Positions 1 through 64,000 of a DNA stretch of 64,000 nucleotides are shown here, one piece after another. How positions within the stretch are numbered: the stretch's first letter is position 1; every line of letters begins with the position of its first letter. The notes beneath the pieces are model-generated. The model was not told the origin of the DNA. It did no database searches and worked only from the letters and a program-made list of their open reading frames with translations. Both the position numbers and the translations under genes were made by a program. Source of the stretch: an uncultured Lentisphaerota bacterium (GTDB lineage Bacteria; Verrucomicrobiota; Kiritimatiellia; CAIQIC01); NCBI GenBank assembly GCA_903896925.1, contig CAITZM010000081.1:12111-76110 (forward strand). Direction: 5' to 3'.

Positions 1-1055
1 AAGTCAGCTTCGAGCATCGCTCGCCCACGGCGGACGATGTGATCGAGGTCGGCATGATTGATCTGCACGAGAACGACAAATGGATTCCCCTCGGCCAATC
101 CAAGGCGTGGTGCTGGCAACAGGGCTGCATGTTGCAATGGATTCCCGGCACGGAGTCGAAAGTGATCTGGAACGACCGCGAGAAGGACCGCTTCGTCAGC
201 CACATCCTCGATGTCAAAACCGGCGCCAAGCGCACGCTGCCGACGCCCATCTACGCGCTCAGCCCAAACGGCAAGGAGGCCGTGTCCTGCGACTTCGCGC
301 GGGTGGCCGACTGCCGCCCGGGCTACGGCTACGCGGGCATCCGCGACCGCTTTTTCGACGACATGGCGCCCGCGGGCAGCGGCGTCACGTACGTCAATCT
401 GGAGACGGGTGAGTCGAAGCTGATCGTCACGCACAAGCGGTTGGCCACGACCGGCGAGGTCATTCAAAACCATCCCAACTCCAAACACCACGCCTACCAC
501 CTGCTATGCAGCCCGGACGGGAAGCGCTTCATCCTGTTTCACCGCTGGACGCAGCCGAAAGGCGGTCAACTCTCGCGCCTCATCACTGCGAACATGGACG
601 GCAGTGACCTGCGCATCGTCATTCCGAACGGTTACGCCTCGCACTTCATCTGGCGGGATGCCACGCACATCCTCTCGCAGGCCAAAGGCTGGCTGGGCAA
701 CAACGCCTGGGGCGATTTCCTTTTCGAGGACAAGGATTCAGGCATCGTCGCGGAGATCGGCAAAGGCGTGCTCGATGCCGGCGGCCACCTCACCTACCTG
801 CGGCACAACGAGTGGCTCCTCAACGACACCTACCCCCAAGGCCCGCAGCGTTTCCAGACTCCGCATCTCTACCACATCGCGAAGAACCGCCGCATCAACC
901 TCGGCAACTTCCCATTGCCGCGTGAATACACCGGCGAATGGCGCGTGGACACCCACCCGCGCCTCAGCCGCGACGAGCGCTGGGTCTGCCTCGACTCTCC
1001 GCACACCGGCCAAGGTCGTCAACTTCACCTGATCGACATCAGCGGAGTCGCCTAA
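1..1055 (+). CDS. 5'-truncated beta-propeller protein, oligogalacturonide lyase (PL22)-like. The ORF opens at 39 but most likely continues upstream of the window.
   Basis: Uninterrupted frame from the window edge. The C-terminal pattern (RVDTHPRLSRDERWVCLDSPHTGQGRQLHLIDIS) and repeated WxxDGK-like blades are typical of TolB-like / Ogl beta-propellers. Assignment by motif recall only. Confidence 0.4.
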   Translation, partial: VSFEHRSPTADDVIEVGMIDLHENDKWIPLGQSKAWCWQQGCMLQWIPGTESKVIWNDREKDRFVSHILDVKTGAKRTLPTPIYALSPNGKEAVSCDFARVADCRPGYGYAGIRDRFFDDMAPAGSGVTYVNLETGESKLIVTHKRLATTGEVIQNHPNSKHHAYHLLCSPDGKRFILFHRWTQPKGGQLSRLITANMDGSDLRIVIPNGYASHFIWRDATHILSQAKGWLGNNAWGDFLFEDKDSGIVAEIGKGVLDAGGHLTYLRHNEWLLNDTYPQGPQRFQTPHLYHIAKNRRINLGNFPLPREYTGEWRVDTHPRLSRDERWVCLDSPHTGQGRQLHLIDISGVA

Positions 1056-1351
1056 GCGCCCAACCATTGGAGAACTACGGCACGATGACTTCCAATGCTT
1101 GGAACTGACTAATCAAATGCAAACGAAAGAACCACCCGTGAAACACGCCTCCACACTTCTCAGCGCCCTACTGTCGGCTGGGCTCGGTTTACTGTAAAAC
1201 ACATTTTGCGTTGTCACATGTAGGCGGTCATGGCGTAATGCGCAGCCATGCAGCCTGCTCTTCAAAACCACGAGCAAGACCAAAGTCATGATCGCCTGAG
1301 CCCAGCCGGTAGTCTGGTCCCCACCGGCATCAACCACTTACACGATCTCTC

Positions 1352-4174
1352 ATGAAACCCACCCCTACCCTTCTTTCTACCTTGCTGTTGGCGTCGCTGG
1401 GCGCGCTACGCGCGGCCGATTCCGGCGCGACGGCTGTTACCGCGTCTGGCAGCGCAGAGCAACTCGCGGCTCCGGTCAAAATGATCCCCGTCTCCTCGTG
1501 GCATCTGTTCCCCGCCACGGAGGGAACGAGTACGGCCTCCTGTGTGGTGGAAGGCAACACCATCAAACTGGCCTGGCAGGACAGCATCGCCGCAGAATGT
1601 GAACTCGGGTCACTCATCAATAACCGGCTCTACACTCTCGAAGGTCGGGCGCTCGCCCGCGAGTCGGGTGCGAAACTGACGCTGGTGATCAAGCAGTTCG
1701 ATACCAAATATCCAGTGGCAGAAAAACCCGATACCACGACAGAACTGACGGTGAACGGATCGCCGGACGGTTCACAGTTCGCCGTTCCTTTCTATCTGCG
1801 TACGCCTAACACCAAGGTGACGATCTCCATCCAGGCACGCGGTGTGGCGAATGCGGTGTCCGTCAGCAATGTATTTGTGCGCGGGGGTGGCCCTTATGTG
1901 TCACCATTTACTGGTACAACACCCGAAAAGTTCGAGGTCCATGATGTGCGGATCAAGGAAACGTTGGCCGGACGGACATGGGAACAGGCGGAAATCACTT
2001 CCGAAAAGGGCACGGTCAGCTTGTGCATCGCCGGGAAACCGGTGCCCCGGTTTTTCTACAATGGACTCAAGCTGGGAGAAGGGGCCGGACACTACGGTCT
2101 ATTTGCCGAAAAAGGCGTTCATCTGCTCTCGATCAACACCGATTTTGTATCAAGTGAGGTCTGGAAGGCACGCGGCCAGTACGACTTCGCTGTCATCGAG
2201 CGCGCGATCAAACGGGTGCTGGCTGTTGATCCTCAAGCACGAATCATTCTCGGCGTCTGGGCCGACACCTATCCCATGTGGAGCGTGGAGAACCCGGACG
2301 ATGTCTGCGCCAACACAGCCGGGCTGAAAGCGATCGGCGACGCGCATTTCAAAAAGTGGGGCACCGACTCGGGAAAGCTACGTTTTCTACCTTCGGTGTT
2401 TTCCACGAAGGCGCAGCACGATGTCGGCGAAATGCTCGCCCGGATTGACGAGTGGACAGACACGCACGAACTCGGCAAGGCCGTGGTCGGATATTATCTT
2501 TGGGGCTTCAATGACGCGGATTTCGGGCACTGGGTTCATCCCGCCACCTCCGGCGGGGAAAAGGACCTCGATGACTACTCGCCCGCCGCGCGGAAGGCGT
2601 TTCAGGTCTGGTTGAAAAAGAAATACGGCGATGATCGCGCCGCGCTGAGCCGTGCGTGGGGCCGTGCCGACCTGTCGTTCGAGGCCGTAACGCTGCCCAC
2701 TCCCGAACGTCGCCGCGTGAAAGCTGGCGACCTGTTTCCCTGGCTGGGACCGTCGGAGCAGGATGTGCGCGACTTCAACCAATTCTACGGCGAGGCGCCG
2801 GGTGTGTTGCTGGATGGAATCACCTCCCAACTGCGCGCCCAGATGAAGCGGAAGAAAATCGTGGTCACGCATTTCGGAAATGTCATGCACGGCTGGCGAG
2901 GCTATGTCGGCTTGGGGAAAATGATCGACGCTCCCGGCATCAATTGCCTTACGGCCACTTCCGACTACGGCGTTCGTTGGCCGGGCTATACCGGAGGATT
3001 CGACTCGCTGCCCGACAGCCTCAGGCTCAACGGGAAGGCCTTCTTTCACGAGTTCGACTACCGGGCCTTCACAAGCCGGAAAAAGGGCCCGGAGGCCTGG
3101 GACTTCGGTGTGGGGCGTGCCAAGGATGCGGCTGCTCATCAGGCCATGTTCCTGCGCGAGGCGGGGAATCTGGCGGCACACGGCCAGGGCATCTATTGCT
3201 TTGATTTGGATCAACCCAGCTATGCGGATGCCGGTATCATGAACGGCGTCGCCAAGGGCTATCAGCTCTTTACCGCACTGGCCGATGTGCGCGACGCCCC
3301 GGAAGCGGACGTGGCCCTGTTCGTCAATGAGCAGAGCGTCAGTTCGCTGTGTGAGGATCCGGAATCATCGCGTTTTCTGATGCGCCTGACGCGCCGCCAT
3401 CGGCCGCAATGGGATACCTCCGGCGTGCCGTATCATGTCTATCTGCAACGCGACATCACCAACCAGCGCCTGCCCGACTACAAGGTTTATGTCTTCCTCC
3501 TGCCGCAGGCCATCAGCCCGGCAGAACTCAAGGCCATCAATGCCTTGAAGCGGGATGGGCACACGCTGGTCTTCCTCCATGCACCCGACTTGTTGAACAA
3601 CACGGCTGCACCGACCGAGTCGCTCTCCGCGATTTTGGAGATGAACGTCATCCGGTTAGCTGGTCCGCAGCCTCTCGCCGGCGTCTGGCGCCAGTCGGAG
3701 CATCCGCTCGTGAAGAATCTGTCGGACCGCTTCGGCGACCGGCCGATTCCGTGGGCGTTCACCGACCGTGAAAGCCGCGGACTGGCCTTTGCCGTTGCGG
3801 ACAAGGCGGCCGTCCCACTTGCGGAATACCGGGACTCGGCGGACATCGCCTGCGCCGTGAAGGAGTTTCCAGAATGGCGCTGCGTATTCATGGGCGTTCC
3901 GTGGCTGGAAGCGCAATTCATGGCCAACCTTGCGCGCACCGCCAGCGCCTGGCGGGCAGGCGAGCCGCACGACGCGGTGTTCGCCAACCAGCACTTGATC
4001 ACCATCCATGCCCTGTCCGCCGGGAAGAAAGCGCTCACTCCTCGCCAGCCTTCTAAGATTACCGATGCTATCACTGGTGAAGTGATCGCCGAAAAGGCCG
4101 GTGAATTCACCGTGGAGATGCCCTTTGGAGAAACACGCGTGTTTCGCACCGAAGCCCAGCCCTTTTCACGATAG
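1352..4174 (+). CDS. secreted glycoside hydrolase, GH42 (beta-galactosidase)-like, 940 aa
   Basis: N-terminal signal peptide (MKPTPTLLSTLLLASLGALRAA). The central stretch DYSPAARKAFQVWLKKKYG..AALSRAWG resembles the GH42 catalytic-domain signature. Long uninterrupted ORF next to a pectin-lyase-like gene. Confidence 0.5.
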   Translation: MKPTPTLLSTLLLASLGALRAADSGATAVTASGSAEQLAAPVKMIPVSSWHLFPATEGTSTASCVVEGNTIKLAWQDSIAAECELGSLINNRLYTLEGRALARESGAKLTLVIKQFDTKYPVAEKPDTTTELTVNGSPDGSQFAVPFYLRTPNTKVTISIQARGVANAVSVSNVFVRGGGPYVSPFTGTTPEKFEVHDVRIKETLAGRTWEQAEITSEKGTVSLCIAGKPVPRFFYNGLKLGEGAGHYGLFAEKGVHLLSINTDFVSSEVWKARGQYDFAVIERAIKRVLAVDPQARIILGVWADTYPMWSVENPDDVCANTAGLKAIGDAHFKKWGTDSGKLRFLPSVFSTKAQHDVGEMLARIDEWTDTHELGKAVVGYYLWGFNDADFGHWVHPATSGGEKDLDDYSPAARKAFQVWLKKKYGDDRAALSRAWGRADLSFEAVTLPTPERRRVKAGDLFPWLGPSEQDVRDFNQFYGEAPGVLLDGITSQLRAQMKRKKIVVTHFGNVMHGWRGYVGLGKMIDAPGINCLTATSDYGVRWPGYTGGFDSLPDSLRLNGKAFFHEFDYRAFTSRKKGPEAWDFGVGRAKDAAAHQAMFLREAGNLAAHGQGIYCFDLDQPSYADAGIMNGVAKGYQLFTALADVRDAPEADVALFVNEQSVSSLCEDPESSRFLMRLTRRHRPQWDTSGVPYHVYLQRDITNQRLPDYKVYVFLLPQAISPAELKAINALKRDGHTLVFLHAPDLLNNTAAPTESLSAILEMNVIRLAGPQPLAGVWRQSEHPLVKNLSDRFGDRPIPWAFTDRESRGLAFAVADKAAVPLAEYRDSADIACAVKEFPEWRCVFMGVPWLEAQFMANLARTASAWRAGEPHDAVFANQHLITIHALSAGKKALTPRQPSKITDAITGEVIAEKAGEFTVEMPFGETRVFRTEAQPFSR

Positions 4175-4395
4175 CCGAAGCAAGAATTTACCCGAAAGGA
4201 AAACAACCCATGAACTCTGTCGAACGGGTCCACACGGCCCTCAAACTCGGCGTCTTCGTCGCCTTGCTGCTGGCGACGTGGGACAGCTTCGGGATCTGCT
4301 AGGAGCTTTTTATGGAGAACACCTCTATGACAACGTGGTCACTGGAACGCCCCAACCGTGGAATTTCTAAAGAAAATTGCCCGTATCTTTCCACG

Positions 4396-4447
4396 GCGAA
4401 AGAAAAAGTCACCCGGCGGCCGTCACGAAAGTGACGGTCGCCGGGTG
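4396..4447 (-). terminator. rho-independent terminator for the minus-strand regulator gene ending at 4457
   Basis: 17-bp near-perfect inverted repeat (CACCCGGCGGCCGTCAC GAAA GTGACGGTCGCCGGGTG, one mismatch) at 4410-4447. On the minus strand it is followed by a U-rich tract (ACUUUUUCUUUCG). Confidence 0.6.
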
Positions 4448-4456
4448 CATCAACCC

Positions 4457-5098
4457 TTACATCGCTCGTGCTGCCCGTAGCCCGGCCCGCCAGGCCGGCA
4501 ACCGGCCGACCTCGCGCACCAGGCTTGCTCCCCAGCAGCCGTTGAGCTTCCGCCCGATCCGCCGCTTGGCCTGCGTCACCGCCGGCGCGCTGACCTGGCA
4601 ACTGAACGCGATCTCGTTGGTGCCACGGCCTTCCACCAGCGCCTGCAGCACCTTGAGCTCGCGGATGGTCAGCAGCGGCTCGATCAGCGACCAGTCGATG
4701 TCGCGCGCCGCCAACGTAGCAGCATCCTCGCCATCCGATGCCAGCAGGTCGCCGAACGTCAACTCCTCGCCGGCCTCGTCATGCGCCGGGGCCTCCATAT
4801 CGGCCATGACCACCTGCTTGTCGAGTGTGGCGCCGGGGCACATGGCGTCCATCCTGCCTGCGTACTGCGACCGATGGCCGGATTTGAGCCGCTGGATCGT
4901 GTAGTAGGCCACGCTCCTGGGCATCAGCTCCTTACCCTGGTTCTCCAACACCTCGATGGCCTGGGCGGCCATGCACATGCCGTCCTGTACCAGCTCTTCG
5001 GGGTCTTCCGCTCCGGTGGTCTTCACTGCCTGCGGCACCACCGCGATCAGCATCGGCTGGATGACGTCCAGCAACAGCTCGCCTGCTCTTGGGCTCAT
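4457..5098 (-). CDS. sigma-70 region-4 / LuxR-type HTH regulator, 213 aa, island-encoded
   Basis: C-terminal segment ELKVLQALVEGRGTNEIAFSCQVSAPAVTQAKRRIGRKL fits the region-4 / LuxR HTH pattern. Dedicated upstream promoter and downstream terminator. Paralogous segment at 7715-8335. Confidence 0.5.
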   Translation of the reverse strand: MSPRAGELLLDVIQPMLIAVVPQAVKTTGAEDPEELVQDGMCMAAQAIEVLENQGKELMPRSVAYYTIQRLKSGHRSQYAGRMDAMCPGATLDKQVVMADMEAPAHDEAGEELTFGDLLASDGEDAATLAARDIDWSLIEPLLTIRELKVLQALVEGRGTNEIAFSCQVSAPAVTQAKRRIGRKLNGCWGASLVREVGRLPAWRAGLRAARAM

Positions 5099-5195
5099 AC
5101 GCCCTCCTGAAATGCAGACGGCCCCACGCGGCCGCCAAGGTTGGTTGGTCGGCCGGCGTGGGCGGCAGGAGGCGAGTGCTAACCCGACTCAGGCT

Positions 5196-5225
5196 ATTAT
5201 GCCGGGGTAACACATGACGGTTTAA
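5196..5225 (-). promoter_or_regulatory. sigma70-like promoter copy 1 (minus strand: TTAAAC, 18-nt spacer, CATAAT)
   Basis: Plus strand reads ..tattatgccggggtaacacatgacggtttaagc... The reverse complement gives TTAAAC-N18-CATAAT about 95 nt upstream of the start codon at 5098. The same module recurs at 7482-7509 and 7575-7602. Confidence 0.45.
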
Positions 5226-5267
5226 GCAGCAGGTGGCGTGGCGTCTGCGGGCCGTCTGTGAGACGGC

Positions 5268-5295
5268 GGGGGGGGCTCCGGCCGGCGCCCCCCCC
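5268..5295. repeat. G8-N12-C8 homopolymer hairpin between two island transcription units
   Basis: GGGGGGGG CTCCGGCCGGCG CCCCCCCC. It sits just after the stop (5305) of the upstream minus-strand operon and before promoter copy 1. No U-tract follows. Confidence 0.4.
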
Positions 5296-5304
5296 CCGCG
5301 CGGT

Positions 5305-5748
5305 TCACGCCGCCGCGCGCAGCTTGAGCTCATCCACCAGGGCGCTCGCCTGCTTGCGGTCGAGCGCGTAGAGGTCGGCGACGCCGAAGTACTGGTGCAC
5401 CTCGGCGTTGAGCTGGCTGAGCGACAGGTCCTGGCGCTCGGCCAGGTCGCGGATGAACCGGAGCTGCTTGGCGCTCGCCTGTTCGGCCGGCCTGCCGACC
5501 GGCACAGCCGCCGCCGGAGCCGCCGGTGGCGCCGCGGGCTGGGCCGCCGTGGGCGCGGCCTGGCCGTGGAGCTCGGTCTCCACCGCCTGCCGCACGAGTG
5601 CGAACGTCTGGCGCATGCGCTCCTGGACCTCCCCGGGCTGGAGCGCGTCGGGGAGCTCGAGCTCCACGGCGGCGTGGTAGCTCTGCGAGCTGAACTCCTG
5701 CCCCGGCACGGGGACTTTCTTGCTGTAGCTGGCACTGAGCTTGAGCAT
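5305..5748 (-). CDS. hypothetical protein, 147 aa, with an Ala/Pro-rich linker and conserved C-terminal helix (KQLRFIRDLAERQDLSLSQLNAEVHQYFG)
   Basis: Clean ORF, start 11 nt after the preceding 70-aa ORF. The architecture resembles small plasmid/phage-associated proteins. No family assigned. Confidence 0.45.
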   Translation of the reverse strand: MLKLSASYSKKVPVPGQEFSSQSYHAAVELELPDALQPGEVQERMRQTFALVRQAVETELHGQAAPTAAQPAAPPAAPAAAVPVGRPAEQASAKQLRFIRDLAERQDLSLSQLNAEVHQYFGVADLYALDRKQASALVDELKLRAAA

Positions 5749-5758
5749 GGGTGTCTCC

Positions 5759-5971
5759 TCAGGGCGCCAGCGCCAGGGTCGGCGCAGGCGGCCGCCGCCG
5801 CACCTGCTGCGCGTGGGTATCTTCGGCCTCGCCCAACGCCTGAGGGGCGAGGTGTTCGGCCACCAGGGCCGTCCGCAGCGGGCCGGAGGCCGTGATGGTC
5901 ATCCGGAGCTTCCGGCCGCTGTCGAGGCGCGCGCCCCGGGCGACGGCCAGCACTACGTGATACGTGTTCAT
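5759..5971 (-). CDS. small hypothetical protein, 70 aa
   Basis: Compact ORF between the clamp-homolog gene and the 147-aa gene on the same strand. Weak support only. Confidence 0.25.
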   Translation of the reverse strand: MNTYHVVLAVARGARLDSGRKLRMTITASGPLRTALVAEHLAPQALGEAEDTHAQQVRRRPPAPTLALAP

Positions 5972-6121
5972 GGGTTCCTTGGGGTGGGGTTGGTCTGCAC
6001 AGCGGCTGCACCGCAGCCGGCGGCGGCCGCCGCCGTGGTGGGCCCGCGTGCGGGCTGGCTGCGGCTGGCTACAAGGCCCAGGGCCACCGGGGTCAACCGG
6101 CGGCCCGTGGGGTGGGGTGGG

Positions 6122-7270
6122 CTAGCGTCCCGGCTGGGGGCGCCGGGGCTGGCCGGGTGTCGGCTGGGAGGCGGGGCTGCGCAGCGGCATCAGCACATGG
6201 AGGCCGCCCTGCCGGTCACGGCTGTACAGCGGGCCCTGCCCATCCGCCCAGCGGAACGCACGGAACCCTGCGGCCAGCGCGGCCAGCAGGTAGGTGCGGT
6301 CCACGCTGAGGTGGGCGGTGTGCGGTTCGAGCGTGCTGCTGGGGAGCCGCAGGCTGGTGGACGGTGGCGCGGGGTCCCCTGCGCGGCTCACCACGACGGC
6401 GCCCGCCTGCCGGTGGAGCGTCACCCCGGCAGGCTCGAGCTCCTGCCCTGTGAACAGCGGGAGCGCCTCGGTCAGCAGTCCGGCATCCGCCTCGCTGATG
6501 GTCAGCACCCACGCCCCTGCGGACGGTGGGATGACCTGGCGCCAGTGCGGGAAGGTGCCGCCGATGGTGCGCACCTGGTAATCCCAGCGGAGCGTCACCA
6601 GCCGGAACCAGCCGCCCGCCTGGTCGGCCGAGTACCCGACCTGCAGCTCCGTGGGCGTGAGCTCGGTCCAGAGCAGGAACTGGCTCGCCGGGACAATGCA
6701 GCTGGTGCGGAACGGCTGGCGGACCGTGTTGAAGGCGCTCAGGCGCCGGCCATCCGTGGCCACGACGTAGTCCCCCTCCGCGCTGCTGTCGAGATACAGG
6801 CCGCCCAGGCTAGGTCGGGACGTGTCGCGCGACGCGAACGGCGCGGCTTTGCGCAGGTGGCCGAGCAAGGCGGGATCGACCGCGCCGACCTCGGGCTTGG
6901 GCGGCAGCAGCGGCCACTCGTCCAGTGGGGTGGCCGTCACCTCGCGGCTGAGCCGCTGGCCGGCGAAGGTCTGGGTGAGTTGGAGGCGGTGGTCTACGGA
7001 GCCAAGCTCGACGGCTTCCGCTCCCCGGCCGTGGGCCAGGCGGCTGAGCTCCGTGAACGGCACGAGGGTCTCACCCGCGGTTTGGATGTGGGCTGATCCG
7101 CAGCGGTAGGCCAGCACGCTGTCGAGATCGGTCGCGGTAAGTGTGAGCCGGCCTGGGTAGGCGCTGAGCCTTACGAGTTGGAACACTGGCAGGGTGGTTT
7201 TAGGGGGCACGACCTTGGACAGGCCGGCCAGGGCGTCACGCAACTCGTGACGCGGGAGTGTTATTTTCAT
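6122..7270 (-). CDS. DNA polymerase III beta sliding-clamp (DnaN) homolog, divergent. Alternative upstream ATG at 7471 would add a 67-aa Pro-rich extension.
   Basis: MKITLPRHELRDALAGLSKVVPPKTTLPVFQLVRL..LTLTATDLD matches the DnaN N-terminus. Later blocks match too: YVVATDGRRLSA corresponds to VATDGHRLAV, GGTFPHWRQVIPP to DGRFPDYRRVLP, and HVLMPLRS to VVMPMRL. Length about 383 aa is clamp-like. Confidence 0.65.
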   Translation of the reverse strand: MKITLPRHELRDALAGLSKVVPPKTTLPVFQLVRLSAYPGRLTLTATDLDSVLAYRCGSAHIQTAGETLVPFTELSRLAHGRGAEAVELGSVDHRLQLTQTFAGQRLSREVTATPLDEWPLLPPKPEVGAVDPALLGHLRKAAPFASRDTSRPSLGGLYLDSSAEGDYVVATDGRRLSAFNTVRQPFRTSCIVPASQFLLWTELTPTELQVGYSADQAGGWFRLVTLRWDYQVRTIGGTFPHWRQVIPPSAGAWVLTISEADAGLLTEALPLFTGQELEPAGVTLHRQAGAVVVSRAGDPAPPSTSLRLPSSTLEPHTAHLSVDRTYLLAALAAGFRAFRWADGQGPLYSRDRQGGLHVLMPLRSPASQPTPGQPRRPQPGR

Positions 7271-7481
7271 GGGTTTCCTGGGGTTGGAGGTGGCGGCGCC
7301 CTTGGTCTGGCGCACAGCTTCGGCGCTGAGCCGGGTGCTGGGCACCCGGCGGGGAGGGCCTGCGCGGACGCCGTGCAGGCGCCGCAAGTCTTCCTCCGAC
7401 AGGGCGGCGGCGGGCCCGGGGAAATACGGCATCAGGCTCCTTGGGTGGGAGTGTGGTGACGGGTTAAACATCCGTCATCTT

Positions 7482-7509
7482 ATTATGCCGGGGTAGGGGG
7501 GTGTTTTAA
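7482..7509 (-). promoter_or_regulatory. sigma70-like promoter copy 2 (TTAAAA-N16-CATAAT) immediately upstream of the clamp-homolog ORF
   Basis: Reverse complement of cttattatgccggggtaggggggtgttttaag. The -10 element ends about 10 nt before the ATG at 7471. This gives either a leaderless transcript from 7471 or an approximately 200-nt leader for the ATG at 7270. Confidence 0.45.
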
Positions 7510-7574
7510 GCGGTGGGGCTTCTGCGGAGGGATCCCTGCTGGTACGCCGGTCAGGGCGTGGTTGCTACCGTAGT

Positions 7575-7602
7575 ATTATGCCGCGGCAAGACGGGCTTTT
7601 AA
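7575..7602 (-). promoter_or_regulatory. sigma70-like promoter copy 3 (TTAAAA-N16-CATAAT), tandem with copy 2
   Basis: Reverse complement of agtattatgccgcggcaagacgggcttttaagg. It lies 93 bp upstream of copy 2 and shares the TATTATGCCG(G/C)GG core. Confidence 0.4.
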
Positions 7603-7714
7603 GGCAGGGCGGAGCAGCGGCCTGCCGGCCCTCTCTGGTAGCTACAGACCGCAGAGCCCCGCTTGGCCGTCCCGCTCGGTCGCGGGCGCCACGGGCCGCA
7701 GAGTCGGCGTGATG

Positions 7715-8335
7715 CTACACCGGAACTCCTTGTGCGGTTCCGCTGCTTGGAACTAAGGCGGCCCAGGCCTTTCGAACTGTGGGGCCGCGGTGTTGCACGC
7801 AGCCAAGCGCCAAGAAAAACAGGCCGACCGCGCCGAGCGCAAGGCTGATGAGCCGCAGTACTTTTTGTTTTGTCAGGGCCGCAAGCGCCCCGAGCGCCCT
7901 GGCGATTTGAAAGGGCGTGACGCTTTTCGCGGGCGTGTTGTGGCGCTGCACAGGCCACGCGGACGACGCTCTCCAGCAGCCGCTGATCTTCCGTCCGCTC
8001 CGCCGCCTGGCCTGGGTGACCGCCGGCGCCGCCACCTGACCGCCGCACGCGCTCTCGCTGGTGCCGGGGCCCGCTACCAAGGCCGGCAGCACCTGTTGCT
8101 CGCGCTCGCTCAGCCCCGGCCGCAGTCCCTGGCGTAGCTGAGGGCGCGCCACGCCGTTCCCTCGGCCTAGCTGCCGGGCTTGCTCCCGGGGGCCTGTTTC
8201 GGCGGCTGTTGCGCCGCCCACAGCAGCCCGGCGGCCTGGGCCAGCAGGCCTGGTTTTCGGGTTGCCAGGGGGCGCGCCCCGAACCGCCGCTGCCGCGGCC
8301 GCCCCCTGGCCGGTGGCCGCACCTGGCCGGCGCAC
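7715..8335 (-). CDS. degenerate paralog of the region-4/LuxR HTH protein, with a C-terminal hydrophobic segment and a low-complexity N-terminus. Possibly frameshifted or pseudogenised.
   Basis: QVAAPAVTQARRRSGRKISGCWRAS aligns with QVSAPAVTQAKRRIGRKLNGCWGAS of the 4457-5098 protein. The ORF overlaps the 8167-8817 ORF by 169 nt in another frame. The Gly/Ala-rich N-terminus looks like a frame artefact. Confidence 0.3.
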   Translation of the reverse strand: MRRPGAATGQGAAAAAAVRGAPPGNPKTRPAGPGRRAAVGGATAAETGPREQARQLGRGNGVARPQLRQGLRPGLSEREQQVLPALVAGPGTSESACGGQVAAPAVTQARRRSGRKISGCWRASSAWPVQRHNTPAKSVTPFQIARALGALAALTKQKVLRLISLALGAVGLFFLALGCVQHRGPTVRKAWAALVPSSGTAQGVPV

Positions 8336-8817
8336 GCCTTCACGTAGGCTTCCAAGCCCTCCAGGGAGATCTGGGCAGCTGGAATGTTCTTATTAACCTG
8401 CTCCCAAGCCAGGCGCTTGAACTTGAGCGAGCCGGGGGCCTGGCGCATGAAGAGCCCCCGCAGATGCTTCAGCTGGCGGGCCCGCGCCCGGTCTTCCGCG
8501 CGGCACGCCTGCTCGTCGGCGCGCAGTTGCGACTCCTGGGCCAGCTCCTCCCGCTTGAGCTCCGTCAGCAGCTGGGCGGCCAGCAGGGCCGGCCCGGTTG
8601 CGCCCAGGCTCAGGGAGCCTTGCCGCTGCCGTCCCTCGGGCGTGGTGACCCGGTAGCGGATGCGCCAGCCAAAGTGCTGGCCCGCTCCGTAGTGCCGGCC
8701 TTGGACGGATCCGTTTTCCAGGAAATGGGGCAGGACGGTGCGCAGTTTATCGCGCACCGCGGGCGGCAAGGCCAGCAGGCGCTCATGCCGCAGGAGCTGG
8801 TCCACGTCCAGCGACAT
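8167..8817 (-). CDS. hypothetical protein, 216 aa
   Basis: ORF starts 2 nt after the upstream ORF (8819-9466). Its low-complexity C-terminal tail overlaps the next ORF, so the 3' boundary is uncertain. Confidence 0.35.
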   Translation of the reverse strand: MSLDVDQLLRHERLLALPPAVRDKLRTVLPHFLENGSVQGRHYGAGQHFGWRIRYRVTTPEGRQRQGSLSLGATGPALLAAQLLTELKREELAQESQLRADEQACRAEDRARARQLKHLRGLFMRQAPGSLKFKRLAWEQVNKNIPAAQISLEGLEAYVKACAGQVRPPARGRPRQRRFGARPLATRKPGLLAQAAGLLWAAQQPPKQAPGSKPGS

Positions 8818-8818
8818 C

Positions 8819-9466
8819 TCAAGCCCTTCGGGCGGACGGGGCCGCTGCGCCCTCCGCCTGCTGGCCCTTCTGCGGTCCTTGGCCTAACAGCAGCGCGTGG
8901 CGGGCGGACGTGTAATCGCGCAAGACCTTCATATAGCTCTGCGTGGCCCGGTCCAGGAGCTCAAACAGCTGCAGGTTCTCCTCATCCGGCGCGTGAACGC
9001 TGGCAATGGACGGGAGCGGGACGGTAGGTGCCTGGGTCGACAGGCCGTAATCGCGGCTGGCGAGGAACAGCCGGAGCCGCATGATGACTTCGGCGAGCAT
9101 TTTCAGATGCGACCCGACGATCTGCTCGGTGAGGCCCATGATGCCCCGCTGGTCCAGCGCGTTCTGCACCGTTTGGCGGATCTCCCGCTCATACGTTAGC
9201 AGCCCGTACTTTAGCATGCCCCCCTGGTTGGACGGCAGGTTGTGCCCGAAGATTGTCTCCAGGTCGCCTTGCGCGATGGCCGCCTGATGCGCCTCCTGGT
9301 ATTCACGCTCGGGATCGCGCGGGGGCTTTTGATGGTCTGGGCGGGCCCTCCGCTCCTCCCGGCGTTTCTTGGAGGACTCTCTGGCGGCCCGCTGCTTGGG
9401 CTTTTGGCCTGCGTGCCCCGCGGGCGGGGGCGGTTGCTGTGCCGATACACCGGGTTCATCAGGCAT
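8819..9466 (-). CDS. hypothetical protein, 215 aa, basic N-terminus (KKRREERRAR) followed by a globular domain
   Basis: ORF with GGAAGGA ribosome-binding site 8 nt upstream of the ATG. First gene of the minus-strand island operon. Confidence 0.4.
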   Translation of the reverse strand: MPDEPGVSAQQPPPPAGHAGQKPKQRAARESSKKRREERRARPDHQKPPRDPEREYQEAHQAAIAQGDLETIFGHNLPSNQGGMLKYGLLTYEREIRQTVQNALDQRGIMGLTEQIVGSHLKMLAEVIMRLRLFLASRDYGLSTQAPTVPLPSIASVHAPDEENLQLFELLDRATQSYMKVLRDYTSARHALLLGQGPQKGQQAEGAAAPSARRA

Positions 9467-9857
9467 GGTTCACGTCCTTCCGCATAAGCTGTTCATCAAT
9501 TTCAGCCTGCGCAGGCTAGCAAGCGCGGCAGATTTTGTCAGCGAAAAATGCACACGATCATGCGCCGTGCTCAGGCAGCCCGCGCGGTTTCGGTATCGTT
9601 TCTATTTGACGCAACGGGCGTGGGAGTGCCCGGCAGCGTGTCCGGAGTCCGGGCTGTCCATGGGGTTGCACGGCTCTCAGCCCTGTGCTAATTTACGTGC
9701 ACATGAAGCGTAGGTATAAACTTGGGTCAAGCTGACCGGTGGCCGCGGAAAAGAAGCGGCTGTTGGCTGGCGCGGTGCAGACGGTCGCGCCAGTCGAGCG
9801 CGCCGCGGACCGGCCGGGTGTGGCGGACGGAAGCCTTTGCCGGCGTGGAGAGCGACG

Positions 9858-9995
9858 CAAATAAAAATATTTAAATTGACCAGGAATGTTTTCTTGTGCC
9901 CGGTGGCTGGAAAAAGAAATCACTTAATTATTTGTTATTATTTTAAATTGAAATACTTGTAAGTTTAATTTAGTCGCGATGTCAAACTGTCCCTG
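9858..9995. other. AT-rich segment (about 140 bp) in a GC-rich background. Likely island boundary or regulatory region.
   Basis: caaataaaaatatttaaattgacc ... ttattattttaaattgaaatacttgtaagtttaatttag. Contains two TTTAAATTGA repeats and -35-like hexamers. No ORF. Confidence 0.5.
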
Positions 9996-9999
9996 CCGC

Positions 10000-10455
10000 C
10001 TTTGCACCGCGCGCAGGGCTTGGCGCAGGTGATGAGGGTTGGGTGCACGCGCCAGCTAGTCCGAGTCCCCAGGAGCGCCGCCCTCCCGACCACCTACCCA
10101 GGGGCCACGATTCGTGGGAAGCTGGCGGATCGTGCAGGTGGCTGCGCTGGGCTGGCGGAGGCTGCCGCTGGCTCTGCCGTTGACGGGGCCCATCCGGCCG
10201 GGCCAAGGCCTTGCGGCTGTCTGCGCCTCCTGACGGGTTCCGTGTCAATATCACGCCGGGTGGGTACACCGGTTCGGTTGACCTGTCCGGCCGCGGCTCA
10301 GGGCCCTGTGGCGGGTGACGGGGCCGGTACTCCGGCGGCCGCTGACCCTGCGCCGTGCGGTGCGCACCAACCAGACTTTTTTCACAACATCTGCCAGCCG
10401 CCGCACACGACGGCCGCCCGTGAGCCATCGCCACCCTGTCGGGTGGTTTTTTTGT
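10000..10455 (+). ncRNA. candidate structured non-coding RNA (unknown family) ending in tandem intrinsic terminators
   Basis: About 450 bp of GC-rich sequence with no credible ORF. The only ORF is Ala/Gly/Pro/Arg-rich and runs into a terminator. A hairpin GGTGCGCACC with T-tract lies at 10359-10382. A second hairpin CCACCC-TGTC-GGGTGG followed by TTTTTTT lies at 10431-10453. Confidence 0.3.
10431..10453 (+). terminator. rho-independent terminator (plus strand)
   Basis: CCACCC TGTC GGGTGG followed by TTTTTTT. Confidence 0.55.
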
Positions 10456-10539
10456 AACTTCCCCTGAGAGCCTCCTGCTGACTTCCGTGACGTCTGCGGT
10501 GAAAGCATGTTCCCAACCCGCGGAAAAGTTTGCGCGCGA

Positions 10540-12699
10540 TCAGGCGAAGGGCATCAGGCGGCCGGGGGGGCCGTTGAGTTCGTCGTTCCAGTCGGCGGGT
10601 TTGGCGCCGGCGATGGTGGCGATGCGGCGCGAGGTCAGCACCGGTGCGCGCGCGTCGCGCTCCCGCACCGGGATGGCCTCGAGCGCGAAAATCTGCTGCG
10701 GGATCGGCGGCTTGCCGGGATCCTTGTAGCGCACGTAGAGCGCGGCCGGGTTGTCGTCGGCGAAGAACCGGACCACCGCGCCCTTGGCGCCGAGGCGGTA
10801 CTCGCGGTTGGTGATCAGCCCGCCGGTGACGAACCGCCGGAGGTGCGTGAAGAGGTCGAACTCGTAGACCACCGTCAGCACGCGCTCGCGGTCGAGGATG
10901 GAGCAGTGGAGCAGCGTGCCATCGACGAACAGCTTGTCGGCCGGCGCGACCACCTTGCAGCGCCCGTCGCGCCAGACGAGCAGCAGCTTGTCGAGCGGCG
11001 AGCAGGTGAGCAGCGGCTCGCCCGCGATCTTGTGGCCCAGGTAGCCCTTCTCGCGGTCGTAGGCGATGGCCAGCGCGTCGGAGGTCAGCTCGCGCTCGGA
11101 GATCTCGCCGAACTGCGCGAGCTGCGTGCGCCGCGGATAGTCCGCGCCGTATTTCTTCAGCAGGTTCCGCAGGTAGCGGATGGCGTAGGGCGCGAGCGCG
11201 TCCAGGTTCTGGCCCACCTCCGCCAGCTCGGCGCGGCTGCGCTCCAGCTCCGCCCGGTTCTTCTCGATGTCGAACAGCGAGATGCGCCGGACGGGGATGC
11301 CGAGCAGCGTCTCCAGGTCGTCCTTGGTCACGTCGCGCTGGAGCTGGTCGCGGAACGGCAGCAGCCCGTCGAGCACGGCCTGCTGCACGGCGGCCGCGGT
11401 GGCGCAGGTCTCGATGCTCTTGTAGATGCGCTGCTCGATGAACAGGCGGACGAGCGTCAGGCCGTGGAGCGCGTCCACCAGCTCGCGGCGCCGGTGCAGC
11501 AGCTCGGCGCGCAGCAGCTCGACCAGCCGCGCCGTGTTGTGGCGCAGGATCTCCGGCACCGTCAGCTCGACCGGCTTCTGGTCGTGGATGACGACGATGC
11601 GGCTGGCGACCTGCACCTGGCACTGCGTGAAGGCGAAGAGCGACTCCATGGCGCGGGCCGGATCCTGGTCCGGCGGCAGCTTGATCTCGATCTCGACCTG
11701 CTCGGCGGTGAAGTCGTTGAGGCTTTTGAGCTTGAGCCGCCCCTTGCGCGACGCCTCCTCGATGGAGGCCATGACCGCGTCGGTCGTGACGCCGAACGGC
11801 AGCGAGCGCAGCACCAACGTCTGTTCATCCTTCTGCTCGATGTGGGCGCGGAGCAGGACGTGCCCGCGCCCGTCGTCGTAGGCGCGCGCGTCCATCAGGC
11901 CGCCCTGCGGGAAGTCGGGCAGCACGCGGAGCGCCTTCTTCTGGAGGATGGCGATCTGCGCCTCGAGCAGCTCCGCGAAGTTGTGCGACAGGATGCGCGT
12001 GGAGATGCCCACGGCGATGCCCTCGGCGCCGAGCATCAGCAGCAGCGGGATCTTCGCCGGCAGGGAGACCGGCTCCTGCTTGCGGCCATCGTAGGACGGC
12101 ACGTACGCCGTGAGCGCGTCGTTGAACAACACTTCGCGCGCCAGGGGCGTCAGCCGGCACTCGATGTAGCGCACCGCGGCGGCCGGGTCGCCGGTGAAGA
12201 TGTTGCCGTAGTTGCCCTGCCGCTCGATCAGGTACTGCTTGTTCGCCAGCGTGACGAGCGCGTCGCCGATCGAGGCGTCGCCGTGCGGGTGGAACTGCAT
12301 GCAGTAGCCGACGATGTTGGCGACCTTGATGAACTTCCCGTCGTCGTTTTCGTGGAGCGAGAACAGGATGCGCCGCTGCACCGGTTTGAGGCCGTCGTCG
12401 AGGTCGGGGATGGCGCGGTCGCGGATGACATAGGCGGCGTACTGGAGAAAGTTGCTGTCCATCATCTGCTTGAGCGCGCCGTCGCCGGTGGCCTTCAGGC
12501 CCGTGGCTGGCGTTGCGGGCGGCATCTGGACAGCGTCCGTCCCGCCTTCGGCCGGGCTGTTGCCTACGGCTGCGGGGATGGCAGCGGCCGGCGCCGGCGG
12601 GGCCTGCATGCCGGGGAGTTCCGGCGCGGGCCCCGGATCGGGGTTTGGCGCGGGGTTGAACAGCGGCAGCTCGCCGGGTTTGTCGTCGGGCGCGCTCAC
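10540..12699 (-). CDS. parC: type IIA topoisomerase subunit A, ParC-like (topoisomerase IV) by size
   Basis: GLKPVQRRILFSL motif, then HPHGDASIGDALV. The active-site Tyr sits in AAVRYIECRL. Length 719 aa with no GyrA-box, so ParC is favoured over GyrA. Start overlaps the parE stop (ATGA). Confidence 0.8.
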   Translation of the reverse strand: MSAPDDKPGELPLFNPAPNPDPGPAPELPGMQAPPAPAAAIPAAVGNSPAEGGTDAVQMPPATPATGLKATGDGALKQMMDSNFLQYAAYVIRDRAIPDLDDGLKPVQRRILFSLHENDDGKFIKVANIVGYCMQFHPHGDASIGDALVTLANKQYLIERQGNYGNIFTGDPAAAVRYIECRLTPLAREVLFNDALTAYVPSYDGRKQEPVSLPAKIPLLLMLGAEGIAVGISTRILSHNFAELLEAQIAILQKKALRVLPDFPQGGLMDARAYDDGRGHVLLRAHIEQKDEQTLVLRSLPFGVTTDAVMASIEEASRKGRLKLKSLNDFTAEQVEIEIKLPPDQDPARAMESLFAFTQCQVQVASRIVVIHDQKPVELTVPEILRHNTARLVELLRAELLHRRRELVDALHGLTLVRLFIEQRIYKSIETCATAAAVQQAVLDGLLPFRDQLQRDVTKDDLETLLGIPVRRISLFDIEKNRAELERSRAELAEVGQNLDALAPYAIRYLRNLLKKYGADYPRRTQLAQFGEISERELTSDALAIAYDREKGYLGHKIAGEPLLTCSPLDKLLLVWRDGRCKVVAPADKLFVDGTLLHCSILDRERVLTVVYEFDLFTHLRRFVTGGLITNREYRLGAKGAVVRFFADDNPAALYVRYKDPGKPPIPQQIFALEAIPVRERDARAPVLTSRRIATIAGAKPADWNDELNGPPGRLMPFA

Positions 12700-14513
12700 G
12701 CGTCGGCCTCCACGACCAGGTGGTTCATGATGTAGGCGCGCCGCTCGGGCGTGTTGCGGCCCATGTAGAAATTCAGCACCGCGGGCACGCTGTGCCGCTG
12801 GCTGACGCGCACCGGCGTCAGCCGCATCGCCGGGCCGATGAACTGCTTGAACTCCGCCGGCGAAATTTCGCCGAGCCCTTTGAACCGCGTCACCTCGGCG
12901 CCGCGCAGGCCCTTGACGGCGGTGTCGCGCTCGGCCTCGGAATAGCAGTAGTGCGTCTGCTTCGCGTTGCGGACGCGGAAGAGCGGCGTTTCGAGGATGT
13001 GGACATGGCCGTTGTGGACCACGGGCTCGAAGAAGCGCAGGAAGAACGTCAGCAGCAGGTTGCGGATGTGCAGGCCGTCCACGTCAGCGTCGGTGGCCAG
13101 GATGACCTTGGCGTAGCGCAGGCGCTCGGGCGACTCCTCGATGTCGAGGCTGCGCATCAGGTTGTAGAGCTCCTCGTTCTTGTACATGATGTCGCGGTTG
13201 AGATCGCAGACGTTCAGCGGCTTGCCGCGCAGCGTGAAGATCGCCTGCTTCATGACGTCGCGGCAGCTGACGATCGAGCCGCCGGCGGACTGGCCCTCGG
13301 TCAGGAAGATCATCGTCCCCTCGCCGGCGCCGGTTTCCGCGTCGAAGTGCTGCTTGCAGTCCTTGAGCTGCGGCACGCGGATCGAGGTGGAGCGGGCGCG
13401 CTCGCGGGCCATCTTCTTGATGGACTGCAGCTCCCGGCGGAGCTTGACGCTTTCCGCGATCTTGGCGAGCGCCTTCTCCGCCGCCAGCGGCTGGCGGTGC
13501 AACAGGTCCACGACGGCCTCGCGGACCTGCCCGACCAGCTCGCCGCGCAGCTCGGAGTTGCCCAGCTTGTTCTTGGTCTGCGACTCGAAGACCGGCTCCT
13601 GCAGGCGGATCGAGATCGCGCCGGCCATGCCCTCGCGGATGTCGTCGCCCTCGAATTTCTCCTTGGAGAACTCGTTGAACGCCTTGACCAGCCCCTCGCG
13701 GAACGCGCTCAGGTGCGTGCCGCCGTCGCGCGTGAACTGGCCGTTGACGAACGAAAAGAAGGTTTCCTCGAAGCGGTTGGTGTGGGCGAAGACCAGCTCC
13801 AGCGTCTTCGAGCGGAACGCCAGCGGCGGGTAGAGCGCCTCGTCGCCGACCTCGTCGCGCAGCAGGTCGCGCAGGCCGTCGCGCGAGTGGTAGACCTCCC
13901 CGTTGTATTCCAGTCGCAGCCCGGCGTTCAGGAACGCGTAGAGCTGCAGCCGGCGGGCGAGGTGCTCCTCGACGTACGCCGCCTTGCCGAAGATCTCCGG
14001 GTCGGGCTCGAAGCAGATGAACGTGCCGTCCGGCTCCCCGGGCGCCTCGCCTTGGGTTTCCTTCTTCAGCTTGCCGCGCGCGAAGACCGCGCCGGCGAAC
14101 ACGCCCGCGCGGAAGCTGCGGACCTCGAAGTGGGCCGAGAGCGCGTTGACCGCCTTGGTGCCGACGCCGTTGAGGCCGACGCTGAACTGGAAGACCTCGT
14201 TGCTGTACTTGGCGCCGGTGTTGATCTTCGAGACGCACTCCACCACCTTGCCCAGCGGGATGCCGCGCCCGAAGTCGCGCACCGTCACCCGCATGCCCTC
14301 GCGCGTCACCGCCACGCGCTGGCCGCAGCCCATGATGAACTCGTCCACGGCGTTGTCGACGATCTCCTTGAGGAGGATGTAGATGCCGTCGTCGTAGTCG
14401 AGGCCGTCGCCGACGCGGCCGATGTACATGCCCGTCCGCTTCCGGATGTGCTCCAGCGGCGAGAGGGTCTTGATCTTGCCCTCGTCGTAGTTGTGTTGTG
14501 GCGGCTTGCTCAT
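12696..14513 (-). CDS. parE: type IIA topoisomerase subunit B, ParE-like (topoisomerase IV)
   Basis: RKRTGMYIG, LLKEIVDNAVDE, QFSVGLNGVGTKAVNALS, EGQSAGGS, ILATDADVDGLHIRNLLLTFF. Length 605 aa without the GyrB insertion. Confidence 0.8.
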   Translation of the reverse strand: MSKPPQHNYDEGKIKTLSPLEHIRKRTGMYIGRVGDGLDYDDGIYILLKEIVDNAVDEFIMGCGQRVAVTREGMRVTVRDFGRGIPLGKVVECVSKINTGAKYSNEVFQFSVGLNGVGTKAVNALSAHFEVRSFRAGVFAGAVFARGKLKKETQGEAPGEPDGTFICFEPDPEIFGKAAYVEEHLARRLQLYAFLNAGLRLEYNGEVYHSRDGLRDLLRDEVGDEALYPPLAFRSKTLELVFAHTNRFEETFFSFVNGQFTRDGGTHLSAFREGLVKAFNEFSKEKFEGDDIREGMAGAISIRLQEPVFESQTKNKLGNSELRGELVGQVREAVVDLLHRQPLAAEKALAKIAESVKLRRELQSIKKMARERARSTSIRVPQLKDCKQHFDAETGAGEGTMIFLTEGQSAGGSIVSCRDVMKQAIFTLRGKPLNVCDLNRDIMYKNEELYNLMRSLDIEESPERLRYAKVILATDADVDGLHIRNLLLTFFLRFFEPVVHNGHVHILETPLFRVRNAKQTHYCYSEAERDTAVKGLRGAEVTRFKGLGEISPAEFKQFIGPAMRLTPVRVSQRHSVPAVLNFYMGRNTPERRAYIMNHLVVEADA

Positions 14514-14758
14514 GCGTCAGGGGCGGTGACTGTAGCAGCCTCGAATCCGGAAACAAGCGCGGAAGCGGCGGCGGCAGATGAACACTCCACCACGAAGGCA
14601 CGCAGCGCCAGCCAGGGCGGTCGTGCGGGGTGCAGCTTCCTGCTTTATGGTCCATGGCTGATTCTCCCCACCTCTGTGCCCTCTGCGGTGGAATTTCCTC
14701 CGCTTCCTCCGGCCGCTCGCGGCTTTGCCAAAGCGGGGAAACGTGCTAGCGTGGGCCC

Positions 14759-16114
14759 GTGACGTTGCGCATTGCCAGCTTCGGGGTCAGGGGGTTCGTC
14801 GGTGTTTCGCTCACGCCGAAAGTCGCGATGGATTTCGCGGGGGCGTTTGCCGCGCACCTCGGCGGCGGCCGCGTGCTGCTCGGCCGCGACACGCGCGGCT
14901 CGAGCGCGATGCTCCACGCCGCGACCTTGAGCAGCCTCGTCGGCGCGGGCTGCGAGGTGCTCGACCTGGGCATCTGCCCGACGCCGCTCCTCCAATATGC
15001 CGTCCGGCCGCGCGGCGCGGCCGGCGCTCTCTCCATTTCCGGCGGCCACAACGCGATGGGCTGGAACTCGCTGACTTTCATCGGGGCGGGCGGCGAATTT
15101 CTCGACCCCGTCGGCGGCGAAGCCGTGCTCGACCGCTACCATGCCGGCGCCTTCCTGCTGGCCGACTGGGCGCACCTGGGCACGGTCCGGGCGGTGAACG
15201 ATGTGGCCGCGCCGTACTTCGAGGCGCTGGTGGAGCGGCTCGATGTGGCGGCGATCCGCGCCGCGCAGCTGACGGTGCTGATCGACCCGGTGGGCGGCGC
15301 GGGCTGCGCGTTTCTCGAGGAGTTCGCGCGGCGGCTCGGCGTCCGCCTGCTGCCCATCAACGCCCACCCTTCGGCCTATCTCGCGCGCGAGCCGGAGCCG
15401 CGGCCGCGCAGCGCGCGGCAGATGGCCGGCATCATCAGCCAGCTCGGCGGCGACGCGGGCTTCCTGCTGTCCAGCGACATGACGCGCCTCTCGCTGGTGT
15501 CCGAGACCGGCGAGCCGGCGAGCGAGGAGTGCACGTTCGCGGTGATCGCCAACCACGTCCTCGGCCGCAACGCCGGCACGGTGGTCACGAACACGTGCAC
15601 GACGCGGATGATCGACGACATCGCCGCGCAGCGCGGGGCGCGGCTGGTGAAGACCTGCGTCGGGCAGGCGTACATCGTTTCGGCGCTGCTCGACGAGCAG
15701 GGCGTCCTGGGCGGTGAGGGCAGCGGCAGCGCGGTGCTGCCGGACTTCAGCCGCGCGTTCGACGGCTTCCTGATGATCGGCCTGGTGCTGGAGGCGATGG
15801 CGCAGCGCTGCCAGAAACTTTCGGCCCTGCTCGGCGCGCTGCCGCGCTACCAGATCGTCAAGCGTCAGATCCGCTGCGATTCGCGCCACGGCTATCGCGC
15901 GCTCGACTTCCTTAAGGCGCAGCTGCGCGCGCGGCCCGATGCCGGCACGCTGGACCAGACCGATGGCCTCCGCATGGACTGGCCCGACGGCTGGGTGCAT
16001 GCGCGCGCCTCGCGGACCGAGCAGCTCGTGCGCGTCATCTCCGAGGCCCAGACGCGCGCCGTCGCCGTGCAGCGCGCGGACGAGGTCGAACGGCTGATCG
16101 AGCAGGAAATCTGA
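14759..16114 (+). CDS. phosphohexomutase-family paralog lacking the catalytic Ser and the metal-binding Asp loop. Probable pseudo-enzyme.
   Basis: Aligns along its full length with the downstream PMM/PGM. The active-site motif reads SGGHNA instead of TASHNA. The DPDGDR metal loop is replaced by SSDMTR. The GEGSG sugar-phosphate loop is retained. Confidence 0.6.
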   Translation: MTLRIASFGVRGFVGVSLTPKVAMDFAGAFAAHLGGGRVLLGRDTRGSSAMLHAATLSSLVGAGCEVLDLGICPTPLLQYAVRPRGAAGALSISGGHNAMGWNSLTFIGAGGEFLDPVGGEAVLDRYHAGAFLLADWAHLGTVRAVNDVAAPYFEALVERLDVAAIRAAQLTVLIDPVGGAGCAFLEEFARRLGVRLLPINAHPSAYLAREPEPRPRSARQMAGIISQLGGDAGFLLSSDMTRLSLVSETGEPASEECTFAVIANHVLGRNAGTVVTNTCTTRMIDDIAAQRGARLVKTCVGQAYIVSALLDEQGVLGGEGSGSAVLPDFSRAFDGFLMIGLVLEAMAQRCQKLSALLGALPRYQIVKRQIRCDSRHGYRALDFLKAQLRARPDAGTLDQTDGLRMDWPDGWVHARASRTEQLVRVISEAQTRAVAVQRADEVERLIEQEI

Positions 16115-16163
16115 TGAACATCGAACACCGAACATTCAACATCGAACATCGAAGTAAAGAGGA

Positions 16164-17552
16164 ATGAAGGAATCGTTAAAGGTCGGCGTATCGGGCGTGC
16201 GCGGCGTGGTGGGCGAGAGCTTCACCCCGCAGCTGGCGGCGACCTTTGCGCAGGCGTTCGGCGCGTTCGTCGGGCGCGGCCCGGTCGTCATCGGGCGCGA
16301 CACGCGGCCCTCCGGCACGATGCTGGAGCAGGCGGTGATCGCCGGCCTGCAGAGCGTCGGCTGCACGCCGGTGCTGCTGGGCATCGTGCCGACGCCGACG
16401 CTGCTGCTGGCGACCAAGGAGCTCGGCGCGCGCGGCGGCATCGCCATCACCGCGAGCCACAACGCCGCCGAGTGGAACGCCCTCAAGTTCGTCGACCGCA
16501 CGGGCCTGTTCCTCGACGAGACGCGCGCCGGCGAGCTCTACGACCTCTATCATCAGGGCGAATTTCCGCTGGTGCCGGAAGCCGAGCTGCCGGGCATCGC
16601 GACGCAGCAGCATGCCTTTGCGCGGCACGCGGCGCGCATCGCCAGCTATGCGGATCTCGGCGCCATCCGGGCGCGGCGCTTCAAGGTGGCGGTGGACTGC
16701 GTCAACGGCGTCGGCGCGGTCTTCACTCCGGAGTGGTTGCGCGAGGCGCTGGGGTGCGAGGTGGTGGCGCTGCACGAGCGGCCGACCGGCTTCTTCGAGC
16801 GCGGCCCGGAGCCGGTGCCGGAAAACCTGACGCGGCTCGGCGATGCGGTGCGCAGCAACGGGTGCGCGGTCGGCTTCGCGCACGATCCCGACGGCGACCG
16901 GCTGGCGCTCGTCAACGAGCGCGGCCAGCCGCTGGGCGAGGACTTCACCCTGGCGCTGGCCGCCTGGCAGGTGCTGGAACGGCACGCCCGCGGGCCGGTG
17001 GTGACGACCATCTCCACGAGCCTGTGCGTGGATGCGGTCGCCAGGAAATTCGGGCAGGAAGTCATCCGCACGAAGATCGGCGAGATCAACGTGGTGGAAA
17101 AAATGCTGCAGCTCGGCGCGCCGGTCGGCGGCGAGGGCTCCGGCGGCGTCATCGTGCCGGCGGTGCACCCGTGCCGCTGCGCCTATATCGCCATGGCGCT
17201 GATCCTGGAACTGCTCGCCGCGCAGCAGCGCGCCCTCAGCGCCGTGCGCGCCGAGATCCCGGAGTTTCACCTCGTCAAACACAAGCTGACCGTCAGCGGC
17301 GACGCCGCGCCGGAGCTGCTGCGGCGGCTGCGGCGGCGCTTCGAGGAGCGGGGTGCGCGCATCTCGCTGCTCGACGGCGTCCATGCGGCGTTTGGCGACC
17401 GCTGGCTCAGCGTGCGCCGCTCGAACACCGAGCCGGTGCTGCGCGTGACGGCCGAGGCGGCGTCGCCCGCGGAGGCCGAGGCCCTGCTGCGCGAGGCGCT
17501 CGATGACCTGGCCGCGGACCCCACTGGATTGGCAACAAGGAAACAAACATGA
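16164..17552 (+). CDS. phosphomannomutase / phosphoglucomutase / phosphoglucosamine-mutase family enzyme
   Basis: TASHNAAEWN active-site Ser motif, DPDGDR metal loop, GGEGSGG. Length 462 aa. Confidence 0.75.
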   Translation: MKESLKVGVSGVRGVVGESFTPQLAATFAQAFGAFVGRGPVVIGRDTRPSGTMLEQAVIAGLQSVGCTPVLLGIVPTPTLLLATKELGARGGIAITASHNAAEWNALKFVDRTGLFLDETRAGELYDLYHQGEFPLVPEAELPGIATQQHAFARHAARIASYADLGAIRARRFKVAVDCVNGVGAVFTPEWLREALGCEVVALHERPTGFFERGPEPVPENLTRLGDAVRSNGCAVGFAHDPDGDRLALVNERGQPLGEDFTLALAAWQVLERHARGPVVTTISTSLCVDAVARKFGQEVIRTKIGEINVVEKMLQLGAPVGGEGSGGVIVPAVHPCRCAYIAMALILELLAAQQRALSAVRAEIPEFHLVKHKLTVSGDAAPELLRRLRRRFEERGARISLLDGVHAAFGDRWLSVRRSNTEPVLRVTAEAASPAEAEALLREALDDLAADPTGLATRKQT

Positions 17553-18526
17553 AAATCAAACGCGGATGTCTGGCACTGATGGGCTTGCTGGCGGGCACGG
17601 GCGGAGCGTACGCCATGCACGCGGGCGAGGGCCTGCCGGTGATGTCGAACGGCTTCATGGCGGTCAGCGTGCAGGGCAGCATCGGGCTGGTCAACGGCAC
17701 GGCCCAGGAGACGGTCTACAGCAGCGTCGGGGGCGGGCGTTATCAGTTGAGCCAGCTCGACTGGGACATCCGCAACGTGGTCATGGTGGGGGCGGAAGTG
17801 ACCGTGGCGCTGCAGAACACCGTCTGGCTCAACGCCGGCCTCTGGGGCGCGGCGACCAAGGGCAACGGCCAGATGAACGATTGGGACTGGTTGTTGGAGG
17901 AGCCCGGTTCGCCGTGGACCGACTGGTCCTTGAGCTCGGTGGATGTGACGCGCGCGTGGCTGCTCGACCTCAACGTCAACATCGAGGTGACGCGCTTTGG
18001 CGGGCTCGGCCTGCGCGGCATCGCCGGCTACAAGTACAACACGTGGTCGTGGGAGGATCATGGGATCCAGCACATCTATTCCTCCAACCCGGCCGTCCCC
18101 GGCGGCTTCCGCAACGATGTGGCGGACGACAGTCCCAACACCGGCATCACCTACGAGCAGGACATCCACATCCCCTACGTCGGCGCGGGATTGAACTGCG
18201 TCGCCGGCCGCTGGAGCCTGGACGCCTATGCGCTCTACAGCCCCTACGTCATCGCGACCGACCATGACGAACACCTGCTTCGTCAGCTGAAATTCCAGGA
18301 GGACTTCAGCGGCGGGCAATACTTCGGCCTCGGCGTGCGGGGCACCTGCACCTTCCTGGAGCGCGGCTTTGCCACGCTCTCGCTTGATGGCCAGATCATC
18401 CCCGAGATCTACGGCGATACGACTGTCATCAACACCCGGACGGGGGCGAGCGATACCAGCACCGGCACCGCCGGTTTGAACAACCAGATCTGGATGCTCT
18501 CGCTCGGCGTCGGCGCCAAATTCTAG
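17549..18526 (+). CDS. outer-membrane beta-barrel protein, omptin (peptidase A26)-like
   Basis: Signal peptide, alternating beta-strand pattern, Asp/His pairs (DWDW, TDHDEH), C-terminal Phe. ATGA-coupled to the upstream mutase gene. Confidence 0.45.
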   Translation: MKIKRGCLALMGLLAGTGGAYAMHAGEGLPVMSNGFMAVSVQGSIGLVNGTAQETVYSSVGGGRYQLSQLDWDIRNVVMVGAEVTVALQNTVWLNAGLWGAATKGNGQMNDWDWLLEEPGSPWTDWSLSSVDVTRAWLLDLNVNIEVTRFGGLGLRGIAGYKYNTWSWEDHGIQHIYSSNPAVPGGFRNDVADDSPNTGITYEQDIHIPYVGAGLNCVAGRWSLDAYALYSPYVIATDHDEHLLRQLKFQEDFSGGQYFGLGVRGTCTFLERGFATLSLDGQIIPEIYGDTTVINTRTGASDTSTGTAGLNNQIWMLSLGVGAKF

Positions 18527-18529
18527 GCT

Positions 18530-18976
18530 TCACTTGGCACGGGTTTCGCTGATCGCCCACAGCAGGGCGTCGCGCAGGTCATCGTCCAGCGCGGCCATGC
18601 GTTGCGCCAGCTCGCGGGCGAGGCCGCGGTAGGTCTTCAGCCCGATGGCCGGATGCTGCTCCACGAGGCGCGCAAAGGCGGCGCGTGAAAATTCCAGCGC
18701 CGTGCCCTCGGTCAGCGCCACGACGCTGGCCGAGCGGGCGGGCACGCCCAGGAAACAGATTTCACCGAAGATGTCGCAGGGGCCCAGCTCGGCCAGCCGG
18801 CGGTATTGCCCGCCGCCGATGTGCTTGCGGACCTCCACGCGGCCGGCGATGACCATGAAGAAGGCGTCGCCGGTTTGGCGCTCCTCCACGATCCGCGTGC
18901 CCTGCGGATAGTGACGCGGCACGCCGGCGCGATCCACCAGGTCCAATTCCGCCTGCGTCAGTTCGTCGAAGATCAT
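18530..18976 (-). CDS. cyclic-nucleotide-binding domain protein (stand-alone cNMP domain)
   Basis: GDAFFMVIAGRVEV ... FGEICFLGVPARSASVVAL matches the cNMP-binding beta-roll. 148 aa. Confidence 0.65.
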   Translation of the reverse strand: MIFDELTQAELDLVDRAGVPRHYPQGTRIVEERQTGDAFFMVIAGRVEVRKHIGGGQYRRLAELGPCDIFGEICFLGVPARSASVVALTEGTALEFSRAAFARLVEQHPAIGLKTYRGLARELAQRMAALDDDLRDALLWAISETRAK

Positions 18977-19139
18977 CGCGTTCTCCCCAAAATGAGCCGT
19001 GTGGCGTTTTTAAAGGCGTGCGGCGTGGGGTGCAAGCCAAACTTCCTCTTTTGTGGCGGGGCCTGCCTGCCCTGCACAGGCATACGGGCGGGGCGCGCGG
19101 CCCGCCCTCAAGGGCCAAGGGCTGATATGACCGCGCCAT

Positions 19140-20495
19140 TCAGCGGCGCGGGAGACGCAGCGTGACGCTCTTGCCGTCGCGCTGGAGCTGCGAGGTGAGT
19201 TCGTAGCTGTCGCCGTCGGGGCGGCAGCTGAAGGGGGCACCTTCGCCCCACGGGTCGCGGCTGCGGGCGGCGGCGGCGGGGCCGTCGCGCATCACCTCCA
19301 GGGCCGTGCGCAGCATCAGCTCCTTTGCGCGCGCCGCATCCATGCTGGCGCGGACGCCGCCCGCGATGGGGAAGTACAGCCCCGCGATCGCGTTCTGGTT
19401 TGTCACCTGCGCGGCGACGTTCTGGGACCAGGCGGCGGCATCCTTGACCGGCGTGGCGCCGGCTTCCGCGATGGCGCCCATGAGCTCGGAGGCTTCCATC
19501 AGCTGCTGGACCAGCCGCGTCGAGTTGGTGCCGACGCCGCCGAGGACCTTTTGCGCGTCCTTGTCGCCGAGCAGCCGGAACAGCTCGCCGCGGATCAGCT
19601 TCACGTTGATGGGCTCGATGCGTTTCTCCTGCAGCAGGACCAGCGCGGCCTGTCCGTCCTTGAACAGGAGCGCCTCGCCGCGCCGCACGTCGGCGGAGAG
19701 CAGCGCGATGCCGCGCTTGCGCTGGCCGAGGCCGAGCCAGAAGCTGTCGCCGCCGTTTTCCTCCAGCCCGATCTTCAGGCCGACCGGGCCGCCCGCGGCC
19801 ACCGCGCTCAGGCGCAGGCTGGCGGCGAAGTTCGTCGCCGCCGCGCCCGCCTGCTGCTCGCGGCTGACGGCAACGAGGTGCCGCATGAACCAGTCGATGC
19901 CGAAGGCTTTCTCGGCGAGCATCGCCTGGCGGAAATCCACGCACGGCGGGATGGCGTTGAGCTGTGCGTCCAGCCGGGCGAGCAGGTCCGGCGGCAGCGC
20001 GGCGAGGTTGGCCGAGAGCGCCTCAAGCGACCGCTGCCGGATCGTGGCGTCGAACAGCCCGGAGATCAGCGGCCAGCCCTCGCCGGCGTGTCCCGCCGAG
20101 CGCAGCGCGTCCGCGTGCAGCGCGACGAACGCCGCCGGGTCGCTTTTCTTCACGCGTTCCGCCTCCCACGCGGCGACGTTCGCAAGCTGGTTGAGCGGCG
20201 CCATGTGCGGGAGCAGCGACTTGAAGCTGAGGTCCTGCTTTTCCAGGTCAATCCCCCAGTCGCAGCGCGGTGTGTTCGCGGCCTGGCGGTAAAGCGCCAG
20301 GGCCGGCGCCAGCTTGCTGCTCAAGGCGGCGGCGCTGGCGTCGGCCGCCGGCTTTTGCAACAGCTGCTCTTCCGCGGCGGTCAGCTTCGGCAGGGCCTCG
20401 AAGGCGCGGCGATAGACCTCGGCCGCGTTGGGCGTCTCGGCGGCGCGGCCGGCCGCCGCCAGCAGCAGGAGGGTCCAGAACAGGGGCGCTTTCAT
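19140..20495 (-). CDS. secreted hypothetical protein, about 450 aa
   Basis: Internal start MKAPLFWTLLLLAAAG gives a signal peptide. Long ORF. No family recognised. Confidence 0.45.
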   Translation of the reverse strand: MKAPLFWTLLLLAAAGRAAETPNAAEVYRRAFEALPKLTAAEEQLLQKPAADASAAALSSKLAPALALYRQAANTPRCDWGIDLEKQDLSFKSLLPHMAPLNQLANVAAWEAERVKKSDPAAFVALHADALRSAGHAGEGWPLISGLFDATIRQRSLEALSANLAALPPDLLARLDAQLNAIPPCVDFRQAMLAEKAFGIDWFMRHLVAVSREQQAGAAATNFAASLRLSAVAAGGPVGLKIGLEENGGDSFWLGLGQRKRGIALLSADVRRGEALLFKDGQAALVLLQEKRIEPINVKLIRGELFRLLGDKDAQKVLGGVGTNSTRLVQQLMEASELMGAIAEAGATPVKDAAAWSQNVAAQVTNQNAIAGLYFPIAGGVRASMDAARAKELMLRTALEVMRDGPAAAARSRDPWGEGAPFSCRPDGDSYELTSQLQRDGKSVTLRLPRR

Positions 20496-20704
20496 CCCCC
20501 TATATTCCAAGCCTTGGGCGCGCTTGGCCAGCTTTTTCCATGGTCTGGAAAAGGTCGGGGCCGTTGTCCTGGAGCTGTGCAAACCGCAGGCCCCGGTGGT
20601 GCCCAAGGCGGGGCCGCCCCGGAAAAGCGCGGCTGGCGGAGGGCTTTTCTCTGCCTCGACAGCGGCAGGGGGTTCCGCTATCGTTCCGGCCTTCGAGAGC
20701 AGCC

Positions 20705-21820
20705 ATGAGCAAGAATATCCATGAGTTGGCGCACCCGTGGGTGCGGTCGTTGACCGTTTATGAGCCGGGCCGGCCCATCGAGGAGGTCGCGCGCGAGCTG
20801 GGCTTTGCCGACGCGGAGGAGATCATCAAGCTGGCCTCCAACGAGAACGCGATCGGCCCCGCGCCCAAGGCCGTCGCGGCGATGCGCCGCGCCGTCCGGC
20901 AGATGCACCTCTATCCCGATGGCGGCGCGTTCTACCTGCGCCGCGCGCTGGCCAAGAAGCTCGGCGTCGAGATGGACCAGATCATGGTCGGCCACGGCAG
21001 CAACGAGATCCTCGCGCTGCTGGGCCAGGCCTTCCTCGGGCCGGACACCGAAATCGTCATGGCGCAGGGCGCGTTCATCGTCTACCGCCTTGTCGCCGAC
21101 GCGTTCCGCGCGCGGACGATCGCGGTGCCGATGCAGCAGTTCACGCACGACCTCGAGGCGATGCTGGCGGCGATCACGCCGCAGACCAAGCTGGTGTTCA
21201 TCGCCAACCCGAACAACCCGACCGGGACCGTGGTGGACAACGCTGCGCTCGAACGCTTTATGGACCAGGTTCCGCCGCATGTGGCGGTGGTGCTCGACGA
21301 GGCGTATATCGAGCTGCTGCCGCCCGCGCGGCAGCCGGACACGCTGCGCTATGTCCGCGAGGGCCGGCATGTCTTTGTGTTGCGCACCTTTTCCAAGACC
21401 TATGGCCTGGCCGGGCTGCGCGTCGGCTATGCCGTCGGGCCGCGCGCGGGGGTGGAACTGCTCAACAAGGTCCGGCAGCCGTTCAACGTGAATGCGATGG
21501 CGCTGGCCGCGGCCGAGGCCGCGCTGGCCGACGAGGCGCATGTGGCGCGCACGCGGCGGATGGTGGCCGCCGGCCTGCGGCAGCTCGAGCGCGGCTGCGC
21601 CAGGCTCGGCCTGGCGTTCGTGCCCTCGGTGGTGAATTTCATGCTCGTCAAAGTCGGGCGCGGCCGCCAGGTCTGCAAGGCGCTCGAGCGCGAGAAGGTG
21701 ATTGTGCGGCCGGTGGACGGCTACGGGCTGCCGGAATACATCCGTGTCACGGTGGGCACGCGCGCCGAGAACACGCACTTTTTGAAGGCGCTGGAGAAAG
21801 TAATGAAAGAGAATGGTTGA
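20705..21820 (+). CDS. hisC: histidinol-phosphate aminotransferase
   Basis: Class II aminotransferase pattern: NENAIGP, the PLP-lysine context FSKTYGLAGLRVGY, YPD, NPNNPTG. Confidence 0.8.
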   Translation: MSKNIHELAHPWVRSLTVYEPGRPIEEVARELGFADAEEIIKLASNENAIGPAPKAVAAMRRAVRQMHLYPDGGAFYLRRALAKKLGVEMDQIMVGHGSNEILALLGQAFLGPDTEIVMAQGAFIVYRLVADAFRARTIAVPMQQFTHDLEAMLAAITPQTKLVFIANPNNPTGTVVDNAALERFMDQVPPHVAVVLDEAYIELLPPARQPDTLRYVREGRHVFVLRTFSKTYGLAGLRVGYAVGPRAGVELLNKVRQPFNVNAMALAAAEAALADEAHVARTRRMVAAGLRQLERGCARLGLAFVPSVVNFMLVKVGRGRQVCKALEREKVIVRPVDGYGLPEYIRVTVGTRAENTHFLKALEKVMKENG

Positions 21821-21917
21821 TGGAGGATGGTGCATGGCGGATGGAAAGCGTCACAAGCGCGATCCATCATCCATCCGCCATACACCCTCAACCATGCACC
21901 CTTAACCCTTGGTGTTT

Positions 21918-22958
21918 ATGATTATTGTCCTGAAGAAGTCGGCGACCGAGAAAGATGCCCAGCACATCGTGGAGGCGGCGCGGGCGTGGGGTCTGAAGAC
22001 CAACGTCAGCCGCGGCGTCGAGCGCACGATCATCGGGCTGATCGGCGACGAGCGGATCATCCACGGCAAGCCGCTCGACATGTTGCCGGGCGTCGAGTCC
22101 GTGCTGGCCGTGCTCAAGCCCTACAAGCTGGCGGCGGCGGAGGGCCGGCCCGAAGGCACGCGCATCAAGCTGGCGCCGGTCAAGAAGGGCGGCCGCACGG
22201 TCGTCATCGGCGGGCCGGAAGTGATCGTCATGGCCGGGCCGTGCTCGATCGAGAGCCGCGAGATGCTGCTCGACCTGGCGCAACTGGTGAAGAAGAGCGG
22301 CGCGCACCTGCTGCGCGCCGGCGCCTTCAAGCCGCGGACCTCGCCGTACTCGTTCCAGGGCATGGGCAACGAGGGCCTGCGCCTGCTGGCCGAGGCGCGC
22401 GAGGCCGTCGGCATCCACGTGATCACCGAGGTCATGGACGTGCGCGATCTCGACGCCGTCGCCGCGGTGGCCGACGTGCTCCAGGTCGGCGCGCGCAACA
22501 TGCAGAATTTCACGCTGCTCAAGGCGATCGGCAAGCTGCACAAGCCGGTGATGATCAAGCGCGGGCTGGCCAACACGATGGAAGAGCTGCTGATGAGCGC
22601 GGAGTACGTGATGAGCGAGGGCAACCACGAGGTGCTGCTCTGCGAGCGCGGCATCCGCACGTTCGAGACGATGACGCGCAACACGCTCGACCTCGCCGCC
22701 GTGCCGGTGCTCCAGCGCGAGAGCCACCTGCCGGTGATCGTGGACCCGAGCCACGGCACGGGCCACTGGGATCTCGTCGTGCCGATGGCGCGTGCCGCGG
22801 TCGCGGCCGGCGCCGATGGCATCATGGTGGAAATCCACCCGAAGCCGGCGGAGGCCATGTCCGACGGCTCGCAGGCGCTGCTGCCGAAAACCTATTTGAA
22901 GATGATGAAGGAACTCGACCGCGTCGCGCGGGTGCTCGGGCGGAAAGTGACCAGGTGA
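21918..22958 (+). CDS. 3-deoxy-7-phosphoheptulonate (DAHP) synthase, type I-beta with N-terminal regulatory domain
   Basis: KdsA/AroG I-beta core ([37 protein letters not shown]) preceded by an approximately 70-aa ferredoxin-like domain. Confidence 0.8.
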
Positions 22959-22986
22959 AGGGCTCCCTGGTACAGCTTAACCCTCA

Positions 22987-23874
22987 TTGAGAGTGCTGAT
23001 GGACAAGGTTGCCATACTGGGATTGGGCCTGATGGGCGGTGCGCTGGGGCTGGCGCTGAAGGCGCGCGGCGGCGTCACGGTGGCGGGCTATGCGCGGCGC
23101 GAGGCGACGCGCGCGGACGCCGTGCGGCTCCAGGCGGTGGACGCCGTGTTTGCCGACCCGGCCGAGGCCGTGCGCGGCGCGGACCTCGTGGTCCTGTGCG
23201 TGCCGGTTTTTTCGATGCAGGCGCTGGCGGCCGCGTGTCGCGCCGGGCTCCAGCCCGGCTGTCTCGTCACGGACGTGGGCAGCACGAAGGCTTTGCTGAC
23301 CGAACAAATCCGGCTATCGTTGCACGGCTCCGGGGCGGTCTTCGTCGGCAGCCATCCGATTGCGGGTTCCGAACAGCAGGGGTTGGAGGCGGCGCGGGGC
23401 GACCTGTATGCGGACGCCGTGACGATCGTGACGCGCGACGGCAGCGAGCCGCCGGCGGCCGTCGACAAGCTGTGTGCGTTCTGGCGCGGCGTCGGCGCGG
23501 TGGTGCGCGTGATGACGCCGGCGGACCACGACCGGATCATGGCGCGGACGAGCCACCTGCCGCACGTGGCGGCGGCGCTGGTCGCGGCGACGGTCGGGCG
23601 CGCGAACGGCACCGAGAACCTCGGCCTGTTCTGCGGGTCTGGTTTTCGCGACGTGACGCGCGTGGCGGAAGGTTCGCCGGACGTCTGGCTGGATATTTTA
23701 CAGAGCAACCGCCCGGCGGTGGCGGAAGAAGTGAAGGCGCTGCAGGTCCGGCTGGATGCCGTGCTGGCGGCGCTGGAAGGCAACGACGCCGCGGCGCTGC
23801 GCCGGTTTCTGGAAGAGAGCCGCAGCGCGCGCCGCGCGCTGCGCGACAAAAACAACGTAAGAGGTGAAGAATGA
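22987..23874 (+). CDS. tyrA: prephenate dehydrogenase
   Basis: Rossmann motif ILGLGLMGGALG and the HPIAGSE catalytic region. Sits between the DAHP synthase and aroA genes. Confidence 0.7.
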   Translation: MRVLMDKVAILGLGLMGGALGLALKARGGVTVAGYARREATRADAVRLQAVDAVFADPAEAVRGADLVVLCVPVFSMQALAAACRAGLQPGCLVTDVGSTKALLTEQIRLSLHGSGAVFVGSHPIAGSEQQGLEAARGDLYADAVTIVTRDGSEPPAAVDKLCAFWRGVGAVVRVMTPADHDRIMARTSHLPHVAAALVAATVGRANGTENLGLFCGSGFRDVTRVAEGSPDVWLDILQSNRPAVAEEVKALQVRLDAVLAALEGNDAAALRRFLEESRSARRALRDKNNVRGEE

Positions 23875-25196
23875 GCCAAGTGACCCAATCGGTGATCGTC
23901 CACCCGGCCCAGTCGTTCGGGGGACAGTTGCAGCAGCCGCCGGGCGACAAGAGCATCTCGCACCGCATCGCCATGCTGGCCGCGCTGGCGGACGGCGAAA
24001 GCGTGGTGAAAAACTTCCTCCCCAGCGAGGATTGCGTGAACACGCTGCGCGCGATGGAGGCGCTCGGGGCGCGCATCCACTCCAACGACGCCGGCGACCT
24101 CGTGATCAACGGCACCGCCGGCAAGGCGCTGGAGCCGGCGAACCCGCTCGACCTGGGCAACTCCGGCACCAGCATGCGCCTGCTCGCCGGCCTGATGGCG
24201 GGCTTCCCGATCAAGGTCGAGATGACCGGCGACGAGTCGCTGCGCTCGCGCCCGATGATCCGCATCCAGGCCCCGCTCGAACAGATGGGCGCGAAGATCG
24301 AATTGCTCGGCGCCAACAACTGCGCGCCGCTGCGCATCACCGGCGGGGGCCTCAAGGGCATCACCTATGCCCTGCCGATGGCGTCCGCCCAGGTCAAGAG
24401 CTGCGTCCTGCTCGCCACGCTCTACGCCGAGGGCACCACGGTGGTCATCGAGCCGCGCCCGACGCGCGACCACACCGAGCGCCTGCTGCAGTCGCTCGGC
24501 GTGCCGGTGACGGTGGACGGCCTGCGCATCACGCTCCAGGGCTTCGGCGCGAAGGGGCCGACGCTGCTCGCGCGCGAGTGGACCGTGCCCGGCGATTTTT
24601 CCTCGGTCGCCTTCTGGATGGTCGCCGCCGCCGCGCGGCCCGGCGCCCGCCTGACGCTCGACCACGTGGGCCTCAACCCGCGCCGCACGGCGCTGCTGGA
24701 CGTGCTCCGGCGCATGGGCGCCAAGGTCACCCTCACCCCGGAGCAGCGCCCGGACGCCGAGCCGGTCGGCACGATCGTCATCGAGGGCGTCGGCCTGCGC
24801 GCGACCGAAATCGGGGGCGACGAGATCCCGAACCTGATCGACGAGCTGCCGGTCATCGCCATCGCCGGCGCGCTGGCCGAGGGCGAGACGATCATCCGGG
24901 ACGCCGCCGAGCTGCGCGTCAAGGAATCGGACCGGATTGCCGCGATGGCCGCCAACATGCGCCTGCTCGGCGTCGACGTCGAGGAGCGCGCGGACGGCAT
25001 GTGCATCCGCGGCCCCGCCACGCTGAAGGTCGGGGGCGGCGTCCGCAGCTACGGCGACCACCGCATCGCGATGGCGATGGCCGTGCTGGCGCTGTCCGCG
25101 CCGGAGCCGGTCTGCATCAACAACGTCGGCTGCGTGCAAACCTCCTATCCCAACTTCTGGACGGACCTCAAAACCCTCGGCGGCCATGTCGAATAA
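23871..25196 (+). CDS. aroA: 3-phosphoshikimate 1-carboxyvinyltransferase (EPSP synthase)
   Basis: PGDKSISHR, LGNSGTSMRLL, RPMIR, KESDRI motifs. 441 aa. Confidence 0.85.
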   Translation: MSQVTQSVIVHPAQSFGGQLQQPPGDKSISHRIAMLAALADGESVVKNFLPSEDCVNTLRAMEALGARIHSNDAGDLVINGTAGKALEPANPLDLGNSGTSMRLLAGLMAGFPIKVEMTGDESLRSRPMIRIQAPLEQMGAKIELLGANNCAPLRITGGGLKGITYALPMASAQVKSCVLLATLYAEGTTVVIEPRPTRDHTERLLQSLGVPVTVDGLRITLQGFGAKGPTLLAREWTVPGDFSSVAFWMVAAAARPGARLTLDHVGLNPRRTALLDVLRRMGAKVTLTPEQRPDAEPVGTIVIEGVGLRATEIGGDEIPNLIDELPVIAIAGALAEGETIIRDAAELRVKESDRIAAMAANMRLLGVDVEERADGMCIRGPATLKVGGGVRSYGDHRIAMAMAVLALSAPEPVCINNVGCVQTSYPNFWTDLKTLGGHVE

Positions 25197-25878
25197 ACCG
25201 GTCACCGTGGTCGCGATCGATGGGCCCGCCGCGTCGGGCAAATCCACCGTCGCCCGCCAGACGGCGCAGGCGCTCGGCTGGGTCTATGTCGATTCCGGCG
25301 CGCTCTACCGCGGCCTGACGTGGAAGGCGCTGCGCGAGAACGTGGACACGACCCGGCCCGCGGACGTCATCGCGCTCCTCGCGCGGATCAAGTGGGACTT
25401 TTTCGATGACCAGCACTCCATCCGCTTCACGCTCGACGGCGAGGACCCCGGCCAGCAGCTCCGCTCCGAAATCGTGAGCAAGGCGGCCAGCGACATCGCC
25501 GTCGTGCCGGAGGTGCGGACCTTCATCGTCGGCGAGCTGCGCAAGATGACCGAGTTCGGGTCGCTGGTCATGGAAGGCCGCGACATCGGCTCGGTCGTGT
25601 TTCCGGACACCCCGTTCAAATTCTACCTCGACGCCAACCCCGCCGAGCGCGCGCGCCGGCGCGCGGCCGAACTCGCGCGGCCCGAGAATGAGGGCCGTGG
25701 CGACGTCGCCCAGGTGCTCTCCTTGCTGACGCAGCGCGACCAGAAGGACAGCGGTCGCAAGACCGCGCCGCTGCAGATCCCGCTCGGCGCACGCGTGATC
25801 GATTCCACGCAGCTGGGCATCGCGGACGTCGTCGCCCTGGTCCTCGGCGAACTGCGCCAGGCGGGGGCCGCGCCATGA
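25186..25878 (+). CDS. cmk: cytidylate kinase
   Basis: P-loop IDGPAASGKST, and the DSGALYR motif. Conserved aroA-cmk adjacency. Confidence 0.85.
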   Translation: MSNKPVTVVAIDGPAASGKSTVARQTAQALGWVYVDSGALYRGLTWKALRENVDTTRPADVIALLARIKWDFFDDQHSIRFTLDGEDPGQQLRSEIVSKAASDIAVVPEVRTFIVGELRKMTEFGSLVMEGRDIGSVVFPDTPFKFYLDANPAERARRRAAELARPENEGRGDVAQVLSLLTQRDQKDSGRKTAPLQIPLGARVIDSTQLGIADVVALVLGELRQAGAAP

Positions 25879-26513
25879 TGCTCAACGACCACCCCAGCCA
25901 GCGCTCCTACAACCGCTTCCGCCGCCTGTGCAAGTGTGGGCTGACGCTGTGGAACCGGTTCGCCTCGCGCGGCTCCGAGCACGTGCCCGCCGCCGGCGGC
26001 TGCGTCATCTGCGCCAACCATGCCAGCTTCCTCGATCCGCCCGTCGTCGGCGTCGGCGTCGCCCACCGCCAGGTCCGCTTCATGGCGCGCGACACCCTGT
26101 TCAAGGGGCGCTTCATGAACTGGCTGCTGCCGGCCATCGGCGTCATCGCGCTCGACCGCACACGCGGCGACATCAGCGCGCTGCGCAACGCGATCCAGAG
26201 CCTGAAGAGCGGAGCGGTCATCGGCCTGTTCCCCGAGGGCACCCGTTCGCCCGACGGCCAGTTGCAGGAGCCGAAAGGCGGCGTCGGGTTCCTGATCGCG
26301 AAGGCCGGCGTGCCGGTGGTGCCCGCCTACATCAGCGGCACCTTCCGGGCCTATCCGAAGGGCGCGCGTTTCATCCGCCCCGGCCGGGTTTCCATCACCT
26401 ACGGCCCGCCGATCACGCCCGCCGAGGTCGCCGCGCTGGCCGACCAGGACGACGGCTACACGAAGATCGCCCGGCTGATCATGGCCCGCATCGCCACGCT
26501 CAAACCGCAGTGA
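25875..26513 (+). CDS. plsC: 1-acyl-sn-glycerol-3-phosphate acyltransferase
   Basis: HxxxxD acyltransferase motif (ANHASFLD) and FPEGTRS block. Confidence 0.75.
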   Translation: MMLNDHPSQRSYNRFRRLCKCGLTLWNRFASRGSEHVPAAGGCVICANHASFLDPPVVGVGVAHRQVRFMARDTLFKGRFMNWLLPAIGVIALDRTRGDISALRNAIQSLKSGAVIGLFPEGTRSPDGQLQEPKGGVGFLIAKAGVPVVPAYISGTFRAYPKGARFIRPGRVSITYGPPITPAEVAALADQDDGYTKIARLIMARIATLKPQ

Positions 26514-26608
26514 TGGCGCCGCGGGGTGGAATTCTTGCTTGCGATGGGCCGTGAATTGCGGCACGTTTGCGCCGCCGCCTGTGGGCGGAGCCACGAAGGG
26601 ACCTTATG

Positions 26609-27502
26609 CAAAAGTCAGCACACGCCGTCCGGAACCTGAACCGACGTAATCTCCTCAAGAGCGCCCTCGGTGGCACCGCTGCGTTGTCGGCGCTGCGCGC
26701 TGGCGCCGCCGGGGGTTCCGCCCCGACGCAGGGTGGGGGGCGCATCAAGCAGACGGTTTGCCAGTGGTGCTACGGCAAGCAGACGAAGACCCCTGAGGAT
26801 CGGGAGAAGTTCTATGAAGCCGTCGCCGCGATGGGCATCAAGGGCGTGGACCTGACCGGGCCGGGCGACTGGCCGGCGATGAAAAAGCACGGGCTGGTCT
26901 GTTCGATGGTCCCCTCGCACGGCATCGGCAAGGGGTTCAACCGCAAGGAAAACCATGCCGGCTGCATCGAGGCCGTCAAGAAGGGCATCGACCAGGCCGC
27001 CGAGCACGGCTGGCAGAACGTCATCTGCTTCTCCGGCAACCGCGCGGGCCTGGGCGACGAAGAGGGCGCCAAGGTTTGCATCGAGGGCCTCAAGCAGGTC
27101 ATCGGCTATGCCGAGGAGAAGAAGGTCACGCTCTGCATGGAGCTGCTGAATTCCAAGCGCAACCACAAGGATTATCAGTGCGACCGTACCGCGTGGGGCG
27201 TGGCCGTCTGCAAGGGCGTCGGCAGCCCGCGCATGAAGCTGCTCTACGACATCTATCACATGCAGGTCCAGGAGGGCGATGTCATCGCCACGATCAAGGA
27301 AAGCATCCAGTACATCGGCCACTTCCACACCGCCGGGGTGCCGGGCCGCAACGAGATCGACGAGACGCAGGAGCTGGATTATCCGCCGATCATGCGCGCG
27401 ATCGTCGAGCTCAAATACGAGGGCTTCGTCGGCCAGGAGTTCATCCCCAAGCGGGATGCGCTCGCTTCGCTGGCGCAGGCCGTGAAGATCTGCGACGTGT
27501 GA
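26609..27502 (+). CDS. Tat-secreted xylose-isomerase-like TIM-barrel protein (hydroxypyruvate isomerase / sugar-phosphate epimerase family)
   Basis: Twin-arginine signal (NRRNLLKSALGGTAALSALRAGAA). TIM-barrel family pattern (E and H metal ligands, HFHTAG). Confidence 0.6.
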   Translation, partial: QKSAHAVRNLNRRNLLKSALGGTAALSALRAGAAGGSAPTQGGGRIKQTVCQWCYGKQTKTPEDREKFYEAVAAMGIKGVDLTGPGDWPAMKKHGLVCSMVPSHGIGKGFNRKENHAGCIEAVKKGIDQAAEHGWQNVICFSGNRAGLGDEEGAKVCIEGLKQVIGYAEEKKVTLCMELLNSKRNHKDYQCDRTAWGVAVCKGVGSPRMKLLYDIYHMQVQEGDVIATIKESIQYIGHFHTAGVPGRNEIDETQELDYPPIMRAIVELKYEGFVGQEFIPKRDALASLAQAVKICDV

Positions 27503-27630
27503 GCGGTCTGCCCGCCGCCGGGCTGTCCGGCGGCGGCCGGCGCGCCCGGGCCGGGTTTTCTGGGAGCTTGACCTAGGGCTGCTTGGCCTTATACTCCGCC
27601 GGCTGTTCGACCTACTGACAGGAGATCTAG

Positions 27631-28338
27631 ATGCCTACGAAAGACGAAAAGAAAACAGATGCCGTGAATCCGACGGTTTCGCCCTATGCCTTGGTCGTGG
27701 AGCTCGAAGGCGCTCTCACGGGCGGCCGGCGTACTCTGTTCGACACCCTCAAGAAGCTGCTCAAGAAGGAAAAGCTCAACCTCGACGAGGTGACCTTCAT
27801 GCGCCATGCCATCGTGCCCTCGCCGGTGGAGGCGATTCCGGAGCTGATCGCGGCGCTCGAGGGCGATGGCGTCTCCACCGACAAGATGCAGGCCGCGCTG
27901 CTCGAGGCGTTGAAGTCCGGCGAGGCCGCTTTCACCCCCGCGCCCGCCCTGCGCAAAATGATTGAAACCGCCAAGAAGCAGAACGTACCGGTTGTCGTTG
28001 TCTCGTGCCTGCCGGTCGAAGCCGCCGAGGCCGTGTTCCAGAAAACCGGCCTGGAAGAGCTGGGCGTGCAGCTGCATGTCGCCAAGAGCGCCAGCACATC
28101 CTGCCCCGGCAAGAAGGATTGGCAGGAGATCTGCCGCACGCTGACCCGCATCCCCCGCAACTGCTTTGCCCTCGTCGGCACCGGCGCCGCGTGCCACACC
28201 GCCTTGAGCGTGGACATGCGCGTCATCGCCATCGCCGACGAGTTCACGGCGGCGCAGGATTTCGGCGGCGCGGAAGCGGTCTGCGAGACGGTCGCCGACT
28301 TCACGGCCGACGATCTGTTTGCGCGCATGACGGCTTGA
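27631..28338 (+). CDS. HAD-like fold protein with motif I reading ELEG instead of DxDG
   Basis: hhhhELEGALT, a VVVVSC motif II and a late IADEF..D motif IV fit HAD topology. The nucleophile Asp is replaced by Glu. Confidence 0.35.
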   Translation: MPTKDEKKTDAVNPTVSPYALVVELEGALTGGRRTLFDTLKKLLKKEKLNLDEVTFMRHAIVPSPVEAIPELIAALEGDGVSTDKMQAALLEALKSGEAAFTPAPALRKMIETAKKQNVPVVVVSCLPVEAAEAVFQKTGLEELGVQLHVAKSASTSCPGKKDWQEICRTLTRIPRNCFALVGTGAACHTALSVDMRVIAIADEFTAAQDFGGAEAVCETVADFTADDLFARMTA

Positions 28339-28343
28339 GGCCG

Positions 28344-29228
28344 ATGAGCGCGCGCCGCCAGCCGCAGCCGACGCGCGCCCAGCGCGCCAGCGCGGAAGCC
28401 CTCGCCCAACTCCTGGCGCTCATGGCGCGCCTGCGCGCGCCCGGCGGGTGCCCGTGGGACCGCGAGCAGACGCACGCCAGCATCAAGCCGAACCTGATCG
28501 AGGAGAGCTATGAAACGCTCGACGCGATCGATTCCGGCGATCCCCGGAAACTGAAGGAAGAACTCGGCGACGTGCTGCTGCAGGTCGTCTTCCACGCGCA
28601 GATGGCCGCCGAGCGCAAGGCGTTCGACTTCGGCGATGTCGCCAAGGTTCTCGCCGCCAAGCTGGTCCGCCGCCATCCGCACGTCTTCGGCGCGGTCAAG
28701 GTCTCCGGCTCCGGCGAGGTCCTGAAGAACTGGGACCAGATCAAGCGCGGCGAGAAGAAAGCCGCCCAGGAATTTCCCTCCGTCGTGGCCGGCATCCCGC
28801 GCCACCTGCCCGCGCTGCTCAAGGCCGAGCAGGTCCAGCGCCGGGCCTCGCGGGTCGGGTTCGACTGGAAAACCATCGCGCCGGTAGCGGCGAAGGTGGA
28901 AGAGGAACTCGCCGAGGTCCGCCGCGCCGTCGCGCGCCGCCAGCCCGCGGAGGTGCGCGAGGAAATCGGCGACCTCCTGTTCGCCGTCGTCAACCTCGGC
29001 CGTTTCCTCGGGCACAGCGCCGAGGAGGCGCTCGACGGCACCATCAACAAGTTTATCCGCCGCTTCCAGGAGATCGAGCGCCGGCTCCATGCGGAAGACC
29101 GCGAGATGACCGCCTGCTCGCTCGCCGAGCTCGACGCGATCTGGGACCAGATCAAGTGCGAGGAGAAGCGGCAGAAGAAGACCCACCGCCAAGGCGCCAA
29201 GGCCGCCAAGGGCCGGAAGAAGAACTAG
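28344..29228 (+). CDS. mazG: nucleoside triphosphate pyrophosphohydrolase MazG
   Basis: Tandem MazG repeats: EESYETLDAID...ELGDVLLQVVFHAQ, then EEELAEVRRAV...EIGDLLFAVVNL. Confidence 0.8.
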   Translation: MSARRQPQPTRAQRASAEALAQLLALMARLRAPGGCPWDREQTHASIKPNLIEESYETLDAIDSGDPRKLKEELGDVLLQVVFHAQMAAERKAFDFGDVAKVLAAKLVRRHPHVFGAVKVSGSGEVLKNWDQIKRGEKKAAQEFPSVVAGIPRHLPALLKAEQVQRRASRVGFDWKTIAPVAAKVEEELAEVRRAVARRQPAEVREEIGDLLFAVVNLGRFLGHSAEEALDGTINKFIRRFQEIERRLHAEDREMTACSLAELDAIWDQIKCEEKRQKKTHRQGAKAAKGRKKN

Positions 29229-30475
29229 CGCCCCGACCGGGCGTCTGGACGGCTGGTTTTGGACGTCACCGCTTCCTTGCCGTACACCGCAAACCAGATC
29301 GTTCCCGCCGCGCCGAAGGCGGCCGCCGCCAGCAGGTTGATGAGCGGGGCCATGCTCCACAGCCACGCGCCGCCGAACGCGGCCAGCGCCACGATCACGT
29401 CGCGGATCAGGTAATACAGCCCGAACGTCGCCGCACGCGCGTCGGGGGGCGCGAGGTCGAGGATCATGGACTTGCGCGTCGGCTCGCCGAACTCCTTCAG
29501 CCCGCGCAACACAAACGCCACCACCAGCATGGGGAAGCTGCGCGAAAAGAGCAGCACCAGCGGGAACGCCGTGAAGAAGACGAAGGTGATGATCACGAAC
29601 GGCTTCTTCGCGCCGCGGTCGGCGAGCCGGGCCACCGGCAGGTAGATCAGCGCCGCCGTCGTCATCTCGATCGCCGTCAACACGCCGAACTGCAACGCGG
29701 TGATGCCGTGCAGCCGCATGGCCCAGACGATGACGAAGGCGTAGGGGATCTGCTCGCAGAAACGGATGAGGATGTCGGACACCAGCAGGCTGCGCAGCGC
29801 GGGATCGAAGCGCCGGAACAGGCGCAGCGGCGGCAGCGTTTCCCGGGGCGCGGCGGGCGGATCCTCCGGGATGAACGCGAGCACCAGCGCGATGCCCGCC
29901 AGGCACAGCACCGCGGCGATGCCGAAGGCGACGCGCAGGCCCGTCACGGTGCCGCAGCCCGCGATCAGCGCGCCGCCCAGCAAGGGGCCGAGCGCCATCG
30001 GGAGTCGGCGCACGAGCGAGTGCAGGCTGACGCCCGTCACGCGCTTGTGTTGCGGCAACACGCGGCCGACCAGGCTCATGATCGCCGGCAGCGTCACCGC
30101 CGACCAGGCGATGAAGAAGGTCGCGCCCAGCAGCACCGCCCACCACCGCGGCACCGCGAGCACGATGACGAAGCCGAGCAGCGCGACCAGGTTGAACGCG
30201 ACCAGCGCGCGGCGGTGGCCCCAGCGGTCGCTCGCCCAGCCGCCGGGCAGCGAATAGAGCGCGCCGAGCAGGTTCTGCAGGCCGCTGAGCGCTCCGATGA
30301 CGGAGTTGGTGCCGCCGAGCGCGAGCAGGTAGATCGGCAGGAACCGCTCGCCGATGCGCTCGCCCATGCCGACGCAGACGACCATGACGAGCATGGCGCT
30401 CATGCTGGCGTTCAGCCCGAGGTGCGCGGCCATCCGCCGCCAGCCTCCCGCGAGATGTCCGGTGCCTTCGGCCAT
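29225..30475 (-). CDS. MFS transporter
   Basis: 12 predicted TM helices. The MFS loop motif GxxSDRxGRR is present as GWASDRWGHRR. The stop overlaps the convergent mazG stop. Confidence 0.75.
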   Translation of the reverse strand: MAEGTGHLAGGWRRMAAHLGLNASMSAMLVMVVCVGMGERIGERFLPIYLLALGGTNSVIGALSGLQNLLGALYSLPGGWASDRWGHRRALVAFNLVALLGFVIVLAVPRWWAVLLGATFFIAWSAVTLPAIMSLVGRVLPQHKRVTGVSLHSLVRRLPMALGPLLGGALIAGCGTVTGLRVAFGIAAVLCLAGIALVLAFIPEDPPAAPRETLPPLRLFRRFDPALRSLLVSDILIRFCEQIPYAFVIVWAMRLHGITALQFGVLTAIEMTTAALIYLPVARLADRGAKKPFVIITFVFFTAFPLVLLFSRSFPMLVVAFVLRGLKEFGEPTRKSMILDLAPPDARAATFGLYYLIRDVIVALAAFGGAWLWSMAPLINLLAAAAFGAAGTIWFAVYGKEAVTSKTSRPDARSGR

Positions 30476-30590
30476 GCCCCCACTATGGCGCAGCGCGCGC
30501 ACTTTTCCAATGACGGATGGCCCGCGCGCGTTTCTTCGGCTTGCGGGGGGCGGAGGGCGGGAGTAGGCTCGCGCCCATGCAAGTCATTGT

Positions 30591-31262
30591 GTGGAGGCAA
30601 GCGTGAACGGGTTCAATGCGGTGGATATCGTGGCCGTGCTCTGGCTGCTGATCGGCCTGTGGCGCGGCGTGCGCCAGGGCCTGGCCGGCGCGCTGCTGCG
30701 CCTGCTGGCGGTCGGAGCGGCGGTGGGCGTGGGGTTGCTGGGCTATGCGTGGCTCGGCGAAAAAATGTCGGGCACGGGCCGGCTCGCGGGCGCCGCGAGC
30801 GACCTGCTCGCGTTTCTCCTCATCACGACCGCGGTCTATGCGGTGCTGCGCCTGCTCGGGCTGCTGCTCAAGAACACGGTGACGTTCGCGTTCAAGGGCA
30901 AGCTGGAACCGCTCGGCGGCGGCTTCGTCGGGCTGCTGGTCTCGGCCTGCGTCATCACCTTCGTGCTGCTGCTGGCGGGCCAGTGGCCCCAGCCGCAGAT
31001 GAAACAGTGGTTTGCCGAGGAGTCCTGGAGCGGGCGCCTGGTGGCGGAGCAGCTCGGCCCCGCGTGGCAACATCTGGAGAAAAAGTACCCGGCGCTCCGG
31101 CTGCCGGAAGGCCCCGCGGCGGAGCCGTCCGACAACATCCTCAAGGATGTGAAGGAGGACGCGGCGCAGGCGGCCGGGAAGACCGGCCAGGCCGTTGTGA
31201 AAAAAGCGAAGAAGGCGAAAAAGCACGTGAGCGACGCGGTGGTGGAAGGCAGCAAGAAGTAA
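30591..31262 (+). CDS. CvpA-family membrane protein
   Basis: Four TM helices and a lysine-rich C-terminal tail, as in colicin V production protein. Confidence 0.55.
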   Translation: MEASVNGFNAVDIVAVLWLLIGLWRGVRQGLAGALLRLLAVGAAVGVGLLGYAWLGEKMSGTGRLAGAASDLLAFLLITTAVYAVLRLLGLLLKNTVTFAFKGKLEPLGGGFVGLLVSACVITFVLLLAGQWPQPQMKQWFAEESWSGRLVAEQLGPAWQHLEKKYPALRLPEGPAAEPSDNILKDVKEDAAQAAGKTGQAVVKKAKKAKKHVSDAVVEGSKK

Positions 31263-31342
31263 AACCTGAGACCTGAAACCTGGGACCGGACAGCCATGGC
31301 GGCCGGGTGCCAGACCAGGCTGTTGAGTTCCGGATTGTTCCC

Positions 31343-33151
31343 ATGAGCGGCATCATTCCAAAAAATTTGATCGAGGACATCCGGGCGCGGTGCGACGTGG
31401 TGGAGGTGCTCGGGTCCTACCTCCAGCTCAAGCGCGCGGGCAACACCTTCCGCGCGCTCTGCCCGTTCCACAAGGAGAAGACGCCGTCCTTCCACGTCAA
31501 CCCGCAGCGCCAGATCTTCCACTGCTTCGGCTGCGGCGAGGGCGGCGATGTGTTCAAGTTCGTGATGAAGTACGAGAACGTGGATTTCGGGGCGGCGGCA
31601 CGGATCCTGGCGCAGCGCGCCGGCGTGCGCCTCGAGTTCGAGGAGTCCGGCCGCGAGCGCAGCCCGGGCGGCATCGAGAAGGACGCGCTTCTCCGGGTCC
31701 ACGAGGACGTCGCCCAGCTTTATCACCGCTGCCTGCTCGACGAGAAGCACGGCGCGGCGGCGCGCAAATACCTGGCCGGCCGCGAGCTCAGCCTGGAGAA
31801 CGCGCAGGACTTTCTCATCGGCTACGCGCCCGACCGCTGGGACACGCTGCTGCTCTGGGCCGAGAAGAAACAGGTGTCCGTCAAGCTGCTTGAGGCCGCC
31901 GGGCTGGTGGTGGCGAAGGAGGCGGGCGGCTACTACGACCGCTTCCGCAACCGCCTGATGTTCTCGATCCGCGACGAGCTCGGCCGCGTCATCGCCTTCA
32001 GCGGCCGCGTGATGAACCCGGACGAGAAGACGGCCAAGTACGTCAACAGCCCGGAGACGCTGCTGTTCAAGAAGGGCCGCCTCCTCTTCGCCCTGGACCG
32101 CGCGCGGCGCGCGATCGCCGACGAGCGCCGCGCCATTTTGTGCGAGGGCCAGATCGACTGCATCCGCTGCCACCTCGCGGGCTTCACCAACGTCGTCGCC
32201 TCGCAGGGCACGGCGCTGACGGAGGACCACGCCCGGCTGCTCAAGCGCTATGCCGACGAGGTGCTGATCGTGCTCGACGCCGACACCGCCGGCCAGAACG
32301 CCGCCTTGCGCGCGGCCGAGGTGCTGCTGGCCGCGGGGCTGAGCATCCGCATCGCCGCGCTGCCGGCCGGCGACGACCCGGACTCGCTGATCCGCAAGCA
32401 GGGGCGCGAGGCCTTCGAGCGCGTGCTGGCCGGCGCGGTGGGCGCGCTCGACTTTCAGGCCGGGCTGATGCGCGCCCGCGGCGAGCTCGACAGCGAGGCC
32501 GGCAAGAACCGCAGCGCCCGCGCGATGCTGGAACTGATCGCGCGCGCACCGACGGCGGTGCAGCGCGACCTGCTGCTCCACCAGGCGGCGGAACTGCTCC
32601 AGGTGTCCGAGGAGGCCTTGCGGCAGGACGCGCAGCGGGTGAACCGCCCGCCCCCGGTGCGCGCGCCCGAGGCGCCGCCGCCCGCGAAACCGGTGGCGCA
32701 TCCGCCGGGCGAGGTCAGCTTGCTCGAGCTGATCGTGCAACATCCGGACGTCGCGGCGGAGATCGAAAAATATCTGCCGCCGGAGCTGCTGACCGATGCC
32801 GACTGCCGCGCGATCTACCGGCAGCTGCGCGCCGCCCCCGAGGCGTTCAGCGCCGCGGTGACGGCGATGAGCGCGGAGTGCCAGCGGCTGGCCGCGCAGG
32901 TCCAGATGACGCCGACGCGGGTGATGGGCGGGGAGTTCACGCCGCTGCAGGCCGCGCGCGACCTGGTCCTGGCCATCGCCCGTGCGGCCCTCGAGCGGCA
33001 GCGCGTGGCGAAGAAGCAGCAGCGCGAAACCGCGACCGGGGCCGTTTTCGACCAGCTGACGCAGGAGATTTCCCAGCTGACGCTCGACCTCACGAACCTG
33101 CGGCAAGGCTGGGCGAAGGCGGAAATGATTCTCGCCTCGCTCGTCGTCTGA
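31343..33151 (+). CDS. dnaG: DNA primase
   Basis: Zinc ribbon CPFHKEKTPSF..CFGCG, then the TOPRIM domain (EGQIDCI, VLDADTAG). Confidence 0.85.
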   Translation: MSGIIPKNLIEDIRARCDVVEVLGSYLQLKRAGNTFRALCPFHKEKTPSFHVNPQRQIFHCFGCGEGGDVFKFVMKYENVDFGAAARILAQRAGVRLEFEESGRERSPGGIEKDALLRVHEDVAQLYHRCLLDEKHGAAARKYLAGRELSLENAQDFLIGYAPDRWDTLLLWAEKKQVSVKLLEAAGLVVAKEAGGYYDRFRNRLMFSIRDELGRVIAFSGRVMNPDEKTAKYVNSPETLLFKKGRLLFALDRARRAIADERRAILCEGQIDCIRCHLAGFTNVVASQGTALTEDHARLLKRYADEVLIVLDADTAGQNAALRAAEVLLAAGLSIRIAALPAGDDPDSLIRKQGREAFERVLAGAVGALDFQAGLMRARGELDSEAGKNRSARAMLELIARAPTAVQRDLLLHQAAELLQVSEEALRQDAQRVNRPPPVRAPEAPPPAKPVAHPPGEVSLLELIVQHPDVAAEIEKYLPPELLTDADCRAIYRQLRAAPEAFSAAVTAMSAECQRLAAQVQMTPTRVMGGEFTPLQAARDLVLAIARAALERQRVAKKQQRETATGAVFDQLTQEISQLTLDLTNLRQGWAKAEMILASLVV

Positions 33152-33358
33152 GCGCCGGCCGGCCGGCGGAACGTGGCGGCCCTCCCGCGGATGGTTTCCT
33201 TGTACCAGGGCCTTGGGATTCTCTGCGCCGCTGATTATTTGATTGATTGCCGGCCTGCCGGCAGGACATGATAGGCCACCATGTTTACCCAGAACAACAA
33301 CGCGCGTGCTCCCAGGTCTGCGCGGCCGGCGGGCGGGGCTTTCCAAGGTCTGGAAAAT

Positions 33359-35905
33359 ATGAGTTTATTATTTTCCAGGTTTAGAAAGCCGGCCTGGCTT
33401 CTGCTGGTGCTGTGGCCGGTCATGACGGGCGTCCGGGCTTGGGCCGCGGATGAGCAGCCGGAATATGGGCGGGCTGAAGCGGCGGCGGAGCAAGCCCCGG
33501 AACTTTACATCGACTCGCGTGAACTCCTGCAGCAGCTGGAGAAAGAGATCGCCCTCAGCAGCCGGCAGGAACTTCGGGAGGCCCTCCGCCACTACAAAGC
33601 CGGCGAACTGCCGGAGGCGATCGGGGCGTTGGAGGGCTTGCTGGAGCGCGACCCGACGGTGATGACGGCGTGGGACTTCCTCGGCCAAGCCTATTGGAAG
33701 GCTGGGCGGCCGGCGGACGCGTTCAAGTTGTGGGGCAATCTCAAGGTCATCAAGCCGGATTTTTTCCCGCTCTACAACTGGACCGGCCGGGGACACATGC
33801 TGCGGGGCGACTATCCGGCGGCCATCGAAGCTTTCCGCGCCAGCCTGCGGCTGCAGCCGATCCAGGACCGGGACAACACCAAGCTGAACCTCGCGCGGCT
33901 GCTGCGCTGGAGTGGCAACCTGGAGGAGGCGATCACGATGCTGCGGCCCCTGCATCAGGTCGCGCCCCAGAACCAGAGCATCACGCGCGACCTGGCCAGC
34001 GCCCTGCTCTCGAACCGCGAATATGACGAAGCGCTGCCGCTGTGGAGTGCGCTGCAGGCCGGCGAGCCCACGAACCTGTTCTTTCTGGCCAAGGAGGCCG
34101 TGGCTTTGCTGCACACCGGGCACATCACCGAAGCGGTGGCTGGAGCGCGGCGCGTGCTGGCGGAGGACCCCAACAGCCTGGATGCGCTCCGCATCATGGC
34201 GGACGAGACGCAGTTCCATGGCGCCCAGCGGGAGGAGGCGCTGGTCTGGTTGCGGCGGATGATCGATCAAACCACGGCCTTCAAGCTCAAGCGGCAACTA
34301 TCGTTGCGCTACGTGTTCCTGTATACGCAGCTCAAGGGCCAGGCTCCGGAACGTTTCCCCCTCGCCCGGCCGGCCGCCATGCTGGGCCAGCTGGTGGAGG
34401 CCGATCCCTTCGATGTGGATGTCATCATGGCTTATGCCGAAGTGCTCAGCGGCGACCAGCGGTACGCGGAGGCGCGGCAACAGCTGGAGCGTGTGCTCAA
34501 GGAGTTGAATCCCAACAGCGTCCGTGCCCAAAACAACCTGTTTGAAATGGCGCTGGAGGAAAAGAAGTTCCCTGAGGCGCTGGCGCACTATGAGCAGCGC
34601 GCCGCCTTTAACCCGGCGGATCCATATCTGCACTACATGCTGGCCCGCTGGCATGCCGCGCAAGGGCGGTATCCGGCCGCCCACCGGGAACTGGATCAAC
34701 TGGAGGCCGCGGGGCGCCGCGGCGCGGTGGCGGTGCTGCTCTACCATGGTCTGTCCTCCAGCGAGAACGGCGAAGTGCTGCCCGTGGCGCGGTTGCGCGA
34801 GCAGCTGGCGGGGCTCAAGCAGGCGGGTTTCCGCTTCATCGCGGCGCACGAGCTGCCGGCGTATTTCGCCAGGTGCGCCAAGCTGGCCGCGACGCTGGGC
34901 GAGCCCGACCTTGAGCGCGTCGCCTGCGTCACGTTTGACGATGCGCGGCGCGATTCGATGCGCTATGGCACGCCGCTCGGCACCGAGCTGAAAATACCGT
35001 TCTCCATGCATGTCCCCGTGGGCTACGTGTTGCAGCGGCACCCGTTCATCTGCACCTGGGAGATGCTGCGCGAATACCAGCAGGCGGGTTGCTGGCACTT
35101 CGGCGGGCACACCCTGTACGCACACGACCGCGTGCCGATCGACGCGGCGCAGCGCCTGGGCTTTGCGCTGCCCAACCATCTCTGGCTCGCGCCGGCCCAG
35201 CGGCTGGAAACGGACGCGGAGTATGCGGCGCGGCTGACGCGTGAATATGACGAGTGCCACGACCTGCTCATCCGGCAGCTCGGCCACACCAACGAGTGCA
35301 ACTTCTTCGCCTATCCCTTCGGGGACATCGGCCAGATCACGCGCAATAATGACAGCGCTGCGCCCCGCAAGAATCTGGAGCATGCCGCCCGTTCCTACGC
35401 GGTGGGCTTTATCCAGACCGGCTATGGCTATGCCGTCGCCGGCGACCACCCGCTGCTGCTGCAGCGCTATGAGCCCGACCGCAACGATTCCGCCGAGGCC
35501 GTGCTCGAACATGTGCTCGACAGGCATCCGGTCCAGTTGGCTCGCCGCTTGCGCGCCCAGTTTGCCGCCCTGGAGGATAAACGGCATCTGTTGTTGGGCA
35601 CCTTGCGCGCCATGCAGAAGGATGGATATCCGGAGCCGTTCTTCCAGAAGCTGGTTTTAGACCTCGAGGGGAAGCTCGGCCGCCACATCCCGGTGGCTGA
35701 AATCGAACGCGCCGAACCCGCGGCGCCCGTGAAGATCGCGCCGGAGGCGGCGCAGCCGCCCCCGAAACCGCCGGAAAAACCCGTTGCTGTCGTGATGCCG
35801 GCCCCGGCCGAAAAGCCGGTGGCACCCAGCCAGCCCAGGCGCCGGCCGGCGGATTTCGAGGCGGGACGGTCCGGCTTGCGCGATTTACACAATCCGTTGA
35901 AATAA
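33359..35905 (+). CDS. secreted TPR-repeat + polysaccharide deacetylase (CE4/NodB-like) protein, paralog 1
   Basis: Signal peptide, then at least 8 TPR-like repeats. Deacetylase-type domain follows (AVAVLLYHGL, VTFDDARRDS, FSMHVPVG, YPFGDIGQ). Pro/Ala-rich C-terminal tail. Confidence 0.65.
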   Translation: MSLLFSRFRKPAWLLLVLWPVMTGVRAWAADEQPEYGRAEAAAEQAPELYIDSRELLQQLEKEIALSSRQELREALRHYKAGELPEAIGALEGLLERDPTVMTAWDFLGQAYWKAGRPADAFKLWGNLKVIKPDFFPLYNWTGRGHMLRGDYPAAIEAFRASLRLQPIQDRDNTKLNLARLLRWSGNLEEAITMLRPLHQVAPQNQSITRDLASALLSNREYDEALPLWSALQAGEPTNLFFLAKEAVALLHTGHITEAVAGARRVLAEDPNSLDALRIMADETQFHGAQREEALVWLRRMIDQTTAFKLKRQLSLRYVFLYTQLKGQAPERFPLARPAAMLGQLVEADPFDVDVIMAYAEVLSGDQRYAEARQQLERVLKELNPNSVRAQNNLFEMALEEKKFPEALAHYEQRAAFNPADPYLHYMLARWHAAQGRYPAAHRELDQLEAAGRRGAVAVLLYHGLSSSENGEVLPVARLREQLAGLKQAGFRFIAAHELPAYFARCAKLAATLGEPDLERVACVTFDDARRDSMRYGTPLGTELKIPFSMHVPVGYVLQRHPFICTWEMLREYQQAGCWHFGGHTLYAHDRVPIDAAQRLGFALPNHLWLAPAQRLETDAEYAARLTREYDECHDLLIRQLGHTNECNFFAYPFGDIGQITRNNDSAAPRKNLEHAARSYAVGFIQTGYGYAVAGDHPLLLQRYEPDRNDSAEAVLEHVLDRHPVQLARRLRAQFAALEDKRHLLLGTLRAMQKDGYPEPFFQKLVLDLEGKLGRHIPVAEIERAEPAAPVKIAPEAAQPPPKPPEKPVAVVMPAPAEKPVAPSQPRRRPADFEAGRSGLRDLHNPLK

Positions 35906-35980
35906 AAAGCAACTCATGAGCGGACTTCCGCAGGGTAAACCAGGTTCGCAGCAGCAGGGCGCCAGAAAGCCCGGTGAGGG

Positions 35981-38386
35981 ATGAGGCAAGTCGCGTCCGG
36001 CGGCGGTTTCAGGGACTTGCTTTTGCGGGGTGGGGTGCGCCTCCGGTTCTGGACCGTAGTCTGTTTATCGACAGGACTGCTGGGGGGCCGGGCTCAGGAG
36101 CAGCTGGATTATGCGCAGGCGGAAGCCGGGACGTTGGGGGGCTATTATCACGCCATGCCGGACGAGACGGAGCCGCAGCTGCGGCAGGAGCTGGGCATCA
36201 ACGACAGCGTGTACCCCGTGCTTAAGCAGGCCCGGGCCGCTTTTGAGGACAGGCGCTGGGCGGCCGCGATCAGCGTGTTGGAGAGCTTGCTGGAACATTC
36301 ACCGGAGGTCATGCCGGCGTGGGATGTGTTGGGCGATGCCTACTGGATGTCCGGGCGGCAGGATGACGCGCTGAAGTTGTGGAACCGGCTGATCGCCATC
36401 CGGCCCGATTTTGCGCCGGTCTACGGCTGGCTGGGGCGCGCGTATCTGTCGCGTGGTGAGTCCGGACCCGCGCGTCTGGCGTTCCAAAAAGGCTTGGAGC
36501 TCGGTGGCCTGAAGGGGATGGAGCGGTTGAATTATGCGCGGGTCTTGCGCTGGAGCGGCGATCATGAAGCGGCGGCGGAATTGTTGCGGCCCATGGCTCA
36601 AGAACATCCGGACCGGTTGAGCGTGGTGTTGGAACTGGCCAGCGCACTGTTGTCCAACCGCGACTATGCGGAAGCGTTGCCCTGGTGGCAGCTCCTGCAA
36701 AAAGCCGAGCCGGCCAACCTCATCATCCGGGCGCGCGCCGCCATGGCCCTGTTGCATACCGGCCATGTCCAGGAGGCGCTCACCCAGGCGCGAGCGGTGC
36801 TGGCCGAAAACGCACGGGATGTGAACGCCCTCGGCGTTCTGGCCGACCACGCCCAGTTCCGTGGCGGACAGCCCGCCGAGGCCCTGCCCTGGTTGCAGCA
36901 AATGATGGCAGCGACCGATGCGCCCGTGCGGCAGCGGCAATTTACGCTGCGTTATGTCAATCTATACAGCGCCCTGCACTACAAGGACCCGGCGCGCTAT
37001 CCGTTGGCGGTGGCGGTGACCATGCTGCAGAAGCTGGTCACGCGGGAGCCGGCCGACTCGGATTTGCGGCTGGCGCTCGGCGAGCTGCTGATGATGTCCG
37101 AACGTTTTCCCGAGGCGCGCGAACAGTTCGGGTGGGTGCTGGAGCGGCTGAATCCCGGCAACATCCGGGCGCTGCGCAATCTGTTTGAGATCGCCCTGGC
37201 CGAGGGCCGGCACGCTGAGGCGCGAGCGTATCTGGACCGCAAGCTGGCCTTCAACCCGCTGGACCCCTACCGCCATTATCTGCTGGCGCGGTGGTATGCG
37301 GCGCAGGAGAACTATCCCAAGGCCCAGGCGGAGGCGGATGAACTGGAGGCCGCAGGCTTGCGCGGCGCGGTGGCCGTGTTGTTGTATCACGGCTTGTCCA
37401 GCAGCGAAAACGGGGTGCTCCTGCCGGCCAAGCTGTTCCGCGAGCATTTGCTGGCCCTGCGCCAGGCGGGCTTCCGCTTTGTGACCGCCCCCAAATTGAC
37501 GGCGACCTTGGCGGCGGGGGGCCAGGCGCCACAACGCTTTGTGGACGCACGCGTGGACCGTGCCGTCTGCGTGACCTTTGATGATGCGCGGCGCGACAGC
37601 CTGCGGTACGGCACCCCGGTGGGCCGCGAGCTGGGCCTGGTTTTTTCCATGCATATCCCCGTGGGCAATGTAGAGATGAAACACCCGTTCATTTGTACGT
37701 GGAACCAATTGCGCGACTACCAAAAAAACAAGTGCTGGCTGTTTGGCGGGCACTCGTTTGACGCCCATGAACGCACGGCGGTAGACGCCGAGCAGCATCT
37801 GGGCTTTGCCCTGGCCAACCATCGGTGGCTGGCCAAGGCCGGCCGGGTGGAGACCCCTGAGGAATATGCTCTCCGCCTCGAGCGGGAATATGGCGACAGC
37901 CGCGCCAAAATTGCGAGCGAACTGGGGCTGGGGCAGCCGTGTAACTTCATGGCCTATCCGTTCGGCGATATCGGGCAGCTCGCGGTCAGCAATGACCCGG
38001 ACGCGCCGCGCATGAACCTGGAGCAGTGTCGCCGGACGTTCAGCACGGGCTTCATCCAGAGCGCCTACGGCTATGCGCTGGCGGATGACAATCCGCTGCT
38101 CTATCAGCGTCTGGAGCCGGAGCGCATGGCCAGCGGGGCGGACGTCGTCCGGCAGATCCTGGAAAATCATCCGGTCAACATGGCCCGCCGGTTGCGCGCC
38201 GAATGTTCCGCGGCCCAGGGCAAACGGCATGCCGTGATCGACACGTTGCGCGTGTTGGCCCGCGATGGCTACCCGCCGGACACCTTGCGCAACCTGCGGA
38301 CCAGCCTTGAGCACAAGCTCGGGCGCGGCTTGGCGGTCCCCGAGCTGGATGACGAGTCCGCACCTGCCAGAACTGCCGCGCCGTGA
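35981..38386 (+). CDS. secreted TPR-repeat + polysaccharide deacetylase (CE4-like) protein, paralog 2
   Basis: Same architecture and motifs as paralog 1 (AVAVLLYHGLSSSENG, VTFDDARRDSLRYGTP, YPFGDIGQ). Tandem duplicate. Confidence 0.65.
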   Translation: MRQVASGGGFRDLLLRGGVRLRFWTVVCLSTGLLGGRAQEQLDYAQAEAGTLGGYYHAMPDETEPQLRQELGINDSVYPVLKQARAAFEDRRWAAAISVLESLLEHSPEVMPAWDVLGDAYWMSGRQDDALKLWNRLIAIRPDFAPVYGWLGRAYLSRGESGPARLAFQKGLELGGLKGMERLNYARVLRWSGDHEAAAELLRPMAQEHPDRLSVVLELASALLSNRDYAEALPWWQLLQKAEPANLIIRARAAMALLHTGHVQEALTQARAVLAENARDVNALGVLADHAQFRGGQPAEALPWLQQMMAATDAPVRQRQFTLRYVNLYSALHYKDPARYPLAVAVTMLQKLVTREPADSDLRLALGELLMMSERFPEAREQFGWVLERLNPGNIRALRNLFEIALAEGRHAEARAYLDRKLAFNPLDPYRHYLLARWYAAQENYPKAQAEADELEAAGLRGAVAVLLYHGLSSSENGVLLPAKLFREHLLALRQAGFRFVTAPKLTATLAAGGQAPQRFVDARVDRAVCVTFDDARRDSLRYGTPVGRELGLVFSMHIPVGNVEMKHPFICTWNQLRDYQKNKCWLFGGHSFDAHERTAVDAEQHLGFALANHRWLAKAGRVETPEEYALRLEREYGDSRAKIASELGLGQPCNFMAYPFGDIGQLAVSNDPDAPRMNLEQCRRTFSTGFIQSAYGYALADDNPLLYQRLEPERMASGADVVRQILENHPVNMARRLRAECSAAQGKRHAVIDTLRVLARDGYPPDTLRNLRTSLEHKLGRGLAVPELDDESAPARTAAP

Positions 38387-38464
38387 AGCGCGCCCGGCCC
38401 GCGCTGGTCCGAATTTATTCTTGCGAACGGTGGTTTTATGAGCGAGGATTCGCAAAACTAAGAG

Positions 38465-41400
38465 GTGCGTGTGATACATCCGCGAGCCGTATTGAGCCTG
38501 AATTTTGTCAGCGTGAGTCTGGGGTCTTTGGTGCTGCTGCTGGCTGCGCAAGCGCAAACGCCGTCAGCCGGGCGCGCGGCCCTGGCCCAGAAGGCGGTCC
38601 CGCCGCCGGCCGCACCTGTGTCGTTCATTTTGAAGCCCCTCAGCCCGGCAGTCGCGGTTCCGACCAACGCCCCGGTCAGGTCCGAGCTTCCTGCTGTCGA
38701 GGCCCCGGTGGCCGTTGCCCCGACCAATGCGCCCGTCAAGTTTGAAGGGCGTTCGGAGCTGGCCGATATCCAGGATGATTTGGCGGCAGGACGACAGAAG
38801 CAGGCCATCGCCAAGCTGGAGGCGGTCATCGTCAGGAATCCCGGCATGCACCGTGCGTGGGAACTGCTCGGCTGGACCTATTGGCAGGCCGGGCGGCAGG
38901 ATGACGCCATAAAGCTGTGGGAAAAATTACGCGAGCTGGATCCGGGCTTGCCCACGGCCTACAACATGCTGGGGCAGGCCTATTCCTCGCGCAACGAGCT
39001 GAACAAAGCGGCCGCCAGTTTCCTCAAGAGCCTGAGCCTGAATCCCGACCAATATGAGGTGTCGTTTGGCCTGGCGCGCATTTACCGGTGGATCGGCGAA
39101 ACGGATCGGTCCATCGAGATGTTTCGTGCGCTGTTGGTCAAGGATCCGCAACGGGTGGATGTGCAGCGGGAACTGGCCCGCGCGCTGATGGACAACCGGA
39201 ATTACGATGAAGCCGCGCCCCTGTGGGCCGAGGCCGTGCGGGCCAGTCCCACGAACGAAGAATTCATGATCCGGCAGGCCGTCGCCCTGTTGCATACCGG
39301 GCATATCAAGGAAAGCCAGGACATGGCCGCCAAGGTGCTGGAGCGCGATCCGACCAATGTGCAGATTTATCTGGTGCAGGCCGACATGGCGCAGCGCAGC
39401 GAGCATCCTGAGGAGGCGCTGGAACCTTTGCGGAAGATTGTGCAAGTGGCGAAGGATGACCTGCAACGGCGCCAGGCCCGTACGCGTTTGATCCGCTTGT
39501 TGGTGAGCATCCACAAGCGGGCCTCGTTGAAGCCTTCGCTGAGCGAGCCCGTCCGGCTGGTGCGCGACATCCTGCACGAAACGCCCAACAACGTGGACGC
39601 CAACCTGATGCTGGGCGAATTGCTGTTGCTGGACGGGAAACTGGACGATGCCGAGCGCCTGTTCCTGCATGTGCTGAAGAATTACAACGTCGGCAACCAG
39701 CGGGCGCGGCGCGACCTGTTCGAAACCTATACCGCCATGCGCCGCTATACGGACGCCAAGCAGCAATACAAGATCATCGAGGCGTTCAACCCCCAGGACC
39801 CCTTCCTGTTTGTCCGGCAGGCGCGCCTCGAAGAATGCCGGGGGAATTATAGCGGCATGGACAAGGCGTTGAAAAAGCTGGAAAGTTCAGCCAATGCCGG
39901 CGCCGTCGCCGTGCTGATCTATCACGGTTTGACGACCAGCGAATGGTTGGATATCACCTCGGTGCACCAGTTCCGGCAGCATCTGACGGCGCTGAAAAAA
40001 GCGGGCTTCCGCTTTATAACACCGGATGAGATCCCCGCCTATTTCGCCAAGCAGGGCAAGGCCAGTCCTGAATCGCGGCGTGCCGTGCCGGAGCGGGTGG
40101 TGTGCGTGACCTTCGACGATGCGCGTCGGGATGCCATGGCTCTGGCTACGCCCATCGCCCGCGAGTTGGGGGTCAGGCTCGCCATGCACGTCCCCGTGAC
40201 CGCGATCGAGCACAACGAGCCGTTTATGTGCACCTGGGATATGCTGCGGGAATATCAGAAATCAGGCTGCTGGGCGCTGGGGAGCCACATGCTGGATGCA
40301 CACGACCCGTCGCCTGTCGATGCCCAAGGGGAGGAGAAAGTTTATCCTGCGACCAGCCGCCTGTGGCTCGCAGGTCAGAACCGGCTGGAGACGCCGGAAG
40401 AATTCCAGACGCGACTCCATCTGGAATATACCGAAAGCCGTAAAGTCATGGAAGCGAAGCTGGGCCGGCCGGTGACGTTCATCGCCTATCCCTTCGGCGA
40501 CATCGGCCAGGAAACTTTTGCCAACGTGGACGATGCCTTTGCCGAGAATCTGCGCCAAGCCGGCGCGGTCTATGCGGTGGGCTTCATTCAAAATACGCAC
40601 GGTTATGCGGTGAACGGAGACAATCCGCTGCTGTATCAGCGCTACGAGGTGGAGCGGGATGTCACGAGCACGGAGCTCGTGGAACACCTGCTCGACAACC
40701 ATCCTTACTATCTGGCCCTGGCCATGCGCGCCCAGATGGCGGCGCTCTCCGGCAAGGTGTATCTCGCGAAAGAACTGCTGGAGGAACTCAAGCAGAGCGG
40801 CTATCCGGAAGCGCTCCAGGTGAAAATGGAGCAACAGGTCCAGGAGCACCTCGCCGGCCGGTATGCGGCCGACGCCAAGACGGAGATGGCCGATAAAAGC
40901 CCCCTGCAGATCCAGTTGGCGCATCCCTACGTGGGTGTGCATGGCGAGTATTTTCAGGACAACCTGGATTCGCGCAACTGGCGGATTTACGGGTTGGGCG
41001 GCCTGAACCTCACGCCCAATTTGAAGGTTGAAGGGCGCGCCGGTGCGGGGCAGATGCGCCAGCCCATGACCAACAGCTTGCCGCCCTTCCCGACGCCGCC
41101 GCCCATCCCGGACATCAAATTGACCGAGAAGATGGCTGGCGTGGCGCCCGCGTTCACCTTCCCCAACGGTTGGGTGTTGATGGGTGAATTGTCCGGTCGT
41201 AATTTCTCGGGCGATGTGCCCACCGACCTGAACGGGAAAACCAAAGCCTTTGACAAAACAGTCATCCAGTACGCGGTCGAGGGCCAGGCCAAGCCGCTCC
41301 TCCCTCTGGATATCGCCGCCCGTTGGGAGCATGATGTGATGCCGAATGCCCGCGAGGTCGTCAATGAAACCACCTACAACCTGGCCTCGGTCAACGCAGT

Positions 41401-41938
41401 GTACAGCCTGTATGATTCGTGGAGCCTGTGGGGTTCGGGGCAGCATTATGCGATCTCGGATGGCAACAAGCGCGATCATCTGGCCCTGAGTTCCGATTGG
41501 CTGGTCTGGGAGGAAATCGGGTTGCATGCCGGCCTGCGTTACGCCTATGCCAACGCCAGCACGCCTAGCTCCGACTACTGGACACCCTATCGCCTGAACC
41601 GGTATTTGGCGGAATTGGGCTTGCGCGGCAATTACCTGCGGGCGATCTACCATCTGCGACTGCACGCCGGCATCGGCAAGCAGAGCGTGCGGACCGAGTC
41701 GGAACAGCGCTACCAGGATCTGTTAAAAGTGGCGCAGACCCAGCACTGGCCGCAGAGCGCCGTCGATCAACTGATGGCCACCAAGCCGGAGGAAAAATGG
41801 CAGGCCGCGGTGGGCGTCAGTGCCTCCAGCGTCATCAAGCTGACAGGGAACTGGGATGCTGATTTTGAGGTCTCCTACAACAAGGTGCCGGATTACAATG
41901 AGCTCACCGTGACGGCCGGTGTGAAATACAACTTCTAA
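38465..41938 (+). CDS. secreted TPR + CE4-like deacetylase + C-terminal outer-membrane beta-barrel fusion protein (PgaA-like plus PgaB-like in one chain), 1157 aa
   Basis: Signal peptide, TPR region and deacetylase motifs (AVAVLIYHGL, VTFDDARRDA, YPFGDIGQ). The last 330 aa or so show alternating amphipathic beta-strands ending ..TAGVKYNF with a terminal Phe. Confidence 0.6.
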   Translation: MRVIHPRAVLSLNFVSVSLGSLVLLLAAQAQTPSAGRAALAQKAVPPPAAPVSFILKPLSPAVAVPTNAPVRSELPAVEAPVAVAPTNAPVKFEGRSELADIQDDLAAGRQKQAIAKLEAVIVRNPGMHRAWELLGWTYWQAGRQDDAIKLWEKLRELDPGLPTAYNMLGQAYSSRNELNKAAASFLKSLSLNPDQYEVSFGLARIYRWIGETDRSIEMFRALLVKDPQRVDVQRELARALMDNRNYDEAAPLWAEAVRASPTNEEFMIRQAVALLHTGHIKESQDMAAKVLERDPTNVQIYLVQADMAQRSEHPEEALEPLRKIVQVAKDDLQRRQARTRLIRLLVSIHKRASLKPSLSEPVRLVRDILHETPNNVDANLMLGELLLLDGKLDDAERLFLHVLKNYNVGNQRARRDLFETYTAMRRYTDAKQQYKIIEAFNPQDPFLFVRQARLEECRGNYSGMDKALKKLESSANAGAVAVLIYHGLTTSEWLDITSVHQFRQHLTALKKAGFRFITPDEIPAYFAKQGKASPESRRAVPERVVCVTFDDARRDAMALATPIARELGVRLAMHVPVTAIEHNEPFMCTWDMLREYQKSGCWALGSHMLDAHDPSPVDAQGEEKVYPATSRLWLAGQNRLETPEEFQTRLHLEYTESRKVMEAKLGRPVTFIAYPFGDIGQETFANVDDAFAENLRQAGAVYAVGFIQNTHGYAVNGDNPLLYQRYEVERDVTSTELVEHLLDNHPYYLALAMRAQMAALSGKVYLAKELLEELKQSGYPEALQVKMEQQVQEHLAGRYAADAKTEMADKSPLQIQLAHPYVGVHGEYFQDNLDSRNWRIYGLGGLNLTPNLKVEGRAGAGQMRQPMTNSLPPFPTPPPIPDIKLTEKMAGVAPAFTFPNGWVLMGELSGRNFSGDVPTDLNGKTKAFDKTVIQYAVEGQAKPLLPLDIAARWEHDVMPNAREVVNETTYNLASVNAVYSLYDSWSLWGSGQHYAISDGNKRDHLALSSDWLVWEEIGLHAGLRYAYANASTPSSDYWTPYRLNRYLAELGLRGNYLRAIYHLRLHAGIGKQSVRTESEQRYQDLLKVAQTQHWPQSAVDQLMATKPEEKWQAAVGVSASSVIKLTGNWDADFEVSYNKVPDYNELTVTAGVKYNF

Positions 41939-42248
41939 AGGATGGCTGTCGGCGTTTTCTACTGCGCAATTTCATCCGGTCGGGTCAGAAGCGGCCGAAG
42001 GTCGGTTTGCCGTTTGTGTGGGAAGTGTGGCTTTTTCCCGGGGCGTTTTATCCTTGAAAGGGTAACGATGGGCCAAGGCACTCTACGGTCGGGATTAGGG
42101 GCCCGGTTCTCCTCTATTTCCGCCACCACTTTGCAAGAGCACTCAGCCCCGCGCAATCCTTGCCTGTGCGCACGGTTAGTGCGGCCGCGGCGCCAGCCCG
42201 GCACCATACACGCCCGCGGGCAGCCGCGGCGTGCTTGCTTTTGCAATT

Positions 42249-43220
42249 TCAGTCGCGCCGTCGGGCCGGCCCCAACCGAACAGGCGAAACGAATCCCTCC
42301 GGCTTAACGGCCAGCACGGAGCAGCGCACATGGCTCAGAACCGTCTCTGCTGTGTTTCCAATGAGCAGGCCATCCAAGCCTGAGCGGCCCGCGGTGCCCA
42401 TCACAATAAGTTCTGCACTGCGTTGGGCCGCCAGTGCATTGATCACCTGGGCTGGTTCGCCTTTCAGCACTTTGACCTGAACCCCTCGGCCCGGAAGATC
42501 GCAGGTTTCCACAAGACCGCCCAACCAGCGCCTGTGGGTGGCCGCCATAGCCCGAACAATATTTTCAAGGTCAACCCCAGGCGGTCGCACGCGCTCAGCC
42601 CACTGTTTGACCATGTCTTCTTTATACACGTTCCACACGTGGACAATCCAAAGCTCGCTGCCCTCCGAACGCGCCAACGCGGCCGCCAGGGCGATGATCT
42701 TGGCGGCCAGTGCGAGCTTCTGGCCGTCACCCGGGTCCGGATCTACCGCCGCAAGGATGCGTCTGAACGGCCTCTCCATGCCGGGCTTGAACGCCCATAA
42801 GGGGCACGGACACTTGCGCATCAGATGCATGGTCGTACTGCCGAAGAGCTGCGCGCGCAATCCGCTTGAACCCGCAGCCGTCCACATCAGCAAATCACGG
42901 TTGTGCTCGATAACATCGCGGATGACCTCGATATGGGGCGTACCGTAACGCACCACAAGCTCGATCTGCTGCCCTTTCAAACGCAGCGGCTTGACCAGAA
43001 GCGCCAGCTGGTTGCGCAGCTCCTTCAGTGCAAAGTTCTGTAGGTTAGCCGGCAGGGTGGCGGCCAGGAACAGCTGAAGGTCACGCGGCAAATGTTGCAA
43101 CACACCCAGAACAGTCAGCCGTGCGCGGTTACACTGTGCCAGCGTCACCGCACGTTCCAAGGCGACCCGGTTCTCGACCCTGTCATCAACGAAATACACT
43201 ATGTTTTTAAATCGCTTCAT
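42249..43220 (-). CDS. tandem universal stress protein (UspA) domains
   Basis: Two Usp-fold halves, each ending with the G-x2-G-x9-G(S/T) ATP motif (GTAGRSGL..GNTAETVL). Start overlaps the histidine-kinase stop. Confidence 0.7.
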   Translation of the reverse strand: MKRFKNIVYFVDDRVENRVALERAVTLAQCNRARLTVLGVLQHLPRDLQLFLAATLPANLQNFALKELRNQLALLVKPLRLKGQQIELVVRYGTPHIEVIRDVIEHNRDLLMWTAAGSSGLRAQLFGSTTMHLMRKCPCPLWAFKPGMERPFRRILAAVDPDPGDGQKLALAAKIIALAAALARSEGSELWIVHVWNVYKEDMVKQWAERVRPPGVDLENIVRAMAATHRRWLGGLVETCDLPGRGVQVKVLKGEPAQVINALAAQRSAELIVMGTAGRSGLDGLLIGNTAETVLSHVRCSVLAVKPEGFVSPVRLGPARRRD

Positions 43221-45933
43221 GCACAGTTCCTCCGCGTTTGCTTGCGCCACAGGGTTTGCCGGCAGGCAGGATACAGCCAAGCGCGGTGCGCAGTTCCTTT
43301 AACGTATAGGGCTTGCCCAGGTAGGCTTGGGGCCGTTCGGGATGCGCACCCTCCATCATGCCCGTCACAGCGTAGCCGCTGGCCATGATCACCGGCAAGT
43401 CCGCGCACAGCGTCCGGAGCGCGGCAATCGTTTCCCAGCCGTTCCGGCGCGGCATGGTCAGGTCAGTCAGGACGCAGCGAATTTCAGATTGGTGCTGCTG
43501 GAACACCTCCACCGCTTCGACACCATCCTGGGCGGTCAGGACCGTAAACCCCAGCGAGGTGAGCATGGTCGCTGCCAATTTGCGCAACGCCGCATCGTCA
43601 TCGACCACCAGCACCGTACCGCCCACTTCGAATGCCGCATCCGGGGTCGCGCTGGCTGGCGGAGGGCTGGTAATTGAGGTTGCTACCGGAAAATAGACGC
43701 GGAAGGCGCTGCCGTGGCCCGGTTCACTATCCACCGTAATGGCCCCGTTGTGCGTCCGTAAAATGCCCAGAACCACAGGCAGGCCCAAGCCCCGGCCAAT
43801 AAACTTTCTGGAGAAAAATGGGTCGAAGATCTTTTCGATGTCCGTGACTGCGATCCCGCAACCGGTATCAACCACGGCGAGGCAGGCGTAGGTCTGCGCC
43901 AGGGGTTGCCAATCGACCGGGAAACGATGCGTGGTGGGGATGTCCCGCGCAGAAACCGTTTTGACGGATAGGCGCACGGCACCCCGACTGGCCCCGCCGG
44001 ATTCCCAAGCATTGGTGACCAGGTTGGTGAGCACTTGTTGGATCTGGTTGGCGTTGGAGTTGATGACCGGTCCTGGCGTGGCCAGATCGGTTTCCAGAAC
44101 CACCGGCTGGGAGCTCCTGAGCAAGGGCAGGCTTTGGAGGCAAAGCGCTGCAAGATCCAGTGGCTTGTTTTCGTGGGGAGCCTGTCCCAAGTAGGTCAGC
44201 ATCAACCCGCTCGTCTTCGCTGCCTGCCGGGCCGCGTGCATGGCTTCGTTCAGGCTCGCGGTGGTTTTTGGATCCCGCGAACTGACCCCAGCCAGAGCCA
44301 GCTCCAGATTCCCGATCACCGCCTGGAGTTTATTGTTAAATTGGTGGGCGATGGCACCGGCCATACGGCCCAGGCTTTCGGCCTTTTGCAGGTGCTGATT
44401 CTGGGCTTCGAGTTGCGCCCGCTCTGCCGCGGCCCGTTTTGCTTCGGTGATATCGCGGAAGTGGCCTTGAATCACCTTGTGTTGGTTCACCAAGAAAGCG
44501 TGGCTGGCGAAATCCACCTCGATCCGGCGCCCCTTGGCGGTTTCCAACGCCAGCGCTTCGGGACGGATATATTCTTTCGCCTGCAATCCCGCAAAGTCGG
44601 CTGCACTGGTGGCGATACCCTTAAAGGGGGCCAGTTCCCAAATCTTCTTGCCGAGGGAGGCCTCGCGTACGCAGCCCAACAGCTCGATCAAAAAGGGATT
44701 CATGTCCTCGATCGTCCCGGTCTCGGCATCGAGAATCAGAATGCCGTCTTTGGCCGACTCAAAGAGCCTCCGATAGCGGAACTCCGAAGCGCGCAACGCC
44801 TCGGCCAACGCACAACGCTCTTTATAAAACTGAACGCGCTGGTGTCTCCAGATGTGTCCCAAGCACGCCGCTATGCCGATGAGCAAAGCGCCGATCAGGA
44901 TAACGGTCTCCCAGAGACGTATTCTTAACGGCGCACAGACCTCCGCGATATCCATGCGGGCGACCAGATGCCATGGTGAATCGGGAATGCTGCGCAAGGC
45001 AGCCACAACCGACTCGCCCCGGTAGTCGCGGCCTTCCATGACGCCTTCGCGTCCCAAGGCGGCCTGAGCCGCAGATGATGTTTCTTGATCCAAATCCGCG
45101 CGCAAGGTCAGTATGGTATTCGTCTGAAACCGCAACTCATTCAGGAAGACGACTTCGTTGCCGTCCCGGCGGACCAGCAGTGTCTCGGCGGTTCGACTGG
45201 GCGTTGGCCAGCGTTTGATGAAGGGGTAGAGGTAGATTTCAGGATCAATGCGTAGCGAGAGGACGCCCAGCGGTCGGTGGCCATCCGCAGCTTCAAAAAT
45301 GGGCACCAGCACCGACAAATAGATACGCTGGTCGTTTTCGTGGCGGTAAAAATCCTGCATGATCACTTGGCCCGCTTGTAGGATTTCTGGAATGCGCTGC
45401 AAAACAGCGGCGGATACAAGACGCTGGTCGTTGGGGACAGCCATGCGCACGACGCCTTGAGCATCCAGCAGGCGCACCTGATCATACCGATTATAAGTCT
45501 GGACCTTGCCGATCCAGTCCTGAAGCTGTCGTTGGACGTCTGCGTCCTCCGGTTGCGCGAAGAAACGTCGCACCAGATCGGAAAAGCTGGCGTTCTTGAA
45601 AAACTCGAGGCCATCGCCCATCCGCTCCTTGCGCCACTGCGTCAGCTCATCCACCTTCAGATCCGCAATGGCACACAGCTCGCGCTCCACCTCCTCCCGG
45701 TAGTGCCTTTCGTAGTGCCGATAGGAGTAGTAACCGGCGCCCAGCAGTCCTGTGCCGAGGGCGGTAAAGAGCAGCATGAAAAGCTTGCTGGTGCCACGAC
45801 CTCCAACCGGGCCTGGCACCCAAGCTGGCCTTTTAGTTTCAACCCGGCATGGGTTGGGGCCTGCGCTCCGGGCATTTCGTCCCGGCCTCAAAATATGGAG
45901 GAACAGGTCAAGGAACTTCTTTATCGTCTCCAT
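43207..45933 (-). CDS. hybrid sensor histidine kinase (periplasmic sensor, PAS, HisKA, HATPase, receiver). Possible internal start at 45777.
   Basis: H-box AIAHQFNNKLQAV, G-box GRGLGLPVV, receiver VLVVDDDAALRKL..D, two TM segments. Confidence 0.8.
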   Translation of the reverse strand: METIKKFLDLFLHILRPGRNARSAGPNPCRVETKRPAWVPGPVGGRGTSKLFMLLFTALGTGLLGAGYYSYRHYERHYREEVERELCAIADLKVDELTQWRKERMGDGLEFFKNASFSDLVRRFFAQPEDADVQRQLQDWIGKVQTYNRYDQVRLLDAQGVVRMAVPNDQRLVSAAVLQRIPEILQAGQVIMQDFYRHENDQRIYLSVLVPIFEAADGHRPLGVLSLRIDPEIYLYPFIKRWPTPSRTAETLLVRRDGNEVVFLNELRFQTNTILTLRADLDQETSSAAQAALGREGVMEGRDYRGESVVAALRSIPDSPWHLVARMDIAEVCAPLRIRLWETVILIGALLIGIAACLGHIWRHQRVQFYKERCALAEALRASEFRYRRLFESAKDGILILDAETGTIEDMNPFLIELLGCVREASLGKKIWELAPFKGIATSAADFAGLQAKEYIRPEALALETAKGRRIEVDFASHAFLVNQHKVIQGHFRDITEAKRAAAERAQLEAQNQHLQKAESLGRMAGAIAHQFNNKLQAVIGNLELALAGVSSRDPKTTASLNEAMHAARQAAKTSGLMLTYLGQAPHENKPLDLAALCLQSLPLLRSSQPVVLETDLATPGPVINSNANQIQQVLTNLVTNAWESGGASRGAVRLSVKTVSARDIPTTHRFPVDWQPLAQTYACLAVVDTGCGIAVTDIEKIFDPFFSRKFIGRGLGLPVVLGILRTHNGAITVDSEPGHGSAFRVYFPVATSITSPPPASATPDAAFEVGGTVLVVDDDAALRKLAATMLTSLGFTVLTAQDGVEAVEVFQQHQSEIRCVLTDLTMPRRNGWETIAALRTLCADLPVIMASGYAVTGMMEGAHPERPQAYLGKPYTLKELRTALGCILPAGKPCGASKRGGTVHEAI

Positions 45934-45957
45934 CAGCGTCTCCTCGCGGTGTGGTTT

Positions 45958-46257
45958 TCAGGGGCGGTGTTCACCGGGGGGGCTCTGCTCACCCGGTGAC
46001 GGGGGTGGCGGTCCGCCGGTTTTCGCAAGTCCCTTCCGCTTGCGAAACCAGGCCCTGATGCGGACTAGCCACCGGCGCAGCCAAGTTGCCACCCGGGACT
46101 TGGGCCACAGCAAGAGGATGCCTGAAATGATAAAAGGCCATCCTGGGAGCAACGGGAGGATCAGGCCCAGCACACCAATCAGCAGCAGGATACTGCCCGC
46201 AGCGATCCGCAGTACGTGGCCAACCGTCCTATGAAAGATGGTCTTATGAAGCTCCAT
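45958..46257 (-). CDS. small inner-membrane protein, DUF454/YbaN-like
   Basis: LPLLPGWPFIISGILLL motif typical of the YbaN family. 99 aa. Confidence 0.45.
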   Translation of the reverse strand: MELHKTIFHRTVGHVLRIAAGSILLLIGVLGLILPLLPGWPFIISGILLLWPKSRVATWLRRWLVRIRAWFRKRKGLAKTGGPPPPSPGEQSPPGEHRP

Positions 46258-46292
46258 GGCTCACCTCTTTGTTCATCCTGCTCAGGCAGTCT

Positions 46293-46592
46293 TCACAGCC
46301 CGCGCGCCAGCAGCTCGAGCCGCCGGATGCGTTCCTCGACCGGGGGATGTGTGCTGAACATTCGAGTCAGGCCCCCACTGGAAAAAGGGTTAATGATGAA
46401 GAGCGATGCGGTGGCAGGCGTGCCGACAGACAGCGGGGTGCGGGCGGCTGCCTCGTGGAGCTTGCGAAGTGCACCGGCCAAGGCCACCAAGAGGGCCACC
46501 AAGGCGCCCTTTTGACCTCCAATCCAGCCGCCGATGAGAACAAAGATGCTTGTGAGAGCGGCCAACAGCAGCGTGGTCTTGATGTAGTTCAT
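46293..46592 (-). pseudogene. htpX: htpX (M48 protease) remnant, with an in-frame internal deletion that removes the HEXXH zinc site
   Basis: N-terminal TM helix (MNYIKTTLLLAALTSIFVLIGG) is fused to the HtpX C-terminus (RMFSTHPPVEERIRRLE). About 190 codons including the catalytic motif are missing. 99 aa total. Confidence 0.5.
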
Positions 46593-46722
46593 AGCAGCCT
46601 TCCCGTTCCCCTCGACCTTGTCGCAAGCATGGCCACAGCGTGACCGCCAGAAGATGGCGATAGCGCCTCTATAGCTGTGGCCGACTGAGGGCGGCCGTCA
46701 CACGACACAAGGTTGCATGGCT

Positions 46723-49305
<2,583 letters not shown>

Positions 49306-49328
49306 ACACTTGTCCCTGCTCATATCCA

Positions 49329-50069
49329 TCATCCCAGGCCGGCCAGCAGCAGCCGGTTCTCCTGCCCACAACTGCGCCAGACTCTTTCGCCCACGCGGTC
49401 CGGCGGTGACCGCCCAGCATGGCAGGCTTCCCCTCCGGCCACATGCAGAGCGGCCGGAACCTGTCCTCGCCATGCGGGGCGTGGGGGCAGTCCGGTGGAC
49501 TTCCCGGCCACACGTAATGGCCCGAGGTTATCGAGGCGCAGCCATGCACGTCCTGCCGATAAGGGCCACTGGCTGGCATCCACCTCGACGCTGTGAATCT
49601 TCCATGTGTGGTCGTCACTCATCAAATCGCGTAAGCAGCCAAGGTCTTCCTCACCGGCAAGGAGATGACAGTCGAGCGCGTCCTGCTGGCTGTGCAAGCG
49701 CAGGCTGCAGGACGGCTCGCCTCCCTGTTCAAGCCCTGGTGGGCCGGACCAGTAATTTGGTAACTCGTAGTAAGCGCGCAACAGCTTCTCATCCTGACAC
49801 GAGAGGCCCCGCGCGGCGGTGAAGACCGGGCTGTTATGAATGGTGGCGGTAGGCAACCACGAGGAAAGCCAGCCAATTTCCCGGTCAATGCGGCTGATCA
49901 TCTCCGGAGGCAGCAGAAACGTGCGTGGTAACGATTTTTCGGGACCCGTAACGGCCAGGTACCGGACACTCCAATACACGTCGTCAAAATACAGATCCGT
50001 AACGGTCCCGAGTCTCCCGTCGCGCGTGTGCACCTGATAGCCTGGCAGCTCGCTTAAAGCCCATTTCAT
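49329..50069 (-). CDS. PRC-barrel domain protein
   Basis: N-terminal LPGYQVHTRDGRLGTVTDLYFDDVYWSVRYLAV is a PRC-barrel. Remainder is low complexity, so the 3' end is uncertain. Confidence 0.45.
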   Translation of the reverse strand: MKWALSELPGYQVHTRDGRLGTVTDLYFDDVYWSVRYLAVTGPEKSLPRTFLLPPEMISRIDREIGWLSSWLPTATIHNSPVFTAARGLSCQDEKLLRAYYELPNYWSGPPGLEQGGEPSCSLRLHSQQDALDCHLLAGEEDLGCLRDLMSDDHTWKIHSVEVDASQWPLSAGRAWLRLDNLGPLRVAGKSTGLPPRPAWRGQVPAALHVAGGEACHAGRSPPDRVGERVWRSCGQENRLLLAGLG

Positions 50070-50086
50070 GTCCGAACTCCTTTCCC

Positions 50087-50467
50087 CTACATCAACAGGT
50101 CGTCTGGCGCGAGCTGCGCCCCCGTGCAAGCGAACCGCTGCCGGCGCACCTGCCGCACGCCCCCGCGCCGGACCCTATCGACGGCGCGGCTCACAGCCAT
50201 GGCGAGCCGTCCGGACGCCCGGTCAATAACGCTGAAAAGCTCGACGCCTTCCTCTTTTATGACGATGCCCGCGGTCCGGCGCAGGCGCAGTTCAACAAGG
50301 CAATGCTTGTCTGGTCCGCCTTTGGGCCCGTTGGCATCGCTTAGCAGGATGCGCCCATGCAGGATGTGATGTGCGAAGCGATCCAGAGCCCGCTCAAAGC
50401 GGTCTCGGATACGGTTCACAGCGTCACGGTCCAGCGCTATGTGCAGCTTCCGAATCTCGATTCTCAT
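50087..50467 (-). CDS. putative ribosome-associated inhibitor (RaiA/HPF-like) small protein
   Basis: Beta-alpha-beta-beta-beta-alpha pattern (IEIRKLHIALDRD..IRDRFERAL..HCLVELRL..SVIDRASGRL) resembles the HPF fold. Low certainty. Confidence 0.35.
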   Translation of the reverse strand: MRIEIRKLHIALDRDAVNRIRDRFERALDRFAHHILHGRILLSDANGPKGGPDKHCLVELRLRRTAGIVIKEEGVELFSVIDRASGRLAMAVSRAVDRVRRGGVRQVRRQRFACTGAQLAPDDLLM

Positions 50468-50574
50468 GTCCTTGCTCCTGTGTTTGCGGTCGGTTTCATT
50501 GTTCACCGGTTGCTTTTCGTGACACCCTAGCGCCGGCCCTACAGTTTGAATATTAGATAATGAAGTCGTAATAG

Positions 50575-50589
50575 TTCGATATTATCGAA
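50575..50589. promoter_or_regulatory. dyad TTCGAT-N3-ATCGAA in the divergent AT-rich intergenic region. Candidate LysR-type (T-N11-A) operator.
   Basis: ttcgatattatcgaa, 70 bp upstream of the NhaR-like gene and about 110 bp upstream of the divergent HPF-like gene. Confidence 0.4.
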
Positions 50590-50658
50590 CATTCAAGCGC
50601 GGGCCGGCTTGCGGGCGGTTGCGTTCCAGGGGTGGCCCCGCTACACTGCGGCGGTACG

Positions 50659-51546
50659 ATGAACCGGCTGAACTATCATCATCTGCAGTACTTCTGGCTG
50701 GTGGCCAAGGAACGCAGCTTGGCGCGCGCCGCGGCCCTTCTGCGGCTGGCACCGTCCACCTTGAGCGGACAGATCCACGCCTTCGAGGGGGTGTTGGGGC
50801 AGGCACTGTTTGCGCGCGTGGGCCGCCGGCTCGAACTCACGGATGCCGGCCGGCTGGTGTACCGGTATGCCGACGATATCTTCACGTTGGGCACCGAATT
50901 GCAAGATGCGCTCCTTGACCGCCCTGTGGGACGGCCGCTCCGGCTGCAAGTCGGCATTGCGGACGCAGTTCCCAAGATGCTGGCGAGCACGCTGTTGCAG
51001 CCCGTCCTCGCCCTTGCGGATCGCGTGATCTTAACCTGTGTCGAAGGTTCCCCGGAGCGCCTGCTTGCCGCCCTGACCGCGCACGAGGTGGATGTCGTTT
51101 TCGCGGATGCGCCCTGCACAGCCCATCCGGGGCTTCAGGTGCTCAGCCACCTGCTGACGCGCTGTCCTGTCGTGATCCTCGGGACGAAGGCGCTGGCACA
51201 GCGCTACAGGAAGAATTTCCCCCGCTCGCTGCGCGGAGCGCCGCTGCTGCTGCCCACGCCGCAAGCCACGCTGCACCGGTCCATGGAGCAGTGGCTGTCT
51301 GAGCACGCCCTGACCCCTCAAATTATGGGGGAATTCGACGATCAGGCGCTGCTGGTTGAACTGGGGCAGGCAGGGCTCGGCCTTTTTCCGGTACCGGCCG
51401 CCATCGAGCGCACCATCCGCGCCCGCTTTCCGGTCCATCGCGTCGGCGTCATCAGCGAAGTCCACGAGTCCTTCTACGCCATTACCGTGGAGCGTCGCAT
51501 TGCGCACCCTGCTGTCGTGGCCATTTGCAAGCACCACATTCACTAG
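50659..51546 (+). CDS. LysR-family transcriptional regulator, NhaR-like
   Basis: N-terminus MNRLNYHHLQYFWLVAKERSLARAAALL parallels E. coli NhaR. A LysR substrate-binding domain follows. Confidence 0.7.
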   Translation: MNRLNYHHLQYFWLVAKERSLARAAALLRLAPSTLSGQIHAFEGVLGQALFARVGRRLELTDAGRLVYRYADDIFTLGTELQDALLDRPVGRPLRLQVGIADAVPKMLASTLLQPVLALADRVILTCVEGSPERLLAALTAHEVDVVFADAPCTAHPGLQVLSHLLTRCPVVILGTKALAQRYRKNFPRSLRGAPLLLPTPQATLHRSMEQWLSEHALTPQIMGEFDDQALLVELGQAGLGLFPVPAAIERTIRARFPVHRVGVISEVHESFYAITVERRIAHPAVVAICKHHIH

Positions 51547-51927
51547 GAAATGAACTGACAGAGGAGCGATGAGGCGGACAAGCCGTGTAAGCAGGTGCAC
51601 GCGGGAAGGTTGAGTGTATTCGGCGGTCTATGAGGGCGGTTTTCACCATGAGCTTCGCGCCATAAAACCCCCGCACCCGGGTCGAACTGCTTGAATCCAG
51701 GTGCGACATACGCGGGCGGGCCCTGTGCGTCGCCGCGTGGACCGCCCATCCCTGGTTGAGCGCGAGTGCCCGAACACCGCAGGCGTCTTCCGAGAGACGA
51801 ACGCTGCTGAACTGGCGAGGCAAAGGCTGGTCCCGCCAGTCCTCAGGCGGAACCAGTCGCCCGAGAACCAGCGTTTCCGTCGCGAGGACCAGTGTTCCAG
51901 ATTATCGGTGTCGGGCGCTTGAGGGCG

Positions 51928-54900
51928 TCACAGCTTCAGGATGGCGACTTTCGCGGGCGGCAGGTCGGCCAGGGGTTTGTGCGTGCCCGGCGGGGTGTCC
52001 CACTGCTGCACGATCGCTTCCTGCGTGCCTTCACTGCCGGTGGAAAGGAGATCTGATCCGGCCGCCATCCCACGGACTTGTGCCGTACCCTTGTCGGGCG
52101 TCAGCGCCGCAGCCACCAACTTGATATTTGAATGGCCCAAACTGCGCTCCATGGTGTCGAACCAGGTTTTGTCCGGCAGGGCGGGGAAGAGCAAGATGAA
52201 GCCATCGACTCTGTACTTGGCGGCCGCACCAATGAGGTCCTCGGCGCGCAGCGCGGCGCCGGGTTCTACGGTTACGGCCGGCATCAGGCGGATGCGGTGG
52301 TAACGCGTAAATAGGCGCAGCAGCTGGTCTTCGCTGCCGATGCTGGGCTGCCAAACGCCTTCTGCACTGATATTGAACCACGCGGGCGCCATGTCCGTGA
52401 CGCGATCGATTTCCGGGCGTACGGCCGCGAGGGCGGTGTCGAGCATGGCCTCGCTCTTGATGCCAGGCAGCAGGAGCATGCGGGGCGCCAACGGGCCGGC
52501 GCTGGCGCGCTCCATGACGACCTGGGCCTTGCCCAGCTCAGCGCTGAAGGCCGCCAGACCGAGCCAGCCGAGATCGAAGTCGGCCGGAACTTCGAGGGGC
52601 GAGGAGAACGCGGGCTGGTCGTTTATATAACCCATCAGACCTTCACCTCGCACCTCCAGGCGCAGGCGCACGGCGGCTTTCGTATCGGGCCACGGGCGGC
52701 TGCGTTGATCCACAATGTGGTTGTTGCGCCAGAGCTGCAGGTAGATGGTGCCGGATTCATCCCAGCCAAAGCGCACCATGTGCTCGGACGTGCGGCGCGC
52801 ATAGAGCCAGAAGGCACCCAGTTTCCGCTGGACCACGCCCTCCACGTAGGCGTCGCGGAAGTGTTCGGAACCCAGCAGGCGCATGGTGGCCTCGCTATGG
52901 GTGTCGTCGGAATGGATCAGCAGTTTGCCGGATTCGGCCTTGAAGACGCCGCCATCCAGCCACCAAGCCGGGGATATTTTACCGCCGGCGAAGTTTTCGG
53001 AGACCTGGTCTTTGCGCGGCAACAAGCGCTCGTAGAGCGTCGCGATGCGTGCATCCTTGGTTTGCGCAGCGATCTGCTGGACGAGTTTCACGAGGGCTCG
53101 GCTGCCGGGCAGGCTGAACAGGTCATACTTCCAGATGGCTTGTCCCAGTTCATACTGGAACTCGGGCTGCGCCCCGATGCGTGCCAAGGTTCCCATCTGC
53201 GTGCGATAATCAGCAGGGGCGATAGGCAGCCGCAACATGAAGGCCACAGCCTCGAAATTATTGGTATCCACCTGGATGATGTGCTGCACGATCGGGATGG
53301 CTTCGGCGCTGCGGTCATGCCGGCGCAGCCATTCCGCCTGTGCGAGCATGATGCTGGTGTTGTCCGGGAACAAGCGGGCGTAAATGTTAAGCTCGTTCAT
53401 CGCTTCTTCAATGCGGCCGGCGGTATCCAGCAGGCCGGCGCGGCGCAGGGCCAGCCGAATCTGCCCCGGGTCCAGATCCAAGCTCGTGGAGTAGTTGGTC
53501 AGGGCCTGTTTGAGGTCACCCAGCCGCAGGAAGGCATCGCCGATCAGCATGGGCGGCCGGGGGTTGTTGGGCTCCGCGGCGAACCATTGCTGCCAGAGCG
53601 TGACGGCTTTGCTGTAGTCGCCATCCATGAAGGCCGCCTGGCCGTCCTGCAGCAGTCGGGATGTCTTGAAAACCGAGGAGGTCAGGCTTTGGTTTTCGGC
53701 CATGGCGTTCAGCTCATAGAACATGGGCATGTCCTTGTCCTGGTCGGGAATCGGCACCTGCTCCAGTTTCGCCGTGGGCACGCTCGGGCCTTTGGGCGTG
53801 ATCGCACGCAAAGGCGAACCCGGCTCGGCCACAACCTGGATGGAAGGGATCACGGCCAGCAGGGAGCGCACAAAAACCGGGGTTTCCAGCGAGGGGGGCA
53901 GCCGCACCTTCAGTTCCAAGCCGCGCGCGCGCAGGTCGTTGGCACATTGCTGCAGCCAGGTCATAATGCGGGTCGTCGTCGGCTTCTGCATCTCGTCCAT
54001 CGTGACAAACATGCCCTGCGCTTTGATCTCGGAGAGCTTGTCGGCCAGTTGGGAGGGCGTCACGCGCGTCAGCGACTGCTCGTCGCCGATGTTGACGCGC
54101 GGCAACAAGCGGAAGTGATACATGCGGGCGATCATCGCGTAGGCGGTCGAATCCCAGACGCTCTTCAGCATCTGCCCGGAGGGTGAGAAGTTGATCCAGG
54201 ACGGGCTGATGTCCGTCAAACTATAAGCATGTTGATGGATCCAGCGAAACACGCCGGCATCATGCTGGCTGGAGCGGGAATCCCATGTGGCGACCGACCG
54301 TTCCGGCGGTTTGAGCGTGACCTCGGAGATGGTCACTTTCGCGCGGCCCTTGTCGGCCTGCCAGATGCTCAAGCCGATCATGCCGGGCTTCATGTCGCCG
54401 CGCAGGAGCACCCGCTCGGAGAAGATGGGTTTGCCATCCAGGCGCGCAAACAGGAGCGGGCCGCGGGCGTTGATGTCCAGCACATGTTCGCCCTTGGTGG
54501 CATCCACGTTCACATGCGACGAAGCGAGTGTGAACCGTTCCAGCGTGGCTTGTTTTTGCCGCAGCCACACGCCCATGTCCAAGCTTTCCTCGGCTTCCAT
54601 GCGCGTCGCGTCCTGCCCGAATTTGGTCTGCCGCAAACAGGCGGTGCCTTTGGAGTCCAGTCCGAGGTAGACGTACGATTCCTCGTCGGCCGCGGCGCGG
54701 GCATAGATGCCCAACTGGCCGCTGAGCTGGCTGAACACCACGCGGGAGTAGAAATCCTTGGTCAAATCGCTGCCCGCCAGCCACATTTTGGCGCCGGTGT
54801 TTTGTTCCGGCGCATAGAGGGTCATGCCGGCTTTGTCGTCTTTCACCGCGCCCCAGTCCACGATCCAGGCCGCGGCGATGCGCGAGGTGTTGGTGACGGA

Positions 54901-55920
54901 TGAGATGGATTCGTCCACCGGCCAGGAGCGGTCCAGGAAGTCCACCAGGTCCTCTCCGGACCATTCCGGTTTTACGCGCAGCCGGTTGAGCCGCTTCGGA
55001 TCGCTATAGCGGGTGTTGACGGACAGGTTGCCGGTCAAGAACCCCAGGCTGTAATACTTGCTCGCCAGCTGCAGGTTGACCAGGCGGGCGAATACGGCGC
55101 GCGATTCAAACTGGCCGAAGTCGCCATAGGGATAGGCGTACGCCTTGGGCTTGATCCCGGTCTTCTTCTCGATGACCTGCAGGCAGGCCTCATGATCCTG
55201 CGCCAACCGGTCGGCGAACTCGGCCGGGGTCTCGAACCGATTCTCCTCCGCCAGCCATTTGGCGGTGGTCATGAAATGCCCCAGATAGCCCTGCTGGCTG
55301 GCCGGGACCGCCGCAAAACCATTGAAGCTTTGCGCGCCCAGTTCCCAGGTGCCCGACCGCGACATGATCTGTATGTAGGGCCACAGCAAAGCGGCAGGAT
55401 CCTTGTCGATGATCGGATGGGTCCACAGGAACATCACGGCTTTCCAGCCCGCGCTCTTGAGGATGGGGTCCGCCGCGAAATACGAACTCTTCCGGCCGTG
55501 ATCGAAGGTCAGCAGCACGGACTTTTGGGGTACAGGCTTGCCTTCGTAAAGCAACTGGCGCACATCCTCCAGTTGGATCGGCACATAGCCCCGGCTCCGC
55601 AGTTCCTTCAGGTGCTCCGTGAACAAGGCGGTATTGACCTCGTTGGTGCGCTGCGAAACGCCCTCGTAGGCCAGCGCCACAAAGGCGTACGAGGTGCGCG
55701 GCCCGGCTTTGACGTCGGGATACATCCAGTGTGAAATCAGGGCCCGCAGGGGGAAATACCAGGCCACCACCAGGCAGAGCACAATCATGAAGTGCATCCA
55801 CGAGGAGGTGTAGACCACGGTGACCGGCTGAATAATCGTCCGCCCCCCGGCGCCATCTCCGCCGCTCTTCGGCGGGGTTTGGTCGGGCGTGGACTGCGGC
55901 GCTTGCGGCTTCGTAATCAT
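51928..55920 (-). CDS. large membrane-anchored multidomain exopolysaccharide-modifying protein (TM helix, CE4-like deacetylase, TPR region, further carbohydrate-active-like domains), about 1330 aa
   Basis: Start ATG overlaps the synthase stop (ATGA at 55917-55920). TM helix WMHFMIVLCLVVAWYF. Deacetylase-like block VLLTFDHGRKSS...YAYPYGDFGQ echoes the paralogs at 33-42 kb. TPR-like repeats around TLWQQWFAAEPNN..DAFLRLGDLKQALTNY. The ORF could extend to 56274 but would then overlap the synthase by 357 nt. Confidence 0.6.
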   Translation of the reverse strand: MITKPQAPQSTPDQTPPKSGGDGAGGRTIIQPVTVVYTSSWMHFMIVLCLVVAWYFPLRALISHWMYPDVKAGPRTSYAFVALAYEGVSQRTNEVNTALFTEHLKELRSRGYVPIQLEDVRQLLYEGKPVPQKSVLLTFDHGRKSSYFAADPILKSAGWKAVMFLWTHPIIDKDPAALLWPYIQIMSRSGTWELGAQSFNGFAAVPASQQGYLGHFMTTAKWLAEENRFETPAEFADRLAQDHEACLQVIEKKTGIKPKAYAYPYGDFGQFESRAVFARLVNLQLASKYYSLGFLTGNLSVNTRYSDPKRLNRLRVKPEWSGEDLVDFLDRSWPVDESISSVTNTSRIAAAWIVDWGAVKDDKAGMTLYAPEQNTGAKMWLAGSDLTKDFYSRVVFSQLSGQLGIYARAAADEESYVYLGLDSKGTACLRQTKFGQDATRMEAEESLDMGVWLRQKQATLERFTLASSHVNVDATKGEHVLDINARGPLLFARLDGKPIFSERVLLRGDMKPGMIGLSIWQADKGRAKVTISEVTLKPPERSVATWDSRSSQHDAGVFRWIHQHAYSLTDISPSWINFSPSGQMLKSVWDSTAYAMIARMYHFRLLPRVNIGDEQSLTRVTPSQLADKLSEIKAQGMFVTMDEMQKPTTTRIMTWLQQCANDLRARGLELKVRLPPSLETPVFVRSLLAVIPSIQVVAEPGSPLRAITPKGPSVPTAKLEQVPIPDQDKDMPMFYELNAMAENQSLTSSVFKTSRLLQDGQAAFMDGDYSKAVTLWQQWFAAEPNNPRPPMLIGDAFLRLGDLKQALTNYSTSLDLDPGQIRLALRRAGLLDTAGRIEEAMNELNIYARLFPDNTSIMLAQAEWLRRHDRSAEAIPIVQHIIQVDTNNFEAVAFMLRLPIAPADYRTQMGTLARIGAQPEFQYELGQAIWKYDLFSLPGSRALVKLVQQIAAQTKDARIATLYERLLPRKDQVSENFAGGKISPAWWLDGGVFKAESGKLLIHSDDTHSEATMRLLGSEHFRDAYVEGVVQRKLGAFWLYARRTSEHMVRFGWDESGTIYLQLWRNNHIVDQRSRPWPDTKAAVRLRLEVRGEGLMGYINDQPAFSSPLEVPADFDLGWLGLAAFSAELGKAQVVMERASAGPLAPRMLLLPGIKSEAMLDTALAAVRPEIDRVTDMAPAWFNISAEGVWQPSIGSEDQLLRLFTRYHRIRLMPAVTVEPGAALRAEDLIGAAAKYRVDGFILLFPALPDKTWFDTMERSLGHSNIKLVAAALTPDKGTAQVRGMAAGSDLLSTGSEGTQEAIVQQWDTPPGTHKPLADLPPAKVAILKL

Positions 55921-57497
55921 CTCGTCCCCCATGTAGTTCTGCGCATCGTGGCAAAGGCGTAATAGCCCTGCCAGCTGAAAAAGAAAACGTAAGTCAAAAC
56001 AAAGATGAACCCGGTCCACCAATGCCGCCGGCCGGTTTTTTCCAAATAGTAGAGCGACCACAGCAGGGTCACGACCAACACGCCGCCAATATAGAAACCA
56101 GGGAGGCGGTGCATGGCCAGCGGCGCCATGATGAGCGCGTTGAACATCACGAGCGGCGCAATCGTCGGCAGAATGGTCATGGCGTACCAGGAGATGGCCG
56201 CCACAGGATGCTTGCGCCACATAAACTGACCGGCGAGAAACATCTCCCGCCCCCACGAGCGTTTCCAGCGGCACTGCTGGTTGACATATTTGCGCCAGTC
56301 TTCCGGCACGATCGTGGTGGCGAGCGCCTCGTCGTCATAGAGGATGCGGTAGTTCTTCAGCAGCATGTTCGTCAGTGCGCGGTCATCTCCGAACGTCGCG
56401 TAGTTGCCCAGAAATTTCTGGTAGAGCCACTTGTCGAGCACGTGCAGCACGCACGATTTACGGTAGGCCGAGAAGCAGCCCGGGCAGCAGCTGACCGCGC
56501 CGAACAGGCTCTCCGCGGCCTTCATTACGCGATAGGATACGAAGTAGCGCACGTCCTGCATCTTGGTCAGGACATTGACCTCCACGTTTTCCACATCGGT
56601 GTGTCCGGCCACGGCCGCGACGGTGGGATCCACCAGCCCTTGCACCACCTTGTGGATGGAGCCCGGCAAGAGAAAGCTGTCGGAATCCACATAGACCAGC
56701 ACTTCGCTGCGCGCCAGCCGTGCGCCCACCGCCATGCCATGGCGCTTGCCCTTGTTCTGCTCGAAATCCACGACGATCAGGCTGGGGTGCCGGGCTTGGG
56801 CGCGCATCATGTCAGCCAGGGTGTTGTCGGTGGAGCCGTCATTCACGGCGACCACTTCCAGCTTGGAATGCGGATAGCCTTCGCCATAGATCCGGCCGAT
56901 GGTTTTCTCGATGGAGCCTTCTTCGTTGCGACAGGCCACGATCACGGCCACCGTGGGTTCGTAGCCGACATCGGACGGGGCCATGTAGAAGGCGGCCAGG
57001 AAAAACCTGGAAAGAATGAATACGCCCACGGTCAGGCTGTAGAGGTTGACCAGCGGTTGATACCAGTAATAGGTCAGATTGTGGAGTTTCAGGAAAACGG
57101 CCAGGGCCAGGAGCAGGATGATCGCGAAAATGAGGAAGATAGCCACCGGCTTGGCGGGTTGGCGATAATTCTCGGAGCCCGCGCGAGCTTCGAACATGTT
57201 CGCAGGCTCAGGGCTGGCTGGCGGGACCACAAACGTCTCCCGCGTCATGCGTGCCTGGCAAAACGGGCAGACCATAGGGGAGGGGGCACGGATGACCCGT
57301 ATCCCCAGCAAGCAATGCGGACAGTAATCGGTAGTGCCGGTTAAGCGTTCCGTCGCCAACGTGCTGCCCTGAAGGCGCACGGCTGTCTCCACCGCTAAAC
57401 TATTGGCTCCACTTTGAAGCGGCGCCGACGAAGCAATGACCATATGCCCTCTTGTTCTATTTCGATTATACTGTATACGAAGAGCGTTCAAACGCAA
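55917..57497 (-). CDS. membrane-embedded processive family-2 glycosyltransferase (PgaC/IcaA/BcsA-like polysaccharide synthase) with an N-terminal zinc-ribbon
   Basis: GT2 DxD region (VNDGSTDNT, YVDSDS), the QCRWKRSW signature (QxxRW) and flanking TM helices. The N-terminus carries CPHC...CPFC. Confidence 0.75.
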   Translation of the reverse strand: MRLNALRIQYNRNRTRGHMVIASSAPLQSGANSLAVETAVRLQGSTLATERLTGTTDYCPHCLLGIRVIRAPSPMVCPFCQARMTRETFVVPPASPEPANMFEARAGSENYRQPAKPVAIFLIFAIILLLALAVFLKLHNLTYYWYQPLVNLYSLTVGVFILSRFFLAAFYMAPSDVGYEPTVAVIVACRNEEGSIEKTIGRIYGEGYPHSKLEVVAVNDGSTDNTLADMMRAQARHPSLIVVDFEQNKGKRHGMAVGARLARSEVLVYVDSDSFLLPGSIHKVVQGLVDPTVAAVAGHTDVENVEVNVLTKMQDVRYFVSYRVMKAAESLFGAVSCCPGCFSAYRKSCVLHVLDKWLYQKFLGNYATFGDDRALTNMLLKNYRILYDDEALATTIVPEDWRKYVNQQCRWKRSWGREMFLAGQFMWRKHPVAAISWYAMTILPTIAPLVMFNALIMAPLAMHRLPGFYIGGVLVVTLLWSLYYLEKTGRRHWWTGFIFVLTYVFFFSWQGYYAFATMRRTTWGTR

Positions 57498-57940
57498 TGT
57501 TTCTTTATCAAAAGGGCTTGGTGGAAGTGCTGAGAGGAACGGTAGTGCTGTGGCCGCCGGAGCAGGCCATTTTTACGCGGACAGCGGGTCCGGCGGCGGT
57601 GCACAACGGACCGGGTTTGCCGCACGCTTTGGCACCCTGAACGCGAGCTGCCGCCGCCGGGCCGCCGTGTGCGAACGGCAGGCGAGGGAGTCGCCGGTAA
57701 CTGGTGTGGGGTGCGCTGGTGCCCCGCAAGGGTCGCAAGGGGGCGGCTCTTCAGGGTATCCTGTGTCGCTGGCCCCCTGCCTCCTGCGCCCGTTCCGAGT
57801 CACCACCACTCCCGTTCCGCATGGAAAAAAGCCCCCCCCCATATGCGGGGTCAAGCAAGGAAATACTTTATTGCTTACCAAGGCTAAAACTGTATAGTCA
57901 CGCCCCAAGTAAACTTGTACGTCGATTTGAAAGGGCGCTC

Positions 57941-58348
57941 ATGAGCATGGCCAAAATTTTGATCATTGAAGACGAGCCGGTGGTGTGGTCGTTGCTGCGG
58001 CGTATCATCACCGGGATGGGGCACCAAGTGGAACTGGCCAGCGACGGGCAGAAGGGTCTGGCCTTGGCCGGCCAAGGCCAATTCGATGTGATCGTTTCCG
58101 ACTTGCACATGCCGGGACAACCCGCCGGCATGGAACTCATCCGGCAGTTGCACAACCTGTGCCCGAAGTGCCCGATCGTCATCGTCTCCGGATACCCCTC
58201 CGCGGAGACGCTGAGCGAGTGTGAACAGTTGGGCATCACAGATTTCCTGACCAAACCCTTTGAGATGACCTTTGTGCAGGCCAGTATTGAGAAAATCCTG
58301 AAAACAAAGGCGGGCATGGCTCCCGTGCCGGCCAAGGGGAATGCATGA
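57941..58348 (+). CDS. single-domain response regulator (CheY-like receiver)
   Basis: KILIIEDEP...VIVSDLHMPG...TKP. 135 aa, no output domain. Confidence 0.7.
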   Translation: MSMAKILIIEDEPVVWSLLRRIITGMGHQVELASDGQKGLALAGQGQFDVIVSDLHMPGQPAGMELIRQLHNLCPKCPIVIVSGYPSAETLSECEQLGITDFLTKPFEMTFVQASIEKILKTKAGMAPVPAKGNA

Positions 58349-59277
58349 TTGGTAAAACTCCCATAGGTGTTCCGTTCTTCGACGCCGAATTCGGCGGCGT
58401 CTACCCTAACCGGGTGTCGTTGGTCACGGGCCGCGCCGGGTCGGGGAAAACCATCTTGGGTTTACACTTTCTTGACCAAGGCTTGCGGCAGCACGAACGG
58501 GCTTTGATGTTGTCGGCCCGGCCGGCGCAGGATCTGGTCATCACCGCGGAATCGCTGGGGATGTCGTTTGCCCCCTCGATCGAGTCGGGCGCGTTGACCC
58601 TGTTGGAGTACAACGAATTTGTCCCCGGCCGCGACCATGAAGCGAACATCAACCTGCCACCCGACGGGTTCATCCAGCTCAAAGAGGTGATCGAGCAGCA
58701 GGCCGTCAATCGCGTTGTGATTGATACCGTCTTGCCGTGGATCACCCTGTCGGATTCCGCCCATCTCCCCGAGCATATTTTCTCCTTGGTGCGCGCCTTC
58801 GAGCGCCTGGGTGTCACCGCGCTGTTCACCTTGCCCAAGCCGGTTTCGACCACGGCGGGCCGGCTGCGCAAGCTGGTGGAGGATGTGGTGCCGGTGTCCC
58901 TGACGCTGTTGCGCGAGCCCGACGCTCCCTCGCGACAGATGCTGGTAACCAAGTACCTGGGCGTGAATGCGCGGCCGGAAGGCTTCGCCTACGACATCGT
59001 CGCCCAAAAGGGGTTTGTCCTGTATCAGCCCGCACCCCAGGAGTCGCCGGCCCTCGGCGCCCCGACCTTCTTCGCCTCAGCCGCGGCGCGGACAGCGCCG
59101 GTCATGGCGCCGGAAGTTGCGCCCGTGGCTCCGCCTCCTGCGCCGCCTGCGGGCAAGGGCCGTATCAGCTTTGCTTCCATGGTGCTTGATCAATCACTCT
59201 CCGCCCGCTCTGGCGCAACGCGGCCAGTTGCGGCACCCCCTATGCGAGGGGGGGCGGGGACCGGCGGAGGGAGTTAA
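58345..59277 (+). CDS. KaiC/RecA-superfamily single-domain ATPase with a Pro/Ala-rich tail
   Basis: GVPFFDAEFGGVYPNRVSLVTGRAGSGKT Walker A in the KaiC/RadA-like context. ATGA-coupled to the receiver gene. Confidence 0.6.
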   Translation: MIGKTPIGVPFFDAEFGGVYPNRVSLVTGRAGSGKTILGLHFLDQGLRQHERALMLSARPAQDLVITAESLGMSFAPSIESGALTLLEYNEFVPGRDHEANINLPPDGFIQLKEVIEQQAVNRVVIDTVLPWITLSDSAHLPEHIFSLVRAFERLGVTALFTLPKPVSTTAGRLRKLVEDVVPVSLTLLREPDAPSRQMLVTKYLGVNARPEGFAYDIVAQKGFVLYQPAPQESPALGAPTFFASAAARTAPVMAPEVAPVAPPPAPPAGKGRISFASMVLDQSLSARSGATRPVAAPPMRGGAGTGGGS

Positions 59278-60141
59278 ATGTATTTCAAATACTGGGGTCT
59301 GCGGGAGCGACCGTTTCAAAACATAGCCGATGTGCGGTTTGCCTATCTTTCCGAGCAGCATCGGGAAGGTTTGGCGCGTTTGTTGTACCTGGTGGAGGAG
59401 CAGAAGCTGGGCGGAACCTTGGTGGGCCCCTACGGCGTCGGCAAGTCGATGATCATCGAGTTGCTGGCCGAAAACGTGCGTGGCAAGATCGGTGAACGTT
59501 ATCTGCAGTTCGACGCACCCCTGACCGGTGCGCTGTCGCTGGCCAAGCAAATCGTCGCGCATCTGGGTCATACCGAGACCGTCTATGACATCTCCGGCGC
59601 TTTGGAGGCGCTGCAAAACCACTTTACCGAAACCAACGGCGGTGTGGCCCATCTGGTGCTGGTCATTGACGAGGCCCAGATGCTGCGGGCGTCCTCGGAC
59701 TACGAATTTCTCCATCTCTTGTGCAATATGCGCATGCGTCGGCGCGATGGGAGCCTCGGTGCCCCGGCGATCACGTTGTTGCTGGTGGGCCATCAGGATT
59801 TGGTGCAACATCTGGCCGCGGAACAGTCGCTGGCCCAGCGCCTGCAGCTTTTCTGGCGCCTGGAGCCGCTCAACGCCCGCCAATGCATCGAATATGTGCA
59901 GCACCGCGTGCGCGCTTCCGGCGGGGATATCTGGATTTTCGATGAAGGCGCACTGGCCGCGGTCCATGAGGCCACGCAGGGCGTGCCGCGCCTGATCAAC
60001 AACATTTGCGACACCGCCCTGCTGATCGGTTGCGCCATGCATGCCCCGCGGATCACCGCGGACATCATGCGGCAGGCCATTGCCGAGACACAGTCACCCT
60101 TGCTGCCGCCGACCGTGTCACCCCCTGGAGTTCCCGTATGA
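59278..60141 (+). CDS. ExeA/MshM-like AAA ATPase (secretion-ATPase family seen in PEP-CTERM/EPS loci)
   Basis: ERPF motif, GPYGVGKS Walker A, VIDEAQ Walker B. 287 aa. Confidence 0.6.
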   Translation: MYFKYWGLRERPFQNIADVRFAYLSEQHREGLARLLYLVEEQKLGGTLVGPYGVGKSMIIELLAENVRGKIGERYLQFDAPLTGALSLAKQIVAHLGHTETVYDISGALEALQNHFTETNGGVAHLVLVIDEAQMLRASSDYEFLHLLCNMRMRRRDGSLGAPAITLLLVGHQDLVQHLAAEQSLAQRLQLFWRLEPLNARQCIEYVQHRVRASGGDIWIFDEGALAAVHEATQGVPRLINNICDTALLIGCAMHAPRITADIMRQAIAETQSPLLPPTVSPPGVPV

Positions 60142-60518
60142 ACGAACTAAGCTCCTCCATGCTCACCACCACCGGCATCATTGCCACGCTCATCAGCGTC
60201 CTGTTTGCCATCGCCGCGCTCGTGATCGCCAACCGTCGCAAGAAACATCATCAGGCGATGCAACATGCGGTAGCCCCGGTGAGCCAGGCCCATCAAGGTG
60301 CACGGCCCGAGAATCCCATGGCGTTTGTGGCCCCCCATCCGGAGCCCCTCCCCGTGGCGGCGGCGCCGACCACGGCGGCCGATAATTTGGTCTATGACTC
60401 CACGCGGTCCACCTCCTCGCCGCTCTTCAAGCGCTTGGGCCGGGTGGGTGTGGAACAAGTCACGCCGTCCGCGACCGAAACCACGGCGGCCGACAGTCAG
60501 AAGGCGGCTTGGGAATAA
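60138..60518 (+). CDS. small single-pass membrane protein with a Pro/Thr/Ala-rich tail
   Basis: TM helix TTGIIATLISVLFAIAALVIANRRKK. ATGA-coupled to the ATPase gene. Confidence 0.4.
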   Translation: MNELSSSMLTTTGIIATLISVLFAIAALVIANRRKKHHQAMQHAVAPVSQAHQGARPENPMAFVAPHPEPLPVAAAPTTAADNLVYDSTRSTSSPLFKRLGRVGVEQVTPSATETTAADSQKAAWE

Positions 60519-60794
60519 GGCGCCTCGCCGTTCCCCCGCTTGGAAAGCAGTTCTGGCTGCCGCGGTCCGCAGGGCCAGCCTCTCGTCGTCGTCTTTACGC
60601 CCGCGGAAACCCTGCCCTCGTCATGCTCTTTTCGCCCTCCCGTCGGACCGGTCTCGACATGACCGCTTAACGGCAGATGGGGTTGGCATGCTCGAGGAAG
60701 ATGTGCGACACCCTCCCCGCCTTGCTCGGGCACCGTTTTTTCCGCTTGGCACCCGCTGGGGGTTGGCCCGCCGTGGGGCCGGTTGCTGGGGTTG

Positions 60795-61403
60795 TCAACC
60801 GGTGAGCACGCGGCGGCCGGCGAGGCGCAGCTTCTGTTGCGCGATGAGCCGCAGCGCGGCGGGATAGGCCTCGTACTCCTGCTCCTGGATGCGCGCGTGC
60901 AGCGTCGCGGGTGTGTCGCCGTCGAGCACAGGCACGGCGCGCTGCACGATGATCGGCCCGGTGTCGGTGCCGGCGTCCACAAAATGCACGGTGCAGCCGG
61001 CGACCTTGGCGCCGTAGTCGAGCGCCTGCTTCCACGCCTCCAGCCCCGGAAACGCGGGCAGGAGCGCAGGGTGAATATTGATGATGCGGCCGGCGTAGGC
61101 GGCGAGCAGGCCGCCTTTGATGAGGCGCATGAAGCCGGCGAGCACGAGCACCTCGGCGCCGTGCTGCCGCAAAATTTCGATGACGCGCTGCTCGGCGGCA
61201 CCGTCGAGCTTGGTCTTGAACGGCGCGCAGTCCACGTGGAGCGCGGGGATGCCGTGCTGCCGCGCGCGCGCGAGGATGAAGGCGTCGGCGACGTCCGAAA
61301 GGACGCAGACAATGTTGGCGTCCAGCGTGTGCGCGGCGATCGCGTCGAGGATCGCCTGCGCGTTGCTGCCCTTGCCGGAACCGAGAATGGCGATGTTTAA
61401 CAT
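60795..61403 (-). CDS. purN: phosphoribosylglycinamide formyltransferase
   Basis: ILGSGKGSN, GFMRLI, NIHPALLPAF and DAGTDTGPII motifs. 203 aa. Confidence 0.8.
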   Translation of the reverse strand: MLNIAILGSGKGSNAQAILDAIAAHTLDANIVCVLSDVADAFILARARQHGIPALHVDCAPFKTKLDGAAEQRVIEILRQHGAEVLVLAGFMRLIKGGLLAAYAGRIINIHPALLPAFPGLEAWKQALDYGAKVAGCTVHFVDAGTDTGPIIVQRAVPVLDGDTPATLHARIQEQEYEAYPAALRLIAQQKLRLAGRRVLTG

Positions 61404-61530
61404 GGTTTGTTCCCGTGCGCTCAGTATGCCAAGCAAGCCGCCGAACACAAGGCTGTAACCTTTCGCCGGCGCACGGCGTAGTGGTCGGGTGCAGGCGGCG
61501 CCGGATTGGCGCGGCCGCGGAGAACTCAAG

Positions 61531-62472
61531 ATGAAACGTAGCATGTGGTTGGTGGCGGTGGCGTTGCTCGCGCTCGGCGCGCAGGGCAGCCCGTTGAAGC
61601 CGGAACTGGTGCCGGGGCAGGCGACGTGGTTCGTGCACCTCGATGTCGAAAAGCTGCTCGCGTCGCAGGTCGGCGCGCAACTGCTCGATGCCATCAAGGC
61701 GGAGCCGAAATTCTCGGCGCAGCTCGATATGATCCAGAACGCCGTCGGCGTGGACCTGCGCAAGGACATCAAGGGGCTGTCGCTCTTCGGCCCGGACGCG
61801 CACAAGGATCATGGTGTGATGGTCTTCAGCGGCCTGCCGAACACCGACAAATTACTCACGACCATCAAGGCCAACCCGACGCACGAGGAGCAGGCCGGGG
61901 ACGGCCTGACCATGCACAAGTGGAACGACAAGGGCCACGACAACTTCGGCACCATCCTGCCCGGCGGCGTCTGCATCATCAGCGGCTATGCCGAGGCCGC
62001 GCGCGTCACCGCGCAGGTGATGCACAGCGGGCAGGGCGGGCTGACGGCTGCCAGCACGCTTGGCGGCTTGGCGAAAAGCGGCGGCGACGGTATGCTGCGC
62101 GCTGCCGTGGATGGCAGCGCCGGTCTGCCCGGCGGCCAGCCGCAGGCGGCGGTGCTCAAGAAAGTGATCTCCGCCGAGTTGCAGTTGAACGAGCGCGACG
62201 CGAAGGTCTCCGCCGAGCTGACCCTGGCCACCGACGCGCCTGCGTCGGCGGTGCAGATCGCGGACGTGGTGCGGGGGCTGATCGCCTACGGCCAGCTCGC
62301 CGAGGACGCCGCGCCGCAGTGGAAACAGCTGGCGCAGGCGGCCACCGTCACGCAGAGCGGAGCGCAGGTGAAGCTCACGGCCGGCTGTACGGCCGCCGAA
62401 CTCGTGGAATGGATCAGGAAAGCCCGTGGTGCAAAACAGCAAGCCAAGTCCGCCGCCGCCAGCGGCATCTGA
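61531..62472 (+). CDS. secreted hypothetical protein
   Basis: Signal peptide MKRSMWLVAVALLALGAQG. 313 aa. No family recognised. Confidence 0.45.
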   Translation: MKRSMWLVAVALLALGAQGSPLKPELVPGQATWFVHLDVEKLLASQVGAQLLDAIKAEPKFSAQLDMIQNAVGVDLRKDIKGLSLFGPDAHKDHGVMVFSGLPNTDKLLTTIKANPTHEEQAGDGLTMHKWNDKGHDNFGTILPGGVCIISGYAEAARVTAQVMHSGQGGLTAASTLGGLAKSGGDGMLRAAVDGSAGLPGGQPQAAVLKKVISAELQLNERDAKVSAELTLATDAPASAVQIADVVRGLIAYGQLAEDAAPQWKQLAQAATVTQSGAQVKLTAGCTAAELVEWIRKARGAKQQAKSAAASGI

Positions 62473-63055
62473 GTCCGGGCCGACCGACGGCTGGCTCGTC
62501 CAGCAGGCCGTGTCCGGCTGCAGCGCGAGCTTCGAGCGGCTCGTGGAGCGGCATACGCCGCGCCTCCTGCGCTACCTGCAGCGCCGCACCGGCAGCCGCC
62601 ATGACGCCGAGGATCTCGCACAGGAAACGTGGGCGCGCGCGTTCCGCTACCTGGAGCGCTGTGATGTGGGGCGCAGCTTCCCCGCGTGGCTCTGGACGAT
62701 CGCGGCGCGGCTGGCGGTGAGCCGCCACCGCAAGCAGACGCTGCCGCTGGCGGTGTGGGGCGCCGACGTGGCCGCCGCCGGCCCCGACGCGCGGATGCAA
62801 CTCGCCGACGCGGAAGAGCGCGCCGGCCTGTGGGCGCTCGCGGAGCGCGTACTCAAACCTGCGCAGCGCGAAGCCCTGTGGCTGTTTTATGTCGAGGAAA
62901 TGTCCGTGAAGGAAGTCGCCCAGATCCTGTCGATCGGCACCATCTCCGCCAAGGTGCTGCTGCATCGTGCGCGCCGCCGGCTGGGCGTGGCCTTGCAAGG
63001 CGACAGCGCGGCGCTGCCCGTGTTCAGCGCCTGCGCGGAAGGAGCGGAACCATGA
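62426..63055 (+). CDS. RNA polymerase sigma factor, ECF subfamily. An alternative GTG start near 62510 would avoid the 47-nt overlap with the upstream gene.
   Basis: Region 2 (DAEDLAQETWARAF) and region 4 (SVKEVAQILSIGTISAKVLLHRARRRL). Confidence 0.75.
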   Translation: MVQNSKPSPPPPAASESGPTDGWLVQQAVSGCSASFERLVERHTPRLLRYLQRRTGSRHDAEDLAQETWARAFRYLERCDVGRSFPAWLWTIAARLAVSRHRKQTLPLAVWGADVAAAGPDARMQLADAEERAGLWALAERVLKPAQREALWLFYVEEMSVKEVAQILSIGTISAKVLLHRARRRLGVALQGDSAALPVFSACAEGAEP

Positions 63056-63630
63056 TCTGCACATTCCACCGCTGGCTGCTCTCGCAAGCCGCCGACGCGC
63101 GCCGCGCCGCGCCGCGCCCCACGCAAGCACATCTCGTCGCCTGCGCCGACTGTCGCGCCTATGCCGCACTCTGCACGCGCCTGCCCCGGGCGTTCGCCGC
63201 CGGCGTGCCGGAGGTGGCCGAGGGTTTCGACACCAGCCTGCTGCGTCAGCGCATCCTGGCGCGCACCGTGCTCGCGCCGGACGTTGCCAAGCCCTGGCAA
63301 CCGCATGCGCCTTTTTTCCCAAGCCTTGGAAGAAACGGAGCCATATTTTCCAAGCCTTGGAGACCGGCGCTCGCCGCCGCCGCGCTCGTCTGCGTGGTGC
63401 TCGCGGCCGGCGGCCTGGTCCGGCAGCAGTTGTCCCGTGCGCAGCAGCAGACGACGCTCGCCGCCTTGCAGTCCGTGCGGCTCGCCTATGACGATGCGCT
63501 GCAGCAGGGCCCCGCCGCCGTCGCCGGGCTGCTCGATACCGCCGCCCAGCAGATCGCCGCCGACGCCGCGTCCGCCGTGGGTTTCCTCGGTGCCGCGCTC
63601 CCGCCCGCCGCACAACCCAACCGCTCGTAG
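63052..63630 (+). CDS. anti-sigma factor (zinc-finger type, single TM)
   Basis: ATGA-coupled to the ECF sigma gene. HLVACADCRAY zinc motif and the TM helix ALAAAALVCVVLAAGGLV. Confidence 0.6.
   Translation: MICTFHRWLLSQAADARRAAPRPTQAHLVACADCRAYAALCTRLPRAFAAGVPEVAEGFDTSLLRQRILARTVLAPDVAKPWQPHAPFFPSLGRNGAIFSKPWRPALAAAALVCVVLAAGGLVRQQLSRAQQQTTLAALQSVRLAYDDALQQGPAAVAGLLDTAAQQIAADAASAVGFLGAALPPAAQPNRS
63286..63365 (+). repeat. imperfect approximately 31-bp tandem repeat (3 units sharing AAGCCYTGG), AT-richer than the surroundings, inside the anti-sigma CDS
   Basis: gccaagccctggcaaccg / ttttttcccaagccttggaagaaacgg / ttttccaagccttggagaccgg. Confidence 0.5.
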
Positions 63631-63643
63631 AGGCACGGACACC

Positions 63644-64000
63644 ATGACAAAAAAATGGCAGCGCACCGAACTGTTGGACTTTGCGCGCGCGTTCCAGCCC
63701 GTATGCGTGCTGGCCGCCGCCGCCGAACTCGAGCTCTTCGCCGCGCTCGCGCGCCGGCCGCTGACCGCCGCGCAAACCGCGAAAAAACTGGCCGGTGACC
63801 CGCGCGCCACCGCCCTCCTCCTCGACGCGCTTGCCGCCCTGCGCCTGCTCGCAAAAACCGGCGACCGCTACGCGCTCGCGCCCGGCGTCGCCGGGACGCT
63901 GACGGCCGACGGTCAGCACAGCGTCCTCGCCATCATCCAGCACCAGGCGAACTGCCTGCGGCGCTGGGCCCAGCTGGCGGGCGTCGTCAAGACCGGCCGG
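63644..64000 (+). CDS. O-methyltransferase (family 2, N-terminal dimerisation domain), 3'-truncated at the window edge
   Basis: Open frame to the end of the window. LLDFARAFQPVCVLAAAAELELFAAL resembles the OMT dimerisation/winged-helix domain. Confidence 0.4.
   Translation, partial: MTKKWQRTELLDFARAFQPVCVLAAAAELELFAALARRPLTAAQTAKKLAGDPRATALLLDALAALRLLAKTGDRYALAPGVAGTLTADGQHSVLAIIQHQANCLRRWAQLAGVVKTGR

Follow-up and report, generated by a model that had tools for sequence, protein, structure and literature searches.

A block of about 5.8 kb beside chromosomal parC, extending from about position 4338 to at least about 10135 of the 64-kb stretch of DNA analysed here (the window), is probably (roughly 60%) what remains, partly decayed and non-autonomous, of a mobile element of phage-like or integrative type, in a chromosome that is itself probably acidobacterial. 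Seven intact minus-strand genes are present, encoding p215, p216, the small protein s54, a DnaN-like sliding clamp, s70, a GemA-like protein and the regulator HTH1 (Table 1). Its main interest lies in the gene cassette for which it stands, as the block represents an undescribed clamp cassette family. Three modules may be distinguished. The first is a clamp cassette operon, in which the tandem promoter-like motifs P_C and P_B and a hairpin in the leader precede the s54-clamp fusion, s70 and the GemA-like gene. The second, a self-contained regulator unit, has P_A and a structured, near-constant leader in front of the sigma-like HTH1 and ends in a terminator. An HTH pseudogene fragment, the genes for p215 and p216 and non-coding AT-rich DNA make up the third. 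The core of the original prediction, that the block is left over from a mobile element and has no mobility genes of its own, was supported by the absence of the block beside parC in near relatives, the recurrence of its modules elsewhere, fuller relatives among typical mobile-element genes, a gene order shared with phage 16-3 and signs of decay; its arguments from GC content and from an intact duplicated regulator were not.

Position and composition of the block

As predicted, the DNA between a GH42-like gene and parC contains a block of genes that all run on the minus strand. The junction on the parC side was seen again in an independent assembly (L003) and is real. In the three closest parC orthologs (ParC identities of 88%, 86% and 80%) the parE-parC pair is kept and the downstream genes differ in each; the block is missing downstream of parC at all three loci, and nucleotide homology with the closest one (L098) goes no further than the parC stop codon. 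Gene order around parC is poorly kept in every relative at this distance, which makes this absence weak evidence for an insertion. The modules recur in unrelated contexts at 76–84% nucleotide identity: the clamp operon and HTH1 (window positions 7518-6152 and 5755-4470) match locus L001 at 77–82% with different flanks, and positions 5227-4338 match stand-alone HTH1 units in L100 (84%, the homologous unit reaching window position 4338) and L099 (76%).

Table 1 Features of the block and its flanks in window coordinates.
Feature	Position	Strand	Remarks
GH42-like gene	1352-4174	+	left neighbour of block
Intrinsic terminator, end of HTH1 unit	4398-4447	-	16-bp stem, one mismatch, then ACUUUUUCUUUC
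HTH1 regulator	4457-5098	-	213 aa; C-terminal GerE/sigma-region-4 HTH
HTH1 5' leader	5099-5195	-	near-invariant; alignment of 5 loci
P_A promoter-like motif	5196-5226	-	CTTAAAC-N-CCGGCATAAT, upstream of HTH1
G10...C8 hairpin	5268-5297	-	directly 3' of GemA-like stop codon
GemA-like protein	5305-5748	-	147 aa; Pfam GemA 8e-5
s70	5759-5971	-	70 aa; conserved 3' of clamp gene in relatives; GC3 0.89
DnaN-type sliding clamp homolog	6122-7270	-	382 aa, start MKITLPRHEL
s54/s67, small protein upstream of clamp	7271-7432	-	here fused in frame to clamp (436-aa ORF)
Conserved hairpin (GAUGACGGAUGUUUAACCCGUCACC)	7455-7479	-	5' end of clamp operon transcript, just downstream of P_B
P_B promoter-like motif	7482-7510	-	TTAAAA-16-CATAAT
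P_C promoter-like motif	7575-7603	-	93 nt upstream of P_B
HTH2 pseudogene fragment	7968-8120	-	C-terminal HTH of HTH1-like gene; 153 nt
p216	8167-8817	-	rare protein; conserved WRLRYRV beta-sheet motif and RGRPR (AT-hook-like) motif
p215	8819-9466	-	GC3 0.80; 1 nt from p216
AT-rich non-coding stretch	9467-10135	.	core 9870-9995, 126 nt, GC 0.317
Terminator-like hairpin and T7	10430-10455	+	between AT-rich block and parC
parC (topoisomerase IV subunit A)	10540-12699	-	chromosomal flank; NCBIfam NF007209, 744 bits vs cutoff 644

The block had been described as extra GC-rich, but its GC content (0.685 for 4380-9995) equals that of the housekeeping block at 10–37 kb (0.683), and a GC content as high or higher is seen in 26% of windows of equal size. 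What was noticed earlier is a contrast with the low-GC left flank (0.599); a GC of 0.72 is reached only in the clamp operon sub-block. Composition deviates only in the GC-normalised tetranucleotide signature, in which no other 5-kb window departs as far as 5001-10000 does (r = 0.54, at least 0.71 in the others). The GC3 of the seven intact ORFs (0.80–0.94) is host-like, and with GC and GC3 both near host values the block would be either old or derived from a similar genome. The poly-G/poly-C run was located (G10/C8), as were the block's own terminator at one end, a hairpin (4410-4447) with a U-tract whose RNA fold of -43 kcal/mol (z = -4.4) was equalled by 0/200 shuffles, and the AT-rich segment at the other.

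A GC content equal to that of neighbouring housekeeping genes, together with the lack of mobility genes, would suit an ordinary stretch of chromosome, peculiar to this lineage and never part of a mobile element, with a clamp that is a diverged paralog of host dnaN. We consider this very improbable, given the deviant tetranucleotide signature, the modules present elsewhere with other flanks, a clamp nearer to phage processivity factors than to dnaN and cassette partners that recur in mobile-element contexts only.

The clamp cassette and its relatives

The predicted DnaN-type clamp homolog is present and divergent. It matches Pfam DNA_pol3_beta (2.6e-8), solved beta clamps in the PDB over their whole three-domain length (E down to 1e-13) and, at full length, PHROG 947 'processivity factor' (2.6e-24), the last with a better score than those of dnaN models. 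Unlike DnaN, it reaches about half of the TIGR00663 equivalog cutoff (71.7 bits against 137.65), gave no detectable Pfam C-terminal domain and lies outside a dnaA-dnaN-recF context. The PT-rich linker and C-terminal coiled coil typical of the clamp family are missing here, and an out-of-frame remnant of this tail is still present in L001; with a dN/dS of 0.62 against L001, the clamp is evolving under relaxed constraint. The family is rare (about 50 clusters among 5.8 billion), and its typical members are always flanked by s67, s70 and GemA-like genes.

In relatives, s54/s67 is a separate gene overlapping the clamp gene, called there as a gene of 65–67 aa, with tblastn matches in L090, L089, L002 and L005 in a frame that differs from that of the clamp; the fused s54-clamp ORF recurs identically in independent assemblies. 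The s70 gene, also called in L003, gave tblastn identities of 34–76% (L089, L092, L006, L005 and L002). The best-conserved member of the cassette is the GemA-like protein (identity of 50–81% in L001, L089, L006, L005 and L002), whose Pfam GemA score of 24 bits is below the cutoff of 27 and whose orthologs match the same family in 6/6 cases. In all six orthologs, the C-terminal half of the protein matches positions 28-115 of 119 of the profile for bacteriophage Mu GemA (PF06252). Unlike in Mu GemA, an N-terminal domain (MLKLSASYSKKVP...) lies outside the match, and no Mu-like transposition or structural context surrounds the gene. At the equivalent place 3' of its GemA-like gene, L001 carries a hairpin with another sequence, and the leader hairpin of the clamp operon is kept in L001 and L090.

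A similar arrangement is found in the temperate Rhizobium phage 16-3 (NC_011103), which carries the clamp p081, p082, p083, an HNH gene, a Cas4-domain exonuclease and the sigma factors p086 and p087. The shared order runs from a clamp and two small ORFs to a PD-(D/E)XK/Cas4-like nuclease (in the relatives) and one or more sigma-type regulators (in the window and L001). The two clamps are homologous (29.5% identity, E 1.5e-20), this being the only significant similarity, with no detectable homolog of s70, the GemA-like protein or HTH1 in the phage. Unlike the phage, the island has no structural, lysis or integrase genes, and the nuclease is absent from the window.

Fuller relatives of the cassette run on into a PD-(D/E)XK nuclease (L002, L005, L089 and the P0010 contig) and DUF932, and adjoin helicase, FtsK-like and excisionase-like genes. 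Their contexts include PDDEXK_1, DUF932, DUF3150/DUF1257/DUF2997, WGR-ligase, AAA_25/DnaB_C helicases, HTH_17 and FtsK_SpoIIIE as well as Peptidase_M78 with HTH_3 and type I restriction-modification genes; these neighbours are typical of mobile elements. One HTH1 homolog (85% identity) is labelled Kiritimatiellaeota and the clamp relatives Verrucomicrobiota, such metagenome-bin labels being unreliable for mobile DNA.

The restriction-modification genes near relatives, the small uncharacterised proteins and the position of the block in a variable region beside a synteny break would also be compatible with an anti-phage defence or anti-defence locus, whose clamp-like protein senses or blocks foreign replication. 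This appears highly unlikely: PADLOC matched 0/8 products, the window's block has no nuclease, NADase, protease or pore domain to serve as an effector, and the relatives' context resembles mobile-element replication and recombination genes.

The regulator unit and its promoter motif

HTH1 has about 35 homologs at 74–88% identity, some of them annotated at source as sigma-24 (JGI) or LuxR. It resembles group 3/4 (ECF-like) sigma-70 factors and LuxR/GerE proteins in its two helical domains, an N-terminal one of three helices reminiscent of sigma region 2 and a C-terminal HTH that passes the Pfam GerE threshold (1.9e-7). Top Foldseek matches were sigma factors throughout (best E 1e-3) and a profile search of the PDB returned Staphylococcus aureus SigB (E 4e-4), the factors matched by structure or profile being SigH, SigB and ECF SigH/SigL. 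A Pfam search found no Sigma70 domain, including Sigma70_r2 and Sigma70_r4, and from scores of this size the sigma-like assignment is weak. The dN/dS values of HTH1 (0.12–0.26) and the GemA-like protein (0.38) place both under purifying selection.

The HTH1 leader is predicted to fold into a hairpin in which the Shine-Dalgarno sequence, through its CAGGAG, is paired with CUCCUG. The minimum free energy is -50 kcal/mol with a z of only -1.8, a Rfam search gave no match, and the sequence is too uniform to show more than a trace of covariation.

The reiterated promoters that had been predicted correspond to a motif of 29–31 nt, CTTAAA-N12-20-GGCATAAT, with exactly three copies in 64 kb, all inside the block, against 0 expected by chance. 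P_A is conserved 5' of HTH1 homologs in L099 and L100, the tandem pair P_C/P_B is kept in L001, L090 and L099, and among the fetched loci the motif is restricted to those with HTH1 or an HTH1 remnant. HTH1 may thus be an element-encoded sigma-like factor or activator, which would drive its own promoter and both clamp-operon promoters through their common motif. Unlike in the ECF case, the motif associated with HTH1 (TTAAAA-16-CATAAT) looks sigma-70-type; alternatively, each module could simply have brought a good sigma-70 promoter along with it.

Two paralogous HTH proteins had been proposed, but only one intact GerE-type protein is present and no evidence for an intact duplicated regulator was found. 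The second copy is the HTH2 pseudogene fragment, a direct repeat (D1) 76% identical to 4527-4679, with 9/14/13 substitutions over the codon positions (L>P, R>P and I>S, including helix-breaking ones), and it is not called as a gene in independent assemblies (L003).

Mobility, decay and possible retained function

No integrase, transposase, relaxase or capsid gene was matched among the main ORFs of the window, in agreement with the original prediction, and no direct or att-like repeats flank the block; the insertion is therefore inferred, not demonstrated. Excisionase, primase, transfer and packaging genes were likewise not found, leaving nothing in support of the satellite lifestyle once suggested. 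A satellite-like element that is still active, mobile or mobilisable but non-canonical, and that relies on another element in trans for its recombinase and for transfer or packaging, would explain much the same 3-kb cassette in another genomic context, HTH1 units in several contexts and taxon labels at 76–88% identity, and HTH remnants 5' of promoters (window and L090), which Campbell-type recombination by way of the HTH unit could have produced. We regard this as quite improbable, given the missing mobility genes and att-like repeats and a dS between copies (0.26–0.46) comparable with the parC value among relatives (0.42), which gives no sign of recent transfer.

Signs of decay, namely the HTH pseudogene fragment, the lost clamp tail and the clamp's dN/dS, point to the remnant preferred here. 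The clamp would encircle DNA and tether the small partner proteins of the cassette or a host polymerase; in intact relatives it would do so, jointly with the PD-(D/E)XK nuclease encoded nearby, for the replication or recombination of the element. In the window, the nuclease and all mobility genes would be gone along with the clamp tail, with the regulator still under purifying selection.

The term remnant may understate retained function, since none of the seven genes is disrupted and purifying selection acts on the GemA-like protein as well as on HTH1. A domesticated module, once mobile and retained as a host regulon in which selection keeps an accessory clamp and its partners under a sigma-like factor, expressed for example under stress or DNA damage, would accord with these intact, host-like ORFs, with dN/dS values of 0.26 (HTH1) and 0.38 (GemA-like), with a truncated clamp kept in two lineages (window and L001) and with intact promoters, leader and terminator. 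This is unlikely in view of the clamp's dN/dS and lost family-typical tail, the frameshifted tail remnant in L001, the absence of the block from the three nearest parC-bearing relatives and the rarity of the clamp family.

Towards parC, p215 has no family or PDB match, and its homologs are confined to assemblies of the same organism. Part of the adjoining AT-rich stretch has a homologous counterpart in L001, upstream of the cassette there, which indicates that the island extends at least to about 10135, and stop codons break the shared translation, placing the conservation at the DNA level. The terminator-like hairpin beyond it may be the end of a transcript diverging from the island genes. 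An analogous A-run/hairpin lies at about 8345-8385 in L001.

Layout and composition of the gene block beside parC

As the original prediction had described, a co-oriented block of minus-strand ORFs lies between a GH42-like gene and parC (Table). The genes of the block have a third-position GC of 0.80-0.94 and are therefore regarded as coding, whereas an HTH-like ORF at 7715-8335 (GC 0.75/0.66/0.75 by codon position) has a non-coding look. Two independent assemblies of the same organism from other samples, L003 and L004, repeat the parC end, p215, p216, the 436-aa s54-clamp ORF and s70, with no gene called over the HTH fragment. The terminator expected after HTH1, the GerE-type regulator gene, was found as a strong hairpin (-43 kcal/mol, z = -4.4), and both the AT-rich segment and the poly-G/poly-C runs (a G10...C8 hairpin 3' of the GemA-like stop codon) were likewise located. 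The related locus L001 carries a homologous AT-rich block and about 150 nt beyond it, and the island in the window therefore reaches at least ~10135.

Features of the block and its borders (positions in the window)
Feature	Position	Strand	Remark
GH42-like gene	1352-4174	+	
HTH1 unit	5227-4338		promoter to just past terminator
HTH1	4457-5098	-	GerE-type regulator, 213 aa; distal end from parC
HTH1 leader	5099-5195	-	97 nt
P_A	5196-5226		promoter-like motif upstream of HTH1
GemA-like protein	5305-5748	-	between s70 and HTH1
s70	5759-5971	-	3' of clamp
Sliding-clamp homolog	6122-7270	-	436-aa ORF together with s54
s54/s67	7271-7432	-	in-frame fusion to clamp
P_B	7482-7510		promoter-like motif upstream of clamp operon
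P_C	7575-7603		promoter-like motif upstream of clamp operon
HTH-like short fragment	7968-8120	-	153 nt
p216	8167-8817	-	second block gene from parC side
p215	8819-9466	-	first block gene from parC side
AT-rich segment	9870-9995		GC 0.317
parC	10540-12699	-	

The gap between p215 and parC (9467-10455) comprises about 1 kb without a convincing ORF, with DNA-level conservation with L001 around its AT-rich core and a plus-strand terminator-like hairpin at 10430-10455; the stretch may give rise to a non-coding transcript running away from the island genes. Between 9896 and 10135, tblastx hinted at a conserved ORF on the plus strand, which was dropped because both translations contain stop codons, indicating conservation at the DNA level rather than of a coding sequence.

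The claim that the block is extra GC-rich did not hold. Its GC content is 0.685, compared to 0.683 in the housekeeping region of 10-37 kb, a level that is reached or exceeded by 26% of the windows of equal length; the visible step arises because the left flank is low in GC (0.599). Even so, no other part of the window deviates as much in its GC-normalised tetranucleotide profile as 5001-10000 (r = 0.54 vs at least 0.71 elsewhere). A purely native origin of the block, with which its GC content agrees and its tetranucleotide profile does not, is a less likely reading.

The absence of an integrase noted in the original prediction was borne out, with no integrase, transposase, relaxase or capsid domain in the main window ORFs. 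Pfam and PHROG searches returned no structural, packaging or lysis genes and no integrase in the block or the other main window ORFs. Neither a recombinase domain nor a tRNA gene was found in the window, nor were relaxase, coupling protein or type IV secretion genes, and the check for att repeats gave no flanking direct repeat joining the two ends of the block. The marks of a satellite (integrase, AlpA-type regulator, primase-helicase, capsid-redirecting or packaging genes) were not detected in the block. From the proposal of a phage/ICE-derived or satellite-like module, the idea of a decayed remnant was retained, while gene marks of a satellite or an ICE were not found. We read the block as what is left, in decayed and non-autonomous form, of a phage-like or integrative element, with a probability of about 0.6.

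Comparison of the site in the three closest ParC orthologs (88%, 86% and 80% identity) lends modest support, as parC synteny is poor. The clamp block is absent from all three; parE-parC is kept in each, the genes downstream of it differ among all three, and the 86% relative loses nucleotide homology exactly at the parC stop codon. This absence is supportive but not strong, because gene order beyond parE is variable too. All named relatives of ParC at 68-70% identity come from Acidobacteriota, and on this basis the host was taken to be acidobacterial. Clamp modules occur in another context in L001, as does the HTH1 unit in two further loci, L100 and L099.

The sliding clamp and its gene cassette

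The predicted DnaN-type clamp homolog is real, being matched by PHROG 947 'processivity factor' (E 2.6e-24, 86.9 bits, positions 3-366 of 368), by the DnaN equivalog TIGR00663 and by solved beta clamps in the PDB, such as 5wce and 6izo (down to 1e-13, residues 1-364), which extend the three-domain fold over the full length. The TIGR00663 match, however, scored 71.7 bits, below the cutoff of 137.65, and covered only positions 1-256 of 367, while tblastn with the clamp against phages 16-3, AmM-1 and DS6A gave E values of 4e-14 to 5e-7. In the 64-kb window its local context is parC and mobile-type genes, not dnaA/recF. Judged from sequence, the clamp is probably not a housekeeping DnaN.

The clamp family is small (~50 clusters in 5.8 billion), and a typical member, at about 480 aa, carries a PT-rich linker and ends in a conserved coiled coil (...EDKQRRxEVESVRAGLARLQSIKV) at the C terminus. 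This tail is missing from the window clamp and from that of L001, its nearest context-resolved relative, in which an out-of-frame coiled-coil remnant of 31 codons (11121-11213), 61% identical to the related protein P0003, overlaps the stop of the truncated clamp. In relatives, s67 is a separate gene overlapping the clamp start, whereas in the window it is fused in frame to give the 436-aa ORF. The fusion is not a sequencing error, because the same ORF is present in three independent assemblies, and the internal start of the clamp has kept its own ribosome-binding box. Exact look-up of 449-aa and 382-aa clamp ORFs gave no match, the recorded gene being the 436-aa form. The translation-initiation box CCCACCCCAAGGAAaCCCATGAA is repeated in the window at 5967-5988 and 7266-7287 on the minus strand, before s70 and the clamp, and occurs in L001 at about 9985-10003 and about 11505-11531, before the clamp and GemA-like genes.

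In relatives, the clamp always lies between an upstream s67 and a downstream s70 with a GemA-like gene. The operon continues there with a PD-(D/E)XK nuclease and DUF932, or with DUF3150/DUF1257/DUF2997, a WGR-ligase and an AAA ATPase; neighbouring genes encode AAA_25/DnaB_C helicases, HTH_17, Peptidase_M78 with HTH_3 and type I restriction-modification systems, and the contig of one relative carries an FtsK_SpoIIIE protein of 1220 aa near the cassette. These surroundings are mobile-element contexts. The labelled genomes with the cassette belong to Verrucomicrobiota and to one 'Gammaproteobacteria' bin, the clamp-family genome scan having used a 15-sequence alignment as query. Viral contigs gave distant clamps only (24-28% identity) with the cassette partners absent, and PLSDB plasmids and INPHARED phages likewise gave distant clamps without partners and no GemA-like homolog. 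The GemA-like product scores 24 bits against Mu GemA (PF06252), below the Pfam gathering threshold of 27, and is equally sub-threshold in six of six orthologs. Literature searches on DUF3150/DUF932, DUF1257/DUF2997, clamp with ICE and GemA with clamp found nothing relevant. A role of the block in defence, for which restriction-modification neighbours in relatives might be adduced, is less likely, as none of its 8 products matched PADLOC-DB 2.0, a collection of anti-phage defence systems.

L001 matches the window with 77-82% nucleotide identity over 7518-6152 and 5755-4470, which include the tandem promoters, leader hairpin, clamp, GemA-like gene and HTH1. Its flanks differ (response regulator, Ser/Thr kinase and 2-oxoacid dehydrogenase genes), and p215, p216 and the HTH fragment are absent from it. 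The link of p215 and p216 to the cassette is purely one of position. The p216 family has 12 representatives in 1.84 billion proteins, with the conserved motifs WRLRYRV and RGRPR, the latter AT-hook-like, while no relatives of p215 were detected outside the same organism. The predicted fold of p216 is confident, and its gene lies about 1 kb from the 126-nt AT-rich segment. A supposed relationship of p216 to a 236-aa protein upstream of the relatives' clamps was dropped, the two being unrelated.

HTH1, its promoters and its leader

Instead of two paralogous HTH proteins, as had been claimed, the block holds one such protein and a fragment 76% identical to 4527-4679. Substitutions in the fragment are evenly spread over the codon positions (9/14/13) and place proline and serine inside helices, so that it is a pseudogene piece rather than a paralogous protein. 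The HTH1 unit forms a separate module and is found by itself in L100 (84% nucleotide identity) and L099 (76%), where its neighbours are glycoside hydrolase and sulfatase genes; the GH-like genes adjoining HTH1 in the window and L100 were compared and are unrelated. In another locus, L090, the leader and the first 14 codons of an HTH1-type gene are joined directly to the clamp promoters, a 5' remnant that mirrors the 3' fragment in the window. About 35 members make up the protein family (74-88% identity), one of them labelled Kiritimatiellaeota.

HTH1 combines a three-helix N-terminal domain with a C-terminal GerE-type HTH, the latter matching PF00196 at residues 143-186 (31 bits, gathering threshold 23.5). 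Foldseek searches of the PDB with its AlphaFold model (pLDDT 67) returned sigma factors as all top matches (SigH, SigB, sigma A and ECF SigH/SigL; best E 1e-3), and the family profile aligned with regions 3.2-4 of S. aureus SigB (E 4e-4), with the ELVQDG motif falling on region 2.1 in a sub-threshold alignment. NCBIfam gave weak matches to SigH region 4, JGI annotates some homologs as sigma-24, and Pfam Sigma70_r2 and Sigma70_r4 gave no match. We infer that HTH1 is a putative element-type sigma-like factor or activator.

The reiterated promoters of the original prediction were recovered as CTTAAA-N12-20-GGCATAAT, which occurs three times in 64 kb where none is expected, each time in the block (P_A, P_B and P_C). 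Across loci, the motif is found in the window, L001, L090, L099 (twice) and L100, only with HTH1 or its remnant; clamp loci that lack HTH1 do not have it. In L099, the tandem promoters recur as an orphan copy (P_C and a truncated P_B) at 4513-4628, intergenic, facing the 3' end of a GH16 gene and far from the HTH1 gene of that contig. The link between HTH1 and the motif is one of co-occurrence. HTH1 may drive all three promoters, acting on its own and on the tandem pair of the clamp operon, and the sigma-like regulatory circuit of the block may then be intact, a tentative reading that we do not quite favour.

The HTH1 leader is more conserved than the coding sequence. It is near-invariant in five loci (the window, L100 9262-9350, L099 9886-9990, L001 12040-12132 and L090 2716-2810), where the coding regions differ by 16-24%. 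In its predicted fold, a long hairpin pairs CUCCUG with the Shine-Dalgarno sequence and would sequester it; the five available copies are nearly identical and show almost no covariation. Searched against Rfam, the leader gave no match, neither at the gathering threshold nor with E values up to 1. It is possibly a cis-regulatory RNA or an operator that has not been described before.

Constraint, known systems and the wider window

Between the window and L001, dN/dS is 0.62 for the clamp, 0.38 for the GemA-like gene and 0.26 for HTH1, with 0.16 and 0.12 for HTH1 against L100 and L099 and 0.22 for parC against L098, the locus of a close parC relative. Constraint is relaxed on the clamp and not on the regulator HTH1. 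The main alternative to simple decay is that the remnant has been domesticated, and the same values bear on it from both sides, through a constrained regulator and a loosened clamp. Cassette dS is 0.26-0.46, comparable to the 0.42 seen for parC between relatives, and hence gives no sign of recent transfer; active mobilisation in trans, which would agree with the presence of modules in differing contexts, is less likely.

Phages provide known cases of mobile elements with an accessory sliding clamp. In the temperate Rhizobium phage 16-3, the genes run clamp p081, p082, p083, HNH, Cas4-domain exonuclease, sigma p086, sigma p087 and helicase. Its clamp shares 29.5% identity with that of the window (E 1.5e-20), while its other proteins have no significant similarity to the window. 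The 16-3 order agrees with that of the cassette once the window and L001, which supply the clamp, two small genes and the sigma-like HTH1, are combined with fuller relatives, which supply the clamp, two small genes and a PD-(D/E)XK nuclease. The likeness is one of organisation and probably of role, that of an early module for replication/recombination whose transcription factors are encoded by the element, and not of family membership. The kind of element is known. No earlier description of this particular clamp cassette, of the portable regulator unit or of p216 turned up in these searches.

It might be speculated, with little confidence, that the cassette is an undescribed mobile-element DNA-transaction module. 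The four genes s67, coiled-coil clamp, s70 and GemA-like would then form a self-contained set spread among mobile elements of Verrucomicrobiota, Kiritimatiellota and Acidobacteriota, with the clamp dedicated to partners specific to the element, for which it would serve as a platform, rather than acting as a polymerase processivity factor. In the lineage of the window, a sigma factor borne by the element and recognising its own portable promoter would have brought the cassette under its control; expression of this factor would be gated by the ultra-conserved structured leader, and its unit might serve as a homology patch for integration of the cassette. To our knowledge, beyond model phages little is understood of the partners and roles of such clamps, and the phyla concerned have almost no mobile-element genetics. 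The locus defines a rare, tightly linked clamp-partner set and a portable sigma-like regulator that brings along its own promoter motif and a near-invariant leader. What follows in practice for this genome is limited: the block is best regarded as decayed DNA of foreign derivation, and neither dnaN nor two LuxR regulators should be used in its annotation.

The other main window ORFs are ordinary chromosomal ones, encoding parE, two PGM/PMM genes, omptin, DAHP synthase, prephenate dehydrogenase, EPSP synthase, cytidylate kinase, DnaG primase, TPR/polysaccharide-deacetylase proteins, a P-type ATPase and a KaiC-like ATPase. The phosphoglucomutase/phosphomannomutase genes form a tandem paralogous pair at 14759-16114 and 16164-17552 (plus strand). 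Compared with 0.68 in the housekeeping block of 10-37 kb, GC content is clearly lower at 1-4379 (0.60) and 38000-60000 (0.62). Several paralogs of very large size and of the TPR/polysaccharide-deacetylase type (33281-41938 and 51928-56274) belong to the second of these low-GC regions, and a low-GC stretch at 57704-60141 (plus strand) carries a three-gene run of a response-regulator receiver protein, a KaiC-like ATPase and an AAA_22 ATPase.

Follow-up and report, generated by a model that had tools for sequence, protein, structure and literature searches.

Genes for autoregulated ECF and other alternative sigma factors carry a conserved bipartite promoter upstream of their own operon, and this logic is used to predict the promoters of ECF groups. 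Promoters of the sigma-28/FliA class have the form TAAA-N15-GCCGATAA. Phage sigma factors with promoter sets of their own are also established, as for gp28 and gp34 of Bacillus phage SPO1 and gp55 of T4; in T4 late transcription, the DNA-loaded sliding clamp activates a minimal sigma factor. For the Kiritimatiellota, almost nothing is known of transcription signals, and a literature search found no paper on them. Here, a sharply defined predicted promoter motif, associated with a large, unnamed sigma-like protein family, is described from a 64-kb stretch of metagenomic DNA, termed the window. As this promoter always lies ahead of the sigma-like gene and the adjoining clamp operon in these uncultured Kiritimatiellota, the set is probably a self-contained transcription switch of a familiar kind.

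Three copies of a bipartite motif in the window

The exact sequence TATTATGCCGSGG was found only three times in the window, on the plus strand at 5195-5207, 7481-7493 and 7574-7586. It did not occur in 100 dinucleotide-preserving shuffles of the window, and permitting one or two mismatches returned only the same three sites. For the minus strand, the pattern CTTAAA-N(15-20)-CATAAT matched only at 5196-5226, 7482-7510 and 7575-7603, with no match expected by chance. These searches bear out the proposal of the initial annotation that one promoter module is present in three copies; the shared block exceeds the core given there and reads C-TTAAA ... CC(S)CGG-CATAAT-A on the minus strand. A minus-strand gene lies downstream of each copy (Table 1).

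Table 1. Positions of the predicted promoters, transcription starts and genes in the window
Feature	Position	Strand	Details
Promoter copy 1, class A, proximal to sigma-like gene	5195..5226	-	30.5 bits; C-TTAAA 5226-5221; CGG 5204-5202; CATAAT 5201-5196; A 5195
Copy 1, predicted start	near 5190-5188	-	TGA
Promoter copy 2, class B, proximal to clamp operon	7481..7510	-	35.9 bits; C-TTAAAA 7510-7504; CGG 7490-7488; CATAAT 7487-7482; A 7481; spacing 16
Copy 2, predicted start	near 7476-7474	-	
Promoter copy 3, class C, upstream partner of tandem pair	7574..7603	-	35.9 bits; C-TTAAAA 7603-7597; CATAAT 7580-7575; spacing 16
Copy 3, predicted start	near 7569-7567	-	
Conserved 5' leader of sigma-like gene	5099..5190	-	5'-proximal hairpin 5190-5174; central hairpin 5162-5123 with C/A-rich loop; CCUCCUG 5172-5166, complementary to Shine-Dalgarno CAGGAGG 5109-5103
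Gene for 213-aa sigma-factor-like protein	4457..5098	-	Pfam GerE 1.9e-7
Terminator and conserved tail of sigma-like gene	4356..4447	-	hairpin 4447-4410, then T-run; tail 4398-4356
Accessory sliding-clamp (DnaN-like) gene, 382 aa	6122..7270	-	Pfam DNA_pol3_beta; phrog_947
Small gene downstream of clamp, 70 aa	5759-5971	-	
Small gene downstream of clamp, 147 aa	5305-5748	-	weakly GemA-like
Second sigma-like gene copy, remnant	7968..8120	-	region-4 part only; 76% identity to 4527-4679

Copy 1 is 98 nt upstream of the start of the 213-aa gene (5098). Copies 2 and 3 were correctly described from the outset as a tandem pair, copy 3 lying 93 bp upstream of copy 2, and both are upstream of the clamp start at 7270, at about 210 and about 305 nt, respectively. 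The sigma70-like geometry claimed for each copy stands for copies 2 and 3, in which TTAAAA-16-CATAAT agrees with the sigma-70 consensus at 9 of 12 positions and is detected by a consensus scan, but applies only loosely to copy 1, whose hexamers (TTAAAC-18-CATAAT) have an atypical spacing of 18 and fail that scan. The -35 hexamer is 4/6 to consensus in copies 2 and 3 (TTAAAA) and 3/6 in copy 1 (TTAAAC), and the -10 hexamer CATAAT is 5/6 to TATAAT in all three.

From this architecture, we infer that transcription would begin some 6-8 nt past the -10 hexamer, at a TG that is conserved 5-6 nt downstream of it. Copy 1 is predicted to drive the 213-aa gene, and the tandem copies 2 and 3 the operon of the clamp, 70-aa and 147-aa genes, with the clamp as the first gene transcribed. 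A small RNA made from copy 3 was also considered but found no support, since no terminator precedes copy 2 and the two partners are between 57 and 96 bp apart, depending on the locus.

A position matrix gave 30-36 bits for the three window sites, compared with 10 bits for the next best site in 64 kb and a maximum of 18 bits in shuffles. Within 259 kb of related loci, sites of at least 29 bits were found only ahead of sigma-like or clamp homologues, together with one truncated relic. No sites of intermediate strength were present in the window or the 259 kb, nor was there any degenerate recurrence ahead of many unrelated host genes, as a housekeeping promoter would have, in the same 64 kb and 259 kb. 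Given this lack of weaker sites and the restriction to particular genes, the motif is unlike a general housekeeping consensus.

Conservation and gene association in related loci

Together, the window and related metagenome contigs provided 18 distinct instances of the motif, among which 15 positions are invariant or nearly so, with the 13-nt spacer core and the flanks varying freely. C-35, T-34, A-32, A-31, A-30, G-14, G-13, C-12, A-11, A-8 and T-7 are invariant (18/18), and T-33 and A-9 (17/18) and C-15 (16/18) nearly so. The consensus is C-TTAAA-(A/T), 13 variable bases, then CGG-CAyAAT-A, and the hexamers are 16 bp apart in all instances except window copy 1 (18 bp). No relationship among instances is seen in the spacer core or the upstream flank, nor, when classes are compared, in the sequence downstream. 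The instances are related by descent, so that part of this conservation is inheritance. The view that one module is reused upstream of island genes, first put forward for the three copies, gains considerable strength from the relatives: the 18 instances share two invariant blocks at near-fixed spacing, a variable spacer and co-orientation with the downstream gene.

In 17 of the 18 instances, a homologous gene follows on the same strand. The motif lies 97-125 nt upstream of the sigma-like gene in the window and in L008, L012, L014-L016, L019 and L033-L035, with the orthologous class A copies (L012, L033, L034, L008 and L019) 97-98 nt upstream of the gene. An ortholog of copy 2 was found ahead of the clamp homologue in L007 (7625-7654), and in L007, L008 (two cases), L014, L015 and L016, a second copy follows the class C partner 57-96 bp downstream. 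Every close sigma-like homologue (at least 74% identity) with upstream sequence either has the promoter or shows the L007 arrangement, in which the sigma-like gene is downstream of the clamp operon that bears the promoter pair; there, the gene's own promoter has decayed and the gene has been kept. The -35 block is precisely where the homology shared among loci sets in. In L008 (4513), an orphan pair is a duplicate that is truncated inside the -10 element of its second copy and has no gene downstream.

More distant family members (35-61% identity) have no such motif upstream, which fits co-evolution of promoter and protein, but also a motif unrelated to the protein. An analogous repeated motif was sought near the distant members L009, L011, L020, L021 and L023, and rejected, as only chance matches inside coding regions were seen. 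Distant members of the family are found near an integrase or SSB/RadC genes. When the class C pattern GGCATAATNNNNNGGTTGCGGCC was used to query a genome collection, from whose species representatives this lineage is apparently absent, seven matches were returned; all came from unrelated taxa and lacked TTAAA at -35, which places them at chance level.

The initial view that promoter reuse of this type is typical of phage or ICE circuits found no direct backing at this locus. Motif and protein scans of viral contigs and tblastn searches against plasmid and phage records found no relatives and so lend no support to an origin from phage or plasmid, and at the island borders there are no tRNA genes and no flanking or att-type repeats of at least 11 nt.

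The 213-aa protein, its cassette and the clamp operon

The protein encoded downstream of copy 1 comprises an N-terminal three-helix domain resembling region 2, a linker ('SLD..tLgD') resembling region 3.2, and a C-terminal region-4/GerE helix-turn-helix. Profile searches against the PDB matched sigB (8x6g_H) at 1.4e-4; with a broader profile, of 40 members, the value fell to 3.6e-7, and both 8x6g_H and several SigA entries were matched over positions 86-199, from region 3.2 to region 4. Pfam Sigma70_r4 or r4_2 was matched by some members, GerE by 13 of 40, and the NCBIfam sigma70-ECF model by 8 of 20. For the N-terminal domain, a conserved E-D-x-x-E-L-V-Q-D motif was noted, whose ELVQD resembles region 2.2. 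Alignment to Escherichia coli RpoE by hhalign was colinear (E 0.011), and Pfam Sigma70_r2 was matched weakly, below threshold, in a few members (E 0.017-0.04). Structural searches with Foldseek (PDB and BFVD) retrieved almost exclusively sigma factors, the top matches included; full-length alignments had E 3.8e-4 and a TM of about 0.25, a value that reflects differences in domain orientation, for a model with a mean pLDDT of 71. The family comprises 1,165 clusters (50% identity) with no described function and has a conserved C-terminal tail, PxWRAGLRA. Automatic annotation labels the family as LuxR/CsgD regulators.

Based on the profile matches to sigB and SigA, the sigma factors retrieved by Foldseek and the region-2-like ELVQD motif, the 213-aa protein is classed, by sequence and predicted fold, as sigma-factor-like rather than as a plain LuxR regulator. 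Coordinated control by the island's helix-turn-helix protein, as first suggested, is plausible, but a role as repressor or activator is not what the protein's features indicate: a sigma-like protein would read the promoter directly instead of regulating a sigma-70 promoter.

The leader between copy 1 and the sigma-like gene has a minimum free energy of -50 kcal/mol (z = -2.95) and shows compensatory changes in 5 of 17 pairs across distant members. Rfam searches, at gathering as well as E-value thresholds, returned no known RNA family. Past the gene, the terminator and tail mark where the unit common to the loci ends on its 3' side. The unit of about 0.9 kb, made up of promoter, leader and gene, was found in unrelated gene neighbourhoods and looks mobile. 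If the 213-aa protein reads these promoters, promoter, leader and sigma gene would together form a positive-feedback cassette that also turns on the adjacent clamp operon.

For the clamp protein, the TIGR00663 score was below the cut-off. An N-terminal extension from the in-frame ATGs at 7471 and 7432 was rejected, since all homologues begin with MKITLPRHEL at the methionine at 7270. The gene order clamp-70-143/147 is also found in relatives (P0045 contig). The remnant of a second sigma-like gene is found just upstream of promoter copies 2 and 3.

Candidate readers of the motif and known systems

The three repeats are tentatively read as functional, lineage-specific promoters, with the 213-aa protein, a putative divergent minimal factor of the sigma-70 family, as their most likely reader. 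In this model, CTTAAA would be contacted by the region-4 helix-turn-helix of the protein and the extended CGGCATAAT element by the region-2-like domain. A-11 and T-7 are universal -10 determinants. C-12, G-13/G-14 and C-35 are invariant but are not the bases of the sigma-70 consensus, and this speaks for a dedicated specificity. Counting against a cognate sigma factor are the absence of the AAC/CGT motifs usual for ECF promoters and the joint invariance of A-11 and T-7, which is more typical of group 1-3 sigma factors than of the ECF type. In addition, a promoter dependent on its own product alone needs another source of first expression, which counts against autoregulation.

The main rival is the host primary sigma factor, which might read the copies, alone or aided by an activator; their conservation would then stem from duplication of the cassette and the clamp operon and a need for high expression, and the 213-aa protein would have another role or other targets. 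This is quite possible, if somewhat doubtful. A newly arrived gene requires host-driven first expression, and the L007 gene has persisted despite the decay of its own promoter. The 9/12 agreement of TTAAAA-16-CATAAT with the sigma-70 consensus, the fixed A-11 and T-7, a G-14 that resembles an extended -10 element, and AT-rich hexamers that are conspicuous in a genome of 65-70% GC all favour the host factor. However, position -12 is C in 18/18 instances, whereas T-12 is the most conserved duplex contact of primary sigma factors, and the invariance of C-35 and G-13 has no known sigma-70 reason. The motif, at about 36 bits, is far above ordinary housekeeping promoters, there is no gradient of weaker sites in the 64 kb and 259 kb, and the plausible host-type promoters nearby, in both the window and the related loci, bear TTGAC-type -35 elements. 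If the 213-aa protein reads the promoter, the two would make a compact orthogonal sigma/promoter pair, and the manner in which the accessory clamp operon turns on would be explained; if the host sigma factor does, the motif keeps its value as a signature of strong promoters in an uncultured lineage.

It is improbable that the blocks are binding sites of a transcription factor, such as some other island protein or the 213-aa protein in the role of a LuxR/GerE-type regulator, with CnTAA-like half-sites in direct repeat 23 bp apart that overlap a weak promoter. The GerE-type helix-turn-helix of the 213-aa protein, the C-n-T-A-A common to CTTAAAw and CATAATA, and the short hairpin or dyad sequences after each -10 element would be in keeping with such sites. 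GerE/LuxR proteins usually bind inverted repeats as dimers, but the blocks and their surroundings lack dyad symmetry, and a palindromic LuxR/GerE operator was rejected on this ground. The downstream dyads differ by class (TGACGG/CCGTCA, GGGCGTG/CATGCCC), which suggests a role in RNA or structure, not a single operator; the protein's profile match spans a region-3.2-like linker that is missing in response regulators; and the positions and spacing of the blocks fit -35/-10 geometry exactly. Very unlikely, too, is that the repeats are no transcription signals at all, but bound a small mobile unit, serve in its recombination or are inert leftovers of duplication. The abrupt start of cassette homology at the -35 block, the truncated orphan pair of L008 (4513) without a downstream gene, and the presence of the cassette in unrelated neighbourhoods would suit this, but neither the far end of the unit nor that of the island has a matching inverted or direct repeat, and the window has no transposase or integrase close by. 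Neither the orientation nor the distance of 97-98 nt to the start codon varies, and a variable spacer between two invariant blocks, in which A-11 and T-7 are fixed, is what identifies a promoter. Had the repeats been inert relics, 15 positions would not have stayed fixed across paralogous classes that have otherwise diverged beyond alignment.

With the 213-aa protein as the favoured reader, the locus can be set beside the systems introduced above. It resembles an autoregulated ECF sigma factor in having a small protein with region-2-like and region-4 domains and a high-information, two-block motif that immediately precedes the gene for that protein and one adjacent operon and is absent from the surroundings. 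It differs in that the blocks are CTTAAA(A/T) and CGGCATAAT (CGGCAyAAT) rather than AAC and CGT, the -10 element is group 1-3-like with A-11 and T-7, the N-terminal domain is below the Pfam Sigma70_r2 threshold, no anti-sigma gene is adjacent, and the promoters occur in tandem pairs. As with the sigma-70 promoter TTGACA-17-TATAAT, the hexamers are 16 bp apart (18 in copy 1); those of copies 2 and 3 match at 4/6 and 5/6, A-11 and T-7 never vary, and the sites are upstream of and co-oriented with genes. Unlike it, they have an invariant C at -12, a near-invariant CGG at -15 to -13 and a C before TTAAA; the 18 copies show no degeneracy, and the rest of the region has no weaker relatives. The sigma-28 class shares TAAA in the -35 element, a long -10 element with a G+C-rich tetranucleotide followed by ATAA, and a similar spacing (TAAA-N14-CGGCATAA here), and the Foldseek matches include sigma-28/FlgM and WhiG; it differs in that the present protein has no region-3 domain and there is no flagellar context. 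Assignment of the motif to the sigma-28 promoter class was rejected, as the -10 element agrees at only 4/8 positions (CGGCATAA at N14, with CGGC instead of GCCG).

As in the phage systems, an accessory, non-core element would have a sigma-like factor of its own and would use one promoter repeatedly for its genes, and the named structural neighbours in BFVD are phage sigma factors; unlike those systems, no phage genes are present here and there were no matches in viral, phage or plasmid collections. Like T4 late transcription, the gene set includes a sliding clamp; unlike T4, which has a minimal sigma, a sliding clamp and a co-activator with clamp-binding tails, the link to the clamp here is one of gene adjacency only (window and L007), and no motif for clamp binding was recognized. 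That the family might be a new group of minimal sigma factors, moving as self-contained cassettes and coupled in the window and L007 to a co-regulated clamp that the conserved tail contacts, is a highly speculative extension. Such coupling of a minimal sigma factor to a clamp, if true, would make the locus a cellular or mobile-element analogue of T4 late transcription.

The motif is linked exclusively to the 213-aa and clamp genes

The initial annotation had described one promoter module repeated three times upstream of minus-strand genes, and the repeat was borne out. The 13-mer TATTATGCCGSGG matched the plus strand of the window exactly at 5195, 7481 and 7574 and was absent from 100/100 dinucleotide-preserving shuffles; a mismatch-tolerant search of the window found no further sites. 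A composite minus-strand pattern likewise matched only copies 1–3 in the window, with zero matches expected. Because the window is 60-72% G+C, the A+T blocks of these copies are conspicuous. A sigma-70 scan of the window recovered copies 2 and 3 as TTAAAA-16-CATAAT (9/12); copy 1 (TTAAAC, 18-bp spacer) was not picked up. Copy 1 sits 98 nt upstream of the 213-aa gene on the minus strand, and tandem copies 2 and 3 precede three minus-strand genes, encoding the sliding clamp, a 70-aa protein and a 147-aa protein that weakly matches GemA. The clamp start was set at 7270, and upstream in-frame ATGs were ruled out, since every homologue begins MKITLPRHEL.

Features of the window discussed in the text
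Feature	Position	Strand	Description
Copy 1	5226-5196	minus	reads CTTAAACCGTCATGTGTTACCCCGGCATAAT
Copy 2	7510-7482	minus	reads CTTAAAACACCCCCCTACCCCGGCATAAT
Copy 3	7603-7575	minus	reads CTTAAAAGCCCGTCTTGCCGCGGCATAAT
213-aa gene	4457-5098	minus	GerE/LuxR-type helix-turn-helix
Sliding clamp gene	6122-7270	minus	DnaN-like, 382 aa; Pfam DNA_pol3_beta, phrog_947
Hairpin after copy 1	5174-5190
Hairpin after copy 2	7457-7477
Leader hairpin	5123-5162		C/A-rich loop (ACCAACCAACC)
Leader CCUCCUG	5166-5172		upstream of leader hairpin
Shine-Dalgarno CAGGAGG	5103-5109
Conserved tail	4356-4398		CCGTGGAAAATCCGGTCAATTTTGTTTAGCAATTC-like
G/C-run hairpin	5262-5300		G8-10 and C8-10 runs (GGGGGGGGCTCCGGCCGGCGCCCCCCCCCC), no T-run
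Sigma-like gene remnant	7968-8120		within 7715-8335
Segment without convincing ORF	9470-10540		about 1 kb
A+T-rich stretch	9880-10000		about 120 bp, surroundings 68% G+C
Intrinsic terminator	10430-10447	plus	GCCACCCTGTCGGGTGG then T7
GyrB/GyrA-like genes	10540-14513		605 and 719 aa
Candidate host-type promoter	27568		TTGACC-16-TATACT

Exact and homologous look-ups yielded about 20 related metagenome loci (L numbers below) in which the motif is conserved, and 18 distinct instances were tabulated and aligned on the -10. C-35, T-34, A-32, A-31 and A-30 occur in 18/18 and T-33 in 17/18, position -29 is A or T in 17/18, and 13 variable, pyrimidine-rich positions follow. G-14, G-13, C-12 and A-11 are invariant (18/18), with C-15 in 16/18; position -10 is T in 14 instances and C in 4, followed by A-9 (17/18), A-8 and T-7 (18/18) and A-6 (15/18). 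T and G, found five to six bases past the hexamer in 16-17 of the 18, likely mark the start region. The hexamers are 16 bp apart in 17/18 instances and 18 bp apart in window copy 1 only, the result of a 2-bp insertion relative to its orthologues.

Four promoter classes were defined by the sequence after the -10. Class A is proximal to the 213-aa gene (copy 1, L008, L012, L019, L033, L034) and class D is the alternative found proximal to that gene (L014, L015, L016, L035, with a decayed relic in L007), whereas class B is proximal to the clamp (copy 2, L007). Class C is the upstream partner of an A, B or D copy (copy 3, L007, L008 twice, L014, L015, L016). As such partners also occur in relatives, the tandem arrangement of the window is itself conserved. 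They lie 57, 57, 73, 93, 94 or 96 bp ahead; because this distance is unphased, paired copies look like independent promoters rather than a single composite site. Between classes, only the invariant blocks and the fixed A-11/T-7 could be aligned. An invariant block pair at fixed distance, with a free spacer and fixed A-11/T-7, reads as the signature of a sigma-70-family promoter.

A position matrix built from these instances was scanned across the 64-kb window and 259 kb of related loci. The three window sites scored 30.5-35.9 bits; the next-best score in the 64 kb was 10 bits, and the best in shuffled sequence reached 18. In the 259 kb, every site of at least 29 bits adjoined a 213-aa or clamp homologue, with the sole exception of an orphan pair in L008 at 4513. 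This tandem pair (4513-4640) has no same-strand gene downstream and duplicates the pair at L008 9755-9877, with a break inside the -10 of the second promoter; it points to a rearrangement that broke within a promoter.

A short hairpin was also seen from the predicted +1 after each promoter class (copies 1 and 2, and class D in L014, L016 and L035). The stems differ (TGACGG/CCGTCA, GGGCGUG/CAUGCCC, GAGU/ACUC) and the loops are alike (GTTTAAC, GATTAAC, GGTTAGC); folding z-scores are modest (+0.7 to -3.5). These hairpins could be 5' stabilising stem-loops or protein-binding RNA hairpins.

The 213-aa protein is sigma-like

An alignment of 20 homologues showed a conserved G-A-E-D-x-x-E-L-V-Q-D motif, resembling that of ECF sigma region 2.1/2.2, together with an 'SLD...tLgDlLa' linker and a C-terminal helix-turn-helix. 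By profile, the best solved relative was S. aureus sigB (8x6g_H, E 1.4e-4); with a 40-member profile this match improved to 3.6e-7 and SigA1 and SigA entries were added, the match spanning a region-3.2-like linker and region 4. The AlphaFold model has a mean pLDDT of 71, with both domains at about 80-90. Almost all of its Foldseek matches in the PDB were sigma factors (best E 3.8e-4), including sigH, sigB, SigA, WhiG and sigma-28, and among viral models the named structural matches were phage sigma factors. NCBIfam sigma70-ECF was matched by 8/20 members (best E 1.7e-5); direct Pfam support for region 2 was weak, and hhalign against E. coli RpoE gave a colinear, marginal alignment. From these profiles and the predicted structure we conclude that this is probably a divergent sigma-70-family protein comprising region 2, linker and region 4. 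The interpretation given in the initial annotation is partly supported and sharpened, with its 'HTH protein' recast as sigma-like. An exhaustive HMM search put the family at 1,165 clusters (E <= 1e-3); it is large and undescribed. The promoter motif is new and well defined; the sigma-like family to which it is tied is large and uncharacterised, and the phylum is uncultured.

Distant members in L009/L010 (61% identity) and L011 (39%) neighbour SSB, RadC, NERD, type I restriction-modification and integrase/TetR genes, a setting typical of mobile elements or defence islands. A DUF4230 gene follows the L011 member, as it does the clamp cluster on the contig of one clamp relative (P0045).

Cassette, leader and surrounding genes

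In blastn comparisons between loci, homology begins precisely with the -35 block (window about 5227) and ends about 100 nt beyond the stop codon (window about 4340-4358), past a conserved terminator hairpin and tail. The flanks are unrelated: a type III CRISPR-Cas locus and GmrSD in L035, a PAS sensor and amylase in L033, Sel1 and an FHA-kinase in L034, a PQQ propeller and alanine dehydrogenase in L008, and a convergent parC in L019. In one sample (JGI 3300037132) the cassette occurs three times, as paralogues or strain copies. Promoter, leader, gene and terminator together behave as a portable module. Synteny of clamp, small genes and sigma-like gene is common to the window and L007 only; a contig with a more distant clamp retains the clamp, 70-aa and 143-aa genes in this order. 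In L007 the 213-aa gene's own promoter is decayed and the gene lies downstream of the pair-carrying clamp operon, so at least one such promoter is upstream of the gene in every locus examined.

The tail after the terminator is conserved in the window, L012, L033 and L035, and in the latter three it leads on to further conserved sequence that holds a canonical-looking TTGACT-16-GAGAAT promoter and the first part of another gene. The 5' leader of the 213-aa gene shows at least 90% conservation among close relatives and holds a long hairpin, with analogous hairpins carrying compensatory changes upstream of the L009, L011 and L023 members (35-61% identity). In class A leaders, CCUCCUG is complementary to the Shine-Dalgarno sequence, so that the two can pair; this suggests translational control.

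Upstream of copies 2 and 3 lie a second 213-aa gene remnant, two genes annotated without function and parE/parC-like topoisomerase genes. The remnant, directly upstream of the tandem promoters, keeps only the region-4 part (76% nucleotide identity to 4527-4679); the C-terminus of its enclosing ORF weakly matches a DUF4337 transmembrane segment, and region 7715-8335 looks like a mosaic of gene fragments. The short GyrB/GyrA-like genes resemble parE/parC. Between a 215-aa gene and parC, the segment without a convincing ORF contains the A+T-rich stretch and a clean terminator, gave no Rfam match, and could represent the edge of an island, an origin-like region or an RNA missed by annotation. The G/C-run hairpin between the 147-aa gene and copy 1 may be a barrier to read-through or a homopolymer prone to assembly error. 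In L019 (889-957) the cassette is convergent to the parC 3' end and clamp genes are absent, so the parC-adjacent region is rearranged between relatives. Clamp-family members (P0037-P0083) are mostly 475-490 aa with a conserved C-terminal coiled-coil extension (…KEANEA…EDKQRR.E.E.VR.GLA.LQ.IKV), which the window and L007 clamps (382 and 380 aa) lack.

Searches of the window found no tRNA and no Rfam family. One 213-aa homologue is named by NCBI as from a Kiritimatiellota MAG. Phage, ICE or plasmid membership found no support in the viral, phage and plasmid collections searched.

Reading of the motif and comparison with known systems

Transcription would start 6-8 nt downstream of CATAAT, and the tandem pair would give the clamp operon two starts. 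The 213-aa protein may be the sigma factor reading the motif, which would set up a positive-feedback loop and co-activate the clamp operon. This model is tentatively favoured by how strictly motif and genes are linked, by a very high information content, and by the invariant C-12, G-13 and C-35, which lie off the sigma-70 consensus. Counted against it are the good overall sigma-70 promoter fit, the A-11/T-7 pair, less typical of ECF-type factors, the motif's absence in front of the more remote family members, and the requirement for some initial expression.

That same fit speaks for a host sigma reading copies 1–3, which is a serious if somewhat doubtful possibility. The matrix scan of 64 kb and 259 kb showed no gradient of weaker sites before other genes, and candidate host-type promoters (at 27568 and, past the cassette, in L012, L033 and L035) carry a TTGAC-type -35; the motif is therefore not simply the organism's housekeeping consensus. 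Given the sigma-70-type block geometry, it is unlikely that the copies represent a transcription-factor site, and a non-transcriptional repeat is highly improbable.

A reading of the motif as a dyad operator was rejected. The arrangement resembles an autoregulated alternative or ECF sigma system with its own bipartite promoter; the usual ECF motifs are absent. In style the motif is close to sigma-28 promoters, as it has TAAA and, before an ATAA, a G+C-rich tetranucleotide; with just 4/8 positions of GCCGATAA matched, membership of that class was rejected. T4 late transcription relies on a minimal sigma together with a sliding clamp, and the apparent co-regulation of such a pair here may recall that system, as a resemblance only.

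Follow-up and report, generated by a model that had tools for sequence, protein, structure and literature searches.

The clamp gene studied here, which lies in a 64-kb stretch of DNA (the window), encodes a protein of the beta sliding clamp (DnaN) superfamily that has lost the C-terminal tail of its relatives and is under relaxed selection. With a probability of roughly 0.6, we consider it to be an expressed relic of a mobile-element accessory clamp, stripped of its former partners and no longer fully constrained. It would descend from the accessory clamp of integrative/conjugative-type elements found mostly in PVC bacteria. What the variable region downstream of parC now contains is a stripped-down form, in which the tail has gone, as have the nuclease, the ligase and the remainder of the element. 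The small gene upstream has degenerated and is fused in frame to the clamp, a cassette encoding an HTH/sigma-like protein has taken over the position of the nuclease, and the clamp itself is under strongly relaxed constraint. The binding partners of the window clamp, and the function that it has kept or lost, are matters that we infer here. The features discussed are listed in Table 1.

Table 1. Features of the clamp locus, in window coordinates
Feature	Position	Strand	Details
HTH cassette (sigma-70 region-4/LuxR-type)	4413..5225	(-)	P3 TTAAAC-N17-GGCATAAT at 5225-5196; 213-aa gene 4457-5098; terminal hairpin 4412-4444
Weakly GemA-like protein, 147 aa	5305..5748	(-)	Cluster 2, 47 loci; found beside family clamps more often than any other gene
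c18, small conserved gene, 70 aa	5759..5971	(-)	Follows the clamp in type-A operons; tblastn to L007, E 7e-14
Clamp core, beta-clamp fold, 382 aa	6122..7270	(-)	Begins MKITLPR; three domains; stop codon 6122-6124
Degenerate small upstream gene, fused in frame to clamp	7271..7432	(-)	tblastn to L003 9480-9680, E 5.8e-7
First 13 codons of maximal ORF, from ATG 7471	7433..7471	(-)	Probably 5' leader; no Shine-Dalgarno; inside inverted repeat at transcription start
Inverted repeat GATGACGG-N9-CCGTCACC (candidate operator)	7455..7479	(-)	Directly after P2 -10; recorded as a plus-strand stem; core GACGG-N9-CCGTC conserved in L002
P2, proximal promoter-like site, TTAAAA-16-CATAAT	7482..7509	(-)	Within CTTAAAA-N14-GGCATAATA; conserved in L002 at 9758
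P1, distal tandem copy of P2	7575..7602	(-)	Lies 93 nt upstream of P2; likewise kept in L002, at 9685
Decayed second copy, C-terminal part of HTH gene	7964..8125	(-)	76 % nucleotide identity to 4527-4679
Two co-oriented genes (216 aa and 215 aa) ahead of the promoters	8167..9466	(-)	Only in window and L001 among 85 loci
parC stop codon, right edge of variable region	10540..10542	(-)	L093 alignment ends at 10540

A diverged clamp with three domains

The ORF scan of the window gave a maximal ORF of 449 aa (6122-7471, minus strand), and its product is a beta sliding clamp with the three-domain fold. Scoring against the DNA_pol3_beta profiles, proposed in the initial annotation, bore out the homology in part. 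The N-terminal domain (PF00712) passed at 34.5 bits against a gathering score of 24.4, but the central domain (PF02767) stayed below threshold at 16 bits (gathering score 27) and the C-terminal domain (PF02768) gave no Pfam match in the clamp protein. The match to TIGR00663 (E 8.9e-20) scored 70.9 bits and did not reach the equivalog cutoff of 137.65, in agreement with the claim that the protein is more divergent than a housekeeping dnaN product. The central and C-terminal domains were detected only via structure and via PHROG_947 ('processivity factor'; E 2.6e-24), where residues 68-433 align with positions 3-366 of the 368 in the profile. Modelled with AF2, residues 68-449 reach a pLDDT of 84.1 and a pTM of 0.77, and the best Foldseek matches of the model in the PDB were all bacterial beta clamps (TM 0.76-0.80, 21-23 % identity). 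Because these matches extend over ~390 columns, all three domains are present, as first claimed.

The motifs on which the initial recognition was based (TATDLD, VATDGRRL and LMPLR) do align with T172-D173-G174-R176 and M362-P363-R365 of E. coli beta. The E. coli sequence has 366 aa, and the assignment of residues to the pocket for clamp-binding motifs is that of the established structural literature. In the family alignment, the columns equivalent to E. coli L155, T172, D173, G174, P242, V247, M362, P363 and R365 are invariant, window protein included, and the equivalent of R176 is nearly invariant and is retained in the window protein. The pocket is a putative peptide-binding site, and the predicted fold is that of a half ring, from which a ring would form.

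The tailed clamp family and its operons

Accessory clamps, among them phage processivity factors and the copies that confer griselimycin resistance, tend to be regarded as rare oddities. The initial annotation also called them rare, a description that does not fit a single family with at least 873 cluster representatives at 50 % identity (E<=1e-30). Genome matches of this family are mostly from PVC bacteria (Verrucomicrobiota, Lentisphaerota, Planctomycetota, Kiritimatiellia) and include MAGs of Prosthecobacter and Chthoniobacter. Twenty close relatives of the window clamp were found at E<=1.6e-33; its core is 57-66 % identical to P0002-P0010, and the best relative in the genome collection is 46 % identical to the clamp protein. 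The usual C-terminus in the family consists of a disordered Pro/acidic linker of ~60 aa followed by a helical hairpin of ~55 aa that ends in a conserved R..L..LQ.[VI].[ILV]-COOH. Nineteen of the 21 aligned sequences have this tail, as do, judging by their length, the 148 of 168 sampled representatives with at least 440 aa. The AF2 model of one tailed member (P0003) shows the clamp, a disordered stretch (368-427) and two helices (430-465 and 467-484). That the terminal LQ.V.L-COOH might be a clamp-binding motif that docks in the pocket is no more than an idea, its register being unlike those of QL[SD]LF and QLxLxL; in the P0003 model it is mostly helical, with moderate confidence.

At ~60 loci, two recurrent co-oriented operon architectures were found. 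Intact operons encode, together with the clamp, a small upstream protein, a protein of 70-80 aa, a weakly GemA-like protein and a Cas4-like PD-(D/E)XK nuclease, often also a WGR/ATP-dependent DNA ligase, and are then followed by DUF3150/DUF932 and a DUF1257-DUF2997-AAA set. They are located inside ICE/plasmid-like regions. The nearest relatives of the window clamp (E below 1e-33) adjoin genes for RadC, an orphan methylase, PcfJ-like and FtsK/SpoIIIE proteins, DUF932, BREX and R-M systems, which agrees with the mobile-element origin proposed at the outset; none adjoins dnaA. The assignment of these elements to a conjugative type is drawn from their accessory genes, and the 10-kb flanks yielded no relaxase, T4SS or integrase. 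Nor is there a polymerase among the conserved neighbours, the conserved partners being the nuclease and the ligase, and the suggestion that the clamp serves as processivity factor for an element-encoded polymerase is not upheld. In members with these partners, the clamp would form a ring on DNA, its pocket and tethered tail would gather the nuclease and ligase of the element, and host polymerases would probably be gathered too, on element DNA, for replication or repair.

A role as a component of a defence system was rejected, as PADLOC 2.0 returned no match for the six window proteins or P0003; the nuclease (Cas4-like) and ligase (WGR) of the relatives match generic domains only. The best matches in INPHARED and PLSDB do not cover the tail, and therefore neither collection holds a member of the family. 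The literature searched contained nothing on DUF3150, DUF1257/DUF2997, a clamp with a WGR-ligase, or clamps of PVC ICEs, and on dnaN paralogues carried by mobile elements it yielded only work on host DnaN. The family, missing as it is from curated phage and plasmid collections and from this literature, is more interesting than the window copy. If the operon is a unit, mobile elements would bring their own DNA-tracking platform along with end-processing and sealing enzymes, which would bear on how conjugative/integrative elements become established in PVC hosts, where mobile elements are poorly known.

Loss of the tail and relaxed selection

In the window clamp only 18 residues follow the conserved HVLMPLR strand; linker and helical tail are gone, and no tail-coding remnant was detectable in the window. 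In the closest tail-less relative (L002), an out-of-frame remnant of the tail was found (tblastn E 1e-7), left by a frameshifting deletion, and the small upstream gene is frameshifted. When the window was compared with L002, dN/dS was 0.62 for the clamp and 1.0 for domain III (Fisher p=1), and domains I and II were significantly below 1 (p=0.018 and 0.0046). The corresponding values were 0.38 for the GemA-like gene and 0.26 for the HTH gene, and in intact operons 0.25-0.37 for the tailed clamps and 0.12 for their nuclease, though the value for the tail-less clamp comes from a single pair and the comparison pairs are at higher dS and partly saturated. The truncation and the relaxed selection are thus both observed; neither the truncation nor the almost neutral evolution of domain III appeared in the initial annotation.

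It is possible, though we hold it to be somewhat unlikely, that the protein still works in full as an accessory clamp. The tail-less form would then have been domesticated and be regulated jointly with the HTH/sigma-like gene; it would form a ring, be loaded by the host clamp loader and recruit host polymerases or repair enzymes via its pocket. Both tail-less lineages have an uninterrupted ORF of 382 codons; in DNA of 74 % GC, ORFs stay open over long distances by chance, and intactness is therefore weak evidence either way. The pocket has kept its residues, the fold prediction is a confident one, domains I and II are constrained, and the tandem promoters and the order clamp-GemA-like-HTH are kept in two species at different chromosomal sites, with a promoter motif that is common to the multi-copy HTH genes. 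Taken together with the intact ORF, these features mean that a domesticated clamp with a still useful function is possible. On the other hand, neutral evolution (omega 1.0) is seen in domain III, which contributes half of the pocket and the dimer interface, the tail of L002 was lost through a deletion that left its remnant behind, the small upstream gene is degraded in both lineages, and the window is without any conserved enzymatic partner. We consequently prefer to see the gene as a relic that is still expressed.

A variable region beyond parC

Synteny with L093, a related genome, breaks off exactly at the parC stop codon, which fits the putative island described previously. The two share 93 % nucleotide identity through parE-parC, and beyond the parC stop L093 carries an Eco57I/BsuBI R-M system instead. 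The two co-oriented genes that lie upstream of the promoters had no match in Pfam, PHROG, NCBIfam or PADLOC.

The window clamp is accompanied, in the same orientation, by its small upstream gene, by c18 and by the GemA-like gene, and c18 (cluster 18) is co-oriented with the clamp at all 16 of its loci. The GemA-like protein matches Pfam GemA (PF06252) with 24 bits and E 8e-5, below the gathering score of 27, and only four of its 39 relatives reach E<0.01 to that profile. A Mu-like prophage was considered and rejected, the GemA match being sub-threshold and the region being flanked by topoisomerase IV genes upstream and housekeeping genes downstream; no Mu-like transposase or structural genes were found near the GemA-like gene.

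The HTH gene (Pfam GerE, E 1.9e-7) occupies, with its cassette, the position of the PD-(D/E)XK nuclease in intact operons, and a tblastn search of the window found no PD-(D/E)XK nuclease, WGR-ligase or DUF3150/DUF932 gene. Copies of the HTH gene at other loci share 88 % nucleotide identity with it, and a member of the 90 % cluster of the protein is named 'sigma24 family protein' in one source. The decayed second copy in the window has 61 % amino acid identity over 54 residues, and the ORF surrounding it is without coding-like GC3.

A more far-reaching proposal, which we regard as doubtful, is that the family represents an undescribed replication/repair module of mobile elements. The tail-bearing clamp would organise the Cas4-like nuclease and the WGR/ATP-dependent ligase on incoming or replicating DNA, as a bacterial counterpart of the PCNA toolbelt, and the host would have retained the tail-less form of the window as a stand-alone clamp, controlled by a lineage-specific sigma/HTH regulator with its TTAAA-N-GGCATAAT promoters.

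Promoters, leader and translation start

The reiterated promoter reported upstream of the gene corresponds to P1 and P2. Two sigma-70-like TTAAAA-16-CATAAT sites were found where 0.4 would be expected by chance, and the 9-mer GGCATAATA occurs in three exact copies against 0.08 expected. These tandem promoters are real and conserved, and the window clamp is probably still transcribed from both; for P2, the predicted transcription start is near 7475. No known RNA element was found in the 5' leader (Rfam, E<=1).

Homologues of residues 14-67 of the 449-aa ORF are encoded in relatives by a gene of their own, 66-78 aa in length, ahead of the clamp (consensus RYPWPAS..LT.EDM..L...RE....PIT.LIA.AVR.TYG). 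In L006 and L007 this small gene is separate and its stop codon lies where the clamp starts; in the window no stop codon divides the two, and the small gene runs on in frame into the clamp. The window copy, with a GC3 of 0.87, has replacements at conserved positions in the alignment (W to G, I to S twice, and Y to K). A ribbon-helix-helix fold for the small protein, suggested by a pattern seen by eye, is no more than a guess, as neither Pfam nor a profile search of PDB sequences gave support. ATG 7432 is preceded, at 4 nt, by an AAGGAG Shine-Dalgarno sequence (7442-7437) and is the start of the 436-aa product on record; P0001 and P0265 are called from it. All 20 aligned relatives begin at MKITLPR or a close variant, equivalent to ATG 7270, ahead of which is an AGGAAA (7279-7274). 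Translation therefore probably starts at ATG 7432 (436-aa fusion) and/or at ATG 7270 (382-aa clamp).

In the initial annotation, a leaderless transcript read from ATG 7471 was envisaged, giving a 449-aa protein with a Pro-rich N-terminal extension of 67 aa. Indeed, 10 nt separate ATG 7471 from the -10 hexamer, whose last position is 7482, and the frame is open and has coding-like GC3. We find such a start, with a functional extension, very improbable, since the equivalent position in the closest relative, L002, is ACG, the extension is homologous to an independent small gene, the relatives start further downstream, the strong Shine-Dalgarno sequence precedes ATG 7432 and not ATG 7471, and the latter lies in the loop of the inverted repeat at the transcription start.

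Distinction from housekeeping dnaN

As stated initially, the gene is outside a dnaA-dnaN-recF context, with no dnaA, recF or gyrB near it. Its neighbours are the HTH gene, the GemA-like gene and genes without known function, and parE-parC upstream are the topoisomerase IV genes. Canonical PVC dnaN products (364-377 aa) recovered in the same scan form a group separate from the clamp family, with dnaA directly upstream at eight of 13 loci, and they match at E>=8e-16 as opposed to E<=1.6e-33 for family members. That the gene is nevertheless the sole, essential replicative dnaN of the organism, unusually diverged, is scarcely credible: a clamp fold and a conserved pocket speak for it and nothing more, and against it stand the genomic context, a distinct canonical group, a TIGR00663 score of half the cutoff, ~65 % identity to tailed clamps that adjoin genes of mobile-element type wherever their context is visible, the neutral evolution of domain III, and the absence of the locus from a close relative with a 93 %-identical parC (L093). 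The evidence thus supports a paralogue derived from a mobile element. The window copy is chiefly of interest as a caution for annotation: the name 'DNA polymerase III subunit beta' would be given to what is a truncated relic, fused to the gene upstream of it.

Comparison with known systems

The window clamp shares its three-domain fold (TM ~0.8) with E. coli beta (PDB 2pol, 1mmi) and mycobacterial clamps (8djq, 3p16), and has the pocket residues T172, D173, G174, R176, P242, V247, M362, P363 and R365 in common with bacterial DnaN. It differs from DnaN in being only 20-23 % identical, in scoring below the equivalog cutoff and in having central and C-terminal domains that Pfam does not recognise, and likewise in its location in a variable region away from dnaA and recF and in the neutrality of domain III. 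The likeness of the accompanying 147-aa protein to GemA of phage Mu is weak and confined to a C-terminal part of ~90 aa.

Other DnaN-type accessory clamps are also borne by mobile elements, namely those of PHROG_947 ('DNA polymerase processivity factor'; for example Rhizobium phage 16-3 p081), a profile that matches the window clamp from end to end, and the dnaN of Streptomyces/Kitasatospora plasmids. However, the best phage and plasmid matches (INPHARED, PLSDB) have only 25-29 % identity and none spans the tail of the family, whose operon partners are a nuclease and a ligase rather than a polymerase.

The PCNA-Fen1-Lig1 'toolbelt' of archaea and eukaryotes offers a functional analogy only. 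The family clamp is of the bacterial beta type, its nuclease is a Cas4/RecB-like PD-(D/E)XK enzyme and not a flap endonuclease, and the window copy is without nuclease and ligase. The likeness lies in the intact relatives, which encode a clamp, a nuclease and an ATP-dependent ligase together.

Identity and fold of the clamp

The minus-strand ORF of 449 codons at 6122–7471 encodes a protein that matches the Pfam N-terminal beta-clamp domain (34.5 bits, threshold 24.4), falls below threshold for the central domain (16 bits, threshold 27) and has no match to the C-terminal one. The dnaN equivalog model TIGR00663 scored 70.9 bits over residues 68–322, about half its cutoff of 137.65, and PHROG_947 ('DNA polymerase processivity factor') matched residues 68–433 from end to end (E 2.6e-24). 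Only beta clamps were found by phmmer among PDB sequences (top match E 6e-14). An AlphaFold2 model of residues 68–449, built on an alignment of 21 family sequences (pLDDT 84.1, pTM 0.77), had exclusively bacterial beta clamps as top Foldseek matches in the PDB (TM 0.76–0.80, ~390 columns, 21–23 % identity). As these searches agree, the core of the initial annotation, a three-domain DnaN-type clamp far more diverged than housekeeping ones, is correct. The equivalents of the E. coli pocket residues L155, T172, D173, G174, R176, P242, V247, M362, P363 and R365, which line its clamp-binding pocket, are all kept. Ring formation and partner binding are inferred.

A family of tailed clamps

A search of 5.8 billion proteins yielded 20 relatives at E<=1.6e-33, followed by a gap, with canonical DnaN (364–373 aa) appearing only from E>=8e-16. 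All relatives begin with MKITLPR or a near variant. In 19 of the 21 aligned proteins the chain runs on beyond the conserved ...HVLMPLR strand, first through a Pro/acidic linker (~60 aa) and then through a conserved helical segment (also ~60 aa). In the AlphaFold2 model of one tailed member (P0003), the clamp is followed by a disordered stretch (368–427, pLDDT about 30) and two helices (430–465 and 467–484, pLDDT 64–73). Among 1.84 billion cluster representatives, 873 matched the profile at E<=1e-30; the best 150 are nearly all 450–540 aa long and align over its entire length, tail included, and the C-terminal consensus of 148 full-length representatives is R(-12), L(-9), L(-6), Q(-5), [VI](-3), [ILV](-1), then stop. 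The idea that the tail carries a clamp-binding motif had no statistical support.

When one genome per species was scanned, relatives were encoded at 514 loci, the best 80 of them mostly in MAGs of Verrucomicrobiota, Lentisphaerota, Planctomycetota and Kiritimatiellia, several with two copies. Two distinct tailed clamps lie on different contigs of one MAG in the locus pairs L022/L023, L038/L043, L033/L046, L061/L063, L062/L065 and L060/L080. The two-copy MAGs are consistent with multiple elements per genome. In INPHARED phages and PLSDB plasmids, tblastn with a tailed member found only distant clamps (23–29 % identity), none covering the tail.

Operon context of the family

All ORFs of 85 fetched loci were clustered and ordered relative to the clamp, and two recurring co-oriented architectures, with domains named after Pfam, were found. 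Type A (clamps >=34 % identical to the window protein) comprises a small upstream gene, sometimes a 103-aa membrane protein, the tailed clamp, c18 (70–80 aa), a ~150-aa protein and a PD-(D/E)XK nuclease, then DUF3150, DUF1257, DUF2997 and c28. Type B (27–33 %) comprises c14, a ~150–175-aa protein, the nuclease, a protein with WGR and ATP-dependent ligase domains and the tailed clamp, then DUF3150 or DUF932 and DUF1257-DUF2997-c28-AAA ATPase. The nuclease is Cas4-like. The c18 proteins (cluster 18, 16 loci) share the motifs YxVxL, DTGRR and EYTHA and a Pro-rich stretch before a conserved hydrophobic C-terminus, ...[LM]A[LMV]AA; c18 could be a clamp partner.

The flanks hold RadC, an orphan N6-methylase, a PcfJ-like protein, a 1220-aa FtsK/SpoIIIE protein, BREX, GmrSD and restriction-modification genes, and thus point to carriage by integrative/conjugative-type elements, though no relaxase or integrase lies within the 10-kb flanks. 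Canonical dnaN loci, recovered at the weak end of the genome scan, encode proteins of 364–377 aa, with dnaA directly upstream in 8 of 13. Homology and this family context support the proposal that the window gene is a mobile-element accessory clamp and not a housekeeping dnaN. A polymerase partner had also been suggested; none of the conserved neighbours is a polymerase.

The window locus and its lost parts

Features of the window around the clamp gene
Feature	Coordinates	Strand	Comment
Secreted protein, 940 aa	1352–4174	+	Weak GH42 beta-galactosidase match
HTH cassette	4413–5225	-	TTAAAC-N17-GGCATAAT promoter, leader, 213-aa gene, terminal hairpin; multi-copy (L086, L089, L090, L091)
Sigma-region-4/LuxR-type HTH gene, 213 aa	5098–4457	-	In the place expected for the nuclease
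~150-aa protein	5748–5305	-	Between c18 and third promoter copy
c18	5971–5759	-	3' of clamp
Fused small-gene remnant and clamp	7432–6122	-	3' of two tandem promoters
Inverted repeat GATGACGG-N9-CCGTCACC	7455–7479		Directly after -10 of proximal promoter; core conserved in L002
P2, TTAAAA-16-CATAAT	7509–7482	-	Sigma-70-like scan
P1, TTAAAA-16-CATAAT	7602–7575	-	Sigma-70-like scan
Decayed HTH gene copy, C-terminal part	7964–8125	-	76 % nucleotide, 61 % amino-acid identity
Unknown gene (216 aa)	8817–8167	-	Co-oriented pair with its 215-aa neighbour
Unknown gene (215 aa)	9466–8819	-	Co-oriented pair with its 216-aa neighbour
parE (605 aa) and parC (719 aa) operon, with preceding 496-aa gene	10540–16135	-	Stop and start codons overlap within parE-parC

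In a related genome (L093), parE-parC is 93 % identical and collinearity with the window ends exactly at the parC stop, position 10540. From there (L093 position 12130 onward) the relative has a restriction-modification system instead, made up of an Eco57I-type methylase and a restriction enzyme of the BsuBI/PstI type. This places the clamp module in a variable region, in support of the putative island, and makes the site 3' of parC look like a hotspot for cargo. The PGM/PMM and omptin-family genes adjoining parE-parC are syntenic in the related genome; a 496-aa gene 5' of the operon has no family match. The 940-aa gene has a GC3 of 0.72, against 0.96 in parC and parE, and may also be acquired DNA, in which case the variable region may reach the left window edge. 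Searches of Pfam, NCBIfam, PHROGs and PADLOC gave nothing for the 216-aa and 215-aa genes, whose only relatives among the fetched loci are on the near-identical contig L001. The long ORF that contains the decayed HTH copy lacks a coding-like GC pattern across codon positions.

By tblastn, none of the nuclease, ligase, DUF3150, DUF932 and DUF1257 set is found anywhere in the window, and no trace of the clamp tail is detectable there. The closest tail-less relative, L002 (65 % clamp identity), has the same order of clamp, 144-aa gene and HTH gene in another chromosomal setting, and ~38 tail codons (AAQLKEAPDAVAELRSAAQDLGRADPQRR) persist out of frame just 3' of its clamp stop (11121–11234, tblastn E 1e-7). 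The tail was therefore lost there by a frameshifting deletion, and on this comparison we regard the tail-less form as derived. The truncation was overlooked in the initial annotation.

Promoters, HTH cassette and start codon

A reiterated promoter had been noted upstream of the clamp, and indeed exactly two sigma-70-like sites occur in 6.6 kb (0.4 expected by chance), in tandem and both kept in L002. There are three copies of the extended 9-mer GGCATAATA (0.08 expected), the third at 5203–5195, 5' of the HTH gene. The motif also precedes paralogous HTH gene copies elsewhere in the same metagenomes; the 1.17 Mb of fetched loci contain it nowhere else. The HTH gene forms a repeat unit of its own (window 5210–4413 is 88 % identical to L089). 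Copies with 88 % nucleotide identity lie at unrelated loci of these metagenomes, as after a Sel1-repeat gene and before a ThuA gene, and short contigs ending at the cassette suggest that it breaks assemblies. One idea is that the HTH/sigma-like protein might act on these TTAAA-type promoters.

Residues 14–67 of the maximal ORF have their homologue in the small gene that stands by itself 5' of type A clamps (tblastn against L003, E 5.8e-7). In L006 and L007 this gene is read in another frame and terminates at a stop of its own where the clamp begins; in the window there is no stop between them, hence the two are fused. The small-gene part carries non-conservative changes (W to G, I to S twice, Y to K) at otherwise conserved positions, and the L002 small gene is broken by frameshifts. 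AAGGAG precedes ATG 7432 with 4-nt spacing, and AGGAAA precedes ATG 7270. ATG 7471, which is ACG in L002, falls in the loop between the arms of an inverted repeat, and this repeat starts right after the -10 hexamer. From this small-gene homology, the Shine-Dalgarno-like sites, the ACG and the repeat we conclude that 7471 is most probably not the start, contrary to the leaderless protein with a 67-aa extension envisaged initially. The product, recorded as 436 aa from 7432, is either that fusion, a 382-aa clamp, or both. In the ancestral operon the repeat may have served as operator for the small upstream protein; a ribbon-helix-helix assignment of that protein had no statistical support.

Selection and overall reading

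For the single pair of window and L002 (Nei-Gojobori), dN/dS is 0.62 over the whole clamp (dS 0.39), 0.57 for domain I (Fisher p=0.018 against neutrality), 0.45 for domain II (p=0.0046) and 1.0 for domain III (p=1); the ~150-aa neighbour and the HTH gene give 0.38 and 0.26. Tailed clamps of intact operons have values of 0.25–0.37, and the nuclease of the same operons 0.12. The picture is of a window clamp that appears to be under strongly relaxed constraint, its decay not yet complete. We favour, at a probability of roughly 0.6, an expressed relic whose function is reduced or lost. The main rival, a distinctly less probable reading, is a clamp with a retained, domesticated function; the values for domains I and II and the kept pocket speak for it, the value for domain III and the missing tail against it. 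Of the initial annotation, the origin as a mobile-element clamp survives, and the leaderless extended protein and the polymerase partner do not.

Literature searches found nothing on the tailed family; what they gave on dnaN paralogues in connection with mobile elements was work on host DnaN only. What is genuinely new here is the broader tailed-clamp/nuclease/ligase operon, which deserves separate follow-up.
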